Shown: positions 1-64,000 of the stretch, in pieces
Position numbering within the stretch: position 1 is the stretch's first letter
Layout: every line of letters begins with the position of its first letter
Source: Massalongia carnosa
Taxonomy: Eukaryota
Length of the DNA: 64,000 bases
Assembly (NCBI GenBank): GCA_965645245.1
Contig: OZ287079.1
Location: 1,798,001 to 1,862,000, forward strand
Direction: 5' to 3'
Notes under the pieces: generated by a model
The model's input: only the letters and a program-made list of their open reading frames with translations
Told to the model about the DNA's origin: nothing
Databases searched by the model: none
Made by a program: the position numbers and the translations under genes

Positions 1-929
1 GGAACGAAAGCAGTCACGCCCTGTAGGGTAGGTCGCTAATCTTAAAAGTTCAATCAGAATCCGATTAGGCTTCTAGCGGGGCCTAATTGAGTCATATCAA
101 CAAGGCTACCCGCTACCTCATACAGAACAGGCAACCTCAATCGAGGCAGGGTCTCTCGGTTAGGGTTTAGTCTTTTGACACCATTCAATTCAAATAGCGA
201 TCAGTAACCGAGTACAAACAGTATCGAGTACAGAGTAACGAGTACCGCATGACCGCAACTATTCGGGGCATGAGCCTGTAACCTAATTCACCTGTATTCG
301 GAACACCCGCTTATTCGGAACTAACAAAACCACGAAACTTACTTTCAATCATTATCTCTTCTACAACTTATTGAAGAAAATCCTGAAACTGATTTAATAA
401 GGCAAAGGATATTATAATTATTATAATAGCTGATTATCGATAAATTACATCGCTGAAATGGCTTCTTTCCGGCAGTTTCGAGTTACAAAATCGGGATTGC
501 GTATTATCTTGAAAGACGAGGTTACATCGGGAAATCGGGAGGACCCGCGAATTGGTCAAATGGTCGACTAATAGGCTACATTAGTCAATTAGCCGAAATG
601 TTCTAGGTACTGCCGATTGCGCCACACGTTTGACATGGGCGCTTGACGAATAGTCGAACATTTGACGTGTAAGTTGCTCTTTGACTATTGATTACCTTTA
701 CCTTTCTTTGTCCAATGATGATAATTGTTATATTGACTCTTTTGTGTTATTGTAAGCATTTGAATCCAATAATTTCATTAATTAACTTGTTGTTTTAGTA
801 ACGATTGTAACAAATCTTGCGTATGTCAGAATGCACTGCTTTTGTTTCCTTGTCGAGCGCTTGATGCTGCCAGATACGACAATAAAGACACACCAGTCGA
901 GTATATTATCAAGATTTGGTTTAAATAAT

Positions 930-3420
930 GTTATGTGAGTTCTCCCATATTGTCATCTGCTTGAGATTGCGCCCAGTTTCCACTTCGTATCATTACTCTA
1001 TGCACCTGTTCCACCCGATCCAAAAACGAACTATATGCTTCCTCAAAGCTCAATATGGCCTCGGACATGTTGGTACAGTATACCAGAACGACTCTCCATC
1101 TTTCATTCCCACAGCAGTCTGCCACTCCTTCCACGTTGCATCATACCTCATCCGAATCCGCCAGTCTTTCCCCATGCGTAAATCGTAATCTACCGCAACT
1201 TCTTAACTCGAATCTGTCGTCACGATTGCGTCTTGCGCGAGTGGAGTTGGAGTTGACGATATCTTGTCGTTAATCTGTTTCCAACGCAATTGTTAGACTA
1301 ACAGATATTCTACAAACAAAGCGAATACTTACGAAGGATGAAATTGATGCGCTGTGCTTTAATTGTGAGGGTCCACGTTGCGAAGAATTCTAGGAGAGAT
1401 GTTAATACCACGTTAGAACGCGGTTAACAAGATTGCATACCTCGTGGCTCGTCAACTGCGGCGGTCTAGGTGAAGAGGTTTCCTTCTATTGTTGTTACTG
1501 ATAATTCCAAAGCATAATATCAATCAAGACATACCGAAAAACCCGAATCCACCTCCTCGCAACGAACGATCGAAGTTCTACACGAAGATGTCAAGGAAGA
1601 AAGCCGCGCTGTCGACCTGACCGACTTTGTCATTTCATCTCCTGCATCAAGATCTACAAGATCGTCAATAGAAATGGCAAATGGATTGTGGACAGCTTTT
1701 GTGACCGCCGAAAAGTCCCCATCTCTTTGTCCAGTCTGACGCAAAACCCGCCGATGAATGATTCTTTGTAATAACATCTTTCTCTCCAAGGACTATTGAT
1801 TTCAGGTTTTCGTCATTCGAGTATGGATTGCTTTTCAGTTATTAATGCCTCAACTCAGCAAAGATTATATTGATACAAACTTACTCTCTCGCTGTGACCC
1901 ATCAAAAGCCTGTACCTTTTTATGCCCGTATTCATACTCTCCAATGCATGTTGAATCAGAGTTGCTATCAATACGATCACTTCTCCTCGAAGTGGATTGA
2001 ACAAATGCGCAGTGTCGGTATTGCGTCCATAACTGCAGTCATTGTCGTTATTGAAGAATATCAGAGTAATTGCCTTTATCAAGATAGGCCCGAGAAACTG
2101 CTTTTTCGGAGCCTACTCGCGAGTTAGTTAAACTTTATATCAAGATAACTAGGACATATTAACCGTTGATAAATCTTTGCACAGAAAATGAAGATCGTCT
2201 AGCAAAGTGGACAGGAATAGTCGACAGTCGCTCTGAACTGAGAACGGGTATTCGTTAGCCACAAGCAATCTCACTTTGCTCAACATTTGAGAGCGAAAAT
2301 CTGTTGTCGAATCATAAATCTAGTCTCAGATTAGTTTTTATATGTACAAATCCGTTGTAAGCAAGACCTCACCTACCCTGCGAGCCTCTTTGGCGGTGGG
2401 AAGCTCTGCTACGTCGACGTTAGGAAGGTCACCGATACACTTCGCAAGCTCCTGCCAAGTACGACTCATTAATTTGCTCAATCGAGGCTTCTGTGTGTTC
2501 GCCCAAGGCAAACATAATTCAACCGCGTGTCCGGACGTTATCAGAGCGTTGAAAAAAGGAATCATGGCACGTAGTATTAGTTGATGAGCAGGGCTAGAGT
2601 TGAACTTGGTTCGCCTTGATATGTCACCCCAGAGTAAACGATAAGTATCTATTTTTTTTTGATTTCGGAGACTGTCTCGTCCTCCGTTATGCCAGCCCTT
2701 GTGCCGGAAGTAGACTTGATCGGGAGGACCTTTGAGATCTCGAGAGTTTGCGAGGAGAGTGTCGCAGGCAAACCCCGACGAGTGCGTATTTGTGAAGGCG
2801 ACAAGATATTATCCAGCGCGCGGGAAGGGTTTCTCGGTGGAGACGAGGGGAACGTTTCCCTTCGTAAGGAGCTCCTTCGAGATGGAGAACTTGAGCTGTA
2901 TTGAATACCGCGGCCTGCGCCGGCCCGTAATGTCCTCGCCACATACTTAGTTATCGGCGTTTTCTGTTCTAAGTCAGAACCCAATACATGCATTCATGAC
3001 TGTACTATTTACACTCGGCTGGAAACTCGCATCGCTTGAGTCGTTGCCAGTACTAGATTCAGCCAACTCGTCCACACAAGACAGGCGATGTGAGCGTTTG
3101 TTGTCTCCGTAAGTGTTATTTCCATCAAATTGTGCACGAGAGCGTTTTAGTTGTGTCAATGTAGGCAAGTCTTCCTCGGAAGGCGAATCATCAAAATCCT
3201 GAGAGTTCTCGAAGGAAAAGCAAAGTCAGCCGATACGCGTTGGTTTCTGTACATCCTGGGGAGGTTCGTACCATTGTGATTCTTTGTGGGTTGTTGATAG
3301 TGGTTGCCTTTGATGTTGACATAGTGAAAAAAAGAAGCAACAAGGAATATGCAATAGTTACCTGTGGATTTGGGAAACGAGCAAAGTAGAAGAGATCGAC
3401 GCGAAAAGTAAAATGATCCC
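930..3420 (-). pseudogene. Degenerate multi-exon gene of unknown function (possibly TE-associated)
   Basis: Chain of minus-strand ORF fragments (2338-2565, 1855-2082, 1520-1789, 931-1134) with minus-strand GTAAGT/GTATGT/GTATGC donor-like sites near 1884, 1534, 1440 and 1331; no domain recognised with confidence. Confidence 0.3.
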
Positions 3421-3476
3421 AAATCTAGCGTGTTTGGATCGTTGACTTTGTTATGATATACTAGTACTAACGGTTC

Positions 3477-3550
3477 CTGTTAGATTAAAACAGCCCCTGT
3501 TAGATCAAGAAAACTCTGTTAGATCAAGAAAATCCTGTTAACTGTTAGAT
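3477..3550 (+). repeat. Short degenerate tandem repeat with CTGTTAGAT core, ~20-bp period
   Basis: ctgttagat-taaaa / ctgttagat-caagaaaa (x2) / ctgtta / ctgttagat. Confidence 0.6.
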
Positions 3551-4269
3551 TAGGGTTAGTTGATGTTAGCTTACCGTAGATCATCTCTGTAAAAGGTTCA
3601 GTATGTCAAACCTCACATATTATGATATCCGTTAACCTGTAACAATAGATAGCAGGTATCATGGAAGCGGCAACGAGTCCGTGGCACTTCAGACCTGAAG
3701 CGTTGAAAACGGCGGACATAGCAGAGGACAACAGTGTTCTTTGCGGAAACGATAGTACTGAATATAGTAAGCACCCCCGAAAAGCCTAATTCCTGCCCCA
3801 GACCTGCTCATCGACGCTCCGCAACGGCCCTTCGCCACATTCTTCGTGAACTGAATGTTCACCTCTTATACCACCTTTTGAACATCATCTAGACCATCTT
3901 TCGTCAACCATTTATCTACCATCCAGATCACCACCCAGATTACCTTTTGACCACCATCCAGACCACCGTCCATACCACCTTTTGACTATCATCCAAACCA
4001 CCTCTTGTCCACTATCGATACGATCATCCATATTATCTTTGACCACCGTCAATACGAAGGATGCTGTGGCATGTGTAATCTATATCCCGATGAACAAATC
4101 AGGTAGTGGACTCTATTTGTCAGGTTAATATAACCAACCGAGTCCATTTGTATTGCGGCCGACAGTGCCCCCCCATCGCACATCCCATATATCTAGACCT
4201 TCATGTGCTCTTGAATCCTTTAGACTCGATGGATTGGGTGTTTAGTTTATGTTTGGGATTATAACGTAA

Positions 4270-4439
4270 TGTAACGGTTCGACCATGCGTGGTCTCGACA
4301 GCAGGACCTACAGCGAACATAGCAGGAGTCCCAGTTATAGTAGAATAGAGCTTGGTCTGCGGACTAAGTATTGTGCCTTTTGGTCGGGAGGACAGGTGGC
4401 GCAATGGTAGAAATATATTCACTATCTCGCTTCGTCACA
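4270..4439 (+). mobile_element. Solo LTR, family A (170 bp)
   Basis: TGTAAC...GTCACA; 5-bp TSD CGTAA (4265-4269 / 4440-4444); near-identical copy at 49672-49841. Confidence 0.9.
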
Positions 4440-5110
4440 CGTAACCTGTTGTGTTATGTTAGGATTAAAGAGAATTGGTTTCCTAAACGCATGCGCTTTT
4501 TGACAGGATAAGGAAGGGCTTCTGTCTAAGAGGGACTGTTGTTCTAGAACAGATGAGCTTAATATGTCGTCGCGGTAGTAGTTGGTCTTCTAAGATTTGG
4601 GCTCTGTTGGCATTAAGCAGGCTTTCTCGTCATCAAGTAACAGATAATCATCAATTCAAAGACTAATGAGAATCACAACCACGTAATGATATAGAATACT
4701 GTTGATCTTCGAGAACTGAATGTGCGTAACATTATCTTCGATGAGACATGCAAGGTGGGTTGCGCATTATAAAGATATGTTATACGCAAGATACAAAAGC
4801 TGCAACGAAGTCAATGTATGACGATGCGACATGTAAAGAGAGCAGCTGAACAACCAAAATTACTCTGCGACGGATAAAGAGGACGTAAAGATAGGATAGA
4901 GTGGATAATATACGACTGAATTGTTAAAAGGTCAAGGTACAGAGAATAATAAAGCTTATCGAGACGAGAAGTAAAGACAGAGCGACGATTATTTGTTGAG
5001 ATGCCAATAGATAAAGGCAACTGACTAAAGGTTGACGAATAAAGACTAAAGAAAGCAAAAAGTCGAATATTTAATTAAGATCTATTAGTCATCTCCCGAT
5101 TTCCCGATGT

Positions 5111-5288
5111 TGTCAGTCCTAGCCTGACATAAGGCTGAGATGGAAAGGGGGATCACGGGAGCACGCGAGGCTAGCGCGACACTCGGTGCAGATATTTCTA
5201 GCGAGTCGCGCACAATGATTCTTTTCTTCTTTGTAGATAAATTTTGGTTTAATAGCGGTTGATTAGAATCGACAACAGCTTCCTTACA
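5111..5288 (+). repeat. 5' LTR of Gypsy copy 1
   Basis: TGTCAG...CTTACA; matches 21145-21522 once the nested 193-bp LTR is removed. Confidence 0.88.
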
Positions 5289-5501
5289 CAATTTATCTAC
5301 CTATCTATTGGTATTCTTTCTTCCAGAACTTCCAGTAGGGACGAGGTCCCATTCCAGCAACTTTCTTCCAGATAGGGTGAAAACCCGTTCCAGTAACTTT
5401 CCAAACTGATCGTTTGTGCGAATCCAAACCGATACAAATTCCAGAACTTCCAGAACTTTTAGAATCCGGGAATCAAGCTTTCCCATTTTCAGAATCCAGT
5501 C

Positions 5502-7148
5502 ATGAGCTCAAAAACGCCCATGACGGCTAGAAAGGCCGTAGCCCCTCCCGCAGAGGCCCAGACCGGCCTAGCATTTAACACCCGCGCTCGTTCCGTCTCC
5601 CGTCATTCGTCTCGCTCGGATAGCAGCATGCCGGGAACGTTTGAAGACTCCGAATTACCTCGGAACGAACAGATTAAAGAAACCACGGAGGGGACGTGGG
5701 AAAAAACCCCAAGAGCAGGACGTGAAAAAGAAAAGGAGTATTTTCAGAAGATCGATGTCTCCGATCATCCATATTACGAGAAGAATGCCGCAGAACATCC
5801 GTCCCACGTTGCAGCACACAATTTGAAGGATTTGCAGAGCATCTTGCGAGACGAGAAAGAAGGACCCCGATGGTATGACTTCCTCGCGAGAGCGCTCGAA
5901 TACGACAAGACCCTATTCAACAAATACATCTCCTTGTAGGGCGACCTGGAGAAGCTTGGCGAGGCCATAAAGATCAACAGACGTTACAAACAAGTACATG
6001 AACGTCTCATCACGGAAAAAGACGATGCCGAACGAGAGGCCCTTCTCGCGCAAGAAGAACTATCGCATAGAGATATCGAATTGGAGGCAATGACTATAGC
6101 AGAAGAGAGATTACAGAAAGACATAGACTCCCTGGTCCGCCAGTTAGCGGAAAAACGGGAAATACCACGTCATCAACGAGAAGATACCGTTACTACCCGA
6201 AGCACCAACGCCAACCCCCAGAATTGGCGACCCCGTGGTATAAACCCTAGCAAGCCACTTAAAGTTGAGGACTCGGAGGAGTATAGCCCTTGGGCGTACT
6301 CCGTCCGCAATAAACTGAAGACAGACGCACCTCTCTACGCCGATGAGAACGAAAAGGTCGGTTACGCGCTGTCTCAAATGGAAGCGCCGATCTTCGGGGC
6401 TATGCACTCTTGGATAGCGGATATGGGAGACTCACTATCGGCCGACGCTTTATTCGAAGAGATAGAGCACTATATGGGCATTCACCTCCAGAGCCGCGAC
6501 GCCAAGAAAGAACTCCTCACCGTCACCATGAAAGGGGGCGAAAGCGTCAGCGAGCATTATCACCGAATCTTCAAGCTATGGCAGAAAGCCAAAACTCCCG
6601 TTGACGAGTGAATTGAGAAGTTCCTCGTGACGTTAAAGCCTAGCATCTCCAACTCTCTTATGGGTTCAGTCTTTACTGATTTCCGCCCTTTACTTGACGA
6701 AGCACGAAGAATCGAAGACCGCCGCAAAGATGTGGCGCACCACTTTCCTCGTCCCGATAAACCAGCCGCAACGAAGAACTCCAGCCAACGAAGCAACTTC
6801 TCCGGCGGAAAATCCTCAACCCAGTCCTCCTGCGGAAAGCCCGCCTCATCCTCCATCAATCAAACCAGCTCCAAGAAATCTGATGATCGGCCGAATGCGA
6901 AGCTGATGCCAACGATAGTCAAACCGGCCGGTTGGGTAGGCACCTGGTATGATCCAGACCCAAACCCAAAGAAGCTGAAGGACGACGAGCGCGAGTTCCT
7001 CTCCCGTCAACGCCGATGCTGGGCATGCAGGGGATCAGGACATCGAGGAAACGATACCATTTGTCCTCAATACAGGGACAAGAACCTGAGCCCCATGAGG
7101 ACAGTAGAAACAGATTCGGGAGCGGAATCTGAGGCGGGAAAAGCCTAG
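5502..7148 (+). pseudogene. gag: Gypsy gag with premature stops and zinc knuckle
   Basis: ORF pieces 5502-5939, 6081-6611 and 6627-7148 in one frame; CWACRGSGHRGNDTIC knuckle. Confidence 0.85.
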
Positions 7149-7222
7149 TCCTTGATCGAAATCGCGATCAAGGGCTTACAAACAAGGAGGTTGTTAATGG
7201 GAACGGTGACACTGAAACGAAA

Positions 7223-10200
7223 ATGGTTAGGGTCTCTACTTGTGCTGTCCGCGATACTGAAAAGAAAATCGAGGGCAAGCATTTAGTTTTAAAAACTAGC
7301 ATAGCTGGAGTTAAAACCCGTTTACTTATCGATAATGGAAGTGAAGCTGAACTCATTGACGAATCCTTTGTGCGTAAACACAAATTGAACACCTTCAAAT
7401 TGGATAAGAAGGTGAAACTTACTTTGGGAAATGGAGAGGTAGTACAGCTCCTCTCGAAGGCCGCCTTGATCGAAGTGAAAATCGGAGATCACGAAGAGCA
7501 AGTCTTATGTTATTTGGCAAAACTAGAAGCGTATGCAGTCATTTTAGGGGATGGATGGCTGCAAACGCACAACCCAATGATCAATTGAAAAGAGAGAACG
7601 ATGAAGTTCAACTCATCAGATTGTCTTGAAAAAGGATGTCTTACACGAGGGATAAATTGCACCGAATTCGCTGTGGGAAGCAAGGTTAAGAATAGGATCG
7701 AGCCTAACGAAGACATCGAAGTTCTTCCAGTCAACGCAAAACACTTCTTTCGAATGGCCAGAAAGTAGGATCACGACGGCTATCTATGGATTCCTCGAGA
7801 AACAAAGAAGGCCTTCTGCGCAACTACCACCGGAGCAGTGACATCAGGAGATTACGACAAGTTCATGAAGGGAAAACCGGAATACACCCGAGAGGAGTTG
7901 TTGAAGAGAGTCCCAGCAGCTTATCACAGCGTAATAGATGTTTTCATGAAGCATAAGGCGGATGAACTGCCTGAACACTGGAAGGAGGATCATCAGATAA
8001 ATCTCGAAGCGGGAAAAGAAGCTCCATACGTAAGGAACTATAAACCCATGTCAGAACAAGAATTGGACGCGGTTAAGAAATACATCGACGAGCATCTGGG
8101 AAAAGGCTTCATCCGTCCAAGTTCGTCAAGCGCAGCAGCCCCCGTTCTTTTAGTTAGAAAACCAGGGGGTGGTTTAAGATTTTGCGTAGATTATAGAGCC
8201 TTAAACTCCATCACGATCAAGAACAGGTACCCAATACCGTTGATAAATGAAACGTTGGGAAAACTATCACAAGCCAAGAAGTTCACAAAACTGGATGTGA
8301 TTACCGCTTTCAATCGTATGAGAATGAAGGAAGGCCACGAATGGCTCACGGCTTTCAATACCAGATATGGTCAGTTCGAATATCTGGTAATGCCATTCGG
8401 TCTCTGCAACGCTCCGGGAACCTTTCAGAGCTTCATTAACGATACAGTCAGAGAATACTTAGACGTCTTCTGCACTGCGTACTTGGACGATGTCCTAATT
8501 TATAGCGAAAAGGAAGAAGAGCATTCCGAACAAGTGTTAAAGTTCTAACTCGATTGAAGGAGAAAGGACTGCAAGTGGACATAGACAAATGCGAATTCTC
8601 TGTGACGGAAGTAAATTATCTTGGATTGATAGTTACCACCGATGGAATAAAGATGGACTCGGAGAAAAGCGAAGCGATTCTGAAATGGGAGACCCCAGCC
8701 TCTGTAAAAGACGTGCAAGCATTTTTAGGCTTTGCGAATTTTTATCGACGATTTATATCGAGATTTTCGCAACGGACGAGATCGTTAACAGAATTAACAA
8801 AGGGCGAACAAATAAAGACGAAATCAGGAAAGAAACGAACCAAGTATAATTCGTTCGTCTGGTCTGAAGATTGTCAAAAGGCCTTCGAAGATTTAAAAAT
8901 TGCGTTCACCACCGCTCCCGTCTTAGCACATTACGATCCGGCCCTGGAAACATGGGTCGAGACTGACTCTTCAGATTTCGTCAGCGCCGGAGTACTCTCT
9001 CAAATGCACGATGGAGTACTGAAACCGGTAGCCTATTTTTCCAAGAAGATGACCCCTGCCGAGTGTAATTATATGATTTATGATAAGGAACTCCTCGCTA
9101 TTGTAAAGAGCTTCGAAGTCTGGCGCCCCGAGGTTGCAAGTGCTGCTCCTGATAAACCTGTTAAAGTATACACCGATCACAAGAATTTAGAGCACTTCAT
9201 GACCACGAAGCAGCTAAACAGAAGGCTAGCCAGATGGGCCGAATTTCTTTACGAATTTAATTTCAAGATTATGTATCGACCGGGAAAGCAAGGAGAGAAA
9301 CCGGATACGCTTACTCGACGCTCTCAAGATCTCCCGAAAGGATTCGAAGATATCAGAGAGCAACATTAGTTTCAAATGCTGCTTCAAGAGCATCAACTAG
9401 ATGACGATGTACGAAAAGCGTTAGCAGTCGTGTTCTGCGCAAACACAGCGGACGACGACGACGACGACGATAACAATCAAAATAACCAAAGCGAATTCAT
9501 CGAGGAAGACACAACAGGATTGGAGGAACCCAACGCAGAACCTACATCAGTGATCGACGAGACCGAGAGCTCAGTAACGAAGACTTTGGAGGAACTAATT
9601 GAAGAAGCTTACGAAAAAGACGAAACAGTTCAAGACATAGTAGCAGCAAAGAGGAAGGAACTGAGGAAACTCCCATTGAACCTCATAAAAAGAGGAATAA
9701 AGCTAGCAATGGGGGACCTCAAACTAGAAAACGAAAAGCTGTATGTCAAAGGAAGACTATACGTACCAGATTACGAGCCATTGCAGCTACATTTACTGAA
9801 AAAGCATCACGAACCACCATTACAGGGCCATCCGGGATACAAAAGTATGTATCAGATAATGGGAGAAAATTATTTCTGGTTTGAAATGAAGGTTCACTGC
9901 AAGAGATACGCAGTTAACTGCTCCATATGCCGAAGATCAAAAGCATACAATGACAAGAAGCAACGCCTGCTGAATCCTCTTCCCATTCCAAATAGAAAAT
10001 GGATGTACGTGTCATTGGACTTCGTCGAATTCCTTCCAGAATGCCGAAGACGAAACAGAGTCTATCAACACATACTAGTGATAGTAGATCGTTTAACGAA
10101 AAGACGATTATACGAACCACTAAACCTCTCTCTCTACTGATGAACTGATGGATGCGATGTCCAGTAGATTATTCTCCTCTTACGGATTTCCTATATCAAC

Positions 10201-11110
10201 AGTCAACGATCGCGGCAGTCAACTAACCGCTCACTTATGGAAAAGAGTTTGCGAAAGATACGGGGTGAGAATCAAATTCTCATCTGCAAATCATCCCGAA
10301 ACAGACGGTCAAACCGAAAACGCCAACAGGATAATGAAAAATTATCTCCGAGCATACGTCAATTACACACAAGACAACTGGGTGGATTATCTTTCAGACG
10401 CAGAGTTTGCCGCCAACAATCATGTAAATGTATCAACGGGAATGACTCCATTCTTCGCAGACCATGGCTTCCACCCACGCTGTGGCATCGAACCACCAGG
10501 CACATACGAAGGGAAAGGAAAAGTAGAGATACTGCATGCTGACAAAATCATAGAACGGCAAGAAGCCATGCGAACCTAGCTCCGAGATCAATTAACCTAG
10601 GCTCAGGAAGAACAAACACGACACGCAAACAAAGGCCGTCAACCTCACCCCGAATACAAAATCGGGGAGATGGTTTATGTAAACGCCAAGCACTTTGCTT
10701 CAGAAAGACCCAGCAGATCATTAAGCTTCAAGAACATAGGAAGATAATAAGAATTATCGACAATAAAGCATACGAATTAGAGATCCCGGATCAGTTAAAG
10801 AACGTCGGGCTTACCCCCATCTTTCATCCGTGGAAGCTACATCTCGCACCTTCCAACCCATTCCCAGGACAAGTCTTACCGCCTGGACCGCCCATAGCCA
10901 TAACCGAAAACGACGAAGAGGAGGCCCACGAAGAATGGGAAGTCCTCGAAATAATAGACTGCCGCGAAACAAGAAAGTTCGGCGTGCAGTACAAAGCAAC
11001 CTTCATTGGAAATTGGGATGAATGGAACGCGAACCCTTACTGGCAAGCATGGACCGACTTCAAGAATTCAAAGGATAAAATCCTCCAATACCATCGAGAA
11101 CATCCATAGA
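7223..11110 (+). pseudogene. pol: Gypsy pol (protease, RT, RNase H, integrase, chromodomain) with stops and frameshifts
   Basis: LIDNGS protease; [11 protein letters not shown] and YLDD RT; ETDSSD...YDKELLAI RNase H; HHCC and DRG...ETDGQTE integrase; EEWEVLEIIDCR chromodomain near 10930. Confidence 0.92.
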
Positions 11111-11391
11111 AACCCAAACCACCAGATGATCAAACAAAAATAGATGACAATCAAGAATCAGGCTAGCTGGCAGGGCGCCTGGCTTCGGAGACCTCGCCAA
11201 TAGAAGGGGCTAGTTCATGTGACCTCGTATTGCTTCTATTTCTAAGATTGGCGGAAACACAGCGATCTGCACCTCGCTGGCGCCGTCACTCTCGCCGGCG
11301 CCTCTACCTAGCGCCCCCTTTCGGGCCTTGGTGCAGATCGCGGTGGATACTCCCAAGCCCAAGATGGAAACGGCTCGCGCGGCGATGCTGT

Positions 11392-12423
11392 TTAGGAGGC
11401 TGAGGGAGGGTGTTGAAACCGGCGTGAGGTGGCTAAGATGTGGGATTGATGCGTTTGGATATAAAGCTTGTAGGAGTCTGACTTCCACCGGCCTAGTAAT
11501 TGAATGTCGTTCTCGCTAAGACCGGCTTCCTTGGCCGACGTCGCTGCACCTCTTCGGAAAGAGTGACCTGAATAATTACCTGTTATGCCTAAGCTCTTAA
11601 GCCCTGATCGCATCGCGGTGGTCAAATATTCGCGTGTGAAAGCCTTTTGTTTATAGAATAAAGGGGAGGTTGCAGGTAGTGGAAACCGGGTGATCAAATT
11701 ACGAAGGGATTTTACCGCGCAGGCCTCGTCCCCTGATGCGGCTATCGTTAGCGTAATGCCTCGACGAAAGGGGTCGGTTTTGGACGCCGGCAAGGAGAGG
11801 AACAGCTTATCTGCTTCTAAGTGGACGGATTTCCTAGTTAAATGCCATGATTCGAAGCTTGGGTCTGTTAGGTCTCTGATAGTGTACGTAAATTCGCCTG
11901 CGCGAAGAAATCCTGCGAATGCTAGACAGTATGCTGCGTGTAGAGTGGCCTGCGCGTTGTCGGCTAAGTCCAATCGTTTCACTAAACGAAGGAGTATGAT
12001 TTTCGTAATGGGCATTCGCTCTTTCTTGTCGGCTTCGCCATTCTTTCGCTTTATGCCGGCAATGATTCTATTTAGTACGGGATGGTGAAACGTTTCTAGA
12101 TCCTCAAAGCCCGTGTCGATTTGGCTGGACCGAACTCCGGCTAGATAGGTCTTGATGGTTTTGGGCTGTATTTTGTGTTCTCCTAGCATCGCTATCCAAG
12201 ATGACAAGGTCTGTATGGTTGCCGGAAATGGAGTCGCGTTCATTGATATTCTGCAGTATGTTACAAAGCTTCTTCTCCCTGTGTCATACAGACTGCGGGT
12301 TTTGACTGCCAAGCCCCACCACAGGTATCTAGCTGCTGGTCGGGATAGAGGTATTTTGCTATACCAGCTTTTGGGAGGGTCGCGTGCTAGGATTTGAGTA
12401 GAAGTTCCTGTAAATTGGGCCAT
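11392..12423 (-). CDS. Tyrosine recombinase of the YR retrotransposon (343 aa, intact)
   Basis: Catalytic motifs FLRAGE, SKTD, GHSFRRG, LGRWKSDSYKLY. Confidence 0.93.
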   Translation of the reverse strand: MAQFTGTSTQILARDPPKSWYSKIPLSRPAARYLWWGLAVKTRSLYDTGRRSFVTYCRISMNATPFPATIQTLSSWIAMLGEHKIQPKTIKTYLAGVRSSQIDTGFEDLETFHHPVLNRIIAGIKRKNGEADKKERMPITKIILLRLVKRLDLADNAQATLHAAYCLAFAGFLRAGEFTYTIRDLTDPSFESWHLTRKSVHLEADKLFLSLPASKTDPFRRGITLTIAASGDEACAVKSLRNLITRFPLPATSPLFYKQKAFTREYLTTAMRSGLKSLGITGNYSGHSFRRGAATSAKEAGLSENDIQLLGRWKSDSYKLYIQTHQSHILATSRRFQHPPSAS

Positions 12424-13946
12424 TTGTTAGCGATTTTCTCCAATTTGCCCCGCGATAGGAGGTCAGCGAGCTCATTTGACTTTGTTGGGATCCAACGTAT
12501 TTCAATCCGAATATCATGAATAGCGGTCAGCATTGCGATTGCCCGAAGAGGCCGCATAGCGTTTCCACGAATAGATGATTTCCTTATTCCTGACGTGACA
12601 GCAAAGTTGTCACAGTGGAAAATCACATGGCTCCCTGCACAAAGGGGGAGCCATTTACGCAAAGCGTGTAATATCGCTGTCATTTCTTTGACATTGATGT
12701 GAGTTGGCCTAAGCCGAGACGTGAAACGTTCAGAAAGTGCATGCTCAGCGGGCATGGTAAAACTGGTATGATCCTCCACTAGGATGTAGGCCCCAATGCC
12801 GTACCCTGATGAGTCCGTCCAAAGACGAAATGTCTCGCGAGGACGGTCTAACATGCGAATGCCATTCCATTTAGGTAAAAAAAGATGCCACCACTGCAGG
12901 TCGGCTTTGATATTCTCGTTAATATGAATATGACGCCCACGAGACATGGCTTTTGCGTTAAAAAGACGTCGGAGGAAAGCTCTCCCTGGCACTACCACTT
13001 TAGCTGCGAATGACAAAAATCCCACCAAGGAGTCTAATTCCTCCCTTCTAATCGATGATTTTTGCAAGGCCTGTTTGACGAGGTCTTTGGCTTTCTGCAG
13101 TTTGTCTGGTGGTAGCCGTGCTTCCATGAGCATAGTATCCAATTCAATGCCTAAGAAATCGATCATATGACCAGTTTTATTTTTCTTTTCGTTGACTGCG
13201 ATTCCAAGGTCTTTGCAAAGATCGAAGAAGTACCGAGTGAAAGCTTCTGCTTCGGGATTAGTGCGGCAAACTGCCAAGAAATCATCTAGATAATGAAGCA
13301 CATCATGTTGATTTTGTAAACACATCCAATTTATCCCCTTTGCAAACAAATCGAATAGAAAAGGAGACGTGCGCAAGCCGAAAGGTAGAAAGCGCTCCAT
13401 CCAGTAAACATTATCCCATTGAAATCCCAGCAACCACCAGTCGCTTTTAGCCACGGGTATATGGCGAAAGGCATCGGAGAAATCCCTTTTTACTAATATG
13501 CACCCTTTTCCTTGTTTTCTTATTTTGGCGACAGCGTCATCGAATGTGGGGTATTCCAAGGCTCCCCATTCCTGAGGGATGAAGTCATTTACCGACGATC
13601 CTTCAGGGTGAGATAAATGATGGATACGGCGCCATGTACCATTTGATTTGGGTACGAGACCTAATGGGGATGATATGAACTTGGAGGGAAGAATATCTAC
13701 TCGCGTCAATCGTCCCTTATCCCTCTGCTCCTCGACATCTTTAGTGAGTATATCAGGAGCTTCTTTTGCTGATAGCAGATTGGGGCTGAGGATGAATTGT
13801 TCTGGGCCGGTATACCCAATCTTGGCCCCATACCGAATAATATCAAAAATAGCCTGCTTGTACACGTTATCGGGATGAGTTTCTAGGTGCTTCTTCCAGC
13901 CGGCGAGGATGAGTGGTCCTTGCTAAAGAGCCTCGAGTTTGTCCAT
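12387..13946 (-). pseudogene. DIRS/Ngaro-type reverse transcriptase-RNase H; one TAG near the N-terminus
   Basis: WRRIHHLSHP, KRDFSDAFRHIPV, LPFGLRTSP, YLDDF, WTDSSGYG, INVKEM, HCDN, NELADLLSR; in-frame stop at 13923-13925. Confidence 0.9.
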
Positions 13947-14655
13947 CAGTCTGTACGGAAAACCTTCCGCGATATGGTCATATGGGCCGGCTAGTCAATC
14001 CTTCCTATTGAACGGTGTCCGATTCGGATTGTTACGAGATTGGCTACTTGGGTTGCTATTGTTGGGTGTGTTGCCCCTGCAACTAAGTGCTGGGTGCTGT
14101 CTCCCGCAGTTGCTGCAGACGTGTTGGTATCTGCAGTCTCGGCAGTCCTTGCCTGTGTTATACTGATGGCAAGGGTAGGGCCTTGGAGTATTGCTGTTTG
14201 AATTGGTTGTGTATCCCCCAAATCCGGTCCGGGTTTGAAGGTTGTTGAGGGGCCTGTCGCGTTTAACCAGGTATGTGTTTTCCAAGTCTGGGTAGCTTTG
14301 CCTCCATTTTACGGGGTCGTCCACTCCTTGATACCACAGCGTTCTATGAAATAGCATATGAACTTGCAGCAACGACTCCCATGTGTAGGTATTGTGAAGC
14401 AAAATCAGCCGGTCCTCGTATTTCATGAAGGCCCTTGCTAGATCTTTGAACAGACTTGGTTGTGCAAAGTGCAATAATCGTCGGCCTCGCTTAGCTGCCT
14501 CCATACGAGGTGTACCACCTCACGCGGGGGACAAAAAAAAACTACACCAAAATTTAACCGGGTTCAAGCCCCCACCAAAACACAAGCAATTTCCATACAA
14601 TTTTGATGGGATAATCACCATTTCAACAACCAGTCATCCAATTCATTCAATCTAT

Positions 14656-16766
14656 TCAATAACCAGTCATTTTACCCTCACCATCCAAAACAGCTCTCAA
14701 TCTATCTGGCATAGTAGACACCCGTTCATTGATAAATGCCTGGGAAACGTTCGCCCACCCCTCATAAATTAGCCCCTTGGTCGTATCATCATCCCAATGA
14801 GGATATTTTTTTAAATATTGCTTCGGGGCCTGCCAGCAATTTTCTATGGGGGCCAAATCAGGTGAACATGGACAGTTGAAATAGTGCTTCAGATCATTGT
14901 TCTGCTTCCAAGTGCGTACAATGTTTGATTTGCCTGGTCCATGTCCAGAATCACCGTCTTCTTCTAAGACGAAATCGTGTTTTGCTTCAATTGTAATGGG
15001 CTACGAGACCAGTAAGCTTATCACGAGCGACACTGATCTCGAAAGGGGAAATGCTCAGCGTGAGAGGTGGAAGATAGCTACTACGTGCTGGTCTCCGAGA
15101 GTATATGTGATCCAAAGAACTAATCGATGTGGAAGTGCTCAGACCAAGAGATCTCGTCCGAGACCCAAACGTAGGTTGTTCATAGAATAAAGACTAATTG
15201 CTAACGAATACTACAAGATTCGTTCTGGTATTTATCCTACTCACCCCAAGCCTATAGCCTTGGGAGCCTTGGAACCTTAGGAGCCTTGCAACCCACTTCT
15301 GACCTTATCGTCTTACATCTAACCATCCCTCAGGATCCATCTACGAACTCGGCGTTCGCTGGATCATCTAGTCAGCCTCGAGCAGCCTTCTAGACCTTCC
15401 CTTGCAAGGTAGAACACTTCTACCTCCGGCTAGATCCCTCACTACATTGCTAGCCTGCCTCTAAACATAAAGTCTAGACGCCGAGGCTATGTAGCTTCAT
15501 TTCGCCGTCACCACTACCAACGTAGCGATGGAAGGTTACCTCCGACTGAATCTATATCTACAATGCGGACCTGCCTCTAGACACAAGGTCTAGACCACAA
15601 GGTCATGTAGGTTCATTCAGCCGACATCACTACCAACGTAGCAATAAAGGTTGAAGCTGAAGTTTACACCGGGGAGGCCGAGCTCAAGCTGCGTCCAGCT
15701 AGCCGTGCCTCCTGCTACAACTCTTGATCCATCAAGAGATCGAGTAGCTCCGGGTAGGCCAGTAGATTCCATATAGAGTTCACGGCTTCTCCACAGGAGT
15801 TCGCCTTACTCCATGGCAATCTACCACCACGGCCTCGACAGGTGTTTGATCTGTAAGCAGTCTAGAACGTAGTAACAACTAATTCGGAGTTGTGTGGCAA
15901 GGTGGCGTCGTGTCAACCTCGACGGCTGTGCGACTAAGTACTACGGCCTGGCTCATGCTAGTTAATCCCGCAACCGCCGTAGGCGATCACGTATCCTTCT
16001 AGCGCCATCCGTATTACATCAATCCAGGCTTCACAATAGGCTCCAATATAGAGTCGATATAGACTCGTTGACTCATCTTTCCATTGAAGTTTCCAGGAAC
16101 TTTGTAAAAGTAGATATCTGACTTGAAGTCATGACCTGCAGCAGCCCAACAATGATGTCTCTTCTTGACGGCCTCGTCTGGTTCATCTGCTTCTTGAATA
16201 CAATCATGACAATAACGTTCACCTAATCTTCGTATGATGCGTAATTTGCCCTGAGGTCCCCATCCAAAGTGCACTTCGTCGCTAAATCGAACTTGTTTCC
16301 AGTCTTCTGCATTTGGATATCTAGAAGCATAGCATCTGACCACTTCGAAGCTTTCTTGTCTTCTCGTTCACCCATCCCTTTCTGCACGCAATACATTTGT
16401 GATAATCCATGGTACCCATGATTCGTTGAATGGTTTTGCCACTGCAGTCTAGGCTACTTCGAAGCCCAATTGCTCCCATGTAAGAGCGCGCGCCTCCATA
16501 CCTTCTTCTTCCAATAGCCGTTCCATTTCTCTAATCAATTTAGGCGTAACAATTTTGTGACGCCCACGAGCTTCAGAAACATCGGAATTATTATGATGAC
16601 GGCGTGATGGGGCTCCTTCACGCAGGTATGCATAGCCCCTCGTACGTTCCACATCAAATGTGCGAAAAACATCCTCTTTGTGATAAGAAATGCCTTGCTT
16701 TTCGCAAAATTCAACGGCTCCCTGAATTTTAGCTTTGGTAGGAGTCTCGATATGTTTAGAATTCAT
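14656..16766 (-). pseudogene. Tc1-like transposase (DD37E), interrupted by a solo LTR, a stop and a frameshift
   Basis: RFSDEVHF ... VLEEDGDSGHG ... SPDLAPIENCW; 37 residues between the second D and E. Confidence 0.88.
14992..16018. mobile_element. Solo LTR (1027 bp) with an internal ~115-bp tandem duplication
   Basis: TGTAAT...ATTACA; TSD TCAAT (14987-14991 / 16019-16023). Confidence 0.88.
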
Positions 16767-17174
16767 AATAATGATAATTATCCCATCAAAATCGTATGTA
16801 AATTGCTTGTGTTTTGGTGGGGAGTTGAGCCCGGTTAAATTTTGGTGTAGTTTTTTTTTTGTCCCCCGCGTGCACCTCTAGTCGGGGAAAGCGGTCTGCG
16901 TAGGCAAGCGATCTGCGTAGTTTCAATTTCAGGATTTGTCCAAATTCACCCATTTTACAACCTATTTTGCAGCTTTTTGCACCACTTCTCGACCGCAACC
17001 TACGACCATTAACTGTTATTATTCATACCATAGATAGATATTAACTGCACATCCTAACTACTCATTGATTAACCGGGATATTCACCTTTATTCAATCGCG
17101 ACCGCATCAGTTGCATGCCTCCTATTTCGTCAACCACTCTCTCCCTATTTCATCAACCGCTCCCCACCTCAATC

Positions 17175-19303
17175 ATGAATAGCAGCAGCGTCATGAATAA
17201 GAGCCTTATTAAAACCAGTGATTCTATTGCAACGCGCGTGCAAAATGCTAAGCAGTTTTTATTAGAAAACTCCAAGGAAAGCATCGTTTGCGCTGCTCGA
17301 ATCTTCAACCTCGCCGAGACCACTCTTTACAGTTCAATTGAACGTGAAAAGACGCCGCCGAAGAAAATTGGAGGGCAGAACAAAATACTGGAGGAGCATC
17401 AGGTCAGAGCCAATCACGAATTCATTCGATCTCTGATTGCGTATGGCATTCAACCTACTCATAAAGTGGTTTTTGCTGCCATTAAGACTCTGAAACGTGC
17501 TCAAGATGCTGAATTCAATGGTCCAAGTCCGCGGTGGTTTAGGCAATGGTGGAAAGACAATGGCCTGCACAAGATAAAGACCAAGCCGCTGGCAGTTGTT
17601 CGATATACTGCGGCTCAGGAGTCAGATGTGAGATCATGGTTTGATCGATATCAGCGGGTTCTTGCAGAGTTGGGGATAACTCGTTCCCAAGATATCTGGA
17701 ATTTTGATGAAGCAGGATTTCGAGTTGGGTGTATGAAGGGTCATGAAATTCTAGTTCCATCAGATATTAAGGAGTTCTATTCGATCAGTCCAGAAAATCG
17801 CAAATCTCTCACCATAATCGAAAGCATCAAAGCCGCCGGTCATCAACCACCCCCCCCCGTTTTAATCATGCAAGGTCGTAGAATAATGCAGAACTGGTTC
17901 CAAGAAGGGCTGCCCACGGGGACTCTGGTCCAAGTATCAGAAAGTGGGTTCATCACCGATGAAATAGCCAGTGAATTTTTGAAGCATTTCATTGCGAATA
18001 CAAACTCAGGGCCTACAAAGCAGTGGAAATTGATGCTCATGGATAATCATGGGACTCATTGCACCCCTGAGTTTATAAAGCTTGCCAATGAAAATCACAT
18101 TCGCCCTCTCCCCCTGATACCACATCTGACTCATTGTATGCAACCCCTTGATGTGGGTGTATTTCAACCCTATAAGCATTGGCATGATAAGGCTATCCAA
18201 GATGTCCTTGCAGAGTTCAACACCGAGTATTCATTGACTCGGTTTTGTCAAGACCTCACCAAAATACGAGACAACACTTTCACAAGCTCCACCATTCGAT
18301 CTGCTTTTAGAAAGGCCGGAATGTGGCCTATCAATAGGGGGTTATGCATTAAACAGCTTAAAAAATTCGCCGCCCCAGGGGTTGAAGGGCCCGTTCGAAT
18401 GCTGCGGGGTGAGCAGGTGATGCGGGGCCACCTGCCGGGTCAGAAGCGCGCGAATGAGGATCCCCCCCTTCCAGTGTTGCCCGCACGAATTCAACCTCAA
18501 ACCTTCGATGATGTTGAAAGGTGCTGATTGATTGGTTGCCAAAAATTCAGAATGTTACGCAGTGGAGTGATGATAATCGGCCAAACGAGTTTGAACAGTT
18601 TGTTGATAGTGCGAAGCAGATTGTTGCAAAATCAAATCTCACCGACTTCGAACTGAAAGTTATCCGCAAAAGGAGAAATGATGAATTGCTACACAAAGCA
18701 ACCTCTCGCAAGAGGATAAGATCTGCCTATTCGGAGGCGTCAGGACTCACAAAGGAGGACGCAGAACGAGTCATTGCCGAAAAGCAAGAAAAAGAAGAAC
18801 GAGAGGAAAGAAGAAAGGAGCACTAAATTACATGAGAATATGGCGAATGGAACGTAATGCTATACACATCAAGGGAGTTGCTGCGCGAAAAGATGAAAGA
18901 GTTCGGCAAAAGCAAGTCAAGGAGCTCGACAGGCAAGGCGTCATCATTCCTATTGATAAGCTGACTCCCATTGAAGATCCCGAAGCAGAATGGAAGAAGA
19001 CAAACTCTATTTAGAAGATGGAGGAGGCGAGGAAGGAGGCGGCAAGAAAGAAGAAAGGGCAGACTGCAGATGAGACAGATGAAGATAGGGATGAGATCGA
19101 ATTCATCACGGATGCTATAGGTGATGATGGTCTATGAGTTATAGAAGATAATTCTATTCGCGAGCAGACAAACTTCATAGCTTTTGATGAGAATAATGAG
19201 AATTATGAGGGTGATGAGGGTGATGAGGATGAGAATGATGAAGGTGATGAGGGTGATGAGGATGAGCAGTTTAACTTTTATCAAGGAGGCTATCGTCAGA
19301 CTA
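17175..19303 (+). pseudogene. Fot1-like DD35D transposase with frameshifted, acidic C-terminal part
   Basis: WNFDEAGF, MDNHGTH, QPLDVGVF (35 residues D-D); frameshift near 18520, stops at 18826 and 19014. Confidence 0.88.
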
Positions 19304-20627
19304 GGAGTTACTATTAGAACGCGCAATTGATATATATCTACTTATTAATAATATTTGCAAATGAGGTTGAAAATAAAGCAAATGGAGGTTGCAAATCATG
19401 ATGAGAGGGCGTCGCAAATGAGTTGTAAATAGGTGATAAAACTGGTGAAATTGGATAAAATATAATGCATTCCCTGTTGATAAATGAGCAGTTAGGATTT
19501 GCAGTTGATATCTATCTATGGTATGAATAATAATAGCTAATGGTCGTAGGTTGCGGTGGAGAAGTGTCGCAAAAAGCTGCAAAATAGGTGGTAAACTGAA
19601 ATTGAAACTAAGCAGATCGCTTGCCTACGCAGACCGCTTTCCCCGACTAGAGGTGGTACACCTCGTATGGAGGCAGCTAAGCGAGGCCGACGATTACCGC
19701 TTGCCAGTATACCAAAAGACAACGAATTAGGTGGGTGATACCCTTGATGTCGCTCAACGATGCGTCATCCTCGCCAGTAATGACCTCCAGACCTTTGCTG
19801 ATATTGATAGATTTCTTCGTAGACTTGCTCAGAGTAACGTCGCTGCACATCTTGGCGATATTGATGGGGTCAAACTTATTTTCCAAAATTTGCTTGAAAT
19901 ACAGCTGGTTTATGGCCGGAAAGTCACTTGTCAGAGGGAGGATTCTTGGGTCATCCGTACCTTCGCTCTGGAAGGCCTGATTTGTCTGTTGGGACCCCCC
20001 ATGCTGAAATCCCGTAGGGGCCTCCTCCACCTCCAACGCGGCCTGTCTGTCGGTAATTTCCTTCCTAAGCTTTCTCATTTCGGCCTGGCGCCCCTCTCGT
20101 ACCAAAATGTCGCGTTGTACGCGAAGTTCAAGTAGCTCATCAGGGGTACCGGGGCGTGTAGGCCCTTCTTCTACTGACTGGCCGGCCTGCATTGTTGCGG
20201 AGGTCGGCTGAGAGTCAGGCACAAGGGGGGTGAGGGGGCCAGTGGGGCCGCTATCGTCGGCGGTGGACGCAATGCGGCGGGTAGTAGGCATTCTGTCTAT
20301 GGAAGGAAGTAGAGCGGAGCTAGGTTTATACGTGTTTATCGAAGATGAAGAAGGGAAGAAGGATGGATTGTTCGTTAGGTTGGAAGATTGTTGGATCGGA
20401 CTCAAAAACTACTATGCAGTGCTACCTCCGAATCCGAGATGATGAGGAGATGTAGGACAGCTTTGGCCCTCTATATAGCCTCCATCTCCCCCCTGTCATC
20501 CATCCTTCCATATCCGATCCCCCGTCGTTATCCGAACCAGCTCCTGGCGGATAACCGTGCAAAACCGAAGAGGTCTGGATTTTGCATCACCTGCTGTCCC
20601 CGTCATGCGTGGAGAACCGCTGGTAGC

Positions 20628-21059
20628 TGTCAGGGGAGGGCTGGAGAGATACAAGACTCTATCTTGCAGAACGGATATCTAGATATGCTAAAGCTAGAAG
20701 TTGAGAATAATACACAAGACGTCCGATGAAGAGCTCTAAACACCTGGGAAACCACATAGACTTTATAGCCATGGCTTTCAACTCTCCTATTCTCGACTTG
20801 CCCCATCTCTGTTCCTATACTAATTTCCTTAACATGATTGCTTTGACCTATCCCGCCTTTATCTGTGCTGAAGCACTCTCAGTCATAAGCCTGGATAGTG
20901 GAGACGTTGAGATTGGAATACGGATTGTAGGAGATTGATAGTGCGCTGAGGGCGGCAGAAGAACGCCTGAGCACGATGGGTGAGGTTTCACAGCAATGGG
21001 CCCTGTTAAATACTAACCCGATCAGGACAAGCGGGAGGGTGCGAAGCGATTCCGTGACA
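20628..21059. mobile_element. Solo LTR (432 bp) inserted in the YR element 5' region
   Basis: TGTCAG...GTGACA; TSD GTAGC (20623-20627 / 21060-21064); removal restores a third CCGCTGGTAGCCG repeat. Confidence 0.85.
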
Positions 21060-21144
21060 GTAGCCGATCCGCTGGTAGCCGAATCCGCTGGTAGCCGAAT
21101 AGTATCGGTCCCGCACTAGCTCTCGCCATAGACGAACTAGATAG

Positions 21145-21522
21145 TGTCAGGGTCCTAGCTTGACATAAGGCTGAGATGGAAGGTGTCAAATTATAGGATA
21201 ACTAATCCTAAACATCAGTGGTAACTCAGGATGATATATCCGAAGGGTTATTCCGGCCCGACTAGACACGTGGCCTCCCCCCTTTAGATAGATTCCCACT
21301 TTTCCACATCCTCTACAATACAATCAACATCTACCCAATTCCCTGATTATGCCTTTTGACCCTTATATATTTGACAGAAGGGGGATCACGGGAGCACGCG
21401 AGGCTAGCGCGACACTCGGTGCAGATATTTCTAGCGAGTAGCGCATAATAATTCTTTTCTTCTTTTGTAGATAAATTTTAGTTTAATAACGGTTGATTAG
21501 AATCGACGACAGCTTCCTTACA
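21145..21522 (+). repeat. 3' LTR of Gypsy copy 1 (interrupted)
   Basis: Matches 5111-5288; nested LTR at 21184-21376. Confidence 0.85.
21184..21376. mobile_element. Solo LTR (193 bp) nested in the Gypsy 3' LTR
   Basis: TGTCAAAT...ATTTGACA; TSD GAAGG (21179-21183 / 21377-21381). Confidence 0.88.
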
Positions 21523-21661
21523 GGAAGCTATTCATATGATGGGGGACGAGTAAATAGGTATCTGATACTCCGTACATATGAATATGAACTTCTTGTGAAT
21601 AGGAATAACATTGATTGGTCAGAATTTTAAGGTTTAGCGCTTTCTAACCTTAGCTTGGGGG

Positions 21662-21852
21662 TGTAACAGGGGTGGTAATAAGTCACCTAAGCCACTGAGC
21701 CAAAAGGCTACTACAGTATGGTAGTTCTCCTGTGGAGACACTACCGCTTATTACACTACATATAGGTGCCCCGCGCCCGGTACGTCACCGTACCTCCTTA
21801 GGCGCTCATGTATTGCGCCCGCTAGCTAGCAGTACTGAGTATCGCTGTAACA
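21662..21852. mobile_element. Probable solo LTR (191 bp)
   Basis: TGTAAC...GTAACA between GGGGG runs (low-complexity TSD). Confidence 0.5.
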
Positions 21853-22249
21853 GGGGGGGGGTGCTAGAATGACAGCGAGAGGGATAGATAGTTCTTTTCC
21901 TTTTAGACATAGAACAAGCATGCTCGTAACAACAGCTATACAACACATAGCATCAACACATACAGTTCACATACACGATGCACGAGGCGGGCACGAGGCG
22001 CGAGGCATAAAGTGATTAGTCTAGCTATTTTTCTTATTCTATTGTTCTGTTCTTCTCTTGTTTATTTGATCTCTTGCACTCCTAGCAGTAGTAGACCACG
22101 CACACCACCCAGTTCATCCTTCCACAGCGTATATAGATGCTTTTGTCGTTTGATTTCCAAATACGACGATCTTATTTGAATAAAGAATGAGGTGTTTTTA
22201 ATTTATGTAATGTGAACGAACATCAGGCTTCTATGGATTACACAGCTCT

Positions 22250-22508
22250 TGTCACGATTCTATCCTTTGCCTGTAGGAACTAAGCCTGATCGAGCACCTA
22301 CGGAAACCGTAGATGGAACCTGGCCGGCTGGCAGGAGTCACGAGATTGCGCGGAAAATTCTTTCGCGACCCTACTGCATGAGGATTAGAGAGCGCGTTGC
22401 TTTTTAGGAGATGAGTCCGACCTTTCGAGTCTTTCTTCCCTCTTTATCTTTATTATCTTCGTTCATGGCGTCCCTATGGCTAGTCTCTAAATTAGGTAGA
22501 CCGTAACA
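22250..22508 (+). mobile_element. Solo LTR, family B (259 bp)
   Basis: TGTCACGA...CGTAACA; shares CGTAGATGGAAC, CTTTATCTTTATT and GCGTCCCTATG with the reverse complement of 49846-50089; TSD imperfect (GCTCT / GCTTC). Confidence 0.75.
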
Positions 22509-22859
22509 GCTTCGGCCTTAAACGTCGAACGCATTGTTGAACTTGCTTCGAGAAGTTAAAAATTTCTTTGATATGTATATTATAACAAATGTGAAAGCTC
22601 ATGCGCAAACATGTGTCAATGAGTTTTTTTGAATGATTTCGTCACGCGTATCACATGCGATCAAGTGTAAGTCGAGATATATTAGTCATGATTCCAGACT
22701 GCGTTGCCATGGTCCCCCCGTTTCCTCTTTCCTTTCCTTTCACAAAGCGTAGATAGAAAGCAACCTGTCCGCAATCAGAGCCCAACTTGCTCGACTCTTC
22801 ATGCTTAAACCAAGAATCCTTGATTGATCAAACTTCCCAGTTCCATTTCAATAGCACGG

Positions 22860-24278
22860 ATGGCTCAACACATCGCTTCATTAAGCTTTAGCGGAATTTC
22901 TAATCGCGACGAGAAGCGTCGCAAGCAGCGGGAAAGTCTCTCAGCAGCGCTCGTAGATCCAATTGTACGTTTTTCGAAATCTACGGAGCCTGATTATCGC
23001 AAACTTAGCCATGAACTCGCCGAGCAGAGAGAAAAGCTCAAAGAACGAGCAAGAACAGCGTCCGCCTCAAGTCAGGAGATACTTGAGTCGTTTAGTCCAA
23101 GCCGCGCAGAACGATATGTGAAGAATCGAGAGCCGTTATTGGAAGCCATGGCATCTCATAATCGAGCATGTCGCAATGCGTTGCGAGAGAAGCATGATAC
23201 GAAATCTCTTGACAAGCGCATCTATAAAAGACTTCTTTCAGGCGTGGAGGAAAATGACGCAGACATCTTACGCGAGCGAGCGGCGTTGGCCCGCAATCGA
23301 TTGAAACTTGAACGCGACATTCTAGTTCATCCCACTCATGCGCGGATTGGACAAGCGTACTTGATGGCATTGGTGGGCAGTCTCTCCGAGCCTGCCGGCG
23401 CCAGAATCAAAAATCCCGGGGCTCGCAACAAACATGATCAGGAGTCATTTCGAAACATGCTCCGAAAGGCGTACACACCGGAGCAGGGAACGGCCGAATT
23501 TGATCCTCCAGAGAAGAAGCTGTCGATGTTGTGGTGTCCTGTGACACGGAAATGGCATGAATCGTCCAACATGAGGGCGGCACACATTGTTCCTCACGCA
23601 ATCGGAGAGTTTAACGCCTCGTACATTTTCGGAGTTCCTTTGGACAAGGGTTGGAAGGTTCTTTGGTGGTTCGACAACGGGCTCATTCTTCATCCGAGAA
23701 TCGAGAAGCATTTCGACAACGCTCGCATCGTCATCGTGCCTCATGGAGACTGTGAAAACGAACTGCAATTGGTCGTGCTCGATGACTCGTTGTTGGACGC
23801 ACCGAGCTGCTCGGGCGGACCGCTATATCGAGAACTGAATCACGAGAAGCTCGTGTTCAAAACTGAATCGCGACCCAAGAAGAGAAACTTGTACTTTCAT
23901 TGTCTCATCACACTCTTTCGCCGTCATCGATACATGGTGTCAGGATGCGAAAGAGATCAAGAAAAAATTCAAATGGGGAGAATCTGGGGGACTCCCGGCA
24001 AATGGATGCGCGCAGGCGTGATTCAAGCTTTGGCTCTCGAAATCGGGGACGTTATGCAGGCGGAGAAGATCGTGAACGGAAGCATCGATTCTGATACGTT
24101 TCCGGAACCGCGTTCACCAATAGAGGAGCGAAAGGTTGCTGTGCAGGTTCATGATGTGTTGGAGAGGAAAAAGGTTGGTGGGGATGATGAGGACGATTGG
24201 GAATATGAGAAAGATGAGAAAGATGAAGATGAGAATGATGAAGATAATGAAGATGAAAATGACGAGGATGATGATTGA
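22860..24278 (+). CDS. Fungal HNH-endonuclease-domain protein with coiled-coil N-terminus and acidic tail
   Basis: Intact single-exon ORF; WCPVT...AAHIVPH...NGLILH...HFDNARIVIVP typical of fungal HNH_2 proteins; D/E-rich C-terminus. Confidence 0.8.
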   Translation: MAQHIASLSFSGISNRDEKRRKQRESLSAALVDPIVRFSKSTEPDYRKLSHELAEQREKLKERARTASASSQEILESFSPSRAERYVKNREPLLEAMASHNRACRNALREKHDTKSLDKRIYKRLLSGVEENDADILRERAALARNRLKLERDILVHPTHARIGQAYLMALVGSLSEPAGARIKNPGARNKHDQESFRNMLRKAYTPEQGTAEFDPPEKKLSMLWCPVTRKWHESSNMRAAHIVPHAIGEFNASYIFGVPLDKGWKVLWWFDNGLILHPRIEKHFDNARIVIVPHGDCENELQLVVLDDSLLDAPSCSGGPLYRELNHEKLVFKTESRPKKRNLYFHCLITLFRRHRYMVSGCERDQEKIQMGRIWGTPGKWMRAGVIQALALEIGDVMQAEKIVNGSIDSDTFPEPRSPIEERKVAVQVHDVLERKKVGGDDEDDWEYEKDEKDEDENDEDNEDENDEDDD

Positions 24279-24727
24279 TCGAGGCTCTCGAGATGTAACT
24301 ATCGAAACTATCGTATGACATATCATCATGAGCATCCATCAAGTGCTTATCTTCAGTGACCCTAACACGGGAACCGGAGTGACCTCCGAGTGCCGAAATT
24401 CAGTGAACCAACTGACTTCCTATGAAAGAGATCGCCGCAAGGTCTCCAATGTGACTGCTATATAATGAGTAGAGCCAAGCCTCCATTCCCCTGTGGCGGA
24501 ATGACAGCCCCTTTGAATCTTACATCGAGTTTGTTGAAATAAATATATGATTATGACTATATGATAATATATTAAACAACATTGTTTATAACTCTAATGT
24601 ATAAGATGAAGAATTGTTATAAAGCAGACTTCTTTCTTTAAATAGTCATCTTTTATTAAGCGAAGTAGTAATAATTTATTCGAGTTTAGATTGCTTATTC
24701 GTGCCCCACACTTTCGCTCGGTCGACG

Positions 24728-27700
24728 AAGATGGGTAAGACCGACGTTCTTTAGCTGATCCGGAATTTCTAATTTGTATGCTTTATTGTCGATGATCCTT
24801 ATGATCTTCCATGGGCCTGCGTTCTTGAAACTTAATGATCTACTGGGTCTTTCGGAAGCAAAGTGCTTGGCGTTTACATAAACCATGTCTCCGATCTTGT
24901 AATCGGGATGGGGTTGACGCGTGCCGTGTTTGTTCTTCCTGAGCCCAGGCTAACTGATCTCGAAGCCAGGTCCGCATGGCTTCTTGCCTTTCTATGATCC
25001 TGTCAGCGTGCAGTATCTCTGCTTTTCCTTTCCCTTCGTATGTGCCTGGTGGTTCGATGCCACAGCGTGGGTGATAGCCATGATCTGCAAAGAATGGGGT
25101 CATTCCCGTGGATACGTTTACATGGTTGTTGGCGGCAAACTCGGCGTCTGAGAGATAGTCCACCCAGTTGTCTTGTGTATAACTGACGTATGCTCGAAGG
25201 CAGTTTTTCATTACCTTATTGGCGTTTTCGGTTTGACCGTCCGTCTCGGGATGATGTGTAGAAGAGAACTTTATTTTCACCCCGTATCTTTCGCAAACTC
25301 TTTTCGATAGGTGAGCGGTTAGTTGGCTACCGCGGTCGTTGACTATTGATATAGGGAATCCGTAAGAGGAGAATAATCTACTGGACATTGCGTCCATCAG
25401 TTCGTCCATAGAGAGAGAGGTTAGTGGTTCGTATAATCGTCTTTTCGTTAAACGATCTACTATCAGTAATATGTGCTGATAGACTCTATTTCGTCTTCGG
25501 CATTCTGGGAGGAATTCAACGAAGTCCAATGATACGTCCGTCCATTTTCTATTTGGGATGGGAAGAGGATTCAACAGGCCTTGCTTCTTGTCGTTGTATA
25601 CTTTTGATCTTCGGCATACAGAGCAGTTAACTGCGTATCTCTTGCAGTGCTCCTTCATCTCGAACCAGAAATAATTCTCTCTCATTGTTTGATACATACT
25701 TTTGTATCCTGGGTGGCCTGTAATGGTGGTTCGTGATGCTTTTGCAATAAATGTAATTGCAATGGCTCGTAATCTGGTACGTATAGTCTTTCTTTGACAT
25801 ACAGCTTGTCGTTCTCTATTTTGAGGTCCCCCATTGCTAGCTTTATCCCTCTTTTTATGAGGTTCAATGGGAGCTTTCTCAGTTCCTTTTTCTTTGCTGC
25901 TATTATGTCTTGGACCGTTTTGTCTCTTTCGTAAGCTTCTTCAATTAGTTCCTCCAAAGTCTTCGTTACTGAATTCTCGGTTTCATCAGTCGCTGGTGTA
26001 TGTTTTGCGTTGGGTTCTCCTGATTCTGTTGCGCCTTCTTCGGTGGCATTGCTTTGCTTACCTTGATCGTTATCGTCGTCGTCGTCGTCGGCGTCTGCTA
26101 TGTTCGAGCAGAACACGACTGCTAGTGCTTTTCGTATATCGTCATCTAGTTGATGCTCTTGCAGTAGCGTTTGGAATTGATGTTGCTTTCTTATATTCTC
26201 GAATCCCTTTGGGAGGTCTTGAGAGCGTCGGGTCAGCGTGTCCGGTTTCTCTCCTTGCTTTCCCGGTCGATACATTATCTTGAAATTGAATTCGGAAAGA
26301 AATTCGGCCCATCTGGCTTGCCTTCTGTTCAGCTGTTTCGTGGTCATGAAGTGCTCTAGATTCTTGTGATCGGTGTATACTTTAATAGGTTTATTAGGAG
26401 CAGCACTTGCGACCTCGGGACGCCAGACTTCGAAGCTCTTCACAATGGCGAGGAGTTCCTTATCATAAATCATATAATTACACTCGGCAGGAGTCATCTT
26501 CTTGGAGAAATAGGCTACCGATTTCAGTATTCCATCGTGCATTTGAGAGTACCCCGGCGCTAACAAAATCTGAAGAGTCAGTCTCGACCCATGTTTCCAA
26601 GGCCGGATCGTAATGTGCTCAGACGGGAGCGGTGGTGAACGCATTCTTTAAATCTTCGAAGGCTATTTTACAGTCTTCAGACCAAACGAATGAATTGTAT
26701 CTAGTTCGTTTCTTTCCTGACTTCGTCGTTATTTGCTCGCCCTTTGTTAACTCTGTTAACGATCTCGTTCGTTGCGAGAACCTTGATATAAATCGTCGGT
26801 AGAAATTTGCAAAGCCTAAAAATGCTTGCACATCTTTAACGGAGCCTGGGGTCTCCCATTTTAGAATCGCCTCGATTTTCTCCGAGTCCATCTTTATTCC
26901 ATCGGTGGTAACTATCAACCCAAGATATTTCACTTCTGTCACAGAGAATTCGCATTTGTCTATGTCCACTTGCAGTCCTTTCTCCTTTAATCGAGTTAGA
27001 ACTTTTAGCACTTGTTCGGAACGCTCTTCTTCGTTTTCGCTGTAAATTAAGACGTCGTCCAAATACGCCGTGCAGAAAACGTCTAAGTATTCTCTGACTG
27101 TATCGTTTATGAAGCTTTGAAAGGTTCCTGGAGCGTTGCAAAGACCGAACGGCATTACCAAATATTCGAACTGGCCATATCTAGTATTGAAAGCTGTGAG
27201 CCACTCATGGCCTTCCTTCATTCTCATACGATTGAACGCAGTAATCACATCTAGCTTTGTGAACTTCTTGGCTTATGAGAGTTTCCCTAATGTCTCATTT
27301 ATCGACGGTATTGGATATCTGTTCTTGATCGTGATGGAGTTCAAGGCTCTATAATCTACGCAGAATCTTAAACCACCCCCTGGTTTTCTAACTAGAAGGA
27401 CCGGGGCTGCTGCGCTTGAAGAACTAGGACGGATGAAGCCTTTTCCCAGATGCTCATCGATGTATTTTTTAACCGCTTCCAGTTCTTGTTCTGACATGGG
27501 TTTATAGTTCCTTACATATGGAGCTTCTTTTCCTGTTTTGAGGATTATCGAATGATCCTCCTTTCGATGTTCAGGTAGTTCATCCGCCTTGTGCTTCATG
27601 AAAACATCTATTACGCTGTGATAGACTGCTGGGACTCTCTTCAACAACTCCTCGCAAGTGTATTCCGGTTTGCCTTTCATGAACTTGTCATAATCTACTG

Positions 27701-28756
27701 ATGTTACAGCCCCTGTGGTTGTCGCACAACAAGCTTTTGTCTTCTCTTGAGAAATCCATAGATATCCTTCATGATCCTTCTTTTTAGCCATGCGAAAGAA
27801 GTGCTTCGCGTTAACTGGGAGAACTTCTATGTCCCCCTTTGGCTCAATCCTGTCTTTGACCTTGCTACCTATGGCAAACTCGGTGCAAGTTATCCCCCGT
27901 GTGAGACATCCTATTTCTAAACAATCTGAAGAGTTGAACTTCATTGTTCGCTTCTTTCCAGTTAATACTCGGGTTGTGGGTTTGTAGCCACCCATCCTCT
28001 AAAATAACTGAGTACGTATGAAGTTTTGCTAAATAGCACCGGACTTTTTCTCCATGATCTCCGATCTTTATCTCGATCAGAGCAGCTTTGGTGAGAAGTT
28101 GGACTACTTCTCCGTTATCAAGAGTAAGTTTCACCTTCTTGTCCAGTTTGAAGGTGTTTAATTTATGAATACGCGCAAAGGATTCGTCAATGAGTTCGGC
28201 TTCACTTCCATTATCGACAAGTAAACGGGTTTTAATCCCAGCTATGCTAGTTTTAAATACTAAATGCTTGCCCTCGATTTTCTTTTCAGTATCGTGGACA
28301 GCACAAGTAGAGACCCTAACACTCTTTATTTCAGCTTCACCGTTCTCATTAACAACACCCCCCTCTGAGAGTCCTTGATCGCGATTTTGATCAAGGACTA
28401 AGCTTTCCCCGAGTCCGATTCAGAACCGGAATCGGTTTCTATTGTTTTCATGGCGTTGAGTTTCCTCTTTTTGTGCTGAGGACAGATTGAATCGCTTCCC
28501 CGATGTCCCGATCCCCTGCAAGCCCAACATCTACCTTGAGCGGACAGGGTTTCCCGATCGTCGTTCTCCAGTTTCTTTGGATTCGGGTCTGGATCGTACC
28601 AAGCACCTGTCCAACCTGTTGGTTTCACGATCGTCGGGGCGGGTTCGGTGCTCGGATCCTCGGTTTTCTTGATTTGATGAGAGGGGGAGTATGAAGACTT
28701 TCCCTTAGTTGATTGTCATCCCAAGAAGTTGCTCCCTTTGCCGGCATTCTTTGACG
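24728..28756 (-). mobile_element. Gypsy copy 2 (same lineage as copy 1), truncated at both ends, no LTRs
   Basis: gag C-terminus, PR, RT, RH and IN fragments highly similar to 6900-10820; frameshifted. Confidence 0.9.
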
Positions 28757-28928
28757 GGTAACCCGACCCGTTACGCAACGTAACAATAATTAACAATTCT
28801 TTAATTTAATAATTAAACAAAACAAATTCAAGTAAAAATATCAATTTATCGATTTGATCAGAATCCTGACATTAATTATTATAAACTTAAACTACAAGCA
28901 AATTTTAAATTGTACGTTTTCTTGTAAC

Positions 28929-29086
28929 TGTAATGATTCGATTATGCGTGATCCGGACGTTAGAACTTATCGTGCACATAACGCGAATCACTAATTATAG
29001 TAGATTAGAGCTTAGTCTGCGGACTAAGTAGTTTGCCTTTTGCTGGGACTATAATAGAAATCTATTCACTCTCTAACTTCGTCACA
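28929..29086 (+). mobile_element. Solo LTR, diverged relative of family A
   Basis: TGTAAT...CGTCACA; shares TAGAGCTTAGTCTGCGGACTAAGTA; TSD GTAAC / ATAAC (1 mismatch). Confidence 0.75.
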
Positions 29087-29477
29087 ATAACCAAAAAGCT
29101 GTTGACTACTGTTACTCCTGTGATCCTTTGTATAAGAGGGACATTCCGCAAGGGGAGCGAATCGGACACAGCTGGATGAATCACTTCGCAAGGGGAGTGA
29201 TAAAAGCTGGATAGTTTCAATTTTGGAGGCGAAAGGGGAGCCACGCTCGAAGGGGAGTGTTGGAATACTCGCTTAGCCCCATTAGTTCTAGCTCAGCCCT
29301 GCAGGCTGCCATGACTGCTATAAGCAGTCACCTCCGTAGTAATTTCAACATTATGCCGTCAACTGTTTATTTAACAAAATCGCGTTGTGGTTGAAGTTTC
29401 GCAAAACACATCCGGAAAGAGGTATTTGATCGTTATGTGAGAGTTCATATTATACGAGCTTGTTTACGCCGCGGAAT

Positions 29478-29574
29478 GGGTTGGGTTGGGTTGGGTTCTC
29501 ACGTAAAGAACCCAACCCAATGGTGGGTTGGGTTCGGGTTGGGTTTTCATTGGGTTACCCAAATCACATGCTTA
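29478..29574. repeat. GGGTT/AACCC motif cluster, probable subterminal region of a hAT-like DNA transposon end
   Basis: Repeated GGGTT and AACCC pentamers in both orientations; related GGTAACCCGACCCG at 28757; no transposase seen. Confidence 0.35.
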
Positions 29575-29918
29575 GTAATGGTAATCAATAACCTTGACTT
29601 ATCAACGTGGCGATCGGCGTTAGTATCTTATGTATTCTCAACTATACCATCTACTTACCACCAGGCATACTCTTCCTGGTGGTTGGTTTTCTTATCGCAC
29701 CAGTTCTGGCACCTGGTCCGGGTATTCTGTCGAGTGTTCGGTTTGGAATTCGCGCAGGTTTGCGCGTACGCTTGCGCGGAGTCTTTGGTGCCATATCTAA
29801 AATCAAACAGGCAAGCAGACAGGTTATCAGTGGTCGCGCGTGGCAACTAGGTTAGGTTGGGTATGGTTAGGTTCAGTATGACTAGGTTGGGTTGGCTAGT
29901 TTAGGTGGAATATGTATG

Positions 29919-32900
29919 TGTTGAGAATTGAGCCGAGATGTCTGCTTATTAATAAGAGCACTAACCGAATGCGGATCAAGCACTAAGGGTTATTTCGGCC
30001 GTGGCAACACATCACTAATCATTCGAGATGTCATCTATCTGCCAGCTAAGGGAGGCAAAACGGAATATATTGTTAGATGGTGAGGCTACCATTGGTTAGA
30101 TGGTCAGGCTACCATCAATATAGGCATCCATCGTGAGTCACACGGGTGTCTACCAGGCACCTATGGAGGTGCCTAACAGGCAGCTATGGGAAGCCTACAG
30201 CATTACTGCTGTGTGACTGCTATAAAAGCAGGTAGATAGCCCACATAGATAATAACCCTCAATGACATGTATGCTTCTTATTTGCCCTACTTCCGTTTCA
30301 TGATCAATAGCCTGGTGTTTCAACAGGTTATGAGCCCGGTCAGCTATTAGAGAAATAAGAAGCCATTGATATTCGACTTCACCCTAATTCGTTTCGTCCC
30401 AATGTCTTCATCAGCTGCGTCAACGTCGACCACCCCGCTGGGGTCCGGAAAAGGGCCGGAAGAAGAGTCGACGAGTGAGAATGTTGATGGCCAGTATAAG
30501 GCTGGTGTGGGATTAAAAGTTGTGGGGTATCGTCGACGGTAAGACAGCACGCCCCAGCGATTCTAGACCGAATGATCAGACGTCTTGGGAGTTTGATAAT
30601 GCAACGGTTATGACCTACATCATGACGTCTGTAGACGACGAGCAGTTGCAGCACATCGTACTCTTGGACACCGCCAAGGAGCAGTGGGACACGTTGTATC
30701 GAATTCATCAGGACATAGGAAAAACACGGCTGGTTCCCCTACTGCGAAGACTGTCAGCGTATCGAGCTGGACCTTCACAGACGGTGGAACAGATCGCGTC
30801 GGAGCTTAGAAAGATAGCTTCAATCATAGGAGAAATCAGACTTGAGGAAAAGCCTTCGGATTTCTTTCTAGCTCGTACCCTTCTAGACTCGGTGGACGGC
30901 AGCGCGTATGCAATGGCCCGAGCCCTGTTGGAAGAGAAAGACGATTTGACCATGTTGATGGTCATCGAAAAGTTCAAAGAAGTTGAACAGAAGAACAAGG
31001 ACAATGAGGTAAACATTCACGAAGTTGCTAATAGGGCGTCATCCGATCGAAAGTTCAGTGGAAAATGCTACCATTGCGACAAAGTGGGGCATATAAAGAC
31101 CAGCTGTTTCTTATGGTTGAAAACGGATGAGGGCCAGAAGCATCAAAAGGGGAGTGAGAATACTGATCATATGTCGAATAAAACCCGAGGTAAATCATCG
31201 AACGGGGGACGGGGCCGAAAGCCGAAGAAGTCGGAAGAGGCACGACTGACCCGAGAGGATGAAGATGACGCTCGATCCGAAGCCAGCGATGCTTCAGAGT
31301 ACGCCAGGATGGCTGTTGAAGACGCTGAAGAATATATTCAGGCCGCCCAATTCGAAGCCCAGGAGCGACTGCACGAATGGGGGCTGGATCGGAAGCCCAG
31401 GCCGCTCGATTTGGCGCGATTGCGCAAACGGGGGCTGGCACTCCATCGAAGGAATGGATTATTGACTCCGGAGCGAGTCGGCACATGACTCCTGATAGGG
31501 GGTTATTCGTCAGCATGATGCTGATTAGGACGACAGTGAGGGTGGCCGATGGTACGGTCATTTTGTCAATTGGTAGAGGAGACGTCCTTGTACGGATGAG
31601 AAACGGGGAGAAGATACGACTGACTGAAGTGTTATTTGTCCCCGAACTCGATACCAACCTACTGTCGATACGAGCTCTTCAGGCGAAGGGAATTTCCGTC
31701 CGCTTCGGCCTGAATGGAGTCGAAATCACCCGCGGTGAGGCCTTATTGGCCACCGGAGTGTTGTCTGGATCGTCGTACCTATTGAGGCCAGCCAGAGAGG
31801 ATGTGGCCCTGATTACTGAGGTAACGAAGGAGAAACACTCACCGAACCCGGCTCGGGATGATTATTTGTTATGGCATGCGCGAATGGGGCATGTCAGTCT
31901 CAAAAGACTAGAGAAACTTCCATCATTGACCACCGGAACGGGTGCGATCAAAGGAGTGGATGCAACCGCTCATTCTGATAAGTGCGTCACCTGCAAATAT
32001 ACCAAAATGACGAAGGTAATCAGTCGAATGCCGCCATTGAAATCAACGCGACGAGGAGAACGTACGTTTTCGGACTATTGGGGCCCGTACAAGGTAGCGA
32101 ATCTTCAAGGATCGCAATATTTCCTGTCATTTGTCGATGATTTTTCTCGTCGATCTGAGGTGTATTTTGGATCGAGGTTGACCCTGAAAGAAAACTTTCA
32201 ACGATATAAAGCGAAGTTCGAAGTCGAGACTGGAGAGAAGCTAGGTCTAATTCGTACGGACAACGCAAAGGAATATCACGCTTTGGAAAAAGACCTTCTG
32301 AAAGAAGGCATTCAAATGGAGTTTACAGACCCGTACACCCCTGAGCAAAACGGGGTCGCTGAGCGTCTGAATCGAACCCTAATGCAGATGGTTAGGGCTA
32401 TGCAACTATGGGCTGGATTGCCCAGGGAATTTTGGGGGGAGGCCTTGATGGTCGCGAATTATCTTCGGAATCGGCTCCCAACCAATACACACGGAGGGAA
32501 AATGACTCCATACGAGGCCTGGTACGGCCGAAGACCGGATCTGGGCCACTTACGAACCTATGGATGTTTGGTTCATGCCCGTATCCCCAGCGAAAGAAGA
32601 GACAAAATGGATGTCGTCTCATTTCAGGGAGTATTCGTCGGGTACCACTCATCAAAACAATATCGAATTTATAACCCCAAAACGAAGAAAATCGGATGGC
32701 ATTCGAGCCTTGATTTTTTCGAGGACTGGCCTGGGGGACCATTGTTAAACGTTCCTACCGAGTCAGGGACATGGGAAATTGACACAATTGACAGCGATTA
32801 CGAGCCCGACAAGTATCTCGACAATCAACTCATCACCAACGAGGGGGGAGATGAGGTCATTCGTGATAACGGCCAAAACAAGAATTTATCAGTAGGGGCT

Positions 32901-34265
32901 GACCCCACATCTCAAATTGAAAATCCTGAAGAGATTACATCGCCAGTGGGAGCTGATCCCGCCTCTTCAAATGAAGGAATACCCACGATTGAACTGAATG
33001 CTCAGTCAAACACAGGTATCCCTGCAAGTATCGAAGGCAAATCGCCCAGAAAAAGGACTCCTACAACGACTGCATTCACCCGATCAAAGAGAGAGAGAAA
33101 GCCGTACGACAAATACGCATTCGACAATAATCAAGCTCTTCAAACAAATGACGATCATGATCCCACTTCGTACAGTGAGGCCGTCAACGGAAAAGACTGG
33201 CGAAAATGGAAAATAGCCATCAAAGAAGAACTCGATGCCCTACTGTCAAACGGAACATTTTTGGTGGTAAATCAGCCCTCGAATCGAGACCTGATCACGT
33301 CCAAATGGGTATTCAAGGTAAAACGTCACGGAATGGTAATGAAAATTTTCGGGGGAGCGTGCATCTGGCGAAGTGCCAAACAGCGATCGACGTCATCATC
33401 GAGTACCGAAGCCGAATACGTCTCCATGTGCGAAGCCGGAAAACAGCTCGTTTGGGCCAGCAGATTAATGAGTCAATTGCATCTGCGTCCCAACAAGGCC
33501 ATTGACTTGAAGGGTGACAATCAGGGATGTTTAGCACTTATTAAAAATCCTGAACATCACTCTCGTACAAAACACATTGACGTTCAATATCACTACATTC
33601 GGGAAATCGTCGACGATGGGTTAATTCGAATTTCCTACGTCCCCACGGCCGAAATGTTAGCTGACATATTCACCAAGCCTTTGCCACAGGCATCATTCGA
33701 ACGGCTCCGGGCAAGCCTAGGGGTGAGGATAGTTAGCTAAGGGGTTTGGACGTACATCGGCCGTTTGGCCCATGGCCCAGGGGACAGGCCCCGAGGGCGA
33801 CACGCGATGGTTGGTACAGCGAGGGCATGAGGCCATCCAGACAATCTCGGAGTGGGAGTGTTGAGAATTGAGCCGAGATGTCTGCTTATTAATAAGAGCA
33901 CTAACCGAATGCGGATCAAGCACTAAGGGTTATTTCGGCCGTGGCAACACATCACTAATCATTCGAGATGTCATCCATCTGCCAGCTAAGGGAGGCAAAA
34001 CGGAATATATTGTTAGATGGTGAGGCTACCATTGGTTAGATGGTCAGGCTACCATCAATATAGGCATCCATCGTGAGTCACACGGGTGTCTACCAGGCAC
34101 CTATGGAGGTGCCTAACAGGCAGCTATGGGAAGCCTACAGCATTACTGCTGTGTGACTGCTATAAAAGCAGGTAGATAGCCCACATAGATAATAACTCTC
34201 AATGACATGTATGCTTCTTATTTGCCCTACTTCCGTTTCATGATCAATAGCCTGGTGTTTCAACA
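29919..34265 (+). mobile_element. Ty1/Copia element 1, internally deleted (RT missing)
   Basis: 407-bp LTRs (29919-30325, 33859-34265) differing at 2 C/T sites; PBS GGTTATGAGCCC; PPT GGAGTGGGAG; flanks GTATG / GATAC do not match. Confidence 0.92.
30402..33740 (+). pseudogene. Copia gag-pol, frameshifted, with an in-frame deletion of most of RT
   Basis: CYHCDKVGHIKTSC, WIIDSGASRHM, integrase (TDNAKEY, PEQNGVAERLNR); KWVFKVKRHG joins directly to MVMKIFGGACIWRS (RNase H region). Confidence 0.88.
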
Positions 34266-34293
34266 GATACAAAATAACCCACCCCACAAACCC

Positions 34294-34697
34294 AGAACTA
34301 GAAGGCCGTCACCCCTACAGCGTGGCATCCAGAACCAGAAGAACCATCCTCGGTGGCGGATGTAAAAGTAACCCACATCGGAACGACAACGGGCGACTCA
34401 TTCACTAGGCCAGTCGTACAACCTAGAACTAGAAGGCCCCCACCCCTATAGCGTGGCACCTAGATCTAGAACTAGAAGAACCATCCTCGGTGGCGGATGT
34501 AAAAGTAACCCACATCGGAACGACAACGGGCGACTCTTTCACTAGGCCAGTCGTACAACCCCAGAACCAGAAGGCCCCCACCCCTACAGCGTGGCACCTA
34601 GAATCCAGAACCAGAAGAACCATCCTCGGTGGCGGATGTAAAAGTAACCCACATCGGAACGACAACTGGCGACCCTTTTACTAGGCCAGTCGCACGA
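34294..34697 (+). repeat. Three tandem ~130-138-bp repeats upstream of the Gypsy copy 3 gag
   Basis: Unit contains GAAGAACCATCCTCGGTGGCGGATGTAAAAGTAACCCACATCGGAACGACAAC. Confidence 0.85.
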
Positions 34698-35099
34698 ACC
34701 AGAACCACCGGAACCAGAATCACCAGGACCACTTTCAACCACCCAGAACCAGAACTAGAAACCAGAACAGGACTCCGTTAATTATCCGGCCTTGCCAGAA
34801 GAAGAAACTCAACTGAAAGCAGATGACCCTTCCGTGATCCAGACCGTAGAACATCTGAGGACATGAACGCTTCAGGATGAGCAGGCAGTGTTACAGATGA
34901 TCCTAGCCATCAAGGAAAGTTATGAAAAGGCCCAAGCTGAAGCGGCCAAAGGAAAGAACATCACGAGCCGACTCCTCTCCCTGACGGAACAACAGGAATG
35001 AGTAGTGAGTTACTTACAAAAGGAAGTCGAAAAGCTTAGGTTGACATTGATCGGAGAGCGACGACCGAATGATGCTACTACGTCTTTTTTTTACCATCA

Positions 35100-37535
35100 G
35101 TCAGAAGGGAAAACGTTCCATGAAGCTTCCTGACCCACCGGTATTTTCCGACGAAAAGAAACCGAACATCGTGTTGGAACTGTGACTGCAACAGGCGGAA
35201 TGGTAGCACTGGGTAATTGATATGACTAGTTCGACAAACGAGTTCTTGCACATGGAGAACAAACTGGGAGAAACGATTGACTATCTACCACTACGTAGGG
35301 TAAAACTGCTCCTATTTATGCCCCGTCCACCAGTCATTCCAGAAGCCTCCATTCCCATCTCACCGGCTGTTTCTTCCGATGCGATTTCTGACTCCATGCA
35401 AATTTGCCACCGCCACAGGCCATTCCTTGCCGAGGTAGATGCAAATTGCTTTGTCAGCTAGTTTCGGTATTTGGCATCGGTTGCCCGTTTTAACACATCG
35501 ATCATTGGCTAGCCAAGATGCGAAGCAAGTTGTTGGCCAATGAGGACCATATGTCAACCGAGATATTGCGACAAGCCTATGTAGAGAATCGAGTGAATGG
35601 CGATGCCATGCGACACATAGAAGCCAGACTGAGGAAAGGGGCCGCCAAACCTTTCGAGACCGCTGAGGAAATGTTGGAATTATTGGAACGAATTTATGGG
35701 GACCCCAATCGAAAACACACTGCTATGAAGGCATTTAGAGCCTTGCGCATGGGAAGTAAGGACTTCAATTCTTTCTAGTCCGAATTTCAACGACTATCTT
35801 CGGAGTTAGATTATAGCCCCTCCACCCTTATTGATGAACTCACTCACAAGCTCTCCTTGGACATGAAAAAGCAACTGGCCATCGGAAATCAGGAACCCAC
35901 GGACATTTATGAGTATGCTCATCGTTGCCAGCGAATTTTTCAAGCTTTGAAAGATGTCGAGAGTTCAAAAGCGAGCTATGATCGAATGAACGAAGGAAGG
36001 AAAAACGTCATCAAAGCATCAACACCCTTCAAGCCTAGAGTGGACACTCCTGCATCCAAACCTTCAACCAATCGAGATCATCGATGAAGACCTTACCCTC
36101 GCAGAAAAATCAAACATAGAAATCTTTCAGATGAGACCTGCAACCGAATGAGGAGTAAGTTGACCGAAGAGGACTATAAAGAGTCACCGGAACTAGACCC
36201 GCTCTCCAGCATCAAGGATTGTGTAATCAAGAAAGGCCACCTCTATAAAGCCGAACGCTTATGGGTTCCCGCTGACGATGATTTGATCCTCGATGTAATT
36301 CGACAAATTCATGATCAAGTAGCAGTTGGACACCCCGCAATGGCAAAAACACAACGAACAATCGCCAGGGACTACTATTGGCCAGGCATGTTGAACTCCA
36401 TTCGACGTTATGTCAGAAATTGCCATGTGTGCAAACGAGCCAAAGCACCCAGGGACAAATACAATGGAGTACTGAAACCCCTGCCAGTTCCTGAAAGACC
36501 ATGGACAGACATTTCGATGGATTATGTAACTGGACTTCCAGAATCCCAAAATGGTCACATTGCAATTTTGATGGTAGTCAACCGATTGTCAAAGGAACGG
36601 CACTACATTCCATGCACGGCCAAGGACGAGGGAACAACCGCTGAAGCCACCGCTAAACTGCTGATTGGGAATGTTTGGAGGTATCACGGCCTCCCAACCA
36701 GTATGATTTCTGATCGAGGACCGCAGTTCGTTTCCGACACCTGGAAGGGCATGTGTAAAATCCTAGGAATCATCGCAAAGCTTTCCATCGCATTTCATCC
36801 TGAAACTGACGGCCAAAGCGAAATAGTCAATCAAGAAATGGAACGACATCTTCGGAGTTTCACCAACTACTTTCAGGACAATTGGATTGAGCTATTGCCA
36901 ATGGCCGAGTTTGCAGCGAATTTCGGAAAATCAGAAATCACCCACCTTTCACCTTTTATAGTCAATCGAGGTTATGAACCAAGTATGAGTTTTAGTTTGA
37001 CCGACTTGTCGGCCGACACAACCCGTCAAAGACTCGCCAACGAAATAGCCAAGGACATCACCGAGGACATGGAGAAAGTTTGGGACTTCGTCCGAAACAG
37101 CACGACCAAAGCTCAGGAAAGACCAAGGACCGCCGCGGACCGGCACCGAAATGAAGTCACTTATGAGGAAGGAGATATGGTCTGGTTATCCACCAAAAAC
37201 ATCGAAACCGGAAGAAGCTCCAAAAAGCTGGACCATAAAATGATTGGACCATACCGAGTGGAAGAACTCATTGGATCCGCATGCCGATTAAAGCTACCAG
37301 CTTCCATGAAAATTCATGACGTCTTTCATACCACCTTATTGAGAAAAACAGCTGACGACCCTCTACTCGGACAAGTAAATGAACCACCTTCTTCGATAAT
37401 AGTAGACAACAAGGAAGAATGAGAAATGGATGACATACTGGACGCTCGGAGACAATGGTACGACGCAACAGGCTTCGAAAATGCTAAGGACATAGTGGAA
37501 GACTTCTATCTTCGACACCCCAACAAGCCCCGATG
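35100..37535 (+). mobile_element. Gypsy copy 3 (different family) relic: gag fragments joined to integrase/chromodomain; PR-RT-RH absent
   Basis: KLPDPPVF, ERIYGDPN gag motifs; ORF 36148-37422 integrase (HHCC, SDRGPQF, ETDGQSE, HDVFHTTLL). Confidence 0.8.
35172..35495. mobile_element. Solo LTR (324 bp) inserted in the Gypsy 3 gag
   Basis: TGTT...AACA; TSD CATCG (35167-35171 / 35496-35500); removal rejoins KKPNI-DHWLAKM. Confidence 0.85.
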
Positions 37536-37665
37536 AAGCATTTCCCGATTATGATAATTTTTATGATAGTCACTTTTGGTGCTAAAAACATAATATGTTC
37601 AATGAACCTCCACTAACTGACGAACTTTCGCGATCAGGTGATTCGCGATCTTAAGAATGGGGTAA

Positions 37666-38046
37666 TGTCACGGTTCAACCATATCCACCCAAGGCCAATC
37701 AAAGGAAAGTACGGCATCTGCCGGCGAACTAACCGCTTCCGTTACTCAACCCTTTTAGCAATCATAGGGGCAATCAACGGAAGTCTGAAAGGACTGAAAG
37801 GGACGTATCGGAACGACCTTCTAATGCAAACACAAATGGATGAAAGGGATAAAGGACAGAAAGACTGTTTGACTAAACTGTTCACTTATTGATGAAGACA
37901 CAAGGAGCTGGCTCGGGCCAAGCGAAAATCTATATAGACTCCTAGGGAGGGCAGCCTTTACTTGTTTCCTTTCTGCATCATTGATATTTTCTAGTGAATA
38001 GCTTCCCAGTAGATAGTCAATTCCACATCCTGGTTGAACCGTCACA
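37666..38046. mobile_element. Solo LTR, family C
   Basis: TGTCACGGTTCAACC...GGTTGAACCGTCACA; second copy at 48812-49162; flanks GGTAA / AAACT do not match. Confidence 0.85.
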
Positions 38047-39029
38047 AAACTAACCAAAAAACCCGCATTAGACAAGAAGATGAAGGCGGCTCGATTGAAA
38101 TAGTGTTTGGAGCATCAAGACTGGATTATAGAGGATTGGAAAAACGTCATCTGGTCAGACGAAACAATCGTTATGTTGAACATGCGTCGGGGTAAGATCA
38201 GGGTGTGGAGGATGCCTGAAGAGACGTACGAAAAACAGTCATCTGCCGTCGCTGGCATGGAAGCTCGGAGTTCATGTTTTGGGGATGTTTTTCATACGAC
38301 AAAAAAGGTTCTTTTCACATTTGGAGTAAAGAAATAGCTGCAGAAAAAAAACAAGCGACTAAAGAACTTGACGAAATAAACGAGGCTATAGAAAAAGACT
38401 GCAAATTAGAATGGGAGCTTTTTACAGGCATGCGACGTACAGGTCTTCGTAGGAAACCTGGCAAAAAACCTGTATGGAGGTTCACCAAAGACATAGGAAA
38501 GGTGACTAGAGAAGGCCAAAAAGGAGTTATCGATTGGTATCGCTATCAAAAAAAAATCCTCATACCTAAACTCCTTCCGTTTGCTAAGGAGTGTATGGTT
38601 GATCGTCCAAACACGGTGGTGCAGGAGGATAATGCACCTTCGCATGCACATAAAAATCAGCACAAGGTCTATATGGATTGGGGTGTCAATCGACTGTTTT
38701 GGTGTCCAAACTCACCCGATATGAATATGATCGAACCTTGCTGGTATTGGATGAAGCGAAGGACGACTCGTCATAGACCTCTTCGAAACAATAAAGAGGC
38801 GTCTTTGCGGTGGCAAATCTGCTGGTCGGAGCTATCACAAAAACGAATTCAAAAATGGATCGAGAGGATTCCACGTCATATTCAGGAGGTGATCGAGGCT
38901 GGAGGAGGAAATGAGTATCGAGAGGGACGTAAAAACGGTATAATAAGACCGTACGACAGCGAGGAACGTCGCCGTCGCTATAGGGTAGGATCCAATCAAC
39001 CTGAGGATGATAACTGGGAGGATGGGTAG
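38047..39029 (+). pseudogene. Tc1-type DD34E transposase, 5'-truncated and frameshifted
   Basis: VIWSDET, MFWGCF, QEDNAPSH...SPDMNMIEPCW (34 residues D-E). Confidence 0.85.
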
Positions 39030-39438
39030 TCGGTTTGAGGTGGTAGATGAGTATAATGAGGCAAAACTGGTGGTGGAGGGGTAGTTAGGGCTAGGGCTAT
39101 ACCTTCGTGCGCCGGTAACTCATCCACCCCAAAAGGGTTTAATGCATTACCGTAGGGCTGAGGGACGAACATCAAAATATTTACCTTTTCATCGTGTGGT
39201 AAACACCTGAATATCAATGTTTCACCTGATTTATATGGGTTAGCGGTAAATTTTAGCGGGGACGCATTACACTCCGTAAAAGAATGATCTACTCCGTATT
39301 GAGACATGCGAGCAAGCTCGTCTATATAGAGCTAATCTAGACTAGTCTCATCTGGACCTGCTCCTATCATGGAAGGACCAAAGGTTAAGCCGGGCTTATC
39401 ACGGAGATAAAGCAAGTGCTATGTTATATTACCGTGAC

Positions 39439-40260
39439 AAACGAGCCTCCTTGGAACGGTGAATGCTCGCATTGTCTTGCGTGAATATGGGACGACGACC
39501 CTGTGCTTTGAGAGCTTCGTACCAAGGAAACAGACATGATTCCAGAATCTGATTGATCTAACCAGTAGTGGCGATCGAGTCCTTTAACAGATCTTTATTT
39601 TTCCCCCTCTTTACCTTCTTCAAAGTCTTCTTAAACTCTACCAATTCGCTCGCCTGCTGTCCACATATCCCTCCCCAGACTATGACTGACTGTCCTCCCG
39701 AATGCTTGAAGATATTCAAACAATTGGAATAGTAGTACTTCTCCCCCGATCTTCCGGTAACGAACTGACGAGCTCTCTGTCCTGTTTCAAACGTGCTCTC
39801 ATCGATAAAAATAATGCGCGACCAGTCTTCTTCTTGCCAAGAGAGGTGCTCTCGTGCCCATTTGAGACGTTTGCGACGATTAATCCAGGAAATTAGAGGC
39901 TTGGGACAGGCCACACAGCGACGAAAGCCCGCTTTTCTAAGTGCTAGACGAATAGTCGATACGGAAGCTTGAATTTCAAGATTTCTGGCAATCTTCATGC
40001 AGGATGCTTGTCTACCATCTTTGGAACTCGTCACTGCACGTACAAGATGTCGCACGTCTCTGGAGCTGAGTTTGACAGGCCATCCTGAGCGAGGGTGTGT
40101 ATCGTGCTGAGGCTCTTCAGACTTTATCCATCTTCGTACAGTTGGTATGGGTACATCAGTTGTTTTAAAAATCCGAGCAGCTGACATATGATTGTCATGA
40201 TATAAATCTAGTACTCGCTGACGTGTGGGAGTTTCCCATTCACAACTGGGTCGATAGGGG
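39439..40260 (-). pseudogene. Tc1-type transposase, 3'-truncated
   Basis: HTH region, KPLISWINRRKRLKWAREH, IIFIDESTF, IVWGGI; ends after a frameshifted QDNASIH. Confidence 0.82.
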
Positions 40261-40334
40261 GGGTGATGCAGAGAAGATGAGGGGAAAGTTGCAAAATAAG
40301 CGAAAATCCATCAATACTTTTCGAGCTAACCTCG

Positions 40335-42125
40335 CACGCGGGGGAAGAAAAACTCGCAACGTGGAAGCGAGTTTACCCCATTAAAATTTATCCCTTTTTA
40401 CCTATCATCATCCATTAACCATGCCTCGACAACGAAAAAATCACTATGATACACCCGTAAGGGCCGGTGTTCAGGCCGTTCGTCGATATCTCGTGTCAAA
40501 TGCAATTCCAATTCGATCCACGAAATATTTTCAAAGAATTCGGAGTTTCGGAGCGCTCGGGCTACGAAATGCTTCAGAGCGGAGCTTCTTCGCGTACATA
40601 TCATCATTCAGATTTCATTGAAACGCGAGGCCGAAAACGAAATATCACTGAAGATCAGATAGCTGAGGCACATTGAATTCTACAAGATAAGGAGCTGCAG
40701 TTGGAGGGAAAACGCTACACTTGGGAGCAGTTGGCCATTGAAGTCGGGGCCGAGATCACGATTCGTACGATGAAGATTACTCTTCAAACGTGTCATGAAA
40801 TAAAGTTTGAGTTAAAACCCAATTGATTACCCCGAACCGCCAAGCGGCGATCGAGGTAAAAGCCACCTGAAAGCCTATTCAGATTCATCCTCGGTATGAG
40901 TCTGAATAAACCCCTTACTCCACTCCACCAATCTCCTCACTCCACTACACCCTCTTATCGCTAGAACGATCACATCCACTGGCCCACTTATCGCTCCACC
41001 TTATCGCCGCCACTATCACCCAAATCTCTCATCTAGGGTGAAGGTAAAACATGAGAAAGAAGGGGCTGGGGCTGGCTCAGGTATAAAAAGAGGACATATC
41101 CAGTAGATAGCTGACTCCTCGTCCGACGTCTTGTATAGCAAACCACCTCCTAGCTATAGCCTCATTAATAAAGACATCTTGATCATCCAATCCAATTCCT
41201 AGGAACATTAGTTCAATTCCCAACCCAGTCCTTGACAAAACGTCTTTGAATTATCACAAATGTCTAGCCTGTGTCAAAGGATGGCCGATCTATTAATGGA
41301 AAGAAGAATGGATTTTTCTACTATAATGCTAGCTAAATATCCCAAGTCGGAAGACTAGTATCGTGTACGATTCAGAGATGAAATACATTTTGGGTATGGG
41401 CCTGAAGAACAATTACAAATCATTCGTCAGCCTTGCACGCGATATCGTTGGGATTGCACAACATCGCGATCCGCCTTCTAAGAAAGATAGAAAAAGAAAA
41501 CATTGCTGGGCTGCTGTTGGTTATAATTTCAAATCAGATATCATCTTCTACGACGTTCCTAACAATAGCAACGGCAAGATGACTCATCAAGTACACATCA
41601 ACTTCATTCTCGAGCCCGTTGTTAAGCCGTGGCTGAACGAGGTGACGAATTCGTGCTAGAAGAAGATAGAGAATTGGGACATGGCACGGGCAAAACGAGA
41701 AATGCGGTCAAAAAATGGAAGGAAGATCATTATTTGAAGTACTATTTCAACTGTGCTTCCTCACCTGACTTGGCCGTTATTGAAAACTGCTGGCAGCCAA
41801 TCGAACAGCACGTACGAAAATATCCTCGCTGGGACGATGCATCTCTAGAGGAGTTGATTCGTGAGGGGTAGAGTCGGGGAAGTCAGGAGTTCATCAATGA
41901 AAAAGTACGTTCAATGCCCGATAGATTGAAAGAGGTAAAAGAAGCTCAGGGTAGGATGACGGGCTATTGAATTGATGTAAATAGTAAAATTTCAATGATT
42001 ATTTCAATAATTATTTCAATGATAATTCACGATAATTGCAAATGAGATGGGTAATAATGAAAAAAGGAGGAAACTTTAATAGGGTAAACTCGCTTACACG
42101 TTGCGAGTTTTTTCTTCCCTCGTAC
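40335..42125 (+). mobile_element. Tc1/IS630-type DD38E transposon related to 14521-16872
   Basis: TIR CACGCGGGGGAAGAAAAACTCGCAACGTG (right end degenerate); transposase relic 40421-41970 (HCWAAVGYNFKSD, VLEED, SPDLAVIENCW, MTGY*); flanks CCTCG / CCTTG. Confidence 0.82.
40791..41237. mobile_element. Solo LTR (447 bp)
   Basis: TGTCA...TGACA; TSD AAACG (40786-40790 / 41238-41242). Confidence 0.88.
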
Positions 42126-42940
42126 CCTTGTACTTTGCCACACTTTCGCTTATTAAAACGATTACTGGTAGTGTGGCACGATTATAACTGATGCGATATC
42201 CCTCTCGCTGGTGAATTGGCACCCCCCTCCCGCACTAGCTATAGATGGTTTAGAGCTCCCGAAACCTTAAATATCTACCAATCAAATAAGCGGCTTGCTA
42301 CCCCTTTCTGACCTTTTTTAAGAATTGCCCAATCAATTACTATCTACCTGAACTCCATCTACTTCTTTCAATTCAAATGTATTGCCGCCCAGCAGGCCAG
42401 ATTTTTACAACAAGGTCTGATTGGATGACATCCTCCACACGCCCATCTTGTTTGAGAACCTCGCTGCTTTCTTTTCCTGCCATTAGCGTCTCTTTCAGCC
42501 AAAGGCTCCCCTTTTCTTTTGGAGGACCTTGTTTTATTGATATTGCAGGGCTCGCATTTCCGCTTCTTCTCCAGATGAATATAATGGTGCTCGGGGGTAG
42601 AAATAAAGGCTTAGAGTTGGTCTGAATCCTTATCTTTGACTCATGAAGTCGGGTTTGTCCAGCGGGATTCTTCATCAGACTGAGGGCAAGATGATGAGTA
42701 ACATCCGTACGAGTGAGTTTTTTTCCTTCTTTTCTGAAGTCATCAATTAGATAGAGCTTGTATTCATTGAGCGCAGCAGCATCTAACAAAAAAATAAATA
42801 GTGGCCACCAATATCGATCGCTTCGGCGTTGATAAGAATAAACCGCTCTCTGCTGAGCCTTTCCATCTGACCCACCCATGTGAAGATTATATTCTCTGAC
42901 TGGTGCGGGAATCGGTAGGCCTAAAGGCCATGAAGGTATT

Positions 42941-45900
42941 TGTGAAACTAAGTGATGATCTTAGGTGGTGGCTCAGGGGCCTGAGGGATAGCATGGCCTT
43001 ATTAGGCCTAGTGTGGGCTAGCTCGCCGCACATAATGTAATATTAGCTACTGAGATAGAGCTTTCCTTCTAGACATTCATATTATCAAGAGTTCACCTCT
43101 ATTCACGAACCTCACTAGGTTCAACAGTTATGAGCCCGGATTGATCTGCAATCAATTCATCTTTCTATTAAATTCTGGAGACGCCATTAGCCACGTTTAA
43201 CATTGCCACGATTTGTCCTAAGGTTAGGACTTGGCCTGAGTTTTAAACAGCGAAAACCTCCATTTTTAACAGCCATTATTTTAGCAATGGCTGCTTCTTT
43301 TGACAACAAGCATAGGCTCATCCTTAACGACCCCAAGGATTGGGTTGGGTGGCTTTCTTACATCAGGAAATCCGTCAACGGCGAGACCTGGAAGCTGGTT
43401 GACCCAGATTTGCCAGAAAGACCGGCAAGGCTTCAAATGCCAGCTCTTCCGGCAAAAGCCACCGTTAATGAGGAAACTGGGCGGATAAGCAGTGCTGATT
43501 TAGAAGTATGGAAGATGAACAAATTATATTACGACGAGGAAAAGGATTTGTATGAAAAGCAGGACAAAGCATTGACCAGGGTGCATACCCTTATTCTCGA
43601 GTCAGTTTCAGCACGGATGGTGAATCATACGGCCTATACGGAACAGGACCCATACGACACCCTCATAGCTCTGAAACAACGGCTTAAACCTTCTAGCGCA
43701 AGCCTTTCTCTCGAAGTGGAAAGGAAGTTCCATCGTCTGGCCAAAGGACCTGGAAATCAGAACATAGAAGCTTGGCTAGATGAGTGGATAGATATGTATC
43801 ATGAGGCCAAAAGGCGAAAGATTTTCGAGATCACTGGCGAAAGGGCCATCCGCGATTTTTTGCTAGCTGTCAAGACCTTCAACCCTTATTATGCTAGCAA
43901 TCGACGGGGATTTCGTAAGAACATCGAGATACAGAACCAAGGCATGGCCGAGAACCCAATTCTAGGCCTAGGCCGTCAGCAACAACAATTCACCATGGAA
44001 CAGGAGATAGAGAGCCTGCGAGAGGATTATCGCGAAAATCAGACCTTAGCATTAAGAAACCCGGCCGCCCTAGCAACTCAGGCAAAACCTACGCTCAAAG
44101 GCAGAGATCAGGAAGGGAAGGACAAGGATAATAAATGCAGGGAAGGGAGGGGGCCCATGTGCCTCTGTGGTGATAAGATGTTTTATTCCAATTGTCCCTA
44201 CCTCGTTCCTAGCAAAGCACCACTAGGATGGAAGGAAGACCCAGAGAAAAGGAAAAAGGTCGATGAGGCATTAAAAAATAAAGAAACGAAAGAAAGGGTC
44301 GAGGGCTTTCTGAAACGTCAGGCCGAAAAGTCAAAGGCATCTTCATCGTCTGAAACAGCCAACACTCCTACAATTGCATTAAGGACTGAAGGTGGTGGTG
44401 CATTCGTCACGACTGATAATTCTGCATTTGCAACAGACATTTCTGGCATGGAGACTCTGCTAATTCATGACGCGGCCTCATCAGTGCACATTTGCAATAG
44501 GTGGTCGGCCCACCTCTATAAGAAAATCAGGGACTCACATAGCGATGAGTATCTGCAATCAGGAACTGACAAGGTCAGAATCGAAAGCTGGGGGGTGATG
44601 CACACCGCCTTTGAGACACCTAATGGACTCTATGGAGCATCTCTTCAAAACGTGGCCTATGCAGCAAATTTTATGACGAGTATTGTTTCAGGTGCTCTTT
44701 TAGAAAGCAAGAACGTAAGCCTAAATTCCAGAGGACCTCATTTGTTCACCGGCGACGACCCTACTAAAGTCGGATTTTGCCTCCATCGCCATGGATCATA
44801 CCTTACTTTCTCGGCCACAGGACTCCCACATCCATTTCCAGAGGGGGTTGCGAAAATTGAGCCGGAACCTGAATCAACAGCAACCAATCCTTCGGCCTAC
44901 GCGACTGAGGCTATACGGAGCAAGGCTGCAGAGGAATGGCATAGGATAATGGGTCACCCATCTGGTGAAACAATCAGCCACTTGGAGAAATCAACAGAGG
45001 GAATAAAAGTCCTGGAGTCGGAAGTCCCTAAAACAAATCAATGCGAGACGTGTGCGTTGACCAAAAGTCAACGAATAATCTCTCGATCCACCAACAAATC
45101 AGAAGATAAAACGGAGCCTTTTCATCGTATATCTATAGACCTGATGCTTTTCGAGACGTCATTAAATGGGCACGAATGGGCGACCCACATAGCCTGTATG
45201 GCTACTGACTTCAACATTTTAGAGACTCATCGCAGCAAGTCTGACTGCAGAGAGTTCATTTTGAATACGATCGCTATGATAAAACGGAGGTTTAAACGCG
45301 ACGTCGTGTTCATACGTTCTGACAACGAGGGTTCTTTTAACACCGCTTTCAGAGATGAAATCAAAGGCCTAGGAATCACCTTGGAACCTAGTAGTCCTGA
45401 TACGCCTGAACAGAACGGGCATGCGGAACGCAAAGGCAAGATGTTGGCTATAAAGGCAAGGGCATTGCGGATAGAGGCCGAGTTGCCTCACTACCTGTGG
45501 GTTGAGGCTATTCACACTGCTTGCTATTTAGCAAATCGCACACCTATGGCGAAACATAACTGGAAGACGCCTTACGAACTAGTCACCGGCCAAAAGCCTA
45601 ATTTATCACATTTGAAGGTCTACGGATGTAAGGCCTACGCGTTGAAACATCACATACCAAGGAAGCAAAAACTGGAACCTAGGGCCCATATAGGATATTT
45701 GGTAGGCTATGATTCAACAAACATCTTCAGAATTTGGATACCATCAAGGCGCAAAATCATACGATCAAGGGACGTCCTTTTCGATGAGGACGAGGTCCAT
45801 AGCCTTGTTGACCCACCAGACCTGTTGCATTTCCTCTCTACCACCGGAGATAATGCACCCTACATCATTACTGATCGCATGCGAAATGCACTAGCTGAGT

Positions 45901-48327
45901 TAGATGCTGAGGACGAAAAACATCGTAGAACCTTTGACGAATTATTTGCAAATTCACCTGCTATCGCGGAAAAGCCTGTTATAACGGAAAAGCCCGGTAT
46001 AGGACTTGATGGGCCATCTAGAAAGAGGCCTCATGACACAGCACCAAACATCCTTCCTACACCTACACCGTCCCTTAGTCCCTCACCAAGCACACTGGGG
46101 GGTGATGGTGATGATGCTACAGGTCTCCCACCGATAATGAGGCGTGCACGTGCTATGAGGCCATTGAGGTCAAGGGACATAGCACCACAGGCTCAAACGA
46201 TTTCAGCAGACCTAGACGACGACCACATCTTACCTGAAGGGTCAAAACGGCAAAGAACCACGCGTCAAAATGTGTACGCAACACAGTTGGAGGAAGTTGG
46301 TCAAGGATCAACAGACCCTTTTCACGCCTCATTTGCAGCCCTCACCATAGGTTCGGCCTATCGTCCAGCTTTAGCATTTACGACCAGGATAGCCTCATCC
46401 TCGGAGCGACCTCATACTCGTCCACATCGAGACAATATGCCAGCCGCGCCGAAAGGGTTCAAGGAACTAGCTAGGCACCCATACTGCGAGGCGTTCAAAG
46501 AGGCAATGCGGGTGGAGATAAAGGAATTACAACGCAAAGGTACGTGGGAAGAGGTGGCTAAGGATGAGGCCATACACAAGCAATCAGTTCCTACCATGTG
46601 GGTCTACAAGTATAAATTTGATGAGGACGGCTGGCTTGTTAAACATAAGGCGCGTTTGGTGGCTAGAGGGGACCTTCAACATACGAATTTCGATACGTAT
46701 GCAGCCACATTAGCTGCACGCCTGTTTCGATTCCTGATGGCCCTCGTCGCATCATTTGACCTAAATACGAGGCAGTACGATGCAGTGAATGCATTTGCTA
46801 ATTCACTAATCAACGAAACAACATACTGTAGGCTTCCACCAGGATGGACTGGCAATTCGAACGTTATATTACGTCTTCTCCGGGCCCTATACGGGCTAAA
46901 ACAGTCACCAGCACTATGGCACAACGATTTATCAAGCACTCTAATAGAGCTAGGGCTAGAACCTCTCCCTGGGGTCGAATGCATTTACACCAACAGCTAT
47001 ATGATAGTGTTTTTCTTCGTAGATGACATATGCGTCATCTATGATAAACGCTACTCGGCATACGTTGATGCTTTCGAAGCAAAACTCTTTAACAAATATG
47101 AAATGAAGGCCTTAGGTGAAATTGAGTGGTTCTTGGGCATACGGGTCACTAGGGATAGGGCCTCAAGGAAACTGTGGCTATGCCAGGACAGTTATATCGA
47201 CAAAATAGGTGCAAAGTTCAACATCACCGGGGTCAATGCAAAGGCCTCGCCGCTACCAGTTGAAGATATTCCCAAATTCAACGGCATCGCCACTGCACAA
47301 GACATATTTCAATACCAAACGAAAGTAGGGCACGTCAATTTCCCTGCGGTTATTACAAGGCCTGATATAGCAAATTCGGCCTCCAAATTATCAGAACATT
47401 TAAACAACCCCTCACCCAGACACATCGAGTTGGTGAATAGGGTGATTGGTTACCTCGTTTCAACAAGGACCTTATCAATCATGTTCGACGGTCGCATAAT
47501 CATACCAAGAGAAGTCATACCAAAAGAAGTCCTGATAGTGAGCAGCGACTCCAGTTTTGCAGACGACCTGCAGACTAGGTACAGCTCGCAGGGCTACGCA
47601 ATGAAGCTATTCGGAGGCCTAATAGACTGGAAGGCCAACAAACAGAAGACGGTTACGCTATCGTCAACTGAGGCTGAATTGCTGGCTATTTCTCAGACCG
47701 CGAAAGAGACTATATGGTGGTCCCGTCTGTTTGAGTTGATTGAATTTGACCTAGGAAATGATCTCACCATTCAATGTGATAACCGTCAAACTATCAGAGC
47801 CCTAATATCAGAAAACCCCCGATTCTCGACTAAGCTAAGGCATGTGGATATTCATTCACATTGGCTACGGCAAGAAGTGATCAATAAGAGGATCTCTTTC
47901 AACTGGGTGCCATCAGCTCAAATTTTGGCCGATGGGTTCACTAAGGCCCTACCCATTCAGCGGCACAAAGAATTCATCAACCTACTAGGACTAGTCAAGG
48001 CAGAAGGGCCTAAACAGCCGTCTCAGGAAGGGCCTAAAAAGGAAGGGCCTTGAAAGCATCAAACTTCACGATAGCATCAGAACTCAGCAAATAGGATCAG
48101 AAATCAACTTCTACACTAATCGCATAGAAGCTGAAGGGGTGTGTGAAACTAAGTGATGATCTTAGGTGGTGGCTCAGGGGCCTGAGGGATAGCATGGCCT
48201 TATTAGGCCTAGTGTGGGCTAGCTCGCCGCACATAATGTAATATTAGCTACTGAGATAGAGCTTTCCTTCTAGACATTCATATTATCAAGAGTTCACCTC
48301 TATTCACGAACCTCACTAGGTTCAACA
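42941..48327 (+). mobile_element. Ty1/Copia element 2, full-length and apparently intact
   Basis: Identical 186-bp LTRs (42941-43126, 48142-48327); TSD GTATT; PBS GTTATGAGCCC; PPT GAAGGGG. Confidence 0.96.
43287..48053 (+). CDS. Copia gag-pol polyprotein (~1588 aa from first ATG)
   Basis: Uninterrupted ORF: protease (HDAASSVHI), WHRIMGH...CETC, RSDNEG/PEQNGHAER integrase, KARLVARG/ALYGLKQSP/FVDD RT, SDSSFAD/SSTEAE/ADGFTK RNase H. Confidence 0.95.
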   Translation: MAASFDNKHRLILNDPKDWVGWLSYIRKSVNGETWKLVDPDLPERPARLQMPALPAKATVNEETGRISSADLEVWKMNKLYYDEEKDLYEKQDKALTRVHTLILESVSARMVNHTAYTEQDPYDTLIALKQRLKPSSASLSLEVERKFHRLAKGPGNQNIEAWLDEWIDMYHEAKRRKIFEITGERAIRDFLLAVKTFNPYYASNRRGFRKNIEIQNQGMAENPILGLGRQQQQFTMEQEIESLREDYRENQTLALRNPAALATQAKPTLKGRDQEGKDKDNKCREGRGPMCLCGDKMFYSNCPYLVPSKAPLGWKEDPEKRKKVDEALKNKETKERVEGFLKRQAEKSKASSSSETANTPTIALRTEGGGAFVTTDNSAFATDISGMETLLIHDAASSVHICNRWSAHLYKKIRDSHSDEYLQSGTDKVRIESWGVMHTAFETPNGLYGASLQNVAYAANFMTSIVSGALLESKNVSLNSRGPHLFTGDDPTKVGFCLHRHGSYLTFSATGLPHPFPEGVAKIEPEPESTATNPSAYATEAIRSKAAEEWHRIMGHPSGETISHLEKSTEGIKVLESEVPKTNQCETCALTKSQRIISRSTNKSEDKTEPFHRISIDLMLFETSLNGHEWATHIACMATDFNILETHRSKSDCREFILNTIAMIKRRFKRDVVFIRSDNEGSFNTAFRDEIKGLGITLEPSSPDTPEQNGHAERKGKMLAIKARALRIEAELPHYLWVEAIHTACYLANRTPMAKHNWKTPYELVTGQKPNLSHLKVYGCKAYALKHHIPRKQKLEPRAHIGYLVGYDSTNIFRIWIPSRRKIIRSRDVLFDEDEVHSLVDPPDLLHFLSTTGDNAPYIITDRMRNALAELDAEDEKHRRTFDELFANSPAIAEKPVITEKPGIGLDGPSRKRPHDTAPNILPTPTPSLSPSPSTLGGDGDDATGLPPIMRRARAMRPLRSRDIAPQAQTISADLDDDHILPEGSKRQRTTRQNVYATQLEEVGQGSTDPFHASFAALTIGSAYRPALAFTTRIASSSERPHTRPHRDNMPAAPKGFKELARHPYCEAFKEAMRVEIKELQRKGTWEEVAKDEAIHKQSVPTMWVYKYKFDEDGWLVKHKARLVARGDLQHTNFDTYAATLAARLFRFLMALVASFDLNTRQYDAVNAFANSLINETTYCRLPPGWTGNSNVILRLLRALYGLKQSPALWHNDLSSTLIELGLEPLPGVECIYTNSYMIVFFFVDDICVIYDKRYSAYVDAFEAKLFNKYEMKALGEIEWFLGIRVTRDRASRKLWLCQDSYIDKIGAKFNITGVNAKASPLPVEDIPKFNGIATAQDIFQYQTKVGHVNFPAVITRPDIANSASKLSEHLNNPSPRHIELVNRVIGYLVSTRTLSIMFDGRIIIPREVIPKEVLIVSSDSSFADDLQTRYSSQGYAMKLFGGLIDWKANKQKTVTLSSTEAELLAISQTAKETIWWSRLFELIEFDLGNDLTIQCDNRQTIRALISENPRFSTKLRHVDIHSHWLRQEVINKRISFNWVPSAQILADGFTKALPIQRHKEFINLLGLVKAEGPKQPSQEGPKKEGP

Positions 48328-48811
48328 GTATTTGATCGGGCAGAAAAATGATGTGAGCGTACATTGAGGGATAGTATGTTATGGGTATGATTGGCTGAAC
48401 GGAGTCTTCTGGAATTCCATGCCTTATAAGCGGATGTAAATAGTACGAGTCATCAAGCTCCCGAGGATGATGTCGAGTAGTCATCGACTGAACGGTGTTA
48501 TTGTACACCCATCCCAAACAGAGCACCTCATCCACAGTCGTACTGGCCCGAAGTCCCCAATGTTTGGATTTAATGGTCATATCCCGCAAAGCCAACAACT
48601 TCGCGGGAAATTTGGAGCCTTTTTTAGCTGTTCCACATGCAGCAATTCCTAGTGATCGACGAGCTTTGAATAGCTTTGTGCTGGTAAAGAAGTTGTCGCA
48701 GAAAACAGTGTAATTCAGTGGTTCAGGAAGTGTTTTACAAAGCTGAATTATCAGCAAAGCACTATCCGAAAGGCCATCCTTTGCTAAAAAGCCCAGTTGT
48801 CTAGCGGTTTT

Positions 48812-49162
48812 TGTCACGGTTCAACCACATCCACCCTGCCGGCGCACTAACCGCTTCCGTTACTCAACCCTTTTAGCAATCATAGGGGCAATCAACGGAG
48901 GTCTGAAAGGACTGAAAGGGACGCATCGGAACGACCTTCTAAAGCAAACACAAATGGATGAAAGGGACAAAGGATAGAAAGACTGTTTGACTAAACTGTT
49001 CACTTATTGATGAAGACATAAGTAGCTGGATCGGGCTAAGCGATTATCTATATGGACCTAGAGAGGGCACCCATTGCTTGTTTCCTTTCTGCATCTTTGA
49101 TATTTTCTAGTGCATAGCTTCCCAGTAGATAGTCAATTCCACATCCTGGTTGAACCGTCACA
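48812..49162. mobile_element. Solo LTR, family C (second copy)
   Basis: Matches 37666-38046; TSD GTTTT / GTGTT (1 mismatch). Confidence 0.85.
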
Positions 49163-49671
49163 GTGTTTAACTGACTGATTTTTGTTACCTGATACGTGTT
49201 AATCATTGCAGTTTATGTTGGGAAAAGCTATAGAAAACAGAGGGTTTTTATAGCAAAAACACGAGGTTTCAGGGAATTATGTCCGAAAGAGATCACGATT
49301 CAGAGATCAAAAGGGGAAAATAAGATATAATTTTTTAGAAAGACACTAACTTTGGAGGCAAATAAAAAAGATATCAAGTAGTTATATTTTAAACCCCTTT
49401 CTAGCCTGCTTTGAGGTTATTTGTAGAGTATGACGTGATCCACCTTCGACTTTAATAAGCTGCTCATCAATTGATATGATGCTTCCTGGTTGATAGTACT
49501 TCAACGAGGCCTGACGAAAATCAGTAGCAAGAGGTTCCAACTTCTTCCACCATCGAGGTTCTGTACGTCCATTATTAAGCTTTAAGAATCTCTTGATTTG
49601 TTGAAATCGTACGAGGGACATGGCTTCTGAAATAGATAGGAAAATAGGCTTGTCGGGGCATTGATTCCAGT

Positions 49672-49841
49672 TGTAACGGTTCGACCATGCGTGGTGCGGA
49701 CGGCAGGACCTACAGCGAACATAGCAGGAGTCCCATTTATAGTAGAATAGAGCTTAGTCTGCGGACTAAGTATTGTGCCTTTTGGTCGGGAGGACATGTG
49801 GCGCAATGGTAGAAATCTATTCACTATCTCGCTTCGTCACA
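49672..49841 (+). mobile_element. LTR family A (left half of composite insertion)
   Basis: Near-identical to 4270-4439. Confidence 0.9.
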
Positions 49842-49845
49842 GAAA

Positions 49846-50089
49846 TGTTATGATCTACCTAGAGACAAGTCATAGGGACGCTAGAAACGAATACAATAAA
49901 GATAAAGAAGGAAAAAGACAATCGACAACCAGAACCTTCCCCTATACATCCTCTACTGCGCTAGTACCCATGTGGTATAGTCGTCATGGAAAATTCTTGT
50001 AGCTGCGGGAACGAAATCGAAAGTGCCTGCGTGTTCCATCTACGATTGCCCTAGGCGGTGTCGAAGTCGTGCCGTGTAGATTCGTGACA
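49846..50089 (-). mobile_element. LTR family B (right half of composite insertion)
   Basis: TGTTATG...CGTGACA; reverse complement related to 22250-22508. Confidence 0.8.
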
Positions 50090-52752
50090 CCAGTAATCTT
50101 CTGTGGCAGACGCATGATCCATGCCAATCAACAAAAGAACGCCCAAAAAAACCTCAATTTCTGGTCCAATGGTGTCATACCATGGGCGATAATTATTCTA
50201 CTTTTCTTTCTCTGTATGGTCGTGGGCCTTGATGTTCGTGTGATAAGCGATAGTCAGACAGAGCTGAGTCGTAATAAAGAGCTGAAAAAATCCAAAAGGA
50301 GTATCAACAAGACCATTCACCAGCGATCTTGGAGGTCTATCATCAATTGAAATAGGTTTGTAACTCGAAAGAGGAGTAGGAATGTCCGCCAAGATGCTTT
50401 TAACAGTGCGTTTGCTATTTATCTTATATTGCTTTGCTGAAACGGGGGATTTGTCTGAAACACTCGGAATTTCTTCTTCATTCAGTCCCATGACGCTGAA
50501 TAAAATATAATATAATGTTTGAAGCAATTGATGGTAGGGAGATTTATTTTCTAATGATAATAATGGTGATGTAGAACGTAAACAAATTTTGATGTTCTTG
50601 ATTACTAACACTATGCGACTAACAGCTAGTGTGGGAGAGAACTGATGCGTATGCGAGATAATTGTAGTACCTGCATGCGCTTGAGCACGTGCATAGCCTT
50701 GGCTCTATCAGCCTGTCATCTATCCCGCCGTGCCCGCATGATGGGCCTTCCATCGGCGAGTCCGTGCCTATATTTTTTTATATAGATGAATCGTGCTTTT
50801 GGAAAGTCTTGGGCGACGAGTTTCTGACCGAGCCTAGGTGCGGTCCTGAGGACGGTAAAGATAGGGGGTTTCAGTCTTATTCAATACAGCCCTGAGCTCT
50901 AATGTCTACAATCTTCCGACGCAGGAATGCCCGGTAACACGCTAGCAGTCTCTACAGGCGCGAAGGATTTTGGCACGATTTCTGGCAACCAAGGCGCTGT
51001 GATCGGTGACGTCTCAGGCTATGCGAAAGTGATTGGTTTGCGTCCTGTTCACATCGATATTGATCTTATGCTAAATCCTGATTAGGCTCTCAGACAAACA
51101 ATATTGTTCAATATCCAGGCAAGTCGCCATTCGCAATGATATAGCGCCCTGTGAGCCAAGGCTGATAGCATTCTGCGTTTGTAGAAAGACCCGATACCCC
51201 ACCAAGCCCATCATCTGCTGTTCCTTTCCGCCGCGACCCTGATTTCGTCGATCGCGGAACGCTACTTGATCAGATCCACGAAAAGTGCTCCGCGCCAGCG
51301 TCAAGGGTAGCGCTTGTCGGCCTAGGCGGCGTTGGGTAAGCCAAAGGGCCTCAGGCTAGTTCTAATAGCTTACTTTCGCAAAGAAAGTCGCAGCTTGCCA
51401 TCGAGTACTGCTATCGAATCAGAGAGCAGTTGCCGACGACGTGGGTGTTCTGGATACACGCTAGTAATGCAGCCCGTATCGAGCAAGGTTATCGGGATGT
51501 TGCAGAGCAAGTCAAGATTCCTGGCAGGGAGGACCCAAAGGCGGACATATTCCGGCTAGTTGACAAGTGGTTACGCGACGAGAAGAACGGAAAGTGGGCT
51601 CTGGTCCTCGACAATGCCGACGAAGCTACTGTGCTTTTCGAAACTCATGCTACAGGCCAGAAGGCGCAGGATGGCGGCATTAGAAGCGGGCTCACGCAAT
51701 CACTGTTAGCATATCTACCTCAGAGTCGAAACGGCTCGATTCTCATCACCTCCCGGACTAAAAGCGTGGCATTGCGGCTAGCAGAAGAAAGCGACATAAT
51801 ACCGGTTGAGCCGATGGACGATACACATGCGCTAGCGCTCCTTGAAAAGAAGCTGGGAGAACAGATGGACAGAGATGATACTGCTGAGCTAGCAGCAGCA
51901 CTCGAATTCATGCCGCTTGCCATCGTTCAAGCGGCCGCATACATTCGACAAAGAGTACCAAGATATTCTGTTCGACAGTACATAAAAGAGTTGTATAAAA
52001 ATGATAAAAGAAAGACCAGTCTGTTGAATCACGAAGCGGGACATCTTCGCAGGGACCTGGAGGCTAAAAATTCAATCATTATAACCTGGCAAATATCGTT
52101 TGATCATATTCATCAGATCAAGCCTTCGGCAGCTAATCTGCTGTCGCTTATGAGCTTTTTCGATCGACAGGGAATTCCTGGGGCATTACTCAAGACACAA
52201 AACGAGGCAGGAAATGAAAATACGGGAGAAAATGCTGGAAATGACGAAGATGATGACCACGAAGACGATAGCGATAAGGATACCGTATCCGATTCCAGCG
52301 TCGACGAGTTTGAAGACGACATACTTGTCTTGAGAAACTTCTCGTTCATCAGCATCAGCATGGATGAAACCACCTTTGAGATGCACGGGCTAGTGCAGCT
52401 AGCGATCAGAAAGTGGCTAGAAGCATCCAATCAGCTCGAAAGATGGAAGCAGCAATACATCAAGAATCTCTGTACAGTATTTCCGACGGGAAATTACGAG
52501 AATTGGACAAAGTGTCAAGCGCTTTTTCCTCACGCGAAGTCGGCAGTAGCGCAGGAGCCAGCTGTCGAAAGCTCATTACAAGATTGGGCCTTGATACTAT
52601 ATCACGCTGCATGGTATGCGTGGGCGAAAGGGAGTTACGCTGAAGCAGCGACAATGGCCCTAAAAGCAACAAGAACCAGGCAAAAAGTGCTTGGTCCAGA
52701 GGATGAAGAGACATTGAATAGTATGACTATGCTAGCCTTGGCATACAAGGGA

Positions 52753-54264
52753 CAAGGACGATGGACGAAGGCCGAAGAGCTGGAGGTGCAAGTGATGACG
52801 ACGAGAAAGAGGGTGCTAGGGGCGGAGCATCCAGACACGCTGAGTAGCATGGCCAATCTTGCGTCGACGTATTCGAATCAAGGACGATGGACGGAGGCCG
52901 AAGAGCTGCAGGTGCAAGTGATGGAGACGAGAAAGAGGGTGCTAGGGGCGGAGCATCCAGACAAGCAGACTAGCATGAACAATCTTGCGTTGACGTATTC
53001 GAATCAAGGACGATGGACGGAGGCTGAAGAGCTGCAGGTGCAAGTGATGGAGACGAGAAAGAGGGTGCTAGGGGCGGAGCATCCTTCCACGCTGACTAGC
53101 ATGGCCAATCTTGCGTCGACGCACAGGAATCAAGGACGATGGACGGAGGCCGAAGAGCTGGAGGTGCAAGTGATGGAGACGAGTGCGAGGGTGCTAGGGG
53201 CGGAGCATCCAGACACGCTGACTAGCATGGCCAATCTTGCGTCGACGTACAGGAATCAAGGACGATGGACGGAGGCCGAAGAGCTGCAGGTGCAAGTGAT
53301 GGAGACGATAAAGAGGGTGCTAGGGGCGGAGCATCCAGACACGCTGACTAGCATGAGCAATCTTGCGTTGACGTACACGAATCAAGGACGATGGACGGAG
53401 GCCGAAGAGCTGCAGGTGCAAGTGATGGAGACGATAAAGAGGGTGCTAGGGGCGGAGCATCCTTCCACGTTGACTAGCATGAACAATCTTGCGTTGACGT
53501 ACACGAATCAAGGACGATGGACGGAGGCCGAAGAGCTGCAGGTGCAAGTGATGGAGACGATAAAGAGGGTGCTAGGGGTGGAGCATCCTTCCACGCTGAT
53601 TAGCATGAACAATCTTGCGTCGACGTACAGGAATCAAGGAAGATGGACGGAGGCCGAAGAGCTGGAGGTGCAAGTGATGGGGACGAGTGCGAGGGTGCTA
53701 GGGGCGGAGCATCCTTCCACGCTGACTAGCATGGCCAATCTTGCGTCGACGTATTCGAATGAAGGACGATGGACGGAGGCCGAAGAGCTGCAGGTGCAAG
53801 TGATGGAGACGAGTGCGAGGGTGCTAGGGGCGGAGCATCCTTCCACGCTGACTAGCATGGCCAATCTTGCGTCGACGTATTCGAATGAAGGACGATGGAC
53901 GGAGGCCGAAGAGCTGCAGGTGCAAGTGATGGAGACGATAAAGAGGGTGCTAGGGGTGGAGCATCCTTCCACGCTGACTAGCATGAACAATCTTGCGTTG
54001 ACGTACACGAATCAAGGACGATGGACGGAGGCCGAAGAGCTGCAGGTGCAAGTGATGGAGACGAGTGCGAGGGTGCTAGGGGCGGAGCATCCTTCCACGC
54101 TGACTAGCATGGCCAATCTTGCGTCGACGCACAGGAATCAAGGACGATGGACGGAGGCCGAAGAGCTGGAGGTGCAAGTGATGGAGACGAGTGCGAGGGT
54201 GCTAGGGGCGGAGCATCCAGACACGCTGACTAGCATGAGCAACCTTGCATTCACGTGGAAGTCT
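52753..54264 (+). repeat. 12 near-identical 126-bp (42-aa) TPR repeats
   Basis: CAAGGACGATGGACG recurs every 126 bp from 52753 to 54139. Confidence 0.95.
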
Positions 54265-54428
54265 CCAAAAAAAACTTTCGCACTTTTTAGCTAGCACTAG
54301 AAATTGCATTCGTTACCCATACAAGCCCTCAATAGTCATTGTGATCACGTAGAATTGCTCCCCGACTCTGTAGCTATCTTGGCCGAAAGTTATATCGTCC
54401 CTTCTGTTGTGGCTGCATTGTGGCAACC

Positions 54429-57400
54429 ATGGGGAGCTCTTTTGTCGTGCCCAACGACGCCCCCCCCGATTCACTAGACGAGCATCGTCACTTCCTCACC
54501 AATGTGCTTAATAACTTAACTAACTGTGAGGCATATCAGAAGCAAAGACCTATGAAGGTTCAGTCTTACACCCCGTTACTCTCCAGTATGCTCAGCCTAC
54601 TGGAGAAGATGCGCAACCAGCCCACAATGGATCAGCTCCAAGCTACCATCAACCAAATAAAGAACACTACAGAGCAAACGCTCACTAAAGTCACCTATGT
54701 CGAGCGCAAGCAAGACACTGCCCGCACAACACCCACTACCTCCTCCGCGGCCACTACTGGCTACAAGAGGACGATAACCTGGGCAGAACGGGCAGCCTTT
54801 GCTGCCTCGGCCCCAACGATCTCTACGCTTTCGGGGACGTCCATCCCCGCTCCTATACTAGAAGAGAAAGCTCGTGAAATCGTCGTGAAACTGAACAATG
54901 AAGCCATAGCAAAGGATCTGGCCAAACTGGCCTCCTCAGCGCTCAAAGACAGAATCAACGCGGCAATATCTAACGCGTTAAAGGATCATAACAACACGAG
55001 AATTCCGACCAATCAAAACGCTCCCGCCCCCCCTATTTCCAATGGCACAGCCAAGGCAGCAGCCGTAGCAATAGCAGCAAGGGTCCTCCCTAGCGGAGAC
55101 CTACATGTAATACAGTGCACCCTGGCTATAACGATTTTGATTTTCCATGAGGTCAAATCGTTATAAGGAGAATATCGTTATACCCAAAGAAAGCTTGAAT
55201 TCCCCCCATTTACTATGTAAAATAGCTATCAATTGTGGTTTGTTTAAGCCCCTGCTTGGTCCTTTGCCTGATAACCCTTTCATGTCGATTTATACGTGAA
55301 ATGAGCTCACTATCACCTTCATCCTGCTGTTCTTCATACAAACGAAGAGTTTGTAGAGCCAAAATAGCCTCATTATGACGAATTCGAGGCATGATTACAT
55401 CCTCCTCATTGGTCTCATAAGCCCTTTCCTCCCTGCTGTACGAATTGACGATGTCGTCGATCAAGACTTCCTCGGTGTCATAAACATCCTCCTCTTGTGG
55501 GTTTAAAAACTGAGTAATAGACATCGCCTTTGCGATTCTATCCTGATGAACCAGATGATGCATTTGTTGAGCCATACTCGAAATGACAGCGTCATATGAA
55601 GAATTATCCTCCTTCACCTCTTGATGCCAGTCCATATTCTCCGCCTCCTCTCTGTTCATTGGACCATATTTAGCACTCAACACCCGAGATTTCACCCAGC
55701 AATTATTGATTGTTGTCTCAGTAACGTCCTGCTCCCATGCGTCAATCCCCCAACGAGTAGCTTGTAAAACGTTCATTGTTTTAGTGGGATCAATGTCTTT
55801 TTCGTATTCAGAACAAATGTAACGCAGCCATCTTCTTCGATAATGAGCTTTCCAGGCATGAATAATGCCTTGATCGAGAGGTTGACATAGAGAGGTTGCA
55901 TTCGCAGGAAGGAAAAGGATTTTCGTGTTTGTAAGACCAGCGGTAAATTCTTCATACAATAAATCGATGCCTGTTAACTCAGTGAGTGAATGAATTCATC
56001 AAATCGTGTTATAGCTGAATCACCTGCTTTATGAGCTGAAAATCCATCTATCAAAAGAATTACCTTGCGTCCTGTCATTCGATTATCAAACCAAAGCAAA
56101 TATTCTTTGAAAATTCGTCCAGTCATCCAGGCCTTTTGATTGAAACGCCAGACCATTCGGAAATTGTAGATGTTAATGCCAGATCGTCCAAAACAGCGAG
56201 GATTTGCGGCTTTTCCAATGAACCATGGAGGAAGTTTGTCCGTGCCGGTCACATTTGTAGTGAAATTGACAGATATTCTGGCTTTTTCGTGTTTACCTCC
56301 AGGTGTTTGCTGAGCGGCAAGCGTACCATCCGGGCTCATCTTTCAAAAAAGACCTGTCTCATCCATATTGAAAATATCGCGATTATCATATTCTTTGAGA
56401 TGCTCACGTATATTCTTTAGCTCAGTCTCTATGACTACATTATCAACAACACCGACCTCGCCATGTCTTCTATATTTTCTGATCTGATGTCGATTTTTGA
56501 AGCCATCCAGCCAGCCAGTAGAGAATTTGGGCTGTTCTTCGTCAGCATATTGAGGAAGCTTACTCCAAAAGATAGCGGCTATCTCTTTAAGAATTTCTCC
56601 TGTTATTGTAGCTTCTTTTCGCATCATTCGTTGCTGCCACTCGAATAAAGCGTCTTCGAGATCTGGCCATTGTGCTGCACGGTTTTTTCTGACCTCTAAA
56701 CGCTGCACCTTATTGTCCAAGTGAGCGAAAGTGGAAGAAAGTGACTCGGATATGGTCGATTGAGAGGGAAAATGATGAAACTGCTGCTCGAACCACTGAC
56801 GAAGTTGCTTATGGGGAGGTCTACCATTTGATTCATCAAAATAGTAATCACGAAGAGCTTTTCGCTCCGCATCGGTGATAGCGCGACGTCTTTTACGAAG
56901 TGGAGGAGGTGAAATGGAGGCCCTGAGGCCATTACTGGCTGATATTGAGGTGGACGAGGACATTTTGATTAGATAAAAATAATTCTGGTTATAACGATGC
57001 ACACCAAAAAAATCCGAGAAGTGCTAACGATATCGGAACAAAGAAGTTATCGTTATTTGTCTAACAAAATAATCGATTCCACAAGGTCAAATCGCTATAA
57101 CCAGATTATCGTTATAACCAAGATCGTTATAGCCAGGGTGCACTGTAGTCAACAATGCCTCAGACACGGAACGCCTAAGAAAAGACACCCGATGGGCCAT
57201 CAGGCTATCGAGCAAAGCTACTATAATACAGCCAAGCTTCGGCTTAATCGCGCACTTTGTACCGGCTAATCTAAGCATGACAGACATCAAGGAACGCCTC
57301 TGGGAGGAAAATAAGTCACATATGCCCGTTAGGAATAGGGTAACAGGAGTAGAATGGTTGTCCCGCACGAGTAAGGCAGGAGCCACAGCTAGATCCATGG

Positions 57401-58152
57401 TGGTATACTTTGAGAACGAATTAGACTGCAATGCCATTTTGGCCTCGCAGCTATATTTGGATGGGAGATCTTTCGCGGTGGAAAGACATGTTCCGGAGGC
57501 CAGGCTTAGGCAATGTTTCCGGTGCGGTAAGTATGGTCACACGAGCCATGCTTGCCGACAGAAGCATCAAACATGCTTCAAATGTTCCGAAAGTCACCAC
57601 ATGACCGATTGCAAATCGGTCACTCTCAAATGCAATGCGTGTGGCAAGGAGGGCCACGGGGCAAGCGCAGAGTCTTGCCCGGAGCGAAAGAAGGAAAAGG
57701 CCCGAATGAAGCGGGCCAAAGAAGAAGCTCTCCCCTTCTGGCCTCTTAGGGCCTCCTCAAGGGAGACCCTAAATGGTCAGGAACAAGAACGGAGCAGTCC
57801 GCCGGCATCGACCACGCCGACGGTCACGACAAGCGGTGAGGTGACCCCAGCCTCAACCCAGGTGGAACAGGGCCCTCGAACGGGCTCTGTACGAGAGAAA
57901 GATTGGCAAACCGTGCCAACTCTCCGCAAGGGGAAGAAGCGGGCGCATGGGGAGGTAGAGCCCATGGCAGACAACCCCAGTTCTACCAACAGGAGCATGG
58001 CACAAGCAGCTTCTAAGAAGGGAAAGAAGAAACCCTCCTCGAAGGCTGTGGAGGTCTTGAGCGATAAGGAGAACGACGATAGTTCTTCAATGACCACCAG
58101 ATCGGCAACCCGTCGCTTGCAGCCCAGTACTCAGACAGAAGAGGAACTATGA
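54429..58152 (+). pseudogene. LINE ORF1 (gag-like), split by the Tigger-like transposon
   Basis: Removing 55113-57147 rejoins GDLHVI-VNNASD in frame; CFRCGKYGHTSHAC, CFKCSESHHMTDC, CNACGKEGH. Confidence 0.88.
55113..57145 (-). mobile_element. pogo/Tigger-like DNA transposon (CENP-B HTH + DDE_1)
   Basis: 23-bp TIR CAGTGCACCCTGGCTATAACGAT; TA TSD; transposase 56963-55213 (FNMDETGLF, IDGFSAH, QPLDQGII) with one TGA at 56343 and a predicted intron 55971-56023. Confidence 0.92.
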
Positions 58153-60554
58153 GTGAATACACCCACTATCTGTCCATACTTCAGTACAACTGCAACAAAT
58201 CCAAGAACACTGTCATGGCGGACTTCCTTCGGAGGGAGGAAACCATGAAATACGGCATCCTGGCCATCCAGGAACCCTGGGCGGGGAACCCCTATCAACA
58301 CACCACGCACAATCCGGTCAAAAATGTTTTTCACCTTCTCTATCCCCCCGAAACAGGAGAACAAGAGCTCCCTCCGAGAGTATGCATGTTCGTCAACAAA
58401 GACATAGCAAGCGCCTCTTGGAAGGTGGCCATCCACGCAGCCTGGCTTAACAACGAAGTGGCCACAGTGCTCATGCTGGACATCTCGGGTGCTTACGATA
58501 ACGTATCCCACGAAAGACTACTGCACAACCTACGGAAGAGAAGAATAGGCGGCAACATAGCTAAATGGATCGAAAGCTTCCTTCAGGAAAGGAAAACGAC
58601 CATCGCTATGCCCGAATACACCTCGCAACCATTCACCACGAACTTTGGAGTCCCTCAGGGATCCCCTATATCTCCTATTCTTTATCTCTTCTACAACGCC
58701 GACCTTATGGAAGAGGAAGGGCCCAAAAAGATGAACTTGGGCTATGTCGATGACATATCCAAACTAATTATTGGAACTTCAGCAGAACAGAACTGTAGAA
58801 ATCTCGAAGCCTCGTTCATGACGAGGGAGCAGAAATGGGCGGACACACACGCCTCCAAATTTGCCCCCGCCAAATTCCAGCTCTTGCACTTTATCAAAGG
58901 ACCCTCAGAGACGGATTTGAACCCCCCGGAGAGAGCTATCTCCCTAGCGGGCAAAACCATCAAGCCACAGCATACCGCCACCTACCTGGGCGCCACATTC
59001 GACGACAAGCTCAAATGGCACGCCCATTTAAGGAAACTGGAAGCTAAAACCTCAAAGAGACTGGGGGCCCTAGGCAGCCTTGCGGGCTCCACATGGGGCA
59101 CCAGTCTTGCGAGCCTTCGAAGGATCTATCAAGCCACCATACTACCGCAACTCACCTTTGGATGCTCTGCATGGTATGTTCCCGAGGGCGGATACGGGAC
59201 TATCACGCAAGCAACCGCCGTGCTCAAAGCCGTCAGATCTATTCAGCGACGGGCGGCACTGATCATTTCAGGGGCATTTAGAACAACCTCGGGCCCGGCC
59301 TTGGATATGGAGCTTCACCTCTTGCCTGGCCGGCAACGCATGGAGCAGGCAGTGAACGAGTCACTACTGCGCATACGTTCAAGCCCCCTTTACGCCATAA
59401 TACGTGAGATCCGCGCCTGGACAAGCCAAGCGGACTCCCACTATCGATACTGGAGCCCTCTAGCTAAGCTAGAGTCCCGCTTAATGACTTCGGGGAAATG
59501 CCCTCAACCCTGGCGGTTAGAGGTCATTCTTCCATTCATAGTGGAACCATGGTGGTCTCCCCCCGAAACGCACATTGCTTCCAGTAAAGAGGAAGCAATC
59601 AAAGAGCATGACAAGATGACATCAGAGCCGAACCAAATAGTCATATACACGGATGGGAGTGATAACCCCTTCGGAGTTGGTGCGGCAGCGGTCATCCCCA
59701 GCGACAACACACGGGTAGGAATCCGCCTCGGAACGAACAAAGAAGCCACAGTTTACCTCGCGGAACTAGTGGGCATCGACCTGGGACTGGCGGCGGCTAT
59801 TGAACGATGGCAAGGGGAGATAATAACGGTTTTTGCAGATAATCAATCAGCCATCAAATCAGTAGCCGACCCCGGAACTCAATCAGGTCAGTTCATACTA
59901 CGCGAGATCATTGGAAAACTCCACGCATGCCGGGAGATGCAGGCCAGAGTCAGACTCTGCTGGATACCTGGGCATATGGGAGTAGAAGGCAACAAGATAG
60001 CAGACCAAGCAGCAAAAGAAGCATCAGGCTGGTTAGAACCTGGCCAGAGTCCCTCCATCACCCACTTCGACTTCCTCGGACACACAGTGAAGTCGGCGAT
60101 AAAACGCAACATGAGGAAAATGATCAGCAAAGAATGGGCTGGGGATTGGGAGGCAGAAAAACGCGGACAGATGACGAAAAAGCTCCTCCCCCAGCCCACT
60201 AACAAGGTCTTGCAGCTCTACCAGGGGGTTCACAAGTCAATGAGTTCCACCCTGGTGCAGATGAGAACAGGTAAGATTGGTCTACGCAAGTATCTCTCAG
60301 ATATAGGCCGCACCGAAACGGGCGAATGCCCATGCGGCTTCGGTTATCAAACAGTTCACCATGTGCTTCTGGAGTGCGTCAGGCACCATCGATTGCGCAT
60401 GGAGACTATCTGGATAGGCCGGAAGGTGTTCGATCTCCAAGAAATTTTTAGCAGCCCCAGACTGGCCAAGGCAGCATCCAAATTCATGCTATCCTCACGT
60501 CTCCTCGGCCAATTTGGAGACGTGAGGATAGCAACCGAACAATCCACGAGTTAA
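58149..60554 (+). CDS. LINE ORF2 (partial APE, RT, RNase H, CCHC), in-frame internal deletion, 801 aa
   Basis: ILQYNCNK / ILAIQEPW APE start fused near 58430 to IHAAW...LDISGAYD; GVPQGSPISP, YVDD; YTDGS...WIPGHMGVEGN; CPCG...HVLLEC. Confidence 0.88.
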   Translation: MSEYTHYLSILQYNCNKSKNTVMADFLRREETMKYGILAIQEPWAGNPYQHTTHNPVKNVFHLLYPPETGEQELPPRVCMFVNKDIASASWKVAIHAAWLNNEVATVLMLDISGAYDNVSHERLLHNLRKRRIGGNIAKWIESFLQERKTTIAMPEYTSQPFTTNFGVPQGSPISPILYLFYNADLMEEEGPKKMNLGYVDDISKLIIGTSAEQNCRNLEASFMTREQKWADTHASKFAPAKFQLLHFIKGPSETDLNPPERAISLAGKTIKPQHTATYLGATFDDKLKWHAHLRKLEAKTSKRLGALGSLAGSTWGTSLASLRRIYQATILPQLTFGCSAWYVPEGGYGTITQATAVLKAVRSIQRRAALIISGAFRTTSGPALDMELHLLPGRQRMEQAVNESLLRIRSSPLYAIIREIRAWTSQADSHYRYWSPLAKLESRLMTSGKCPQPWRLEVILPFIVEPWWSPPETHIASSKEEAIKEHDKMTSEPNQIVIYTDGSDNPFGVGAAAVIPSDNTRVGIRLGTNKEATVYLAELVGIDLGLAAAIERWQGEIITVFADNQSAIKSVADPGTQSGQFILREIIGKLHACREMQARVRLCWIPGHMGVEGNKIADQAAKEASGWLEPGQSPSITHFDFLGHTVKSAIKRNMRKMISKEWAGDWEAEKRGQMTKKLLPQPTNKVLQLYQGVHKSMSSTLVQMRTGKIGLRKYLSDIGRTETGECPCGFGYQTVHHVLLECVRHHRLRMETIWIGRKVFDLQEIFSSPRLAKAASKFMLSSRLLGQFGDVRIATEQSTS

Positions 60555-62148
60555 CGGCAGGCCGGCTCTTGTTTTATCCCGCTCACAGAATAGTCTCTAC
60601 CATGGTAGGGCTTGTATGTATCAACACCAAGCACAGGGGCCCAGGAGGGTGGCGTTGGAGTTCTATTTATCGATTTGTCTCAAGCGGTTTGTCCCTCTGT
60701 TCGTGTCTTCTTTTCCCTCTTCCTTGCATTCGCAACCCCTCGTACAGCTAAAAGAGTTTTTGTATTTTTTGTACTTTCAACGCTTAGTGCAGCAATTCTG
60801 CCCTCAGCAGACTTAGATACCCATCCCCTGGGACACCCCCCGATGTAGTTTAGCACTCCCGCATAAGGGCCTTCGGCCCTTGGATCGGTGTATGAATCAA
60901 TCAATCAATCAATCAATCAATCAACGTGGAAGTCTCAAGGCCGCAATGATGAGGCTCTCTCACTGCTAAAGGAATGTTTTCAGCTACGAAGACACAAATT
61001 GGGTCCTCAACATCCTGATACAGAGTCTTCGCTTAAGTATCTCAATGAGTGGCAGATGGAGAGTTTATCATTGGAGTCTTAAAGCGATTCATATAATTCA
61101 GAACTAAATCCCACTACCCTTGAAACTTGATCTTCTGAGCGTTTGAGGAACAAAGCAGTGTAAGAATACTACTTTTTATTTTGTCCAAAGCTGAAAGTTT
61201 AGAACATGAATGACAGAATGATCGAGCTCGCTGACGCACGCGACTACCCCTAGGTTTTGAACTCGCCCGCGTTAGCAGAGAGGCCTGAACAATGTGCTCT
61301 AACTCTTCCAAATAACAATAAGTTGGCATAACCTTCTACCTTGAACATTCACCTCCGCGCCCTTGTCCAGCAACATCTCCACCACCATCTCGTTCTGCTG
61401 TTCAAATTAACGCTGTCCGCCCGTGCTGATCTTGTGCCTCCAGATCTACCAATTTAGCACCCATGATCATGCGCAGGATTACTTCGTGTTGAACGCTGCA
61501 AGCCAGTTGTCATTCATGACCGGCTGGTCTTCATATCATGATAAATCCCGTCATAGTAAAAGAAACCATAGTTAAAATTAATTATATTGTACTCAGCATA
61601 GTCTACGGGTCTTGACACATCTGCATTTTTCAACCCGAAAGTAGTATTTCGGAAATGGGCCGTCTGATGTTCAGAACCTGATGTTGTTGTATCTCGAGCA
61701 GCATTTGACTAGTTAGTCACGACACTCTTTGTTTGACAGGAAGAACTGATGCTGCTTCTCAATGATGCTTGGAGTTATGATTTTCTTGCATCTATTTGGA
61801 TAGCTTTGATAGTAAGAATCGCTGTTACTCTTAATTGAAATCAGCATTATGAATTAATCCGTTGTAGTTTTCTAGAATCTACAAACATCTTGAATCTTGA
61901 TATTTTGACTTTCGCTTGATCAGAACACCGCAGAACGGAAAGTATAGCAATTAGCATAGCGAGGAAGCGGTCGCCAATCATACTTTGAGATAAGATGAAA
62001 CTTCGTCATGTATCTTTAGCTCAAGAAGCAGTACGAAGTAACAACTGCATTTGAATATATTCTGAAAGTCTCTGTCAAGCGATCCGTCACTTATTTATTC
62101 TCGTCTTTTTCATTAGCTGCCTCTGATTTGGATTACTCCTATTGCGTC

Positions 62149-63697
62149 GAGTAGATTCGGGACAGACCCCATCTGGCAGACCCCTCGGAAAGTTCTACTG
62201 CTTATTAGGACTAGCTTAAGCCTCATCCTCACACTAAATTAATAGTCCATCTACTGTGTACTAATGCAACGTCCCCCCGCAAGCTTCATATACCCAGTCA
62301 CTTGCAACATTACTTATTGCTGTAGCCAATTCAAACATCACACGTATCTAGCCTCGGATTATTTGATGAGGGGTAATCATCCCATATACGCTGCGGGAGA
62401 GGGAGGGGCGGAGCCAGAAGAGGATAAGGAAGATGATAAGTAGGAGGTATGGGGGGAGGGTGAGGATGAGATGGAAGAGGAGGATGAGGAAGAGATGGAA
62501 GAGGAGGATGAGCAGGAGGTGAGAAGAAGGAAAGGCGAAGGGGGAGAGGTGAAGAAGGACGGTGATAGATATCGCCGCGGTGGAGTTGATATGATGCAAT
62601 CCGCAGCATTTGAGTCAACGGATTTGCACAAATCAATGGAAAATTCACATCGAGATGAGGAGTATGCTCGAGCATACGTAGCAAACAGCGCCAAATTCAA
62701 TCAACAGTGGCTGGAAAGGGAGTCGGCTAGATCCCTTATCCAAACAACTTTTCCTGATGAAATCCGACCGAAGGAAAACCTCAGGTGGAAAAAGGGAGGA
62801 AGTCGCCGCCGTGCTTACACTGGCCGCGAGGCAGCTGAGGCAGATGAGGCCAATCAGCGACGTGCTAGACGTAAGGACTCGATTGAACAAGGGAGAAGGC
62901 GACGGCATGATAAACTGCGTGAAAGCGATGAAAACGAGAGTGTGATTAGCGATGGTAAAAACCACGATATAAGCAAATCGACGCAGCACGGCTAACATAT
63001 GATGTAGTAGATTTGACTGAAGATGCGGTCATCGTCTCCGACGACGATGACCTGCATTATGTAGACACTCAGCCGATTCCCGATCCTTCTACGAGTCTCA
63101 CACTTCCTTTGAATGACAACGATGCATCTTCAACGTCTTCCGATTCGTTTGAAGATATTGATGAAGTGCTGGCGAAACATAGCCAAAAAGTCTCATCTCA
63201 AACGGCCCCGTCCCTTTATAGTCTTAGTCAAAACCTCCGCCTCAGTCAGTTGCTTCCTACTTCGTCTGCCACAACGCGAAGGTCTCGGGGTGTAGCCAAA
63301 AAATCAAAGGCTCTGTTGGAGTTGGAGTCTCAGCAAAGGGCTGAGCAAGCAGATAAACAGGCTAGGGCAGAGGCGAAGAAGCAGGCGGCAGCTATGAAGA
63401 TTGCTAGGACTATGAAGCCTAGAAAGGAGGATGTTTCGCAACTGATTGACGAGTTTTCAGAGTTGAGGTCATCGCAATGAGTTCTGTATAATAGTAATGA
63501 AATAGTAGAGTGTAATAGGTGTGACTTTTTCATACAGTCAATCTGGATATAGCGATCTTTTCGGCTTATCAGCTAGGTATATGAAGCATTAGTAGATGGA
63601 CTATTAATTTAGTGTGAGGGTGAGGCTTAAGCTAGTCCTAATAAGCAGTAGAACTTTCCGAGGGGTCTGCCAGTTGGGGTCTGTCCCGAATCTACTC
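62149..63697 (+). mobile_element. Non-autonomous TIR element, probably a Mutator-like deletion derivative
   Basis: ~107-bp near-perfect TIRs GAGTAGATTCGGGACAGACCCC...; internal charged ORF remnants 62471-63480; no TSD found. Confidence 0.7.
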
Positions 63698-64000
63698 GAG
63701 CTTCTCACGCGAATGCGATAGATGACGTCTTGGATGATCATGTCGGCTCAACATCAATCGGTCCTGATGCTTACTGTAATAATTCGCGTCGCAAGTTTAT
63801 ATACTCCGCGTTCTACCCGCTTCAAACATATCTCGTGAATTAGGATTAACAAAATGGAGGCCCACAAGCAGGAGATTATCGACAACGATTTGCTGAAGCT
63901 TGGGTTCCTTGGCGCGAAGTTGGTACCAAAGGGACACCCTTGCTCATGACCCAGTGATGGATGAGAATCTCAAGCGACAATACATAGAACGGACGATTAT

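What the first reader, a model, noticed from the sequence alone, without database searches (positions are those of the whole stretch)
14516..16877. Tc1/IS630-type transposon with a 5-bp TSD and CACGCGGGGG termini instead of TA
Seen: ~95-bp TIRs beginning CACGCGGGGGACAAAAAAAAAC, flanked by a perfect CACCT duplication. The empty site is known internally, because the opposite Fot1 TIR (19650-19694) has ...GTACCACCTCTAG with CACCT once, so the 5-bp duplication is real. The transposase has Tc1-type motifs (FSDE, EEDGDSGH, SPDLAPIEN; DD37E). Established: Tc1/mariner elements almost always duplicate TA. Inference: a fungal IS630-Tc1-mariner lineage with altered target-cleavage geometry, possibly undescribed.
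Basis: partly seen in the sequence, partly recalled or inferred. Interest (0 to 1): 0.78.

Follow-up and report, generated by a model that had tools for sequence, protein, structure and literature searches.

The report
Fungal Tc1 transposons with 5-bp duplications
A widespread fungal branch of the Tc1/mariner jumping genes copies five bases of the host DNA when it inserts instead of the usual 'TA' pair, a natural change in how this enzyme family cuts its target.

Summary
Window 14521-16872 is a broken copy (solo LTR plus frameshifts) of a young 1.33-kb Tc1-type family; 26 stop-free full-length ORFs lie in the same genome. Of 63 TIR-paired copies, 52 have an exact 5-bp duplication of variable, GC-rich sequence and none has TA (shuffled flanks: mean 0.24). 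The same holds for other families here (14 of 25) and metagenome relatives down to about 39% identity (21 of 32). Controls in this genome are TA-flanked: DD34E Tc1 16 of 16, Fot1-like ends 30 of 30. Empty sites and 8 footprint-like alleles (duplication + CAC and/or GTG + duplication) fix the ends and point to Tc1/mariner-type excision, so only integration has changed: a 5-nt stagger in a loose TA-N-SNNNS-N-TA target. The fold is Sleeping Beauty/Mos1-like (Z 20.5), DD37-41E. The 17 proteins with a verified 5-bp duplication form one clade (SH-aLRT 99, quick tree). Nine literature searches found no description; Repbase, Dfam and subscription papers could not be searched. Verdict: new variant of a known kind, probably undescribed.

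The parts
14516..14520 (+). Left copy of the 5-bp target-site duplication (CACCT)
   Evidence: empty site
14521..16872 (-). Tc1-type DNA transposon, family A, non-autonomous copy (intact siblings are 1327-1329 bp)
14521..14622 (+). Terminal inverted repeat at the 3' end of the gene, starts CACGCGGGGGAC followed by an A-run
16770..16872 (-). Terminal inverted repeat at the 5' end of the gene
16873..16877 (+). Right copy of the 5-bp target-site duplication (CACCT)
14656..16766 (-). Transposase gene (361 aa, DD37E in intact siblings); here split by the solo LTR and small deletions near 16325, 16345 and 16454
14992..16018 (.). 1027-bp solo LTR (TG...CA) with its own TCAAT duplication (14987-14991, 16019-16023); the same insert is in three other family-A copies that have different target duplications
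14477..19694 (+). Host Fot1/pogo-like transposon (DDE_1 ORF 17073-18527), TA-flanked at 14475-14476 and 19695-19696; its TIR is an insertion hot spot for this lineage
19651..19655 (-). Empty target site (single CACCT) in the host's opposite TIR
11392..13922 (-). Tyrosine-recombinase and RT/RNase H ORFs of a DIRS/Ngaro-type retroelement into which the Fot1-like host has inserted (gag-like frames on either side at 13995-14519 and 19677-20408)
   Evidence: the family label is inferred from the YR plus RT arrangement

Best explanation
A fungal clade of Tc1-type cut-and-paste transposons (about 1.3 kb, one 350-400 aa DD37-41E transposase, TIRs starting CAC, CAA or CTC with an A-run near base 13). 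Its transposase excises like Mos1 or Sleeping Beauty but integrates with a 5-nt stagger and no fixed duplicated sequence. SHOWN: the 5-bp duplication, the element ends, the target bias, the Tc1 fold, and recent transposition. STRONGLY INFERRED from footprints: the non-transferred strand is cut 3 nt inside each end, leaving CAC overhangs on the donor; repair gives duplication + CAC, GTG or CACGTG + duplication. INFERRED (about 0.5): target capture has been rewired. Instead of one sharp kink and adenine flipping at a central TA, the dimer reads two half-sites (T at -3, A at -2, never C at -2, G/C at +1) around a GC-rich 5-bp core, and probably bends DNA at the two outer TA steps. Candidate determinants are a loop 3 or more residues longer that replaces the K-H-G-G target loop, a 3-7 residue Gly-rich insertion after the second Asp, and FNCxxSPDL in place of WPxxSPDL.
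For: Duplication counts: 52 of 63 (family A 31 of 32, family B 20 of 26), 14 of 25 in other families here and 21 of 32 in metagenome loci, with no TA pair in any set. Controls: 16 of 16 DD34E Tc1 copies and 30 of 30 Fot1-like ends are TA-flanked. Footprints at the window's own site in five host copies with different flanks: GTG twice, AGTG, CACGTG, CCACGTG; CAC at a second hot spot; CACG and CACGGTCAC at a third site. Target bias: TA at -3/-2 in 62 of 172 half-sites against a 7% background (p 4e-28), C at -2 in 0 of 172, seen in all three data sets. Fold: SB100X catalytic domain Z 20.5, Mos1 Z 17.6-18.0, next integrases Z 9.7 or less; Foldseek E 1.6e-11 to Mos1. Tree: 17 proteins with a verified 5-bp duplication are one side of a branch, SH-aLRT 99. 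Family A copies are a median 99.7% identical to a reference copy. Mos1 cuts the non-transferred strand 3 nt inside and integrates with a 2-bp stagger strictly at TA (PMC5481204 passages).
Against: 11 of 63, 11 of 25 and 11 of 32 TIR-paired copies lack an exact 5-bp match. Six differ by one base and two have reciprocally swapped flanks (L212/L213); most of the rest are unexplained. One metagenome copy (L157) has a 7-bp duplication. Only 6 of 86 sites have TA on both sides (56 of 86 have at least one), so the consensus is loose. The loop argument is weak: the TA-type family L290 also lacks the K-aromatic pair, and 9 of 43 clade loops contain one. Two clade proteins are DD34E (P0168, P0228) with unknown duplications. 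Both trees are quick trees without bootstrap, with long branches meeting and only four TA-type rows. No biochemistry was done, and no duplication was read in any named fungal genome.
Confidence: 0.92

Rival explanations
1. The Tc1-like ORF is a passenger, and the CAC-ended TIRs are moved in trans by another transposase that makes 5-bp duplications (Transib-like or hAT5-like; those traits are recalled).
For: CAC...GTG ends with GC-rich 5-bp duplications are the signature I recall for Transib. No activity assay was done.
Against: The element is minimal, with one ORF and no room for another. TIR sequence and protein diverge together across families at 39-100% identity while the catalytic triad is kept. 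The 3-nt footprints match Tc1/mariner excision. Transib was reported absent from fungi (PMC5751038 passages). The A-run begins at base 13, as in the TA-type Tc1 TIRs of this genome.
Confidence: 0.04
2. The 5-bp repeat comes from mis-set ends or from a repeated host sequence; the real duplication is 2 bp.
For: Unanchored alignments often ran into the semi-palindromic flanks and gave apparent 1- or 3-bp repeats. The anchor used was chosen.
Against: 46 different 5-mers occur among 52 sites. Empty sites carry one copy of the 5-mer (10 of 30 and 17 of 24 host copies). Footprints keep both copies plus the terminal bases. For lengths 7-10 there were no exact matches in 63 copies; for length 2 there were 8.
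Confidence: 0.01
3. Same enzyme and same 5-nt stagger, but the lineage has simply lost TA recognition; the -3/-2 TA bias reflects passive DNA bendability or a few hot-spot repeats, not protein reading of two half-sites.
For: Information per position is modest (0.6 bit or less). Both-side TA is rare (6 of 86). Several sites lie in repeats.
Against: C is absent at -2 in all 172 half-sites, in three independent sets. Different families have hit identical positions in two host repeats.
Confidence: 0.4

Closest known systems
Tc1 family DD34E transposons (Sleeping Beauty; the TA-type families L290, L293 and L297 in this genome)
   Same: About 1.3-kb element with one ORF, HTH_Tnp_Tc3_2 plus DDE_3 domains, SDE...D...SPDLxPIE triad, same catalytic fold (Z 20.5), A-run near base 13 of the TIR, 3-nt footprints
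   Different: 5-bp variable duplication instead of TA; CAC/CAA/CTC ends instead of CAGT; DD37-41E; FNCxxSPDL instead of WPxxSPDL; longer loop at the K-H-G-G position; about 21-27% identity
impala subfamily (fungal, DD37E according to PMC7325037)
   Same: Ascomycete Tc1-like elements, DD37E spacing
   Different: impala duplicates TA (recalled).
Mos1/mariner
   Same: Fold over the whole length; non-transferred strand cut 3 nt inside the end
   Different: Mos1 has a DD34D triad, a 2-bp stagger and adenine flipping at TA (PMC5481204)
ITm branches with non-TA duplications: Sailor DD82E (TATA, PMC8533490 passages); Zator/TP36, Tc4/Tc5 and TBE (3 bp, recalled)
   Same: Precedent that the ITm duplication can depart from TA
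   Different: Those keep short A/T-defined targets; this one has a 5-bp GC-rich core of free sequence and a different triad spacing
Transib/RAG (traits recalled)
   Same: CAC...GTG ends and GC-rich 5-bp duplications
   Different: Unrelated transposase: no RAG-type hit among the listed fold matches, and the protein is half the size. The resemblance could cause non-autonomous copies to be misfiled.

Membership tests
IS630-Tc1-mariner (ITm) group | DDE/D transposase with paired HTH domain and Tc1/mariner catalytic fold | tested here: met
   Pfam DDE_3 above cut-off, HTH_Tnp_Tc3_2 E 1e-5; NF033545 IS630 below cut-off; SB100X E 1.8e-18 by profile; VIA Z 20.5 to SB and 17.6-18.4 to mariners
IS630-Tc1-mariner (ITm) group | TIR - single transposase ORF - TIR structure, about 1.3 kb | tested here: met
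IS630-Tc1-mariner (ITm) group | Excision with the non-transferred strand cut 2-3 nt inside the end | tested here: met
   indirect: 8 footprint-like alleles with CAC and/or GTG between the duplications
Tc1/mariner sensu stricto | TA target-site duplication (2-bp stagger) | tested here: not met
   0 of 63, 0 of 25 and 0 of 32 are TA-flanked; 52, 14 and 21 have 5 bp
DD34E/Tc1 family | DD34E spacing, WPxxSPDL motif, CAG(T) termini | tested here: not met
   DD37-41E in all 16 readable rows of the 18 with a verified duplication; NC/NA/NT in place of WP in 46 of 46 matched rows of 48; CAC/CAA/CTC termini
impala / TRT / L18 DD37E families | Phylogenetic placement with the reference elements | not testable with these tools
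   reference sequences not available; the FASTA supplements of PMC7325037 could not be read
Transib | RAG1-like transposase | tested here: inconclusive
   no RAG/Transib entry among the listed fold matches or Pfam hits, and the Tc1 fold explains residues 5-361; an absence from a list does not exclude it formally
Repbase/Dfam catalogued families | An existing entry with a recorded 5-bp TSD | not testable with these tools

The most novel reading that the evidence does not exclude
An undescribed, old and widespread ascomycete branch of ITm, deserving family or superfamily rank, in which the integration step was rewired from a 2-nt stagger at TA with base flipping to a 5-nt stagger read through two outer TA half-sites, while excision stayed Tc1-like. 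It would be a natural example of changed cleavage geometry in the Sleeping Beauty/Mos1 enzyme family, converging on the Transib/Mu/HIV-type 5-bp duplication.
Probability: 0.55. Interest if true: 0.8.

Novelty: new variant of a known kind. Interest (0 to 1): 0.7.

Why it matters
TA targeting with a 2-bp stagger is treated as the rule for mariner/Tc1/IS630 (PMC5481204 says 'strictly'), and duplication length is a main criterion for classifying DNA transposons. A natural lineage with the same fold, many intact near-identical copies and TA-type relatives in the same genome makes it testable what sets stagger length and target choice in a DDE transposase, for example by loop swaps and a strand-transfer structure. 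That bears on redesigning Sleeping Beauty/Mos1 target specificity. It also matters for annotation: relatives in GenBank are labelled 'HMG box protein' or hypothetical, and short derivatives with CAC ends and 5-bp duplications would be left unclassified or filed as Transib or solo LTRs.

Tried and rejected
(1) Unanchored TIR alignment often overran into the semi-palindromic target and gave false 1- or 3-bp calls; it was replaced by an anchored search, which found no TIR pair in 42 of 80 metagenome loci and 15 of 40 own-genome loci. (2) The 30 best PF13358 hits (L251-L280) are IS630-like ORFs for which no TIR pair was found within 1.5 kb, so they were unusable as a duplication control. (3) A scan of held loci for footprints in a strict TA-N...N-TA context gave one chance-looking hit. 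(4) Prokaryotic scan: 7 distant hits at 25-39% identity, none close, and no convincing TIR at L281. (5) Laying four public runs on a unique-flank insertion gave no contig joining across the element; one run's contig stops at the duplication and continues unlike; inconclusive. No RNA holder was listed. (6) Literature: searches (term combinations; TIR 12-mers; 40 of 101 hits listed, all unrelated by title) found no description. Passages were seen in PMC3227409, PMC2836289, PMC2817418, PMC2851567, PMC7325037, PMC11544213, PMC13469147, PMC5751038, PMC3441728, PMC4522978, PMC8533490, PMC5481204, bioRxiv 2022.03.07.483234 and 2021.09.26.461848; none describes it. PMC4522978 mentions two unassigned MITE families with 5-6-bp duplications, and PMC2851567 two 5-bp Smini repeats read as possible solo LTRs; no TIR sequences were seen to compare. 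(7) The careful tree did not finish; quick trees only, no AU test. (8) The idea that L297 (TA-type) is the direct sister lineage: it is the more similar by profile (27% against 23%), but the trees leave its position open. (9) The 3-nt-shift idea for the TIR ends was dropped, because the A-run starts at base 13-14 in both TA-type and 5-bp families.

Full report
OBSERVATION. The window shows CACCT (14516-14520), an element with about 100-bp inverted ends starting CACGCGGGGGAC plus an A-run (14521-16872), and CACCT again (16873-16877). The element sits 39 bp inside the left TIR of a Fot1/pogo-like transposon (14477-19694, TA-flanked, DDE_1 ORF), which in turn interrupts a tyrosine-recombinase retroelement. 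The host's other TIR has the 5-mer once. The window copy is dead: it carries a 1027-bp solo LTR (14992-16018, TCAAT duplication) and small frameshifting deletions.

COPIES IN THE GENOME. Pattern searches gave 126 hits for the family-A end (one mismatch allowed, 100 listed) and 135 for the variant CACGCGGGTGAC end (100 listed). From the loci fetched I obtained 63 TIR-paired copies with distinct flanks; three more (L065, L074, L077) were dropped because their flanks repeat those of counted copies, and all three have the 5-bp duplication. 52 of 63 have an exact 5-bp duplication and 0 of 63 have TA on either side; shuffling the flank pairs 10,000 times gives a mean of 0.24 and a maximum of 4; no copy matches at 7-10 bp. 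By family (95% identity or more): A 31 of 32, B 20 of 26. Of 146 distinct outer ends none finishes in TA. Family A encodes a 361-aa DD37E protein, with 26 stop-free full-length ORFs and a median 99.7% DNA identity to a reference copy, so it moved recently. Family B encodes a 367-aa DD38E protein, 53% identical. Forty further loci from more distant families in the genome gave 25 TIR pairs: 14 exact 5 bp, 5 with one mismatch, 0 TA. Two of the misses have reciprocally swapped flanks, as expected from an inversion of about 10 kb between inverted copies.

CONTROLS. In the same genome, DD34E Tc1 families are TA-flanked in 16 of 16 TIR pairs (20 loci, 4 without a pair), and the Fot1-like host ends in 30 of 30. 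The method therefore finds TA when it is there.

OTHER GENOMES. The protein search returned 422 relatives (120 listed). Those with names are ascomycetes: Pyrenophora, Bimuria, Clathrospora, Ophiobolus, Macroventuria, Botrytis, Rutstroemia, Colletotrichum; some are mislabelled 'HMG box protein'. A profile search found 473 clusters at E 1e-30 or better. Of 331 confirmed metagenome loci, 80 were kept; 38 had a TIR pair, 32 with distinct flanks; 21 have an exact 5-bp duplication, 1 has one mismatch, 1 has 7 bp, none has TA. Their ends start CAC, CAA or CTC and protein identity goes down to about 39%. The anchor pattern was chosen after an unanchored first look. Prokaryotic genomes hold only distant DD34E hits. 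I could not read flanks in the named fungal genomes. A run labelled lichen metagenome holds 0.60 of the window stretch's words.

ENDS AND EXCISION. Two multi-copy repeats serve as natural before/after series. At the window's own site, five host copies with different flanks read CACCT-x-CACCT with x = GTG, GTG, AGTG, CACGTG, CCACGTG. At a neighbouring site, two read GAGGT-CACG-GAGGT and GAGGT-CACGGTCAC-GAGGT (the two ends of one small element). At a second repeat, 24 copies split into 17 empty, 5 occupied at GTTGG (3 family A, 2 family B), 1 occupied four bases further on, and 1 footprint GTTGG-CAC-GTTGG. The remnants are the element's terminal three bases. This is what follows if the non-transferred strand is cut 3 nt inside the end, as Morris et al. 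state for Mos1 (PMC5481204, passages). Two CAC overhangs cannot pair, which may explain why both are often retained (inference). The second family-A insertion at CACCT (contig 8) is in the opposite TIR of a different host copy (94.7% identical, against 95.9-98.0% for empty copies), and another family occupies the same site (L322), so these are independent insertions at a hot spot.

TARGET. Over 86 sites (172 half-sites): T at -3 in 105, A at -2 in 102, TA in 62 (background 7%, p 4e-28), C at -2 in 0, G/C at +1 in 144, and the duplicated core is 64-70% GC; the three data sets agree. The consensus is a loose palindrome TA-N-SNNNS-N-TA; 56 sites have at least one TA and only 6 have both.

PROTEIN. 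Pfam DDE_3 and HTH_Tnp_Tc3_2. The AlphaFold model (pLDDT 81) matches Mos1 over its full length and the Sleeping Beauty catalytic domain best (Foldseek E 1.6e-11 and 6.7e-11; Z 20.5, rmsd 4.0, 211 residues), well above retroviral integrases (Z 9.7 or less). Against TA-type proteins the clade has a loop three or more residues longer where SB has K-H-G-G and L297 has K-H-S-G, the region that Morris et al. equate with Mos1 R186/F187, which fills the gap left by the flipped adenine. It also has a Gly-rich insert after the second Asp (DD37-41E) and FNCxxSPDL for WPxxSPDL. Against over-reading this: the TA-type family L290 also lacks the K-aromatic pair, and two clade members are DD34E. In quick trees, all 18 verified rows lie inside a 51-row clade that excludes TA-type and bacterial rows (SH-aLRT 99), and 17 rows (one identical row left out) form one clade (99). 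Sampling of TA-type rows is thin and long branches meet.

MECHANISM. Cut-and-paste by a Tc1-type dimer. Excision is conventional (inferred from footprints). Integration uses a 5-nt stagger (shown by the duplication). My preferred reading (about 0.5) is that the target is held through two outer TA half-sites and bent there, without central adenine flipping; the alternative is loss of TA reading with a passive bendability bias. Dead copies are moved in trans: the LTR-bearing version occurs at four loci with four different duplications.

COMPARISON AND NOVELTY. It works like Tc1/Sleeping Beauty and belongs to the ITm group by fold, but fails the TA test and the DD34E motif test for Tc1 proper. 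Known ITm departures are TATA in Sailor (PMC8533490, passages) and 3-bp duplications in Zator, Tc4/Tc5 and TBE (recalled). Changes of duplication length within a superfamily are known elsewhere (hAT5 and hAT6, retroviral integrases; recalled), so this is a variant and not a new category. Nine term searches, one TIR-sequence search (56) and passages from 14 papers showed no description. The library lacks subscription journals; Repbase and Dfam could not be searched; the FASTA supplements of PMC7325037 and all bioRxiv supplements could not be read and may hold members of the clade. I put the chance that the 5-bp trait is unrecorded at about 0.55.

VERDICT. Real, lineage-wide, mechanistically informative and directly testable with natural intact copies. 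New variant of a known kind; interest 0.7.

Noticed in passing
window 14477-14520 and 19651-19694 (host TIR); loci L308-L337: The first 60 bp of the Fot1-like TIR is a hot spot for several transposon types: 5-bp families at CACCT, GAGGT and nearby sites, a TA-type Tc1 at the GTAC, and TA-type footprints (TA-x-TA) in several copies.
   Followed up: partly
L157 (metagenome) and relatives L159, L163: A subgroup with CAAGG(C/T)CTGGCC ends; L157 shows a 7-bp duplication (CCCAGGT) and the other two show none. It could be a further change of stagger or a single accident.
   Followed up: no
L212/L213, G000 C12:909212-921091: Two inverted copies about 10 kb apart have reciprocally swapped 5-bp flanks, consistent with an inversion between them. 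L126/L127 (C13) share one swapped flank.
   Followed up: partly
L246, G000 C9:1003281-1005163: A copy whose two flanks are inverted repeats of each other for over 100 bp, as if it sat at the centre of a palindrome.
   Followed up: no
window 14992-16018: A 1027-bp LTR with many near-identical copies (at least 38 other matches); some lie next to IS630-like DDE_3 ORFs (e.g. C22:1172994 beside C22:1174427).
   Followed up: no
L251-L280: Multi-copy IS630-like DDE_3 ORFs, some split by an apparent intron and each beside a long unrelated ORF, with no TIR pair found within 1.5 kb; possibly larger or TIR-less elements.
   Followed up: no
L297/L298/L304: A TA-flanked DD34E family with asymmetric CTAGG/CGAGG ends that shares several motifs with the 5-bp clade (27% by profile); a useful partner for domain swaps.
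   Followed up: partly
L196, L198, L200 (metagenome): Internally deleted 570-580 bp derivatives with intact ends and 5-bp duplications (MITE-like).
   Followed up: no
L282 (1.1-kb contig in a Flavobacterium assembly): A DD34E Tc1-like ORF on a very short contig; it may be eukaryotic contamination.
   Followed up: no
window 11392-13922, 13995-14519, 19677-20408: A DIRS/Ngaro-type retroelement with open YR (344 aa) and RT/RNase H (511 aa) frames, interrupted in its gag-like region by the nested DNA transposons.
   Followed up: no
window 19177-19269: A 9-bp-period acidic repeat (Asp/Glu/Gly codons) at the 3' end of the Fot1-like ORF region.
   Followed up: no

Follow-up and report, generated by a model that had tools for sequence, protein, structure and literature searches.

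Our analysis of a 64-kb stretch of DNA, referred to here as the window, revealed one insertion footprint occupied by two complete LTRs that are unrelated in sequence, arranged in inverse orientation to each other and carrying ends of the same type on the outside. We propose that DNA copies of retrotransposons from two different families were integrated jointly in one event and later collapsed to this unit, a reading to which we give about an even chance (a probability of ~0.5). On direct readout of the sequence, the locus consists of a left target site duplication (TSD) copy CCAGT (49667..49671), a 170-bp solo LTR of family A on the plus strand (49672..49841), a 4-nt spacer GAAA (49842..49845), a 244-bp solo LTR of family B on the minus strand (49846..50089), and a right TSD copy CCAGT (50090..50094), which matches exactly the layout and coordinates of the original prediction. 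The A sequence begins with TGTAACGG and ends with TCGTCACA, B begins with TGTTATGA and ends with TTCGTGACA, and the terminal TG and CA are intact in both LTRs, at the junction side as well as at the outer side. The spacer lies outside both LTRs, as the A copy found at 4270 stops at CACA and the B pieces of public contigs begin at 49846. Taken as a whole, the 418-bp unit is bounded by TG..CA, its terminal inverted repeats are imperfect (11/16), and its 5-bp TSD is perfect. The A-GAAA-B junction, the one case of LTR end-to-start adjacency in the 64-kb window, is known from the assembly alone and at one locus. Among the 32 contig pieces listed, out of a set with 7603 more, none bridges positions 49841-49846, and a stretch lacking a bridging contig among the pieces listed is not evidence of absence.

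The insertion lies in a decayed piggyBac transposase remnant (49163..50704, minus strand), whose frame is continuous across the excised site and carries its stops elsewhere. In silico deletion of 49672-50094 yields an open minus-strand frame reading ...ATEDYWNQCPDKPIF..., and the two flanks match the Pfam DDE_Tnp_1_7 profile at positions 34-62, stopping at W (right flank), and at positions 70-139 (left flank), so that both are colinear pieces of a piggyBac transposase. The original prediction that removal of the unit together with one CCAGT restores the piggyBac frame was thus confirmed both by the deletion and by the colinear Pfam flanks. Moreover, an empty site was found in a 703-bp contig (record 3 of X1), whose alignment covers 49409-49666 and resumes immediately at 50090-50513; this contig is a related piggyBac copy with one CCAGT and no insert. 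A match between 5-bp flanks has by itself a chance of 1/1024. Altogether, the restored frame, the empty site, and the flank match indicate that the single target duplication is genuine. One TSD, a precise empty site, and a restored host frame all being present, the 418 bp and one CCAGT are the footprint of one insertion with a genuine 5-bp TSD.

A and B are independent LTR families, mostly seen apart from each other. No similarity between them was found on either strand, with local-alignment z scores of -0.9 and 0.3 against 200 shuffles, and a search on both strands for hidden similarity of A to B, to a B-like LTR, and to a third family (C) was likewise negative. A and B as diverged copies of one LTR are ruled out by this lack of similarity on either strand. 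Both have the TG...CA termini of solo LTRs, together with dispersed copies sharing the same boundaries in different flanks. One A copy in the window is a solo LTR on the plus strand (4270..4439), 95.3% identical over 170/170 positions and framed by its own TSD, CGTAA, on both sides; a diverged A-like solo LTR (74%) lies at 28929..29086 on the plus strand between GTAAC and ATAAC. The B-like solo LTR, 259 bp long and located at 22250..22508 on the plus strand between GCTCT and GCTTC, is in the strand opposite to B and has both termini in common with it, one over ~85 nt and the other over ~13 nt, of which BLAST aligns 80 nt at 80%. It had been suggested that each family also occurs alone in the window; this stood for A, through the copy at 4270 with its own TSD, and did not stand for B, since the LTR at 22250 is a diverged relative only. 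Family C is present as a third solo LTR in the same piggyBac remnant (48812..49162, plus strand, flanks GTTTT/GTGTT), with the same terminal motif as the others, and as a further copy at 37666-38046 with a motif match at its terminus.

The boundaries of A and B also behave independently in public contigs. The number of contigs that stop at 49672 is 36 in X2, 20 in X3, and 7 in X1; for 49841, it is 33 in X2, 18 in X3, and 12 in X4. In these pile-ups, agreement with the flank consensus at the A boundary is just 0.39-0.5, so that many different A loci are represented. A joint of one A copy to another (49841 to 49672) is seen in X2 and X3. Similarly, among the matches listed, records 6, 13, 23, and 27 are longer contigs in which the B piece has its limit at 49846 or 50089. 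The claim that two unrelated LTRs lie at this locus is therefore upheld by the lack of A-B similarity and by these independent boundaries. Exact-pattern scans gave 0 matches in metagenome contigs for the A 3' end and for the conserved A core, and 0 matches in viral contigs for the A core and for the conserved B end. Within the 64-kb window, no full-length A or B element is present, all copies of these LTR families are solo, and no TGG-type PBS and no purine tract adjoins any of their ends, which argues that LTR collapse is usual here.

The relative orientation of the two LTRs can be deduced from an 11-nt terminal motif, TGTMACGRWTC. It has 6 exact matches in the window versus 0.16 expected, a count reached in 0 of 100 shuffles, and all of them are at LTR termini, namely, those of the two A copies, of B, of the B-like LTR, and of the two C copies (48812-49162 and 37666-38046). 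One terminal motif common to three sequence-unrelated families suggests that families A, B, and C have related integrases. In the unit, the plus strand carries the motif at 49672 and the minus strand carries it at 50089. Both outer ends thus bear it, B is inverted with respect to A as the original prediction held, and the ends that meet at the junction are those opposite to the motif-bearing ones. A TATA-like TTATAGTAG occurs near 49745 in A, and the sequence after it is conserved in the A-like LTR, this conservation covering the 3' two-thirds of A; from these two features, the sense strand of A is probably the plus strand. In B, the part conserved with the B-like LTR is on the junction side, the motif end being at 50089. 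On the position of the TATA-like element and of the conserved parts, we infer, short of proof, a U3 identity for the outer ends and a U5-to-U5 junction.

We propose a model in which linear cDNAs of A and B, with related or shared integrases, would have been present together. Each cDNA, presumably full length, would have given its motif-bearing end to one concerted integration at CCAGT, resulting in the 5-bp duplication, and host end-joining would have linked the two remaining ends. This linkage may have preceded integration or come just after it; in another possible order, it followed the uptake of one end of each cDNA by an intasome. The joined ends would have kept a few extra bases, GAAA, which may be read as 2 + 2 nt of unprocessed ends. 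Later on, recombination between the two LTRs of each full-length element would have reduced the locus to solo A, GAAA, and solo B. The model requires two later solo-LTR collapses. More tentatively, and possibly rather than probably, the locus is a natural fossil of intermolecular concerted integration, in which the motif-bearing ends (probably U3) of the cDNAs of the two families were paired in one intasome and host end-joining closed their unprocessed distal ends. If so, distinct families could share one integration complex in vivo and be integrated as a covalently linked pair.

Joint integration is biochemically plausible in light of published results. According to PMC2939329, any fragment with TG..CA ends is inserted by Ty1 integrase, a 5-bp TSD being the result, and PMC8487063 describes concerted integration in vitro for which short end-mimicking donor DNAs suffice and in which U3 is preferred over U5. 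According to the latter work, extra terminal bases that need 3' processing are found in Ty3 and retroviruses and not in Ty1, and PMC11054761 implies 4 extra bases at the 2-LTR circle junction versus 2 for linear ends. The spacer GAAA fits 2 + 2 unprocessed bases and could equally be repair filler. Two contigs of X3 carry A followed by GAA before diverging, and four contigs of X1 with one shared flank carry AA followed by B; in both sets, the flank is neither PBS- nor PPT-like, and chance matches of this kind are expected. These loose ends at 49844 were considered as flanks of parent elements and rejected, given the few contigs, the lack of a PBS or PPT look, and the expectation from chance. 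The original proposal of a co-integrated heterodimer stood as regards the single footprint, the unrelated families, and the inversion, and its assignment of the spacer to unprocessed ends may be right.

Several other histories could be imagined for the same locus. Two such scenarios were rejected: a nested insertion followed by LTR-LTR recombination would have deleted the inner element, and one cDNA inserted into the other would have left A with B on both sides. Two separate integrations of A and B at one 5-bp target, the middle CCAGT being later turned into GAAA by deletion and filler, would agree with the frequent insertion and nesting of both families, as seen in contig joints with other repeats and with piggyBac positions (e.g., 50616 to 49672), with the seven such solo LTRs found within 64 kb, and with repeated insertion at one site as documented for other transposable elements in PMC5932611. 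However, sequential insertion in either order predicts A-CCAGT-B, and GAAA is unlike CCAGT and one base shorter; the inner flanks, with A between CCAGT and GAAAT and B between AGAAA and CCAGT, contain no matching 5-bp pair. It had been anticipated that sequential insertion would leave CCAGT and not GAAA between the LTRs, and indeed both orders failed base by base, in line with the rule, given in PMC5932611, by which the target site persists in the junction of a double insertion. The replacement of CCAGT would furthermore have had to respect the facing termini of A and B to the base and to spare both outer CCAGT copies, and the flanks of other A copies indicate little target specificity (agreement of ~0.4). 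Natural cDNA termini provide complete TG and CA ends for free, whereas a deletion must hit them by chance, which favors joint integration; two separate integrations thus appear unlikely to us.

Far less probable still is an origin of A-GAAA-B as a composite element able to move or as the regular 418-bp LTR of a single family, even if its TG..CA ends, terminal inverted repeats (11/16), and perfect 5-bp TSD speak for it and even if Ty1 integrase can insert any linear DNA with TG..CA ends (PMC2939329). The ordinary-LTR version, which the original prediction had named as the finding that would speak against it, was checked and is ruled out by the A copy alone at 4270 and by the independent A and B boundaries. 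As for a composite, A by itself has a TSD at 4270, the A boundaries coincide with the ends of dozens of contigs whose flanks are unrelated, B pieces begin at 49846 in longer contigs without A, and the junction is the sole LTR end-to-start adjacency in the window. The summed A/B depth, which is not a copy number, varies by run from ~4-fold to >20-fold. With neither PBS nor PPT and with LTRs in inverse orientation, the unit has no route of RNA-templated copying. The suggestion of a mobile composite mini-element is thus unlikely in view of the missing PBS and PPT, the opposed LTRs, and the usual separation of A and B. A chimeric join of two high-copy repeats during assembly is also quite improbable: A and B are indeed high copy in public runs and no bridging contig is present among the matches listed, but an artifact would need an A copy following piggyBac...CCAGT to be joined in register to a B copy preceding CCAGT...piggyBac, that is, two insertions at the identical site in paralogues, and the 64-kb window is free of gaps and N across its many repeats. 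In yeast, double-strand breaks are known to capture retrotransposon cDNA, and an integrase-independent capture of this kind, with two cDNA fragments ligated into a staggered break and fill-in creating the 5-bp repeat, may be envisaged. Against it, the outer ends are exact TG and CA termini with the family motif, and the duplication has the same 5-bp length as that around the A copy at 4270; both are hallmarks of integrase and not of end-joining, by which ends are usually trimmed. We therefore consider this capture very improbable.

Joint integration of two families, as we propose it, shares features with several known systems without coinciding with any of them. One likeness is to the 2-LTR circle junction of retroviruses and Ty3-type elements, in which two complete LTR ends abut as CA-few bases-TG and for which four bases would fit 2 + 2 unprocessed nt linked by host end-joining (PMC11054761, PMC8487063). 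Such a circle, however, derives from one element, joins U5 to U3, and is an extrachromosomal dead end, whereas the present junction is chromosomal and brings together two unrelated families by ends of the same type, U5 to U5 on our assignment. The double-insertion dimers of McGurk and Barbash 2018 (PMC5932611) likewise consist of two elements side by side at one target site, but they keep a copy of the target site in their junction, whereas GAAA occupies this place here, between different families in inverted orientation. Complex LTR structures in one TSD, maybe from a single insertion, are also described by Morales-Diaz et al. 2025 (PMC11899658), where tandem LTR-retrotransposon arrays are of one family, head to tail, with a shared internal LTR; the unit contains two families, inverted, and no LTR shared between them. 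Finally, Ty1 integrase, in the in vitro concerted integration of PMC8487063 and the insertion of foreign TG..CA fragments of PMC2939329, requires no more than suitable ends, accepts fragments from outside its own element, creates a 5-bp TSD, and prefers one end type, which matches the motif-bearing outer ends observed here, although those assays relied on the test tube or on overexpression and on the integrase of one element, whereas the present case is a natural genomic one involving two families. In the full-text literature searched, mostly without subscription journals, we found no description of an in vivo case in which a single TSD encloses two different families joined end to end. The multimers of retrotransposon cDNA have been the subject of older yeast work.

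The window holds gypsy, copia, pogo/Tc5, Tc1, and piggyBac remnants together with a TPR-rich NLR-like gene, a composition that is probably fungal judging by its repeats and this gene. One public run holding the stretch is labeled as a lichen metagenome. As one decayed locus of this transposon graveyard, the unit has at present no functional effect on the host. If the proposed joint integration is true, integrase complexes would be able in vivo to synapse the ends of two separate DNA molecules, even of different families. End-joining, the normal source of dead-end 2-LTR circles, could in that case give rise to insertable heterodimers as well. The signature of such an event, a complete LTR end, 0-6 nt, and a second complete LTR end inside one TSD, is searchable in long-read genomes. 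Joint integration would, if true, provide a direct route to composite and inverted transposable element structures, which are seeds of rearrangements and new repeats.

The decayed piggyBac transposase remnant (49163..50704, minus strand) that hosts the A-B unit, in which a family A LTR and an inverted family B LTR lie inside a single CCAGT TSD, also carries a solo LTR of family C (48812-49162, flanked by GTTTT/GTGTT), 500 bp away from the unit. The other family C solo LTR of the window (37666-38046) shares with this copy terminal inverted repeats of 16 nt and contains a 30-nt internal insertion. Its flanks, GGTAA and AAACT, showed no match when compared with each other, as expected from inter-element recombination.

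The piggyBac remnant adjoins an apparently intact copia element (42931-48329) with 198-bp LTRs that are 98.5% identical and an open frame of 1620 aa (43191-48053). In a second copia element (29918-34266), the 409-bp LTRs match each other at 99.5% identity. Both elements carry, shortly inward of the 5' LTR, GTTATGAGCCCGG, which resembles a site primed by the anticodon region of the initiator tRNA-Met. Two copies of a gypsy family (6909-10823 and 24728-28637) lie 14 kb apart in mutually opposite orientation and are 87% identical across 3.9 kb; recognizable LTR pairs were found in neither copy. Within these transposon-rich surroundings, a 984-aa open frame (51340-54294) encodes DUF7779 and at least 12 TPR_10/TPR_12 repeats, and its DNA repeats, offset from one another by multiples of 126 bp, are 86 to 94% identical. 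The frame is an NLR-like gene, probably fungal, whose repeat array is highly homogenized.

The window also holds an A-like copy, a diverged relative of family A (28929-29086). Compared with A, 17 of its 18 transitions are G>A or C>T, alongside 14 transversions; this bias is consistent with decay by a RIP-like process or by deamination. In all four public sequencing runs whose contigs were aligned to the window, repeat copies also show C>T and G>A changes in excess. In two of these runs (X2 and X3), one contig each carries a joint, 49841 to 49672, at which the end of A runs directly into an A start, marking a head-to-tail A-A pair located somewhere in the related genomes.

The terminal 11-mer TGTMACGRWTC is present at one LTR end and is common to A, B or B-like, and C, the LTR bodies of which are unrelated. 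Counted over the whole window, the motif gives six exact matches (4270, 22250, 37666, 48812, and 49672 on the plus strand and 50089 on the minus strand) versus 0.16 expected. This sharing of an 11-mer suggests that several LTR families are served by one integrase lineage, and perhaps some of the families carrying it are non-autonomous.
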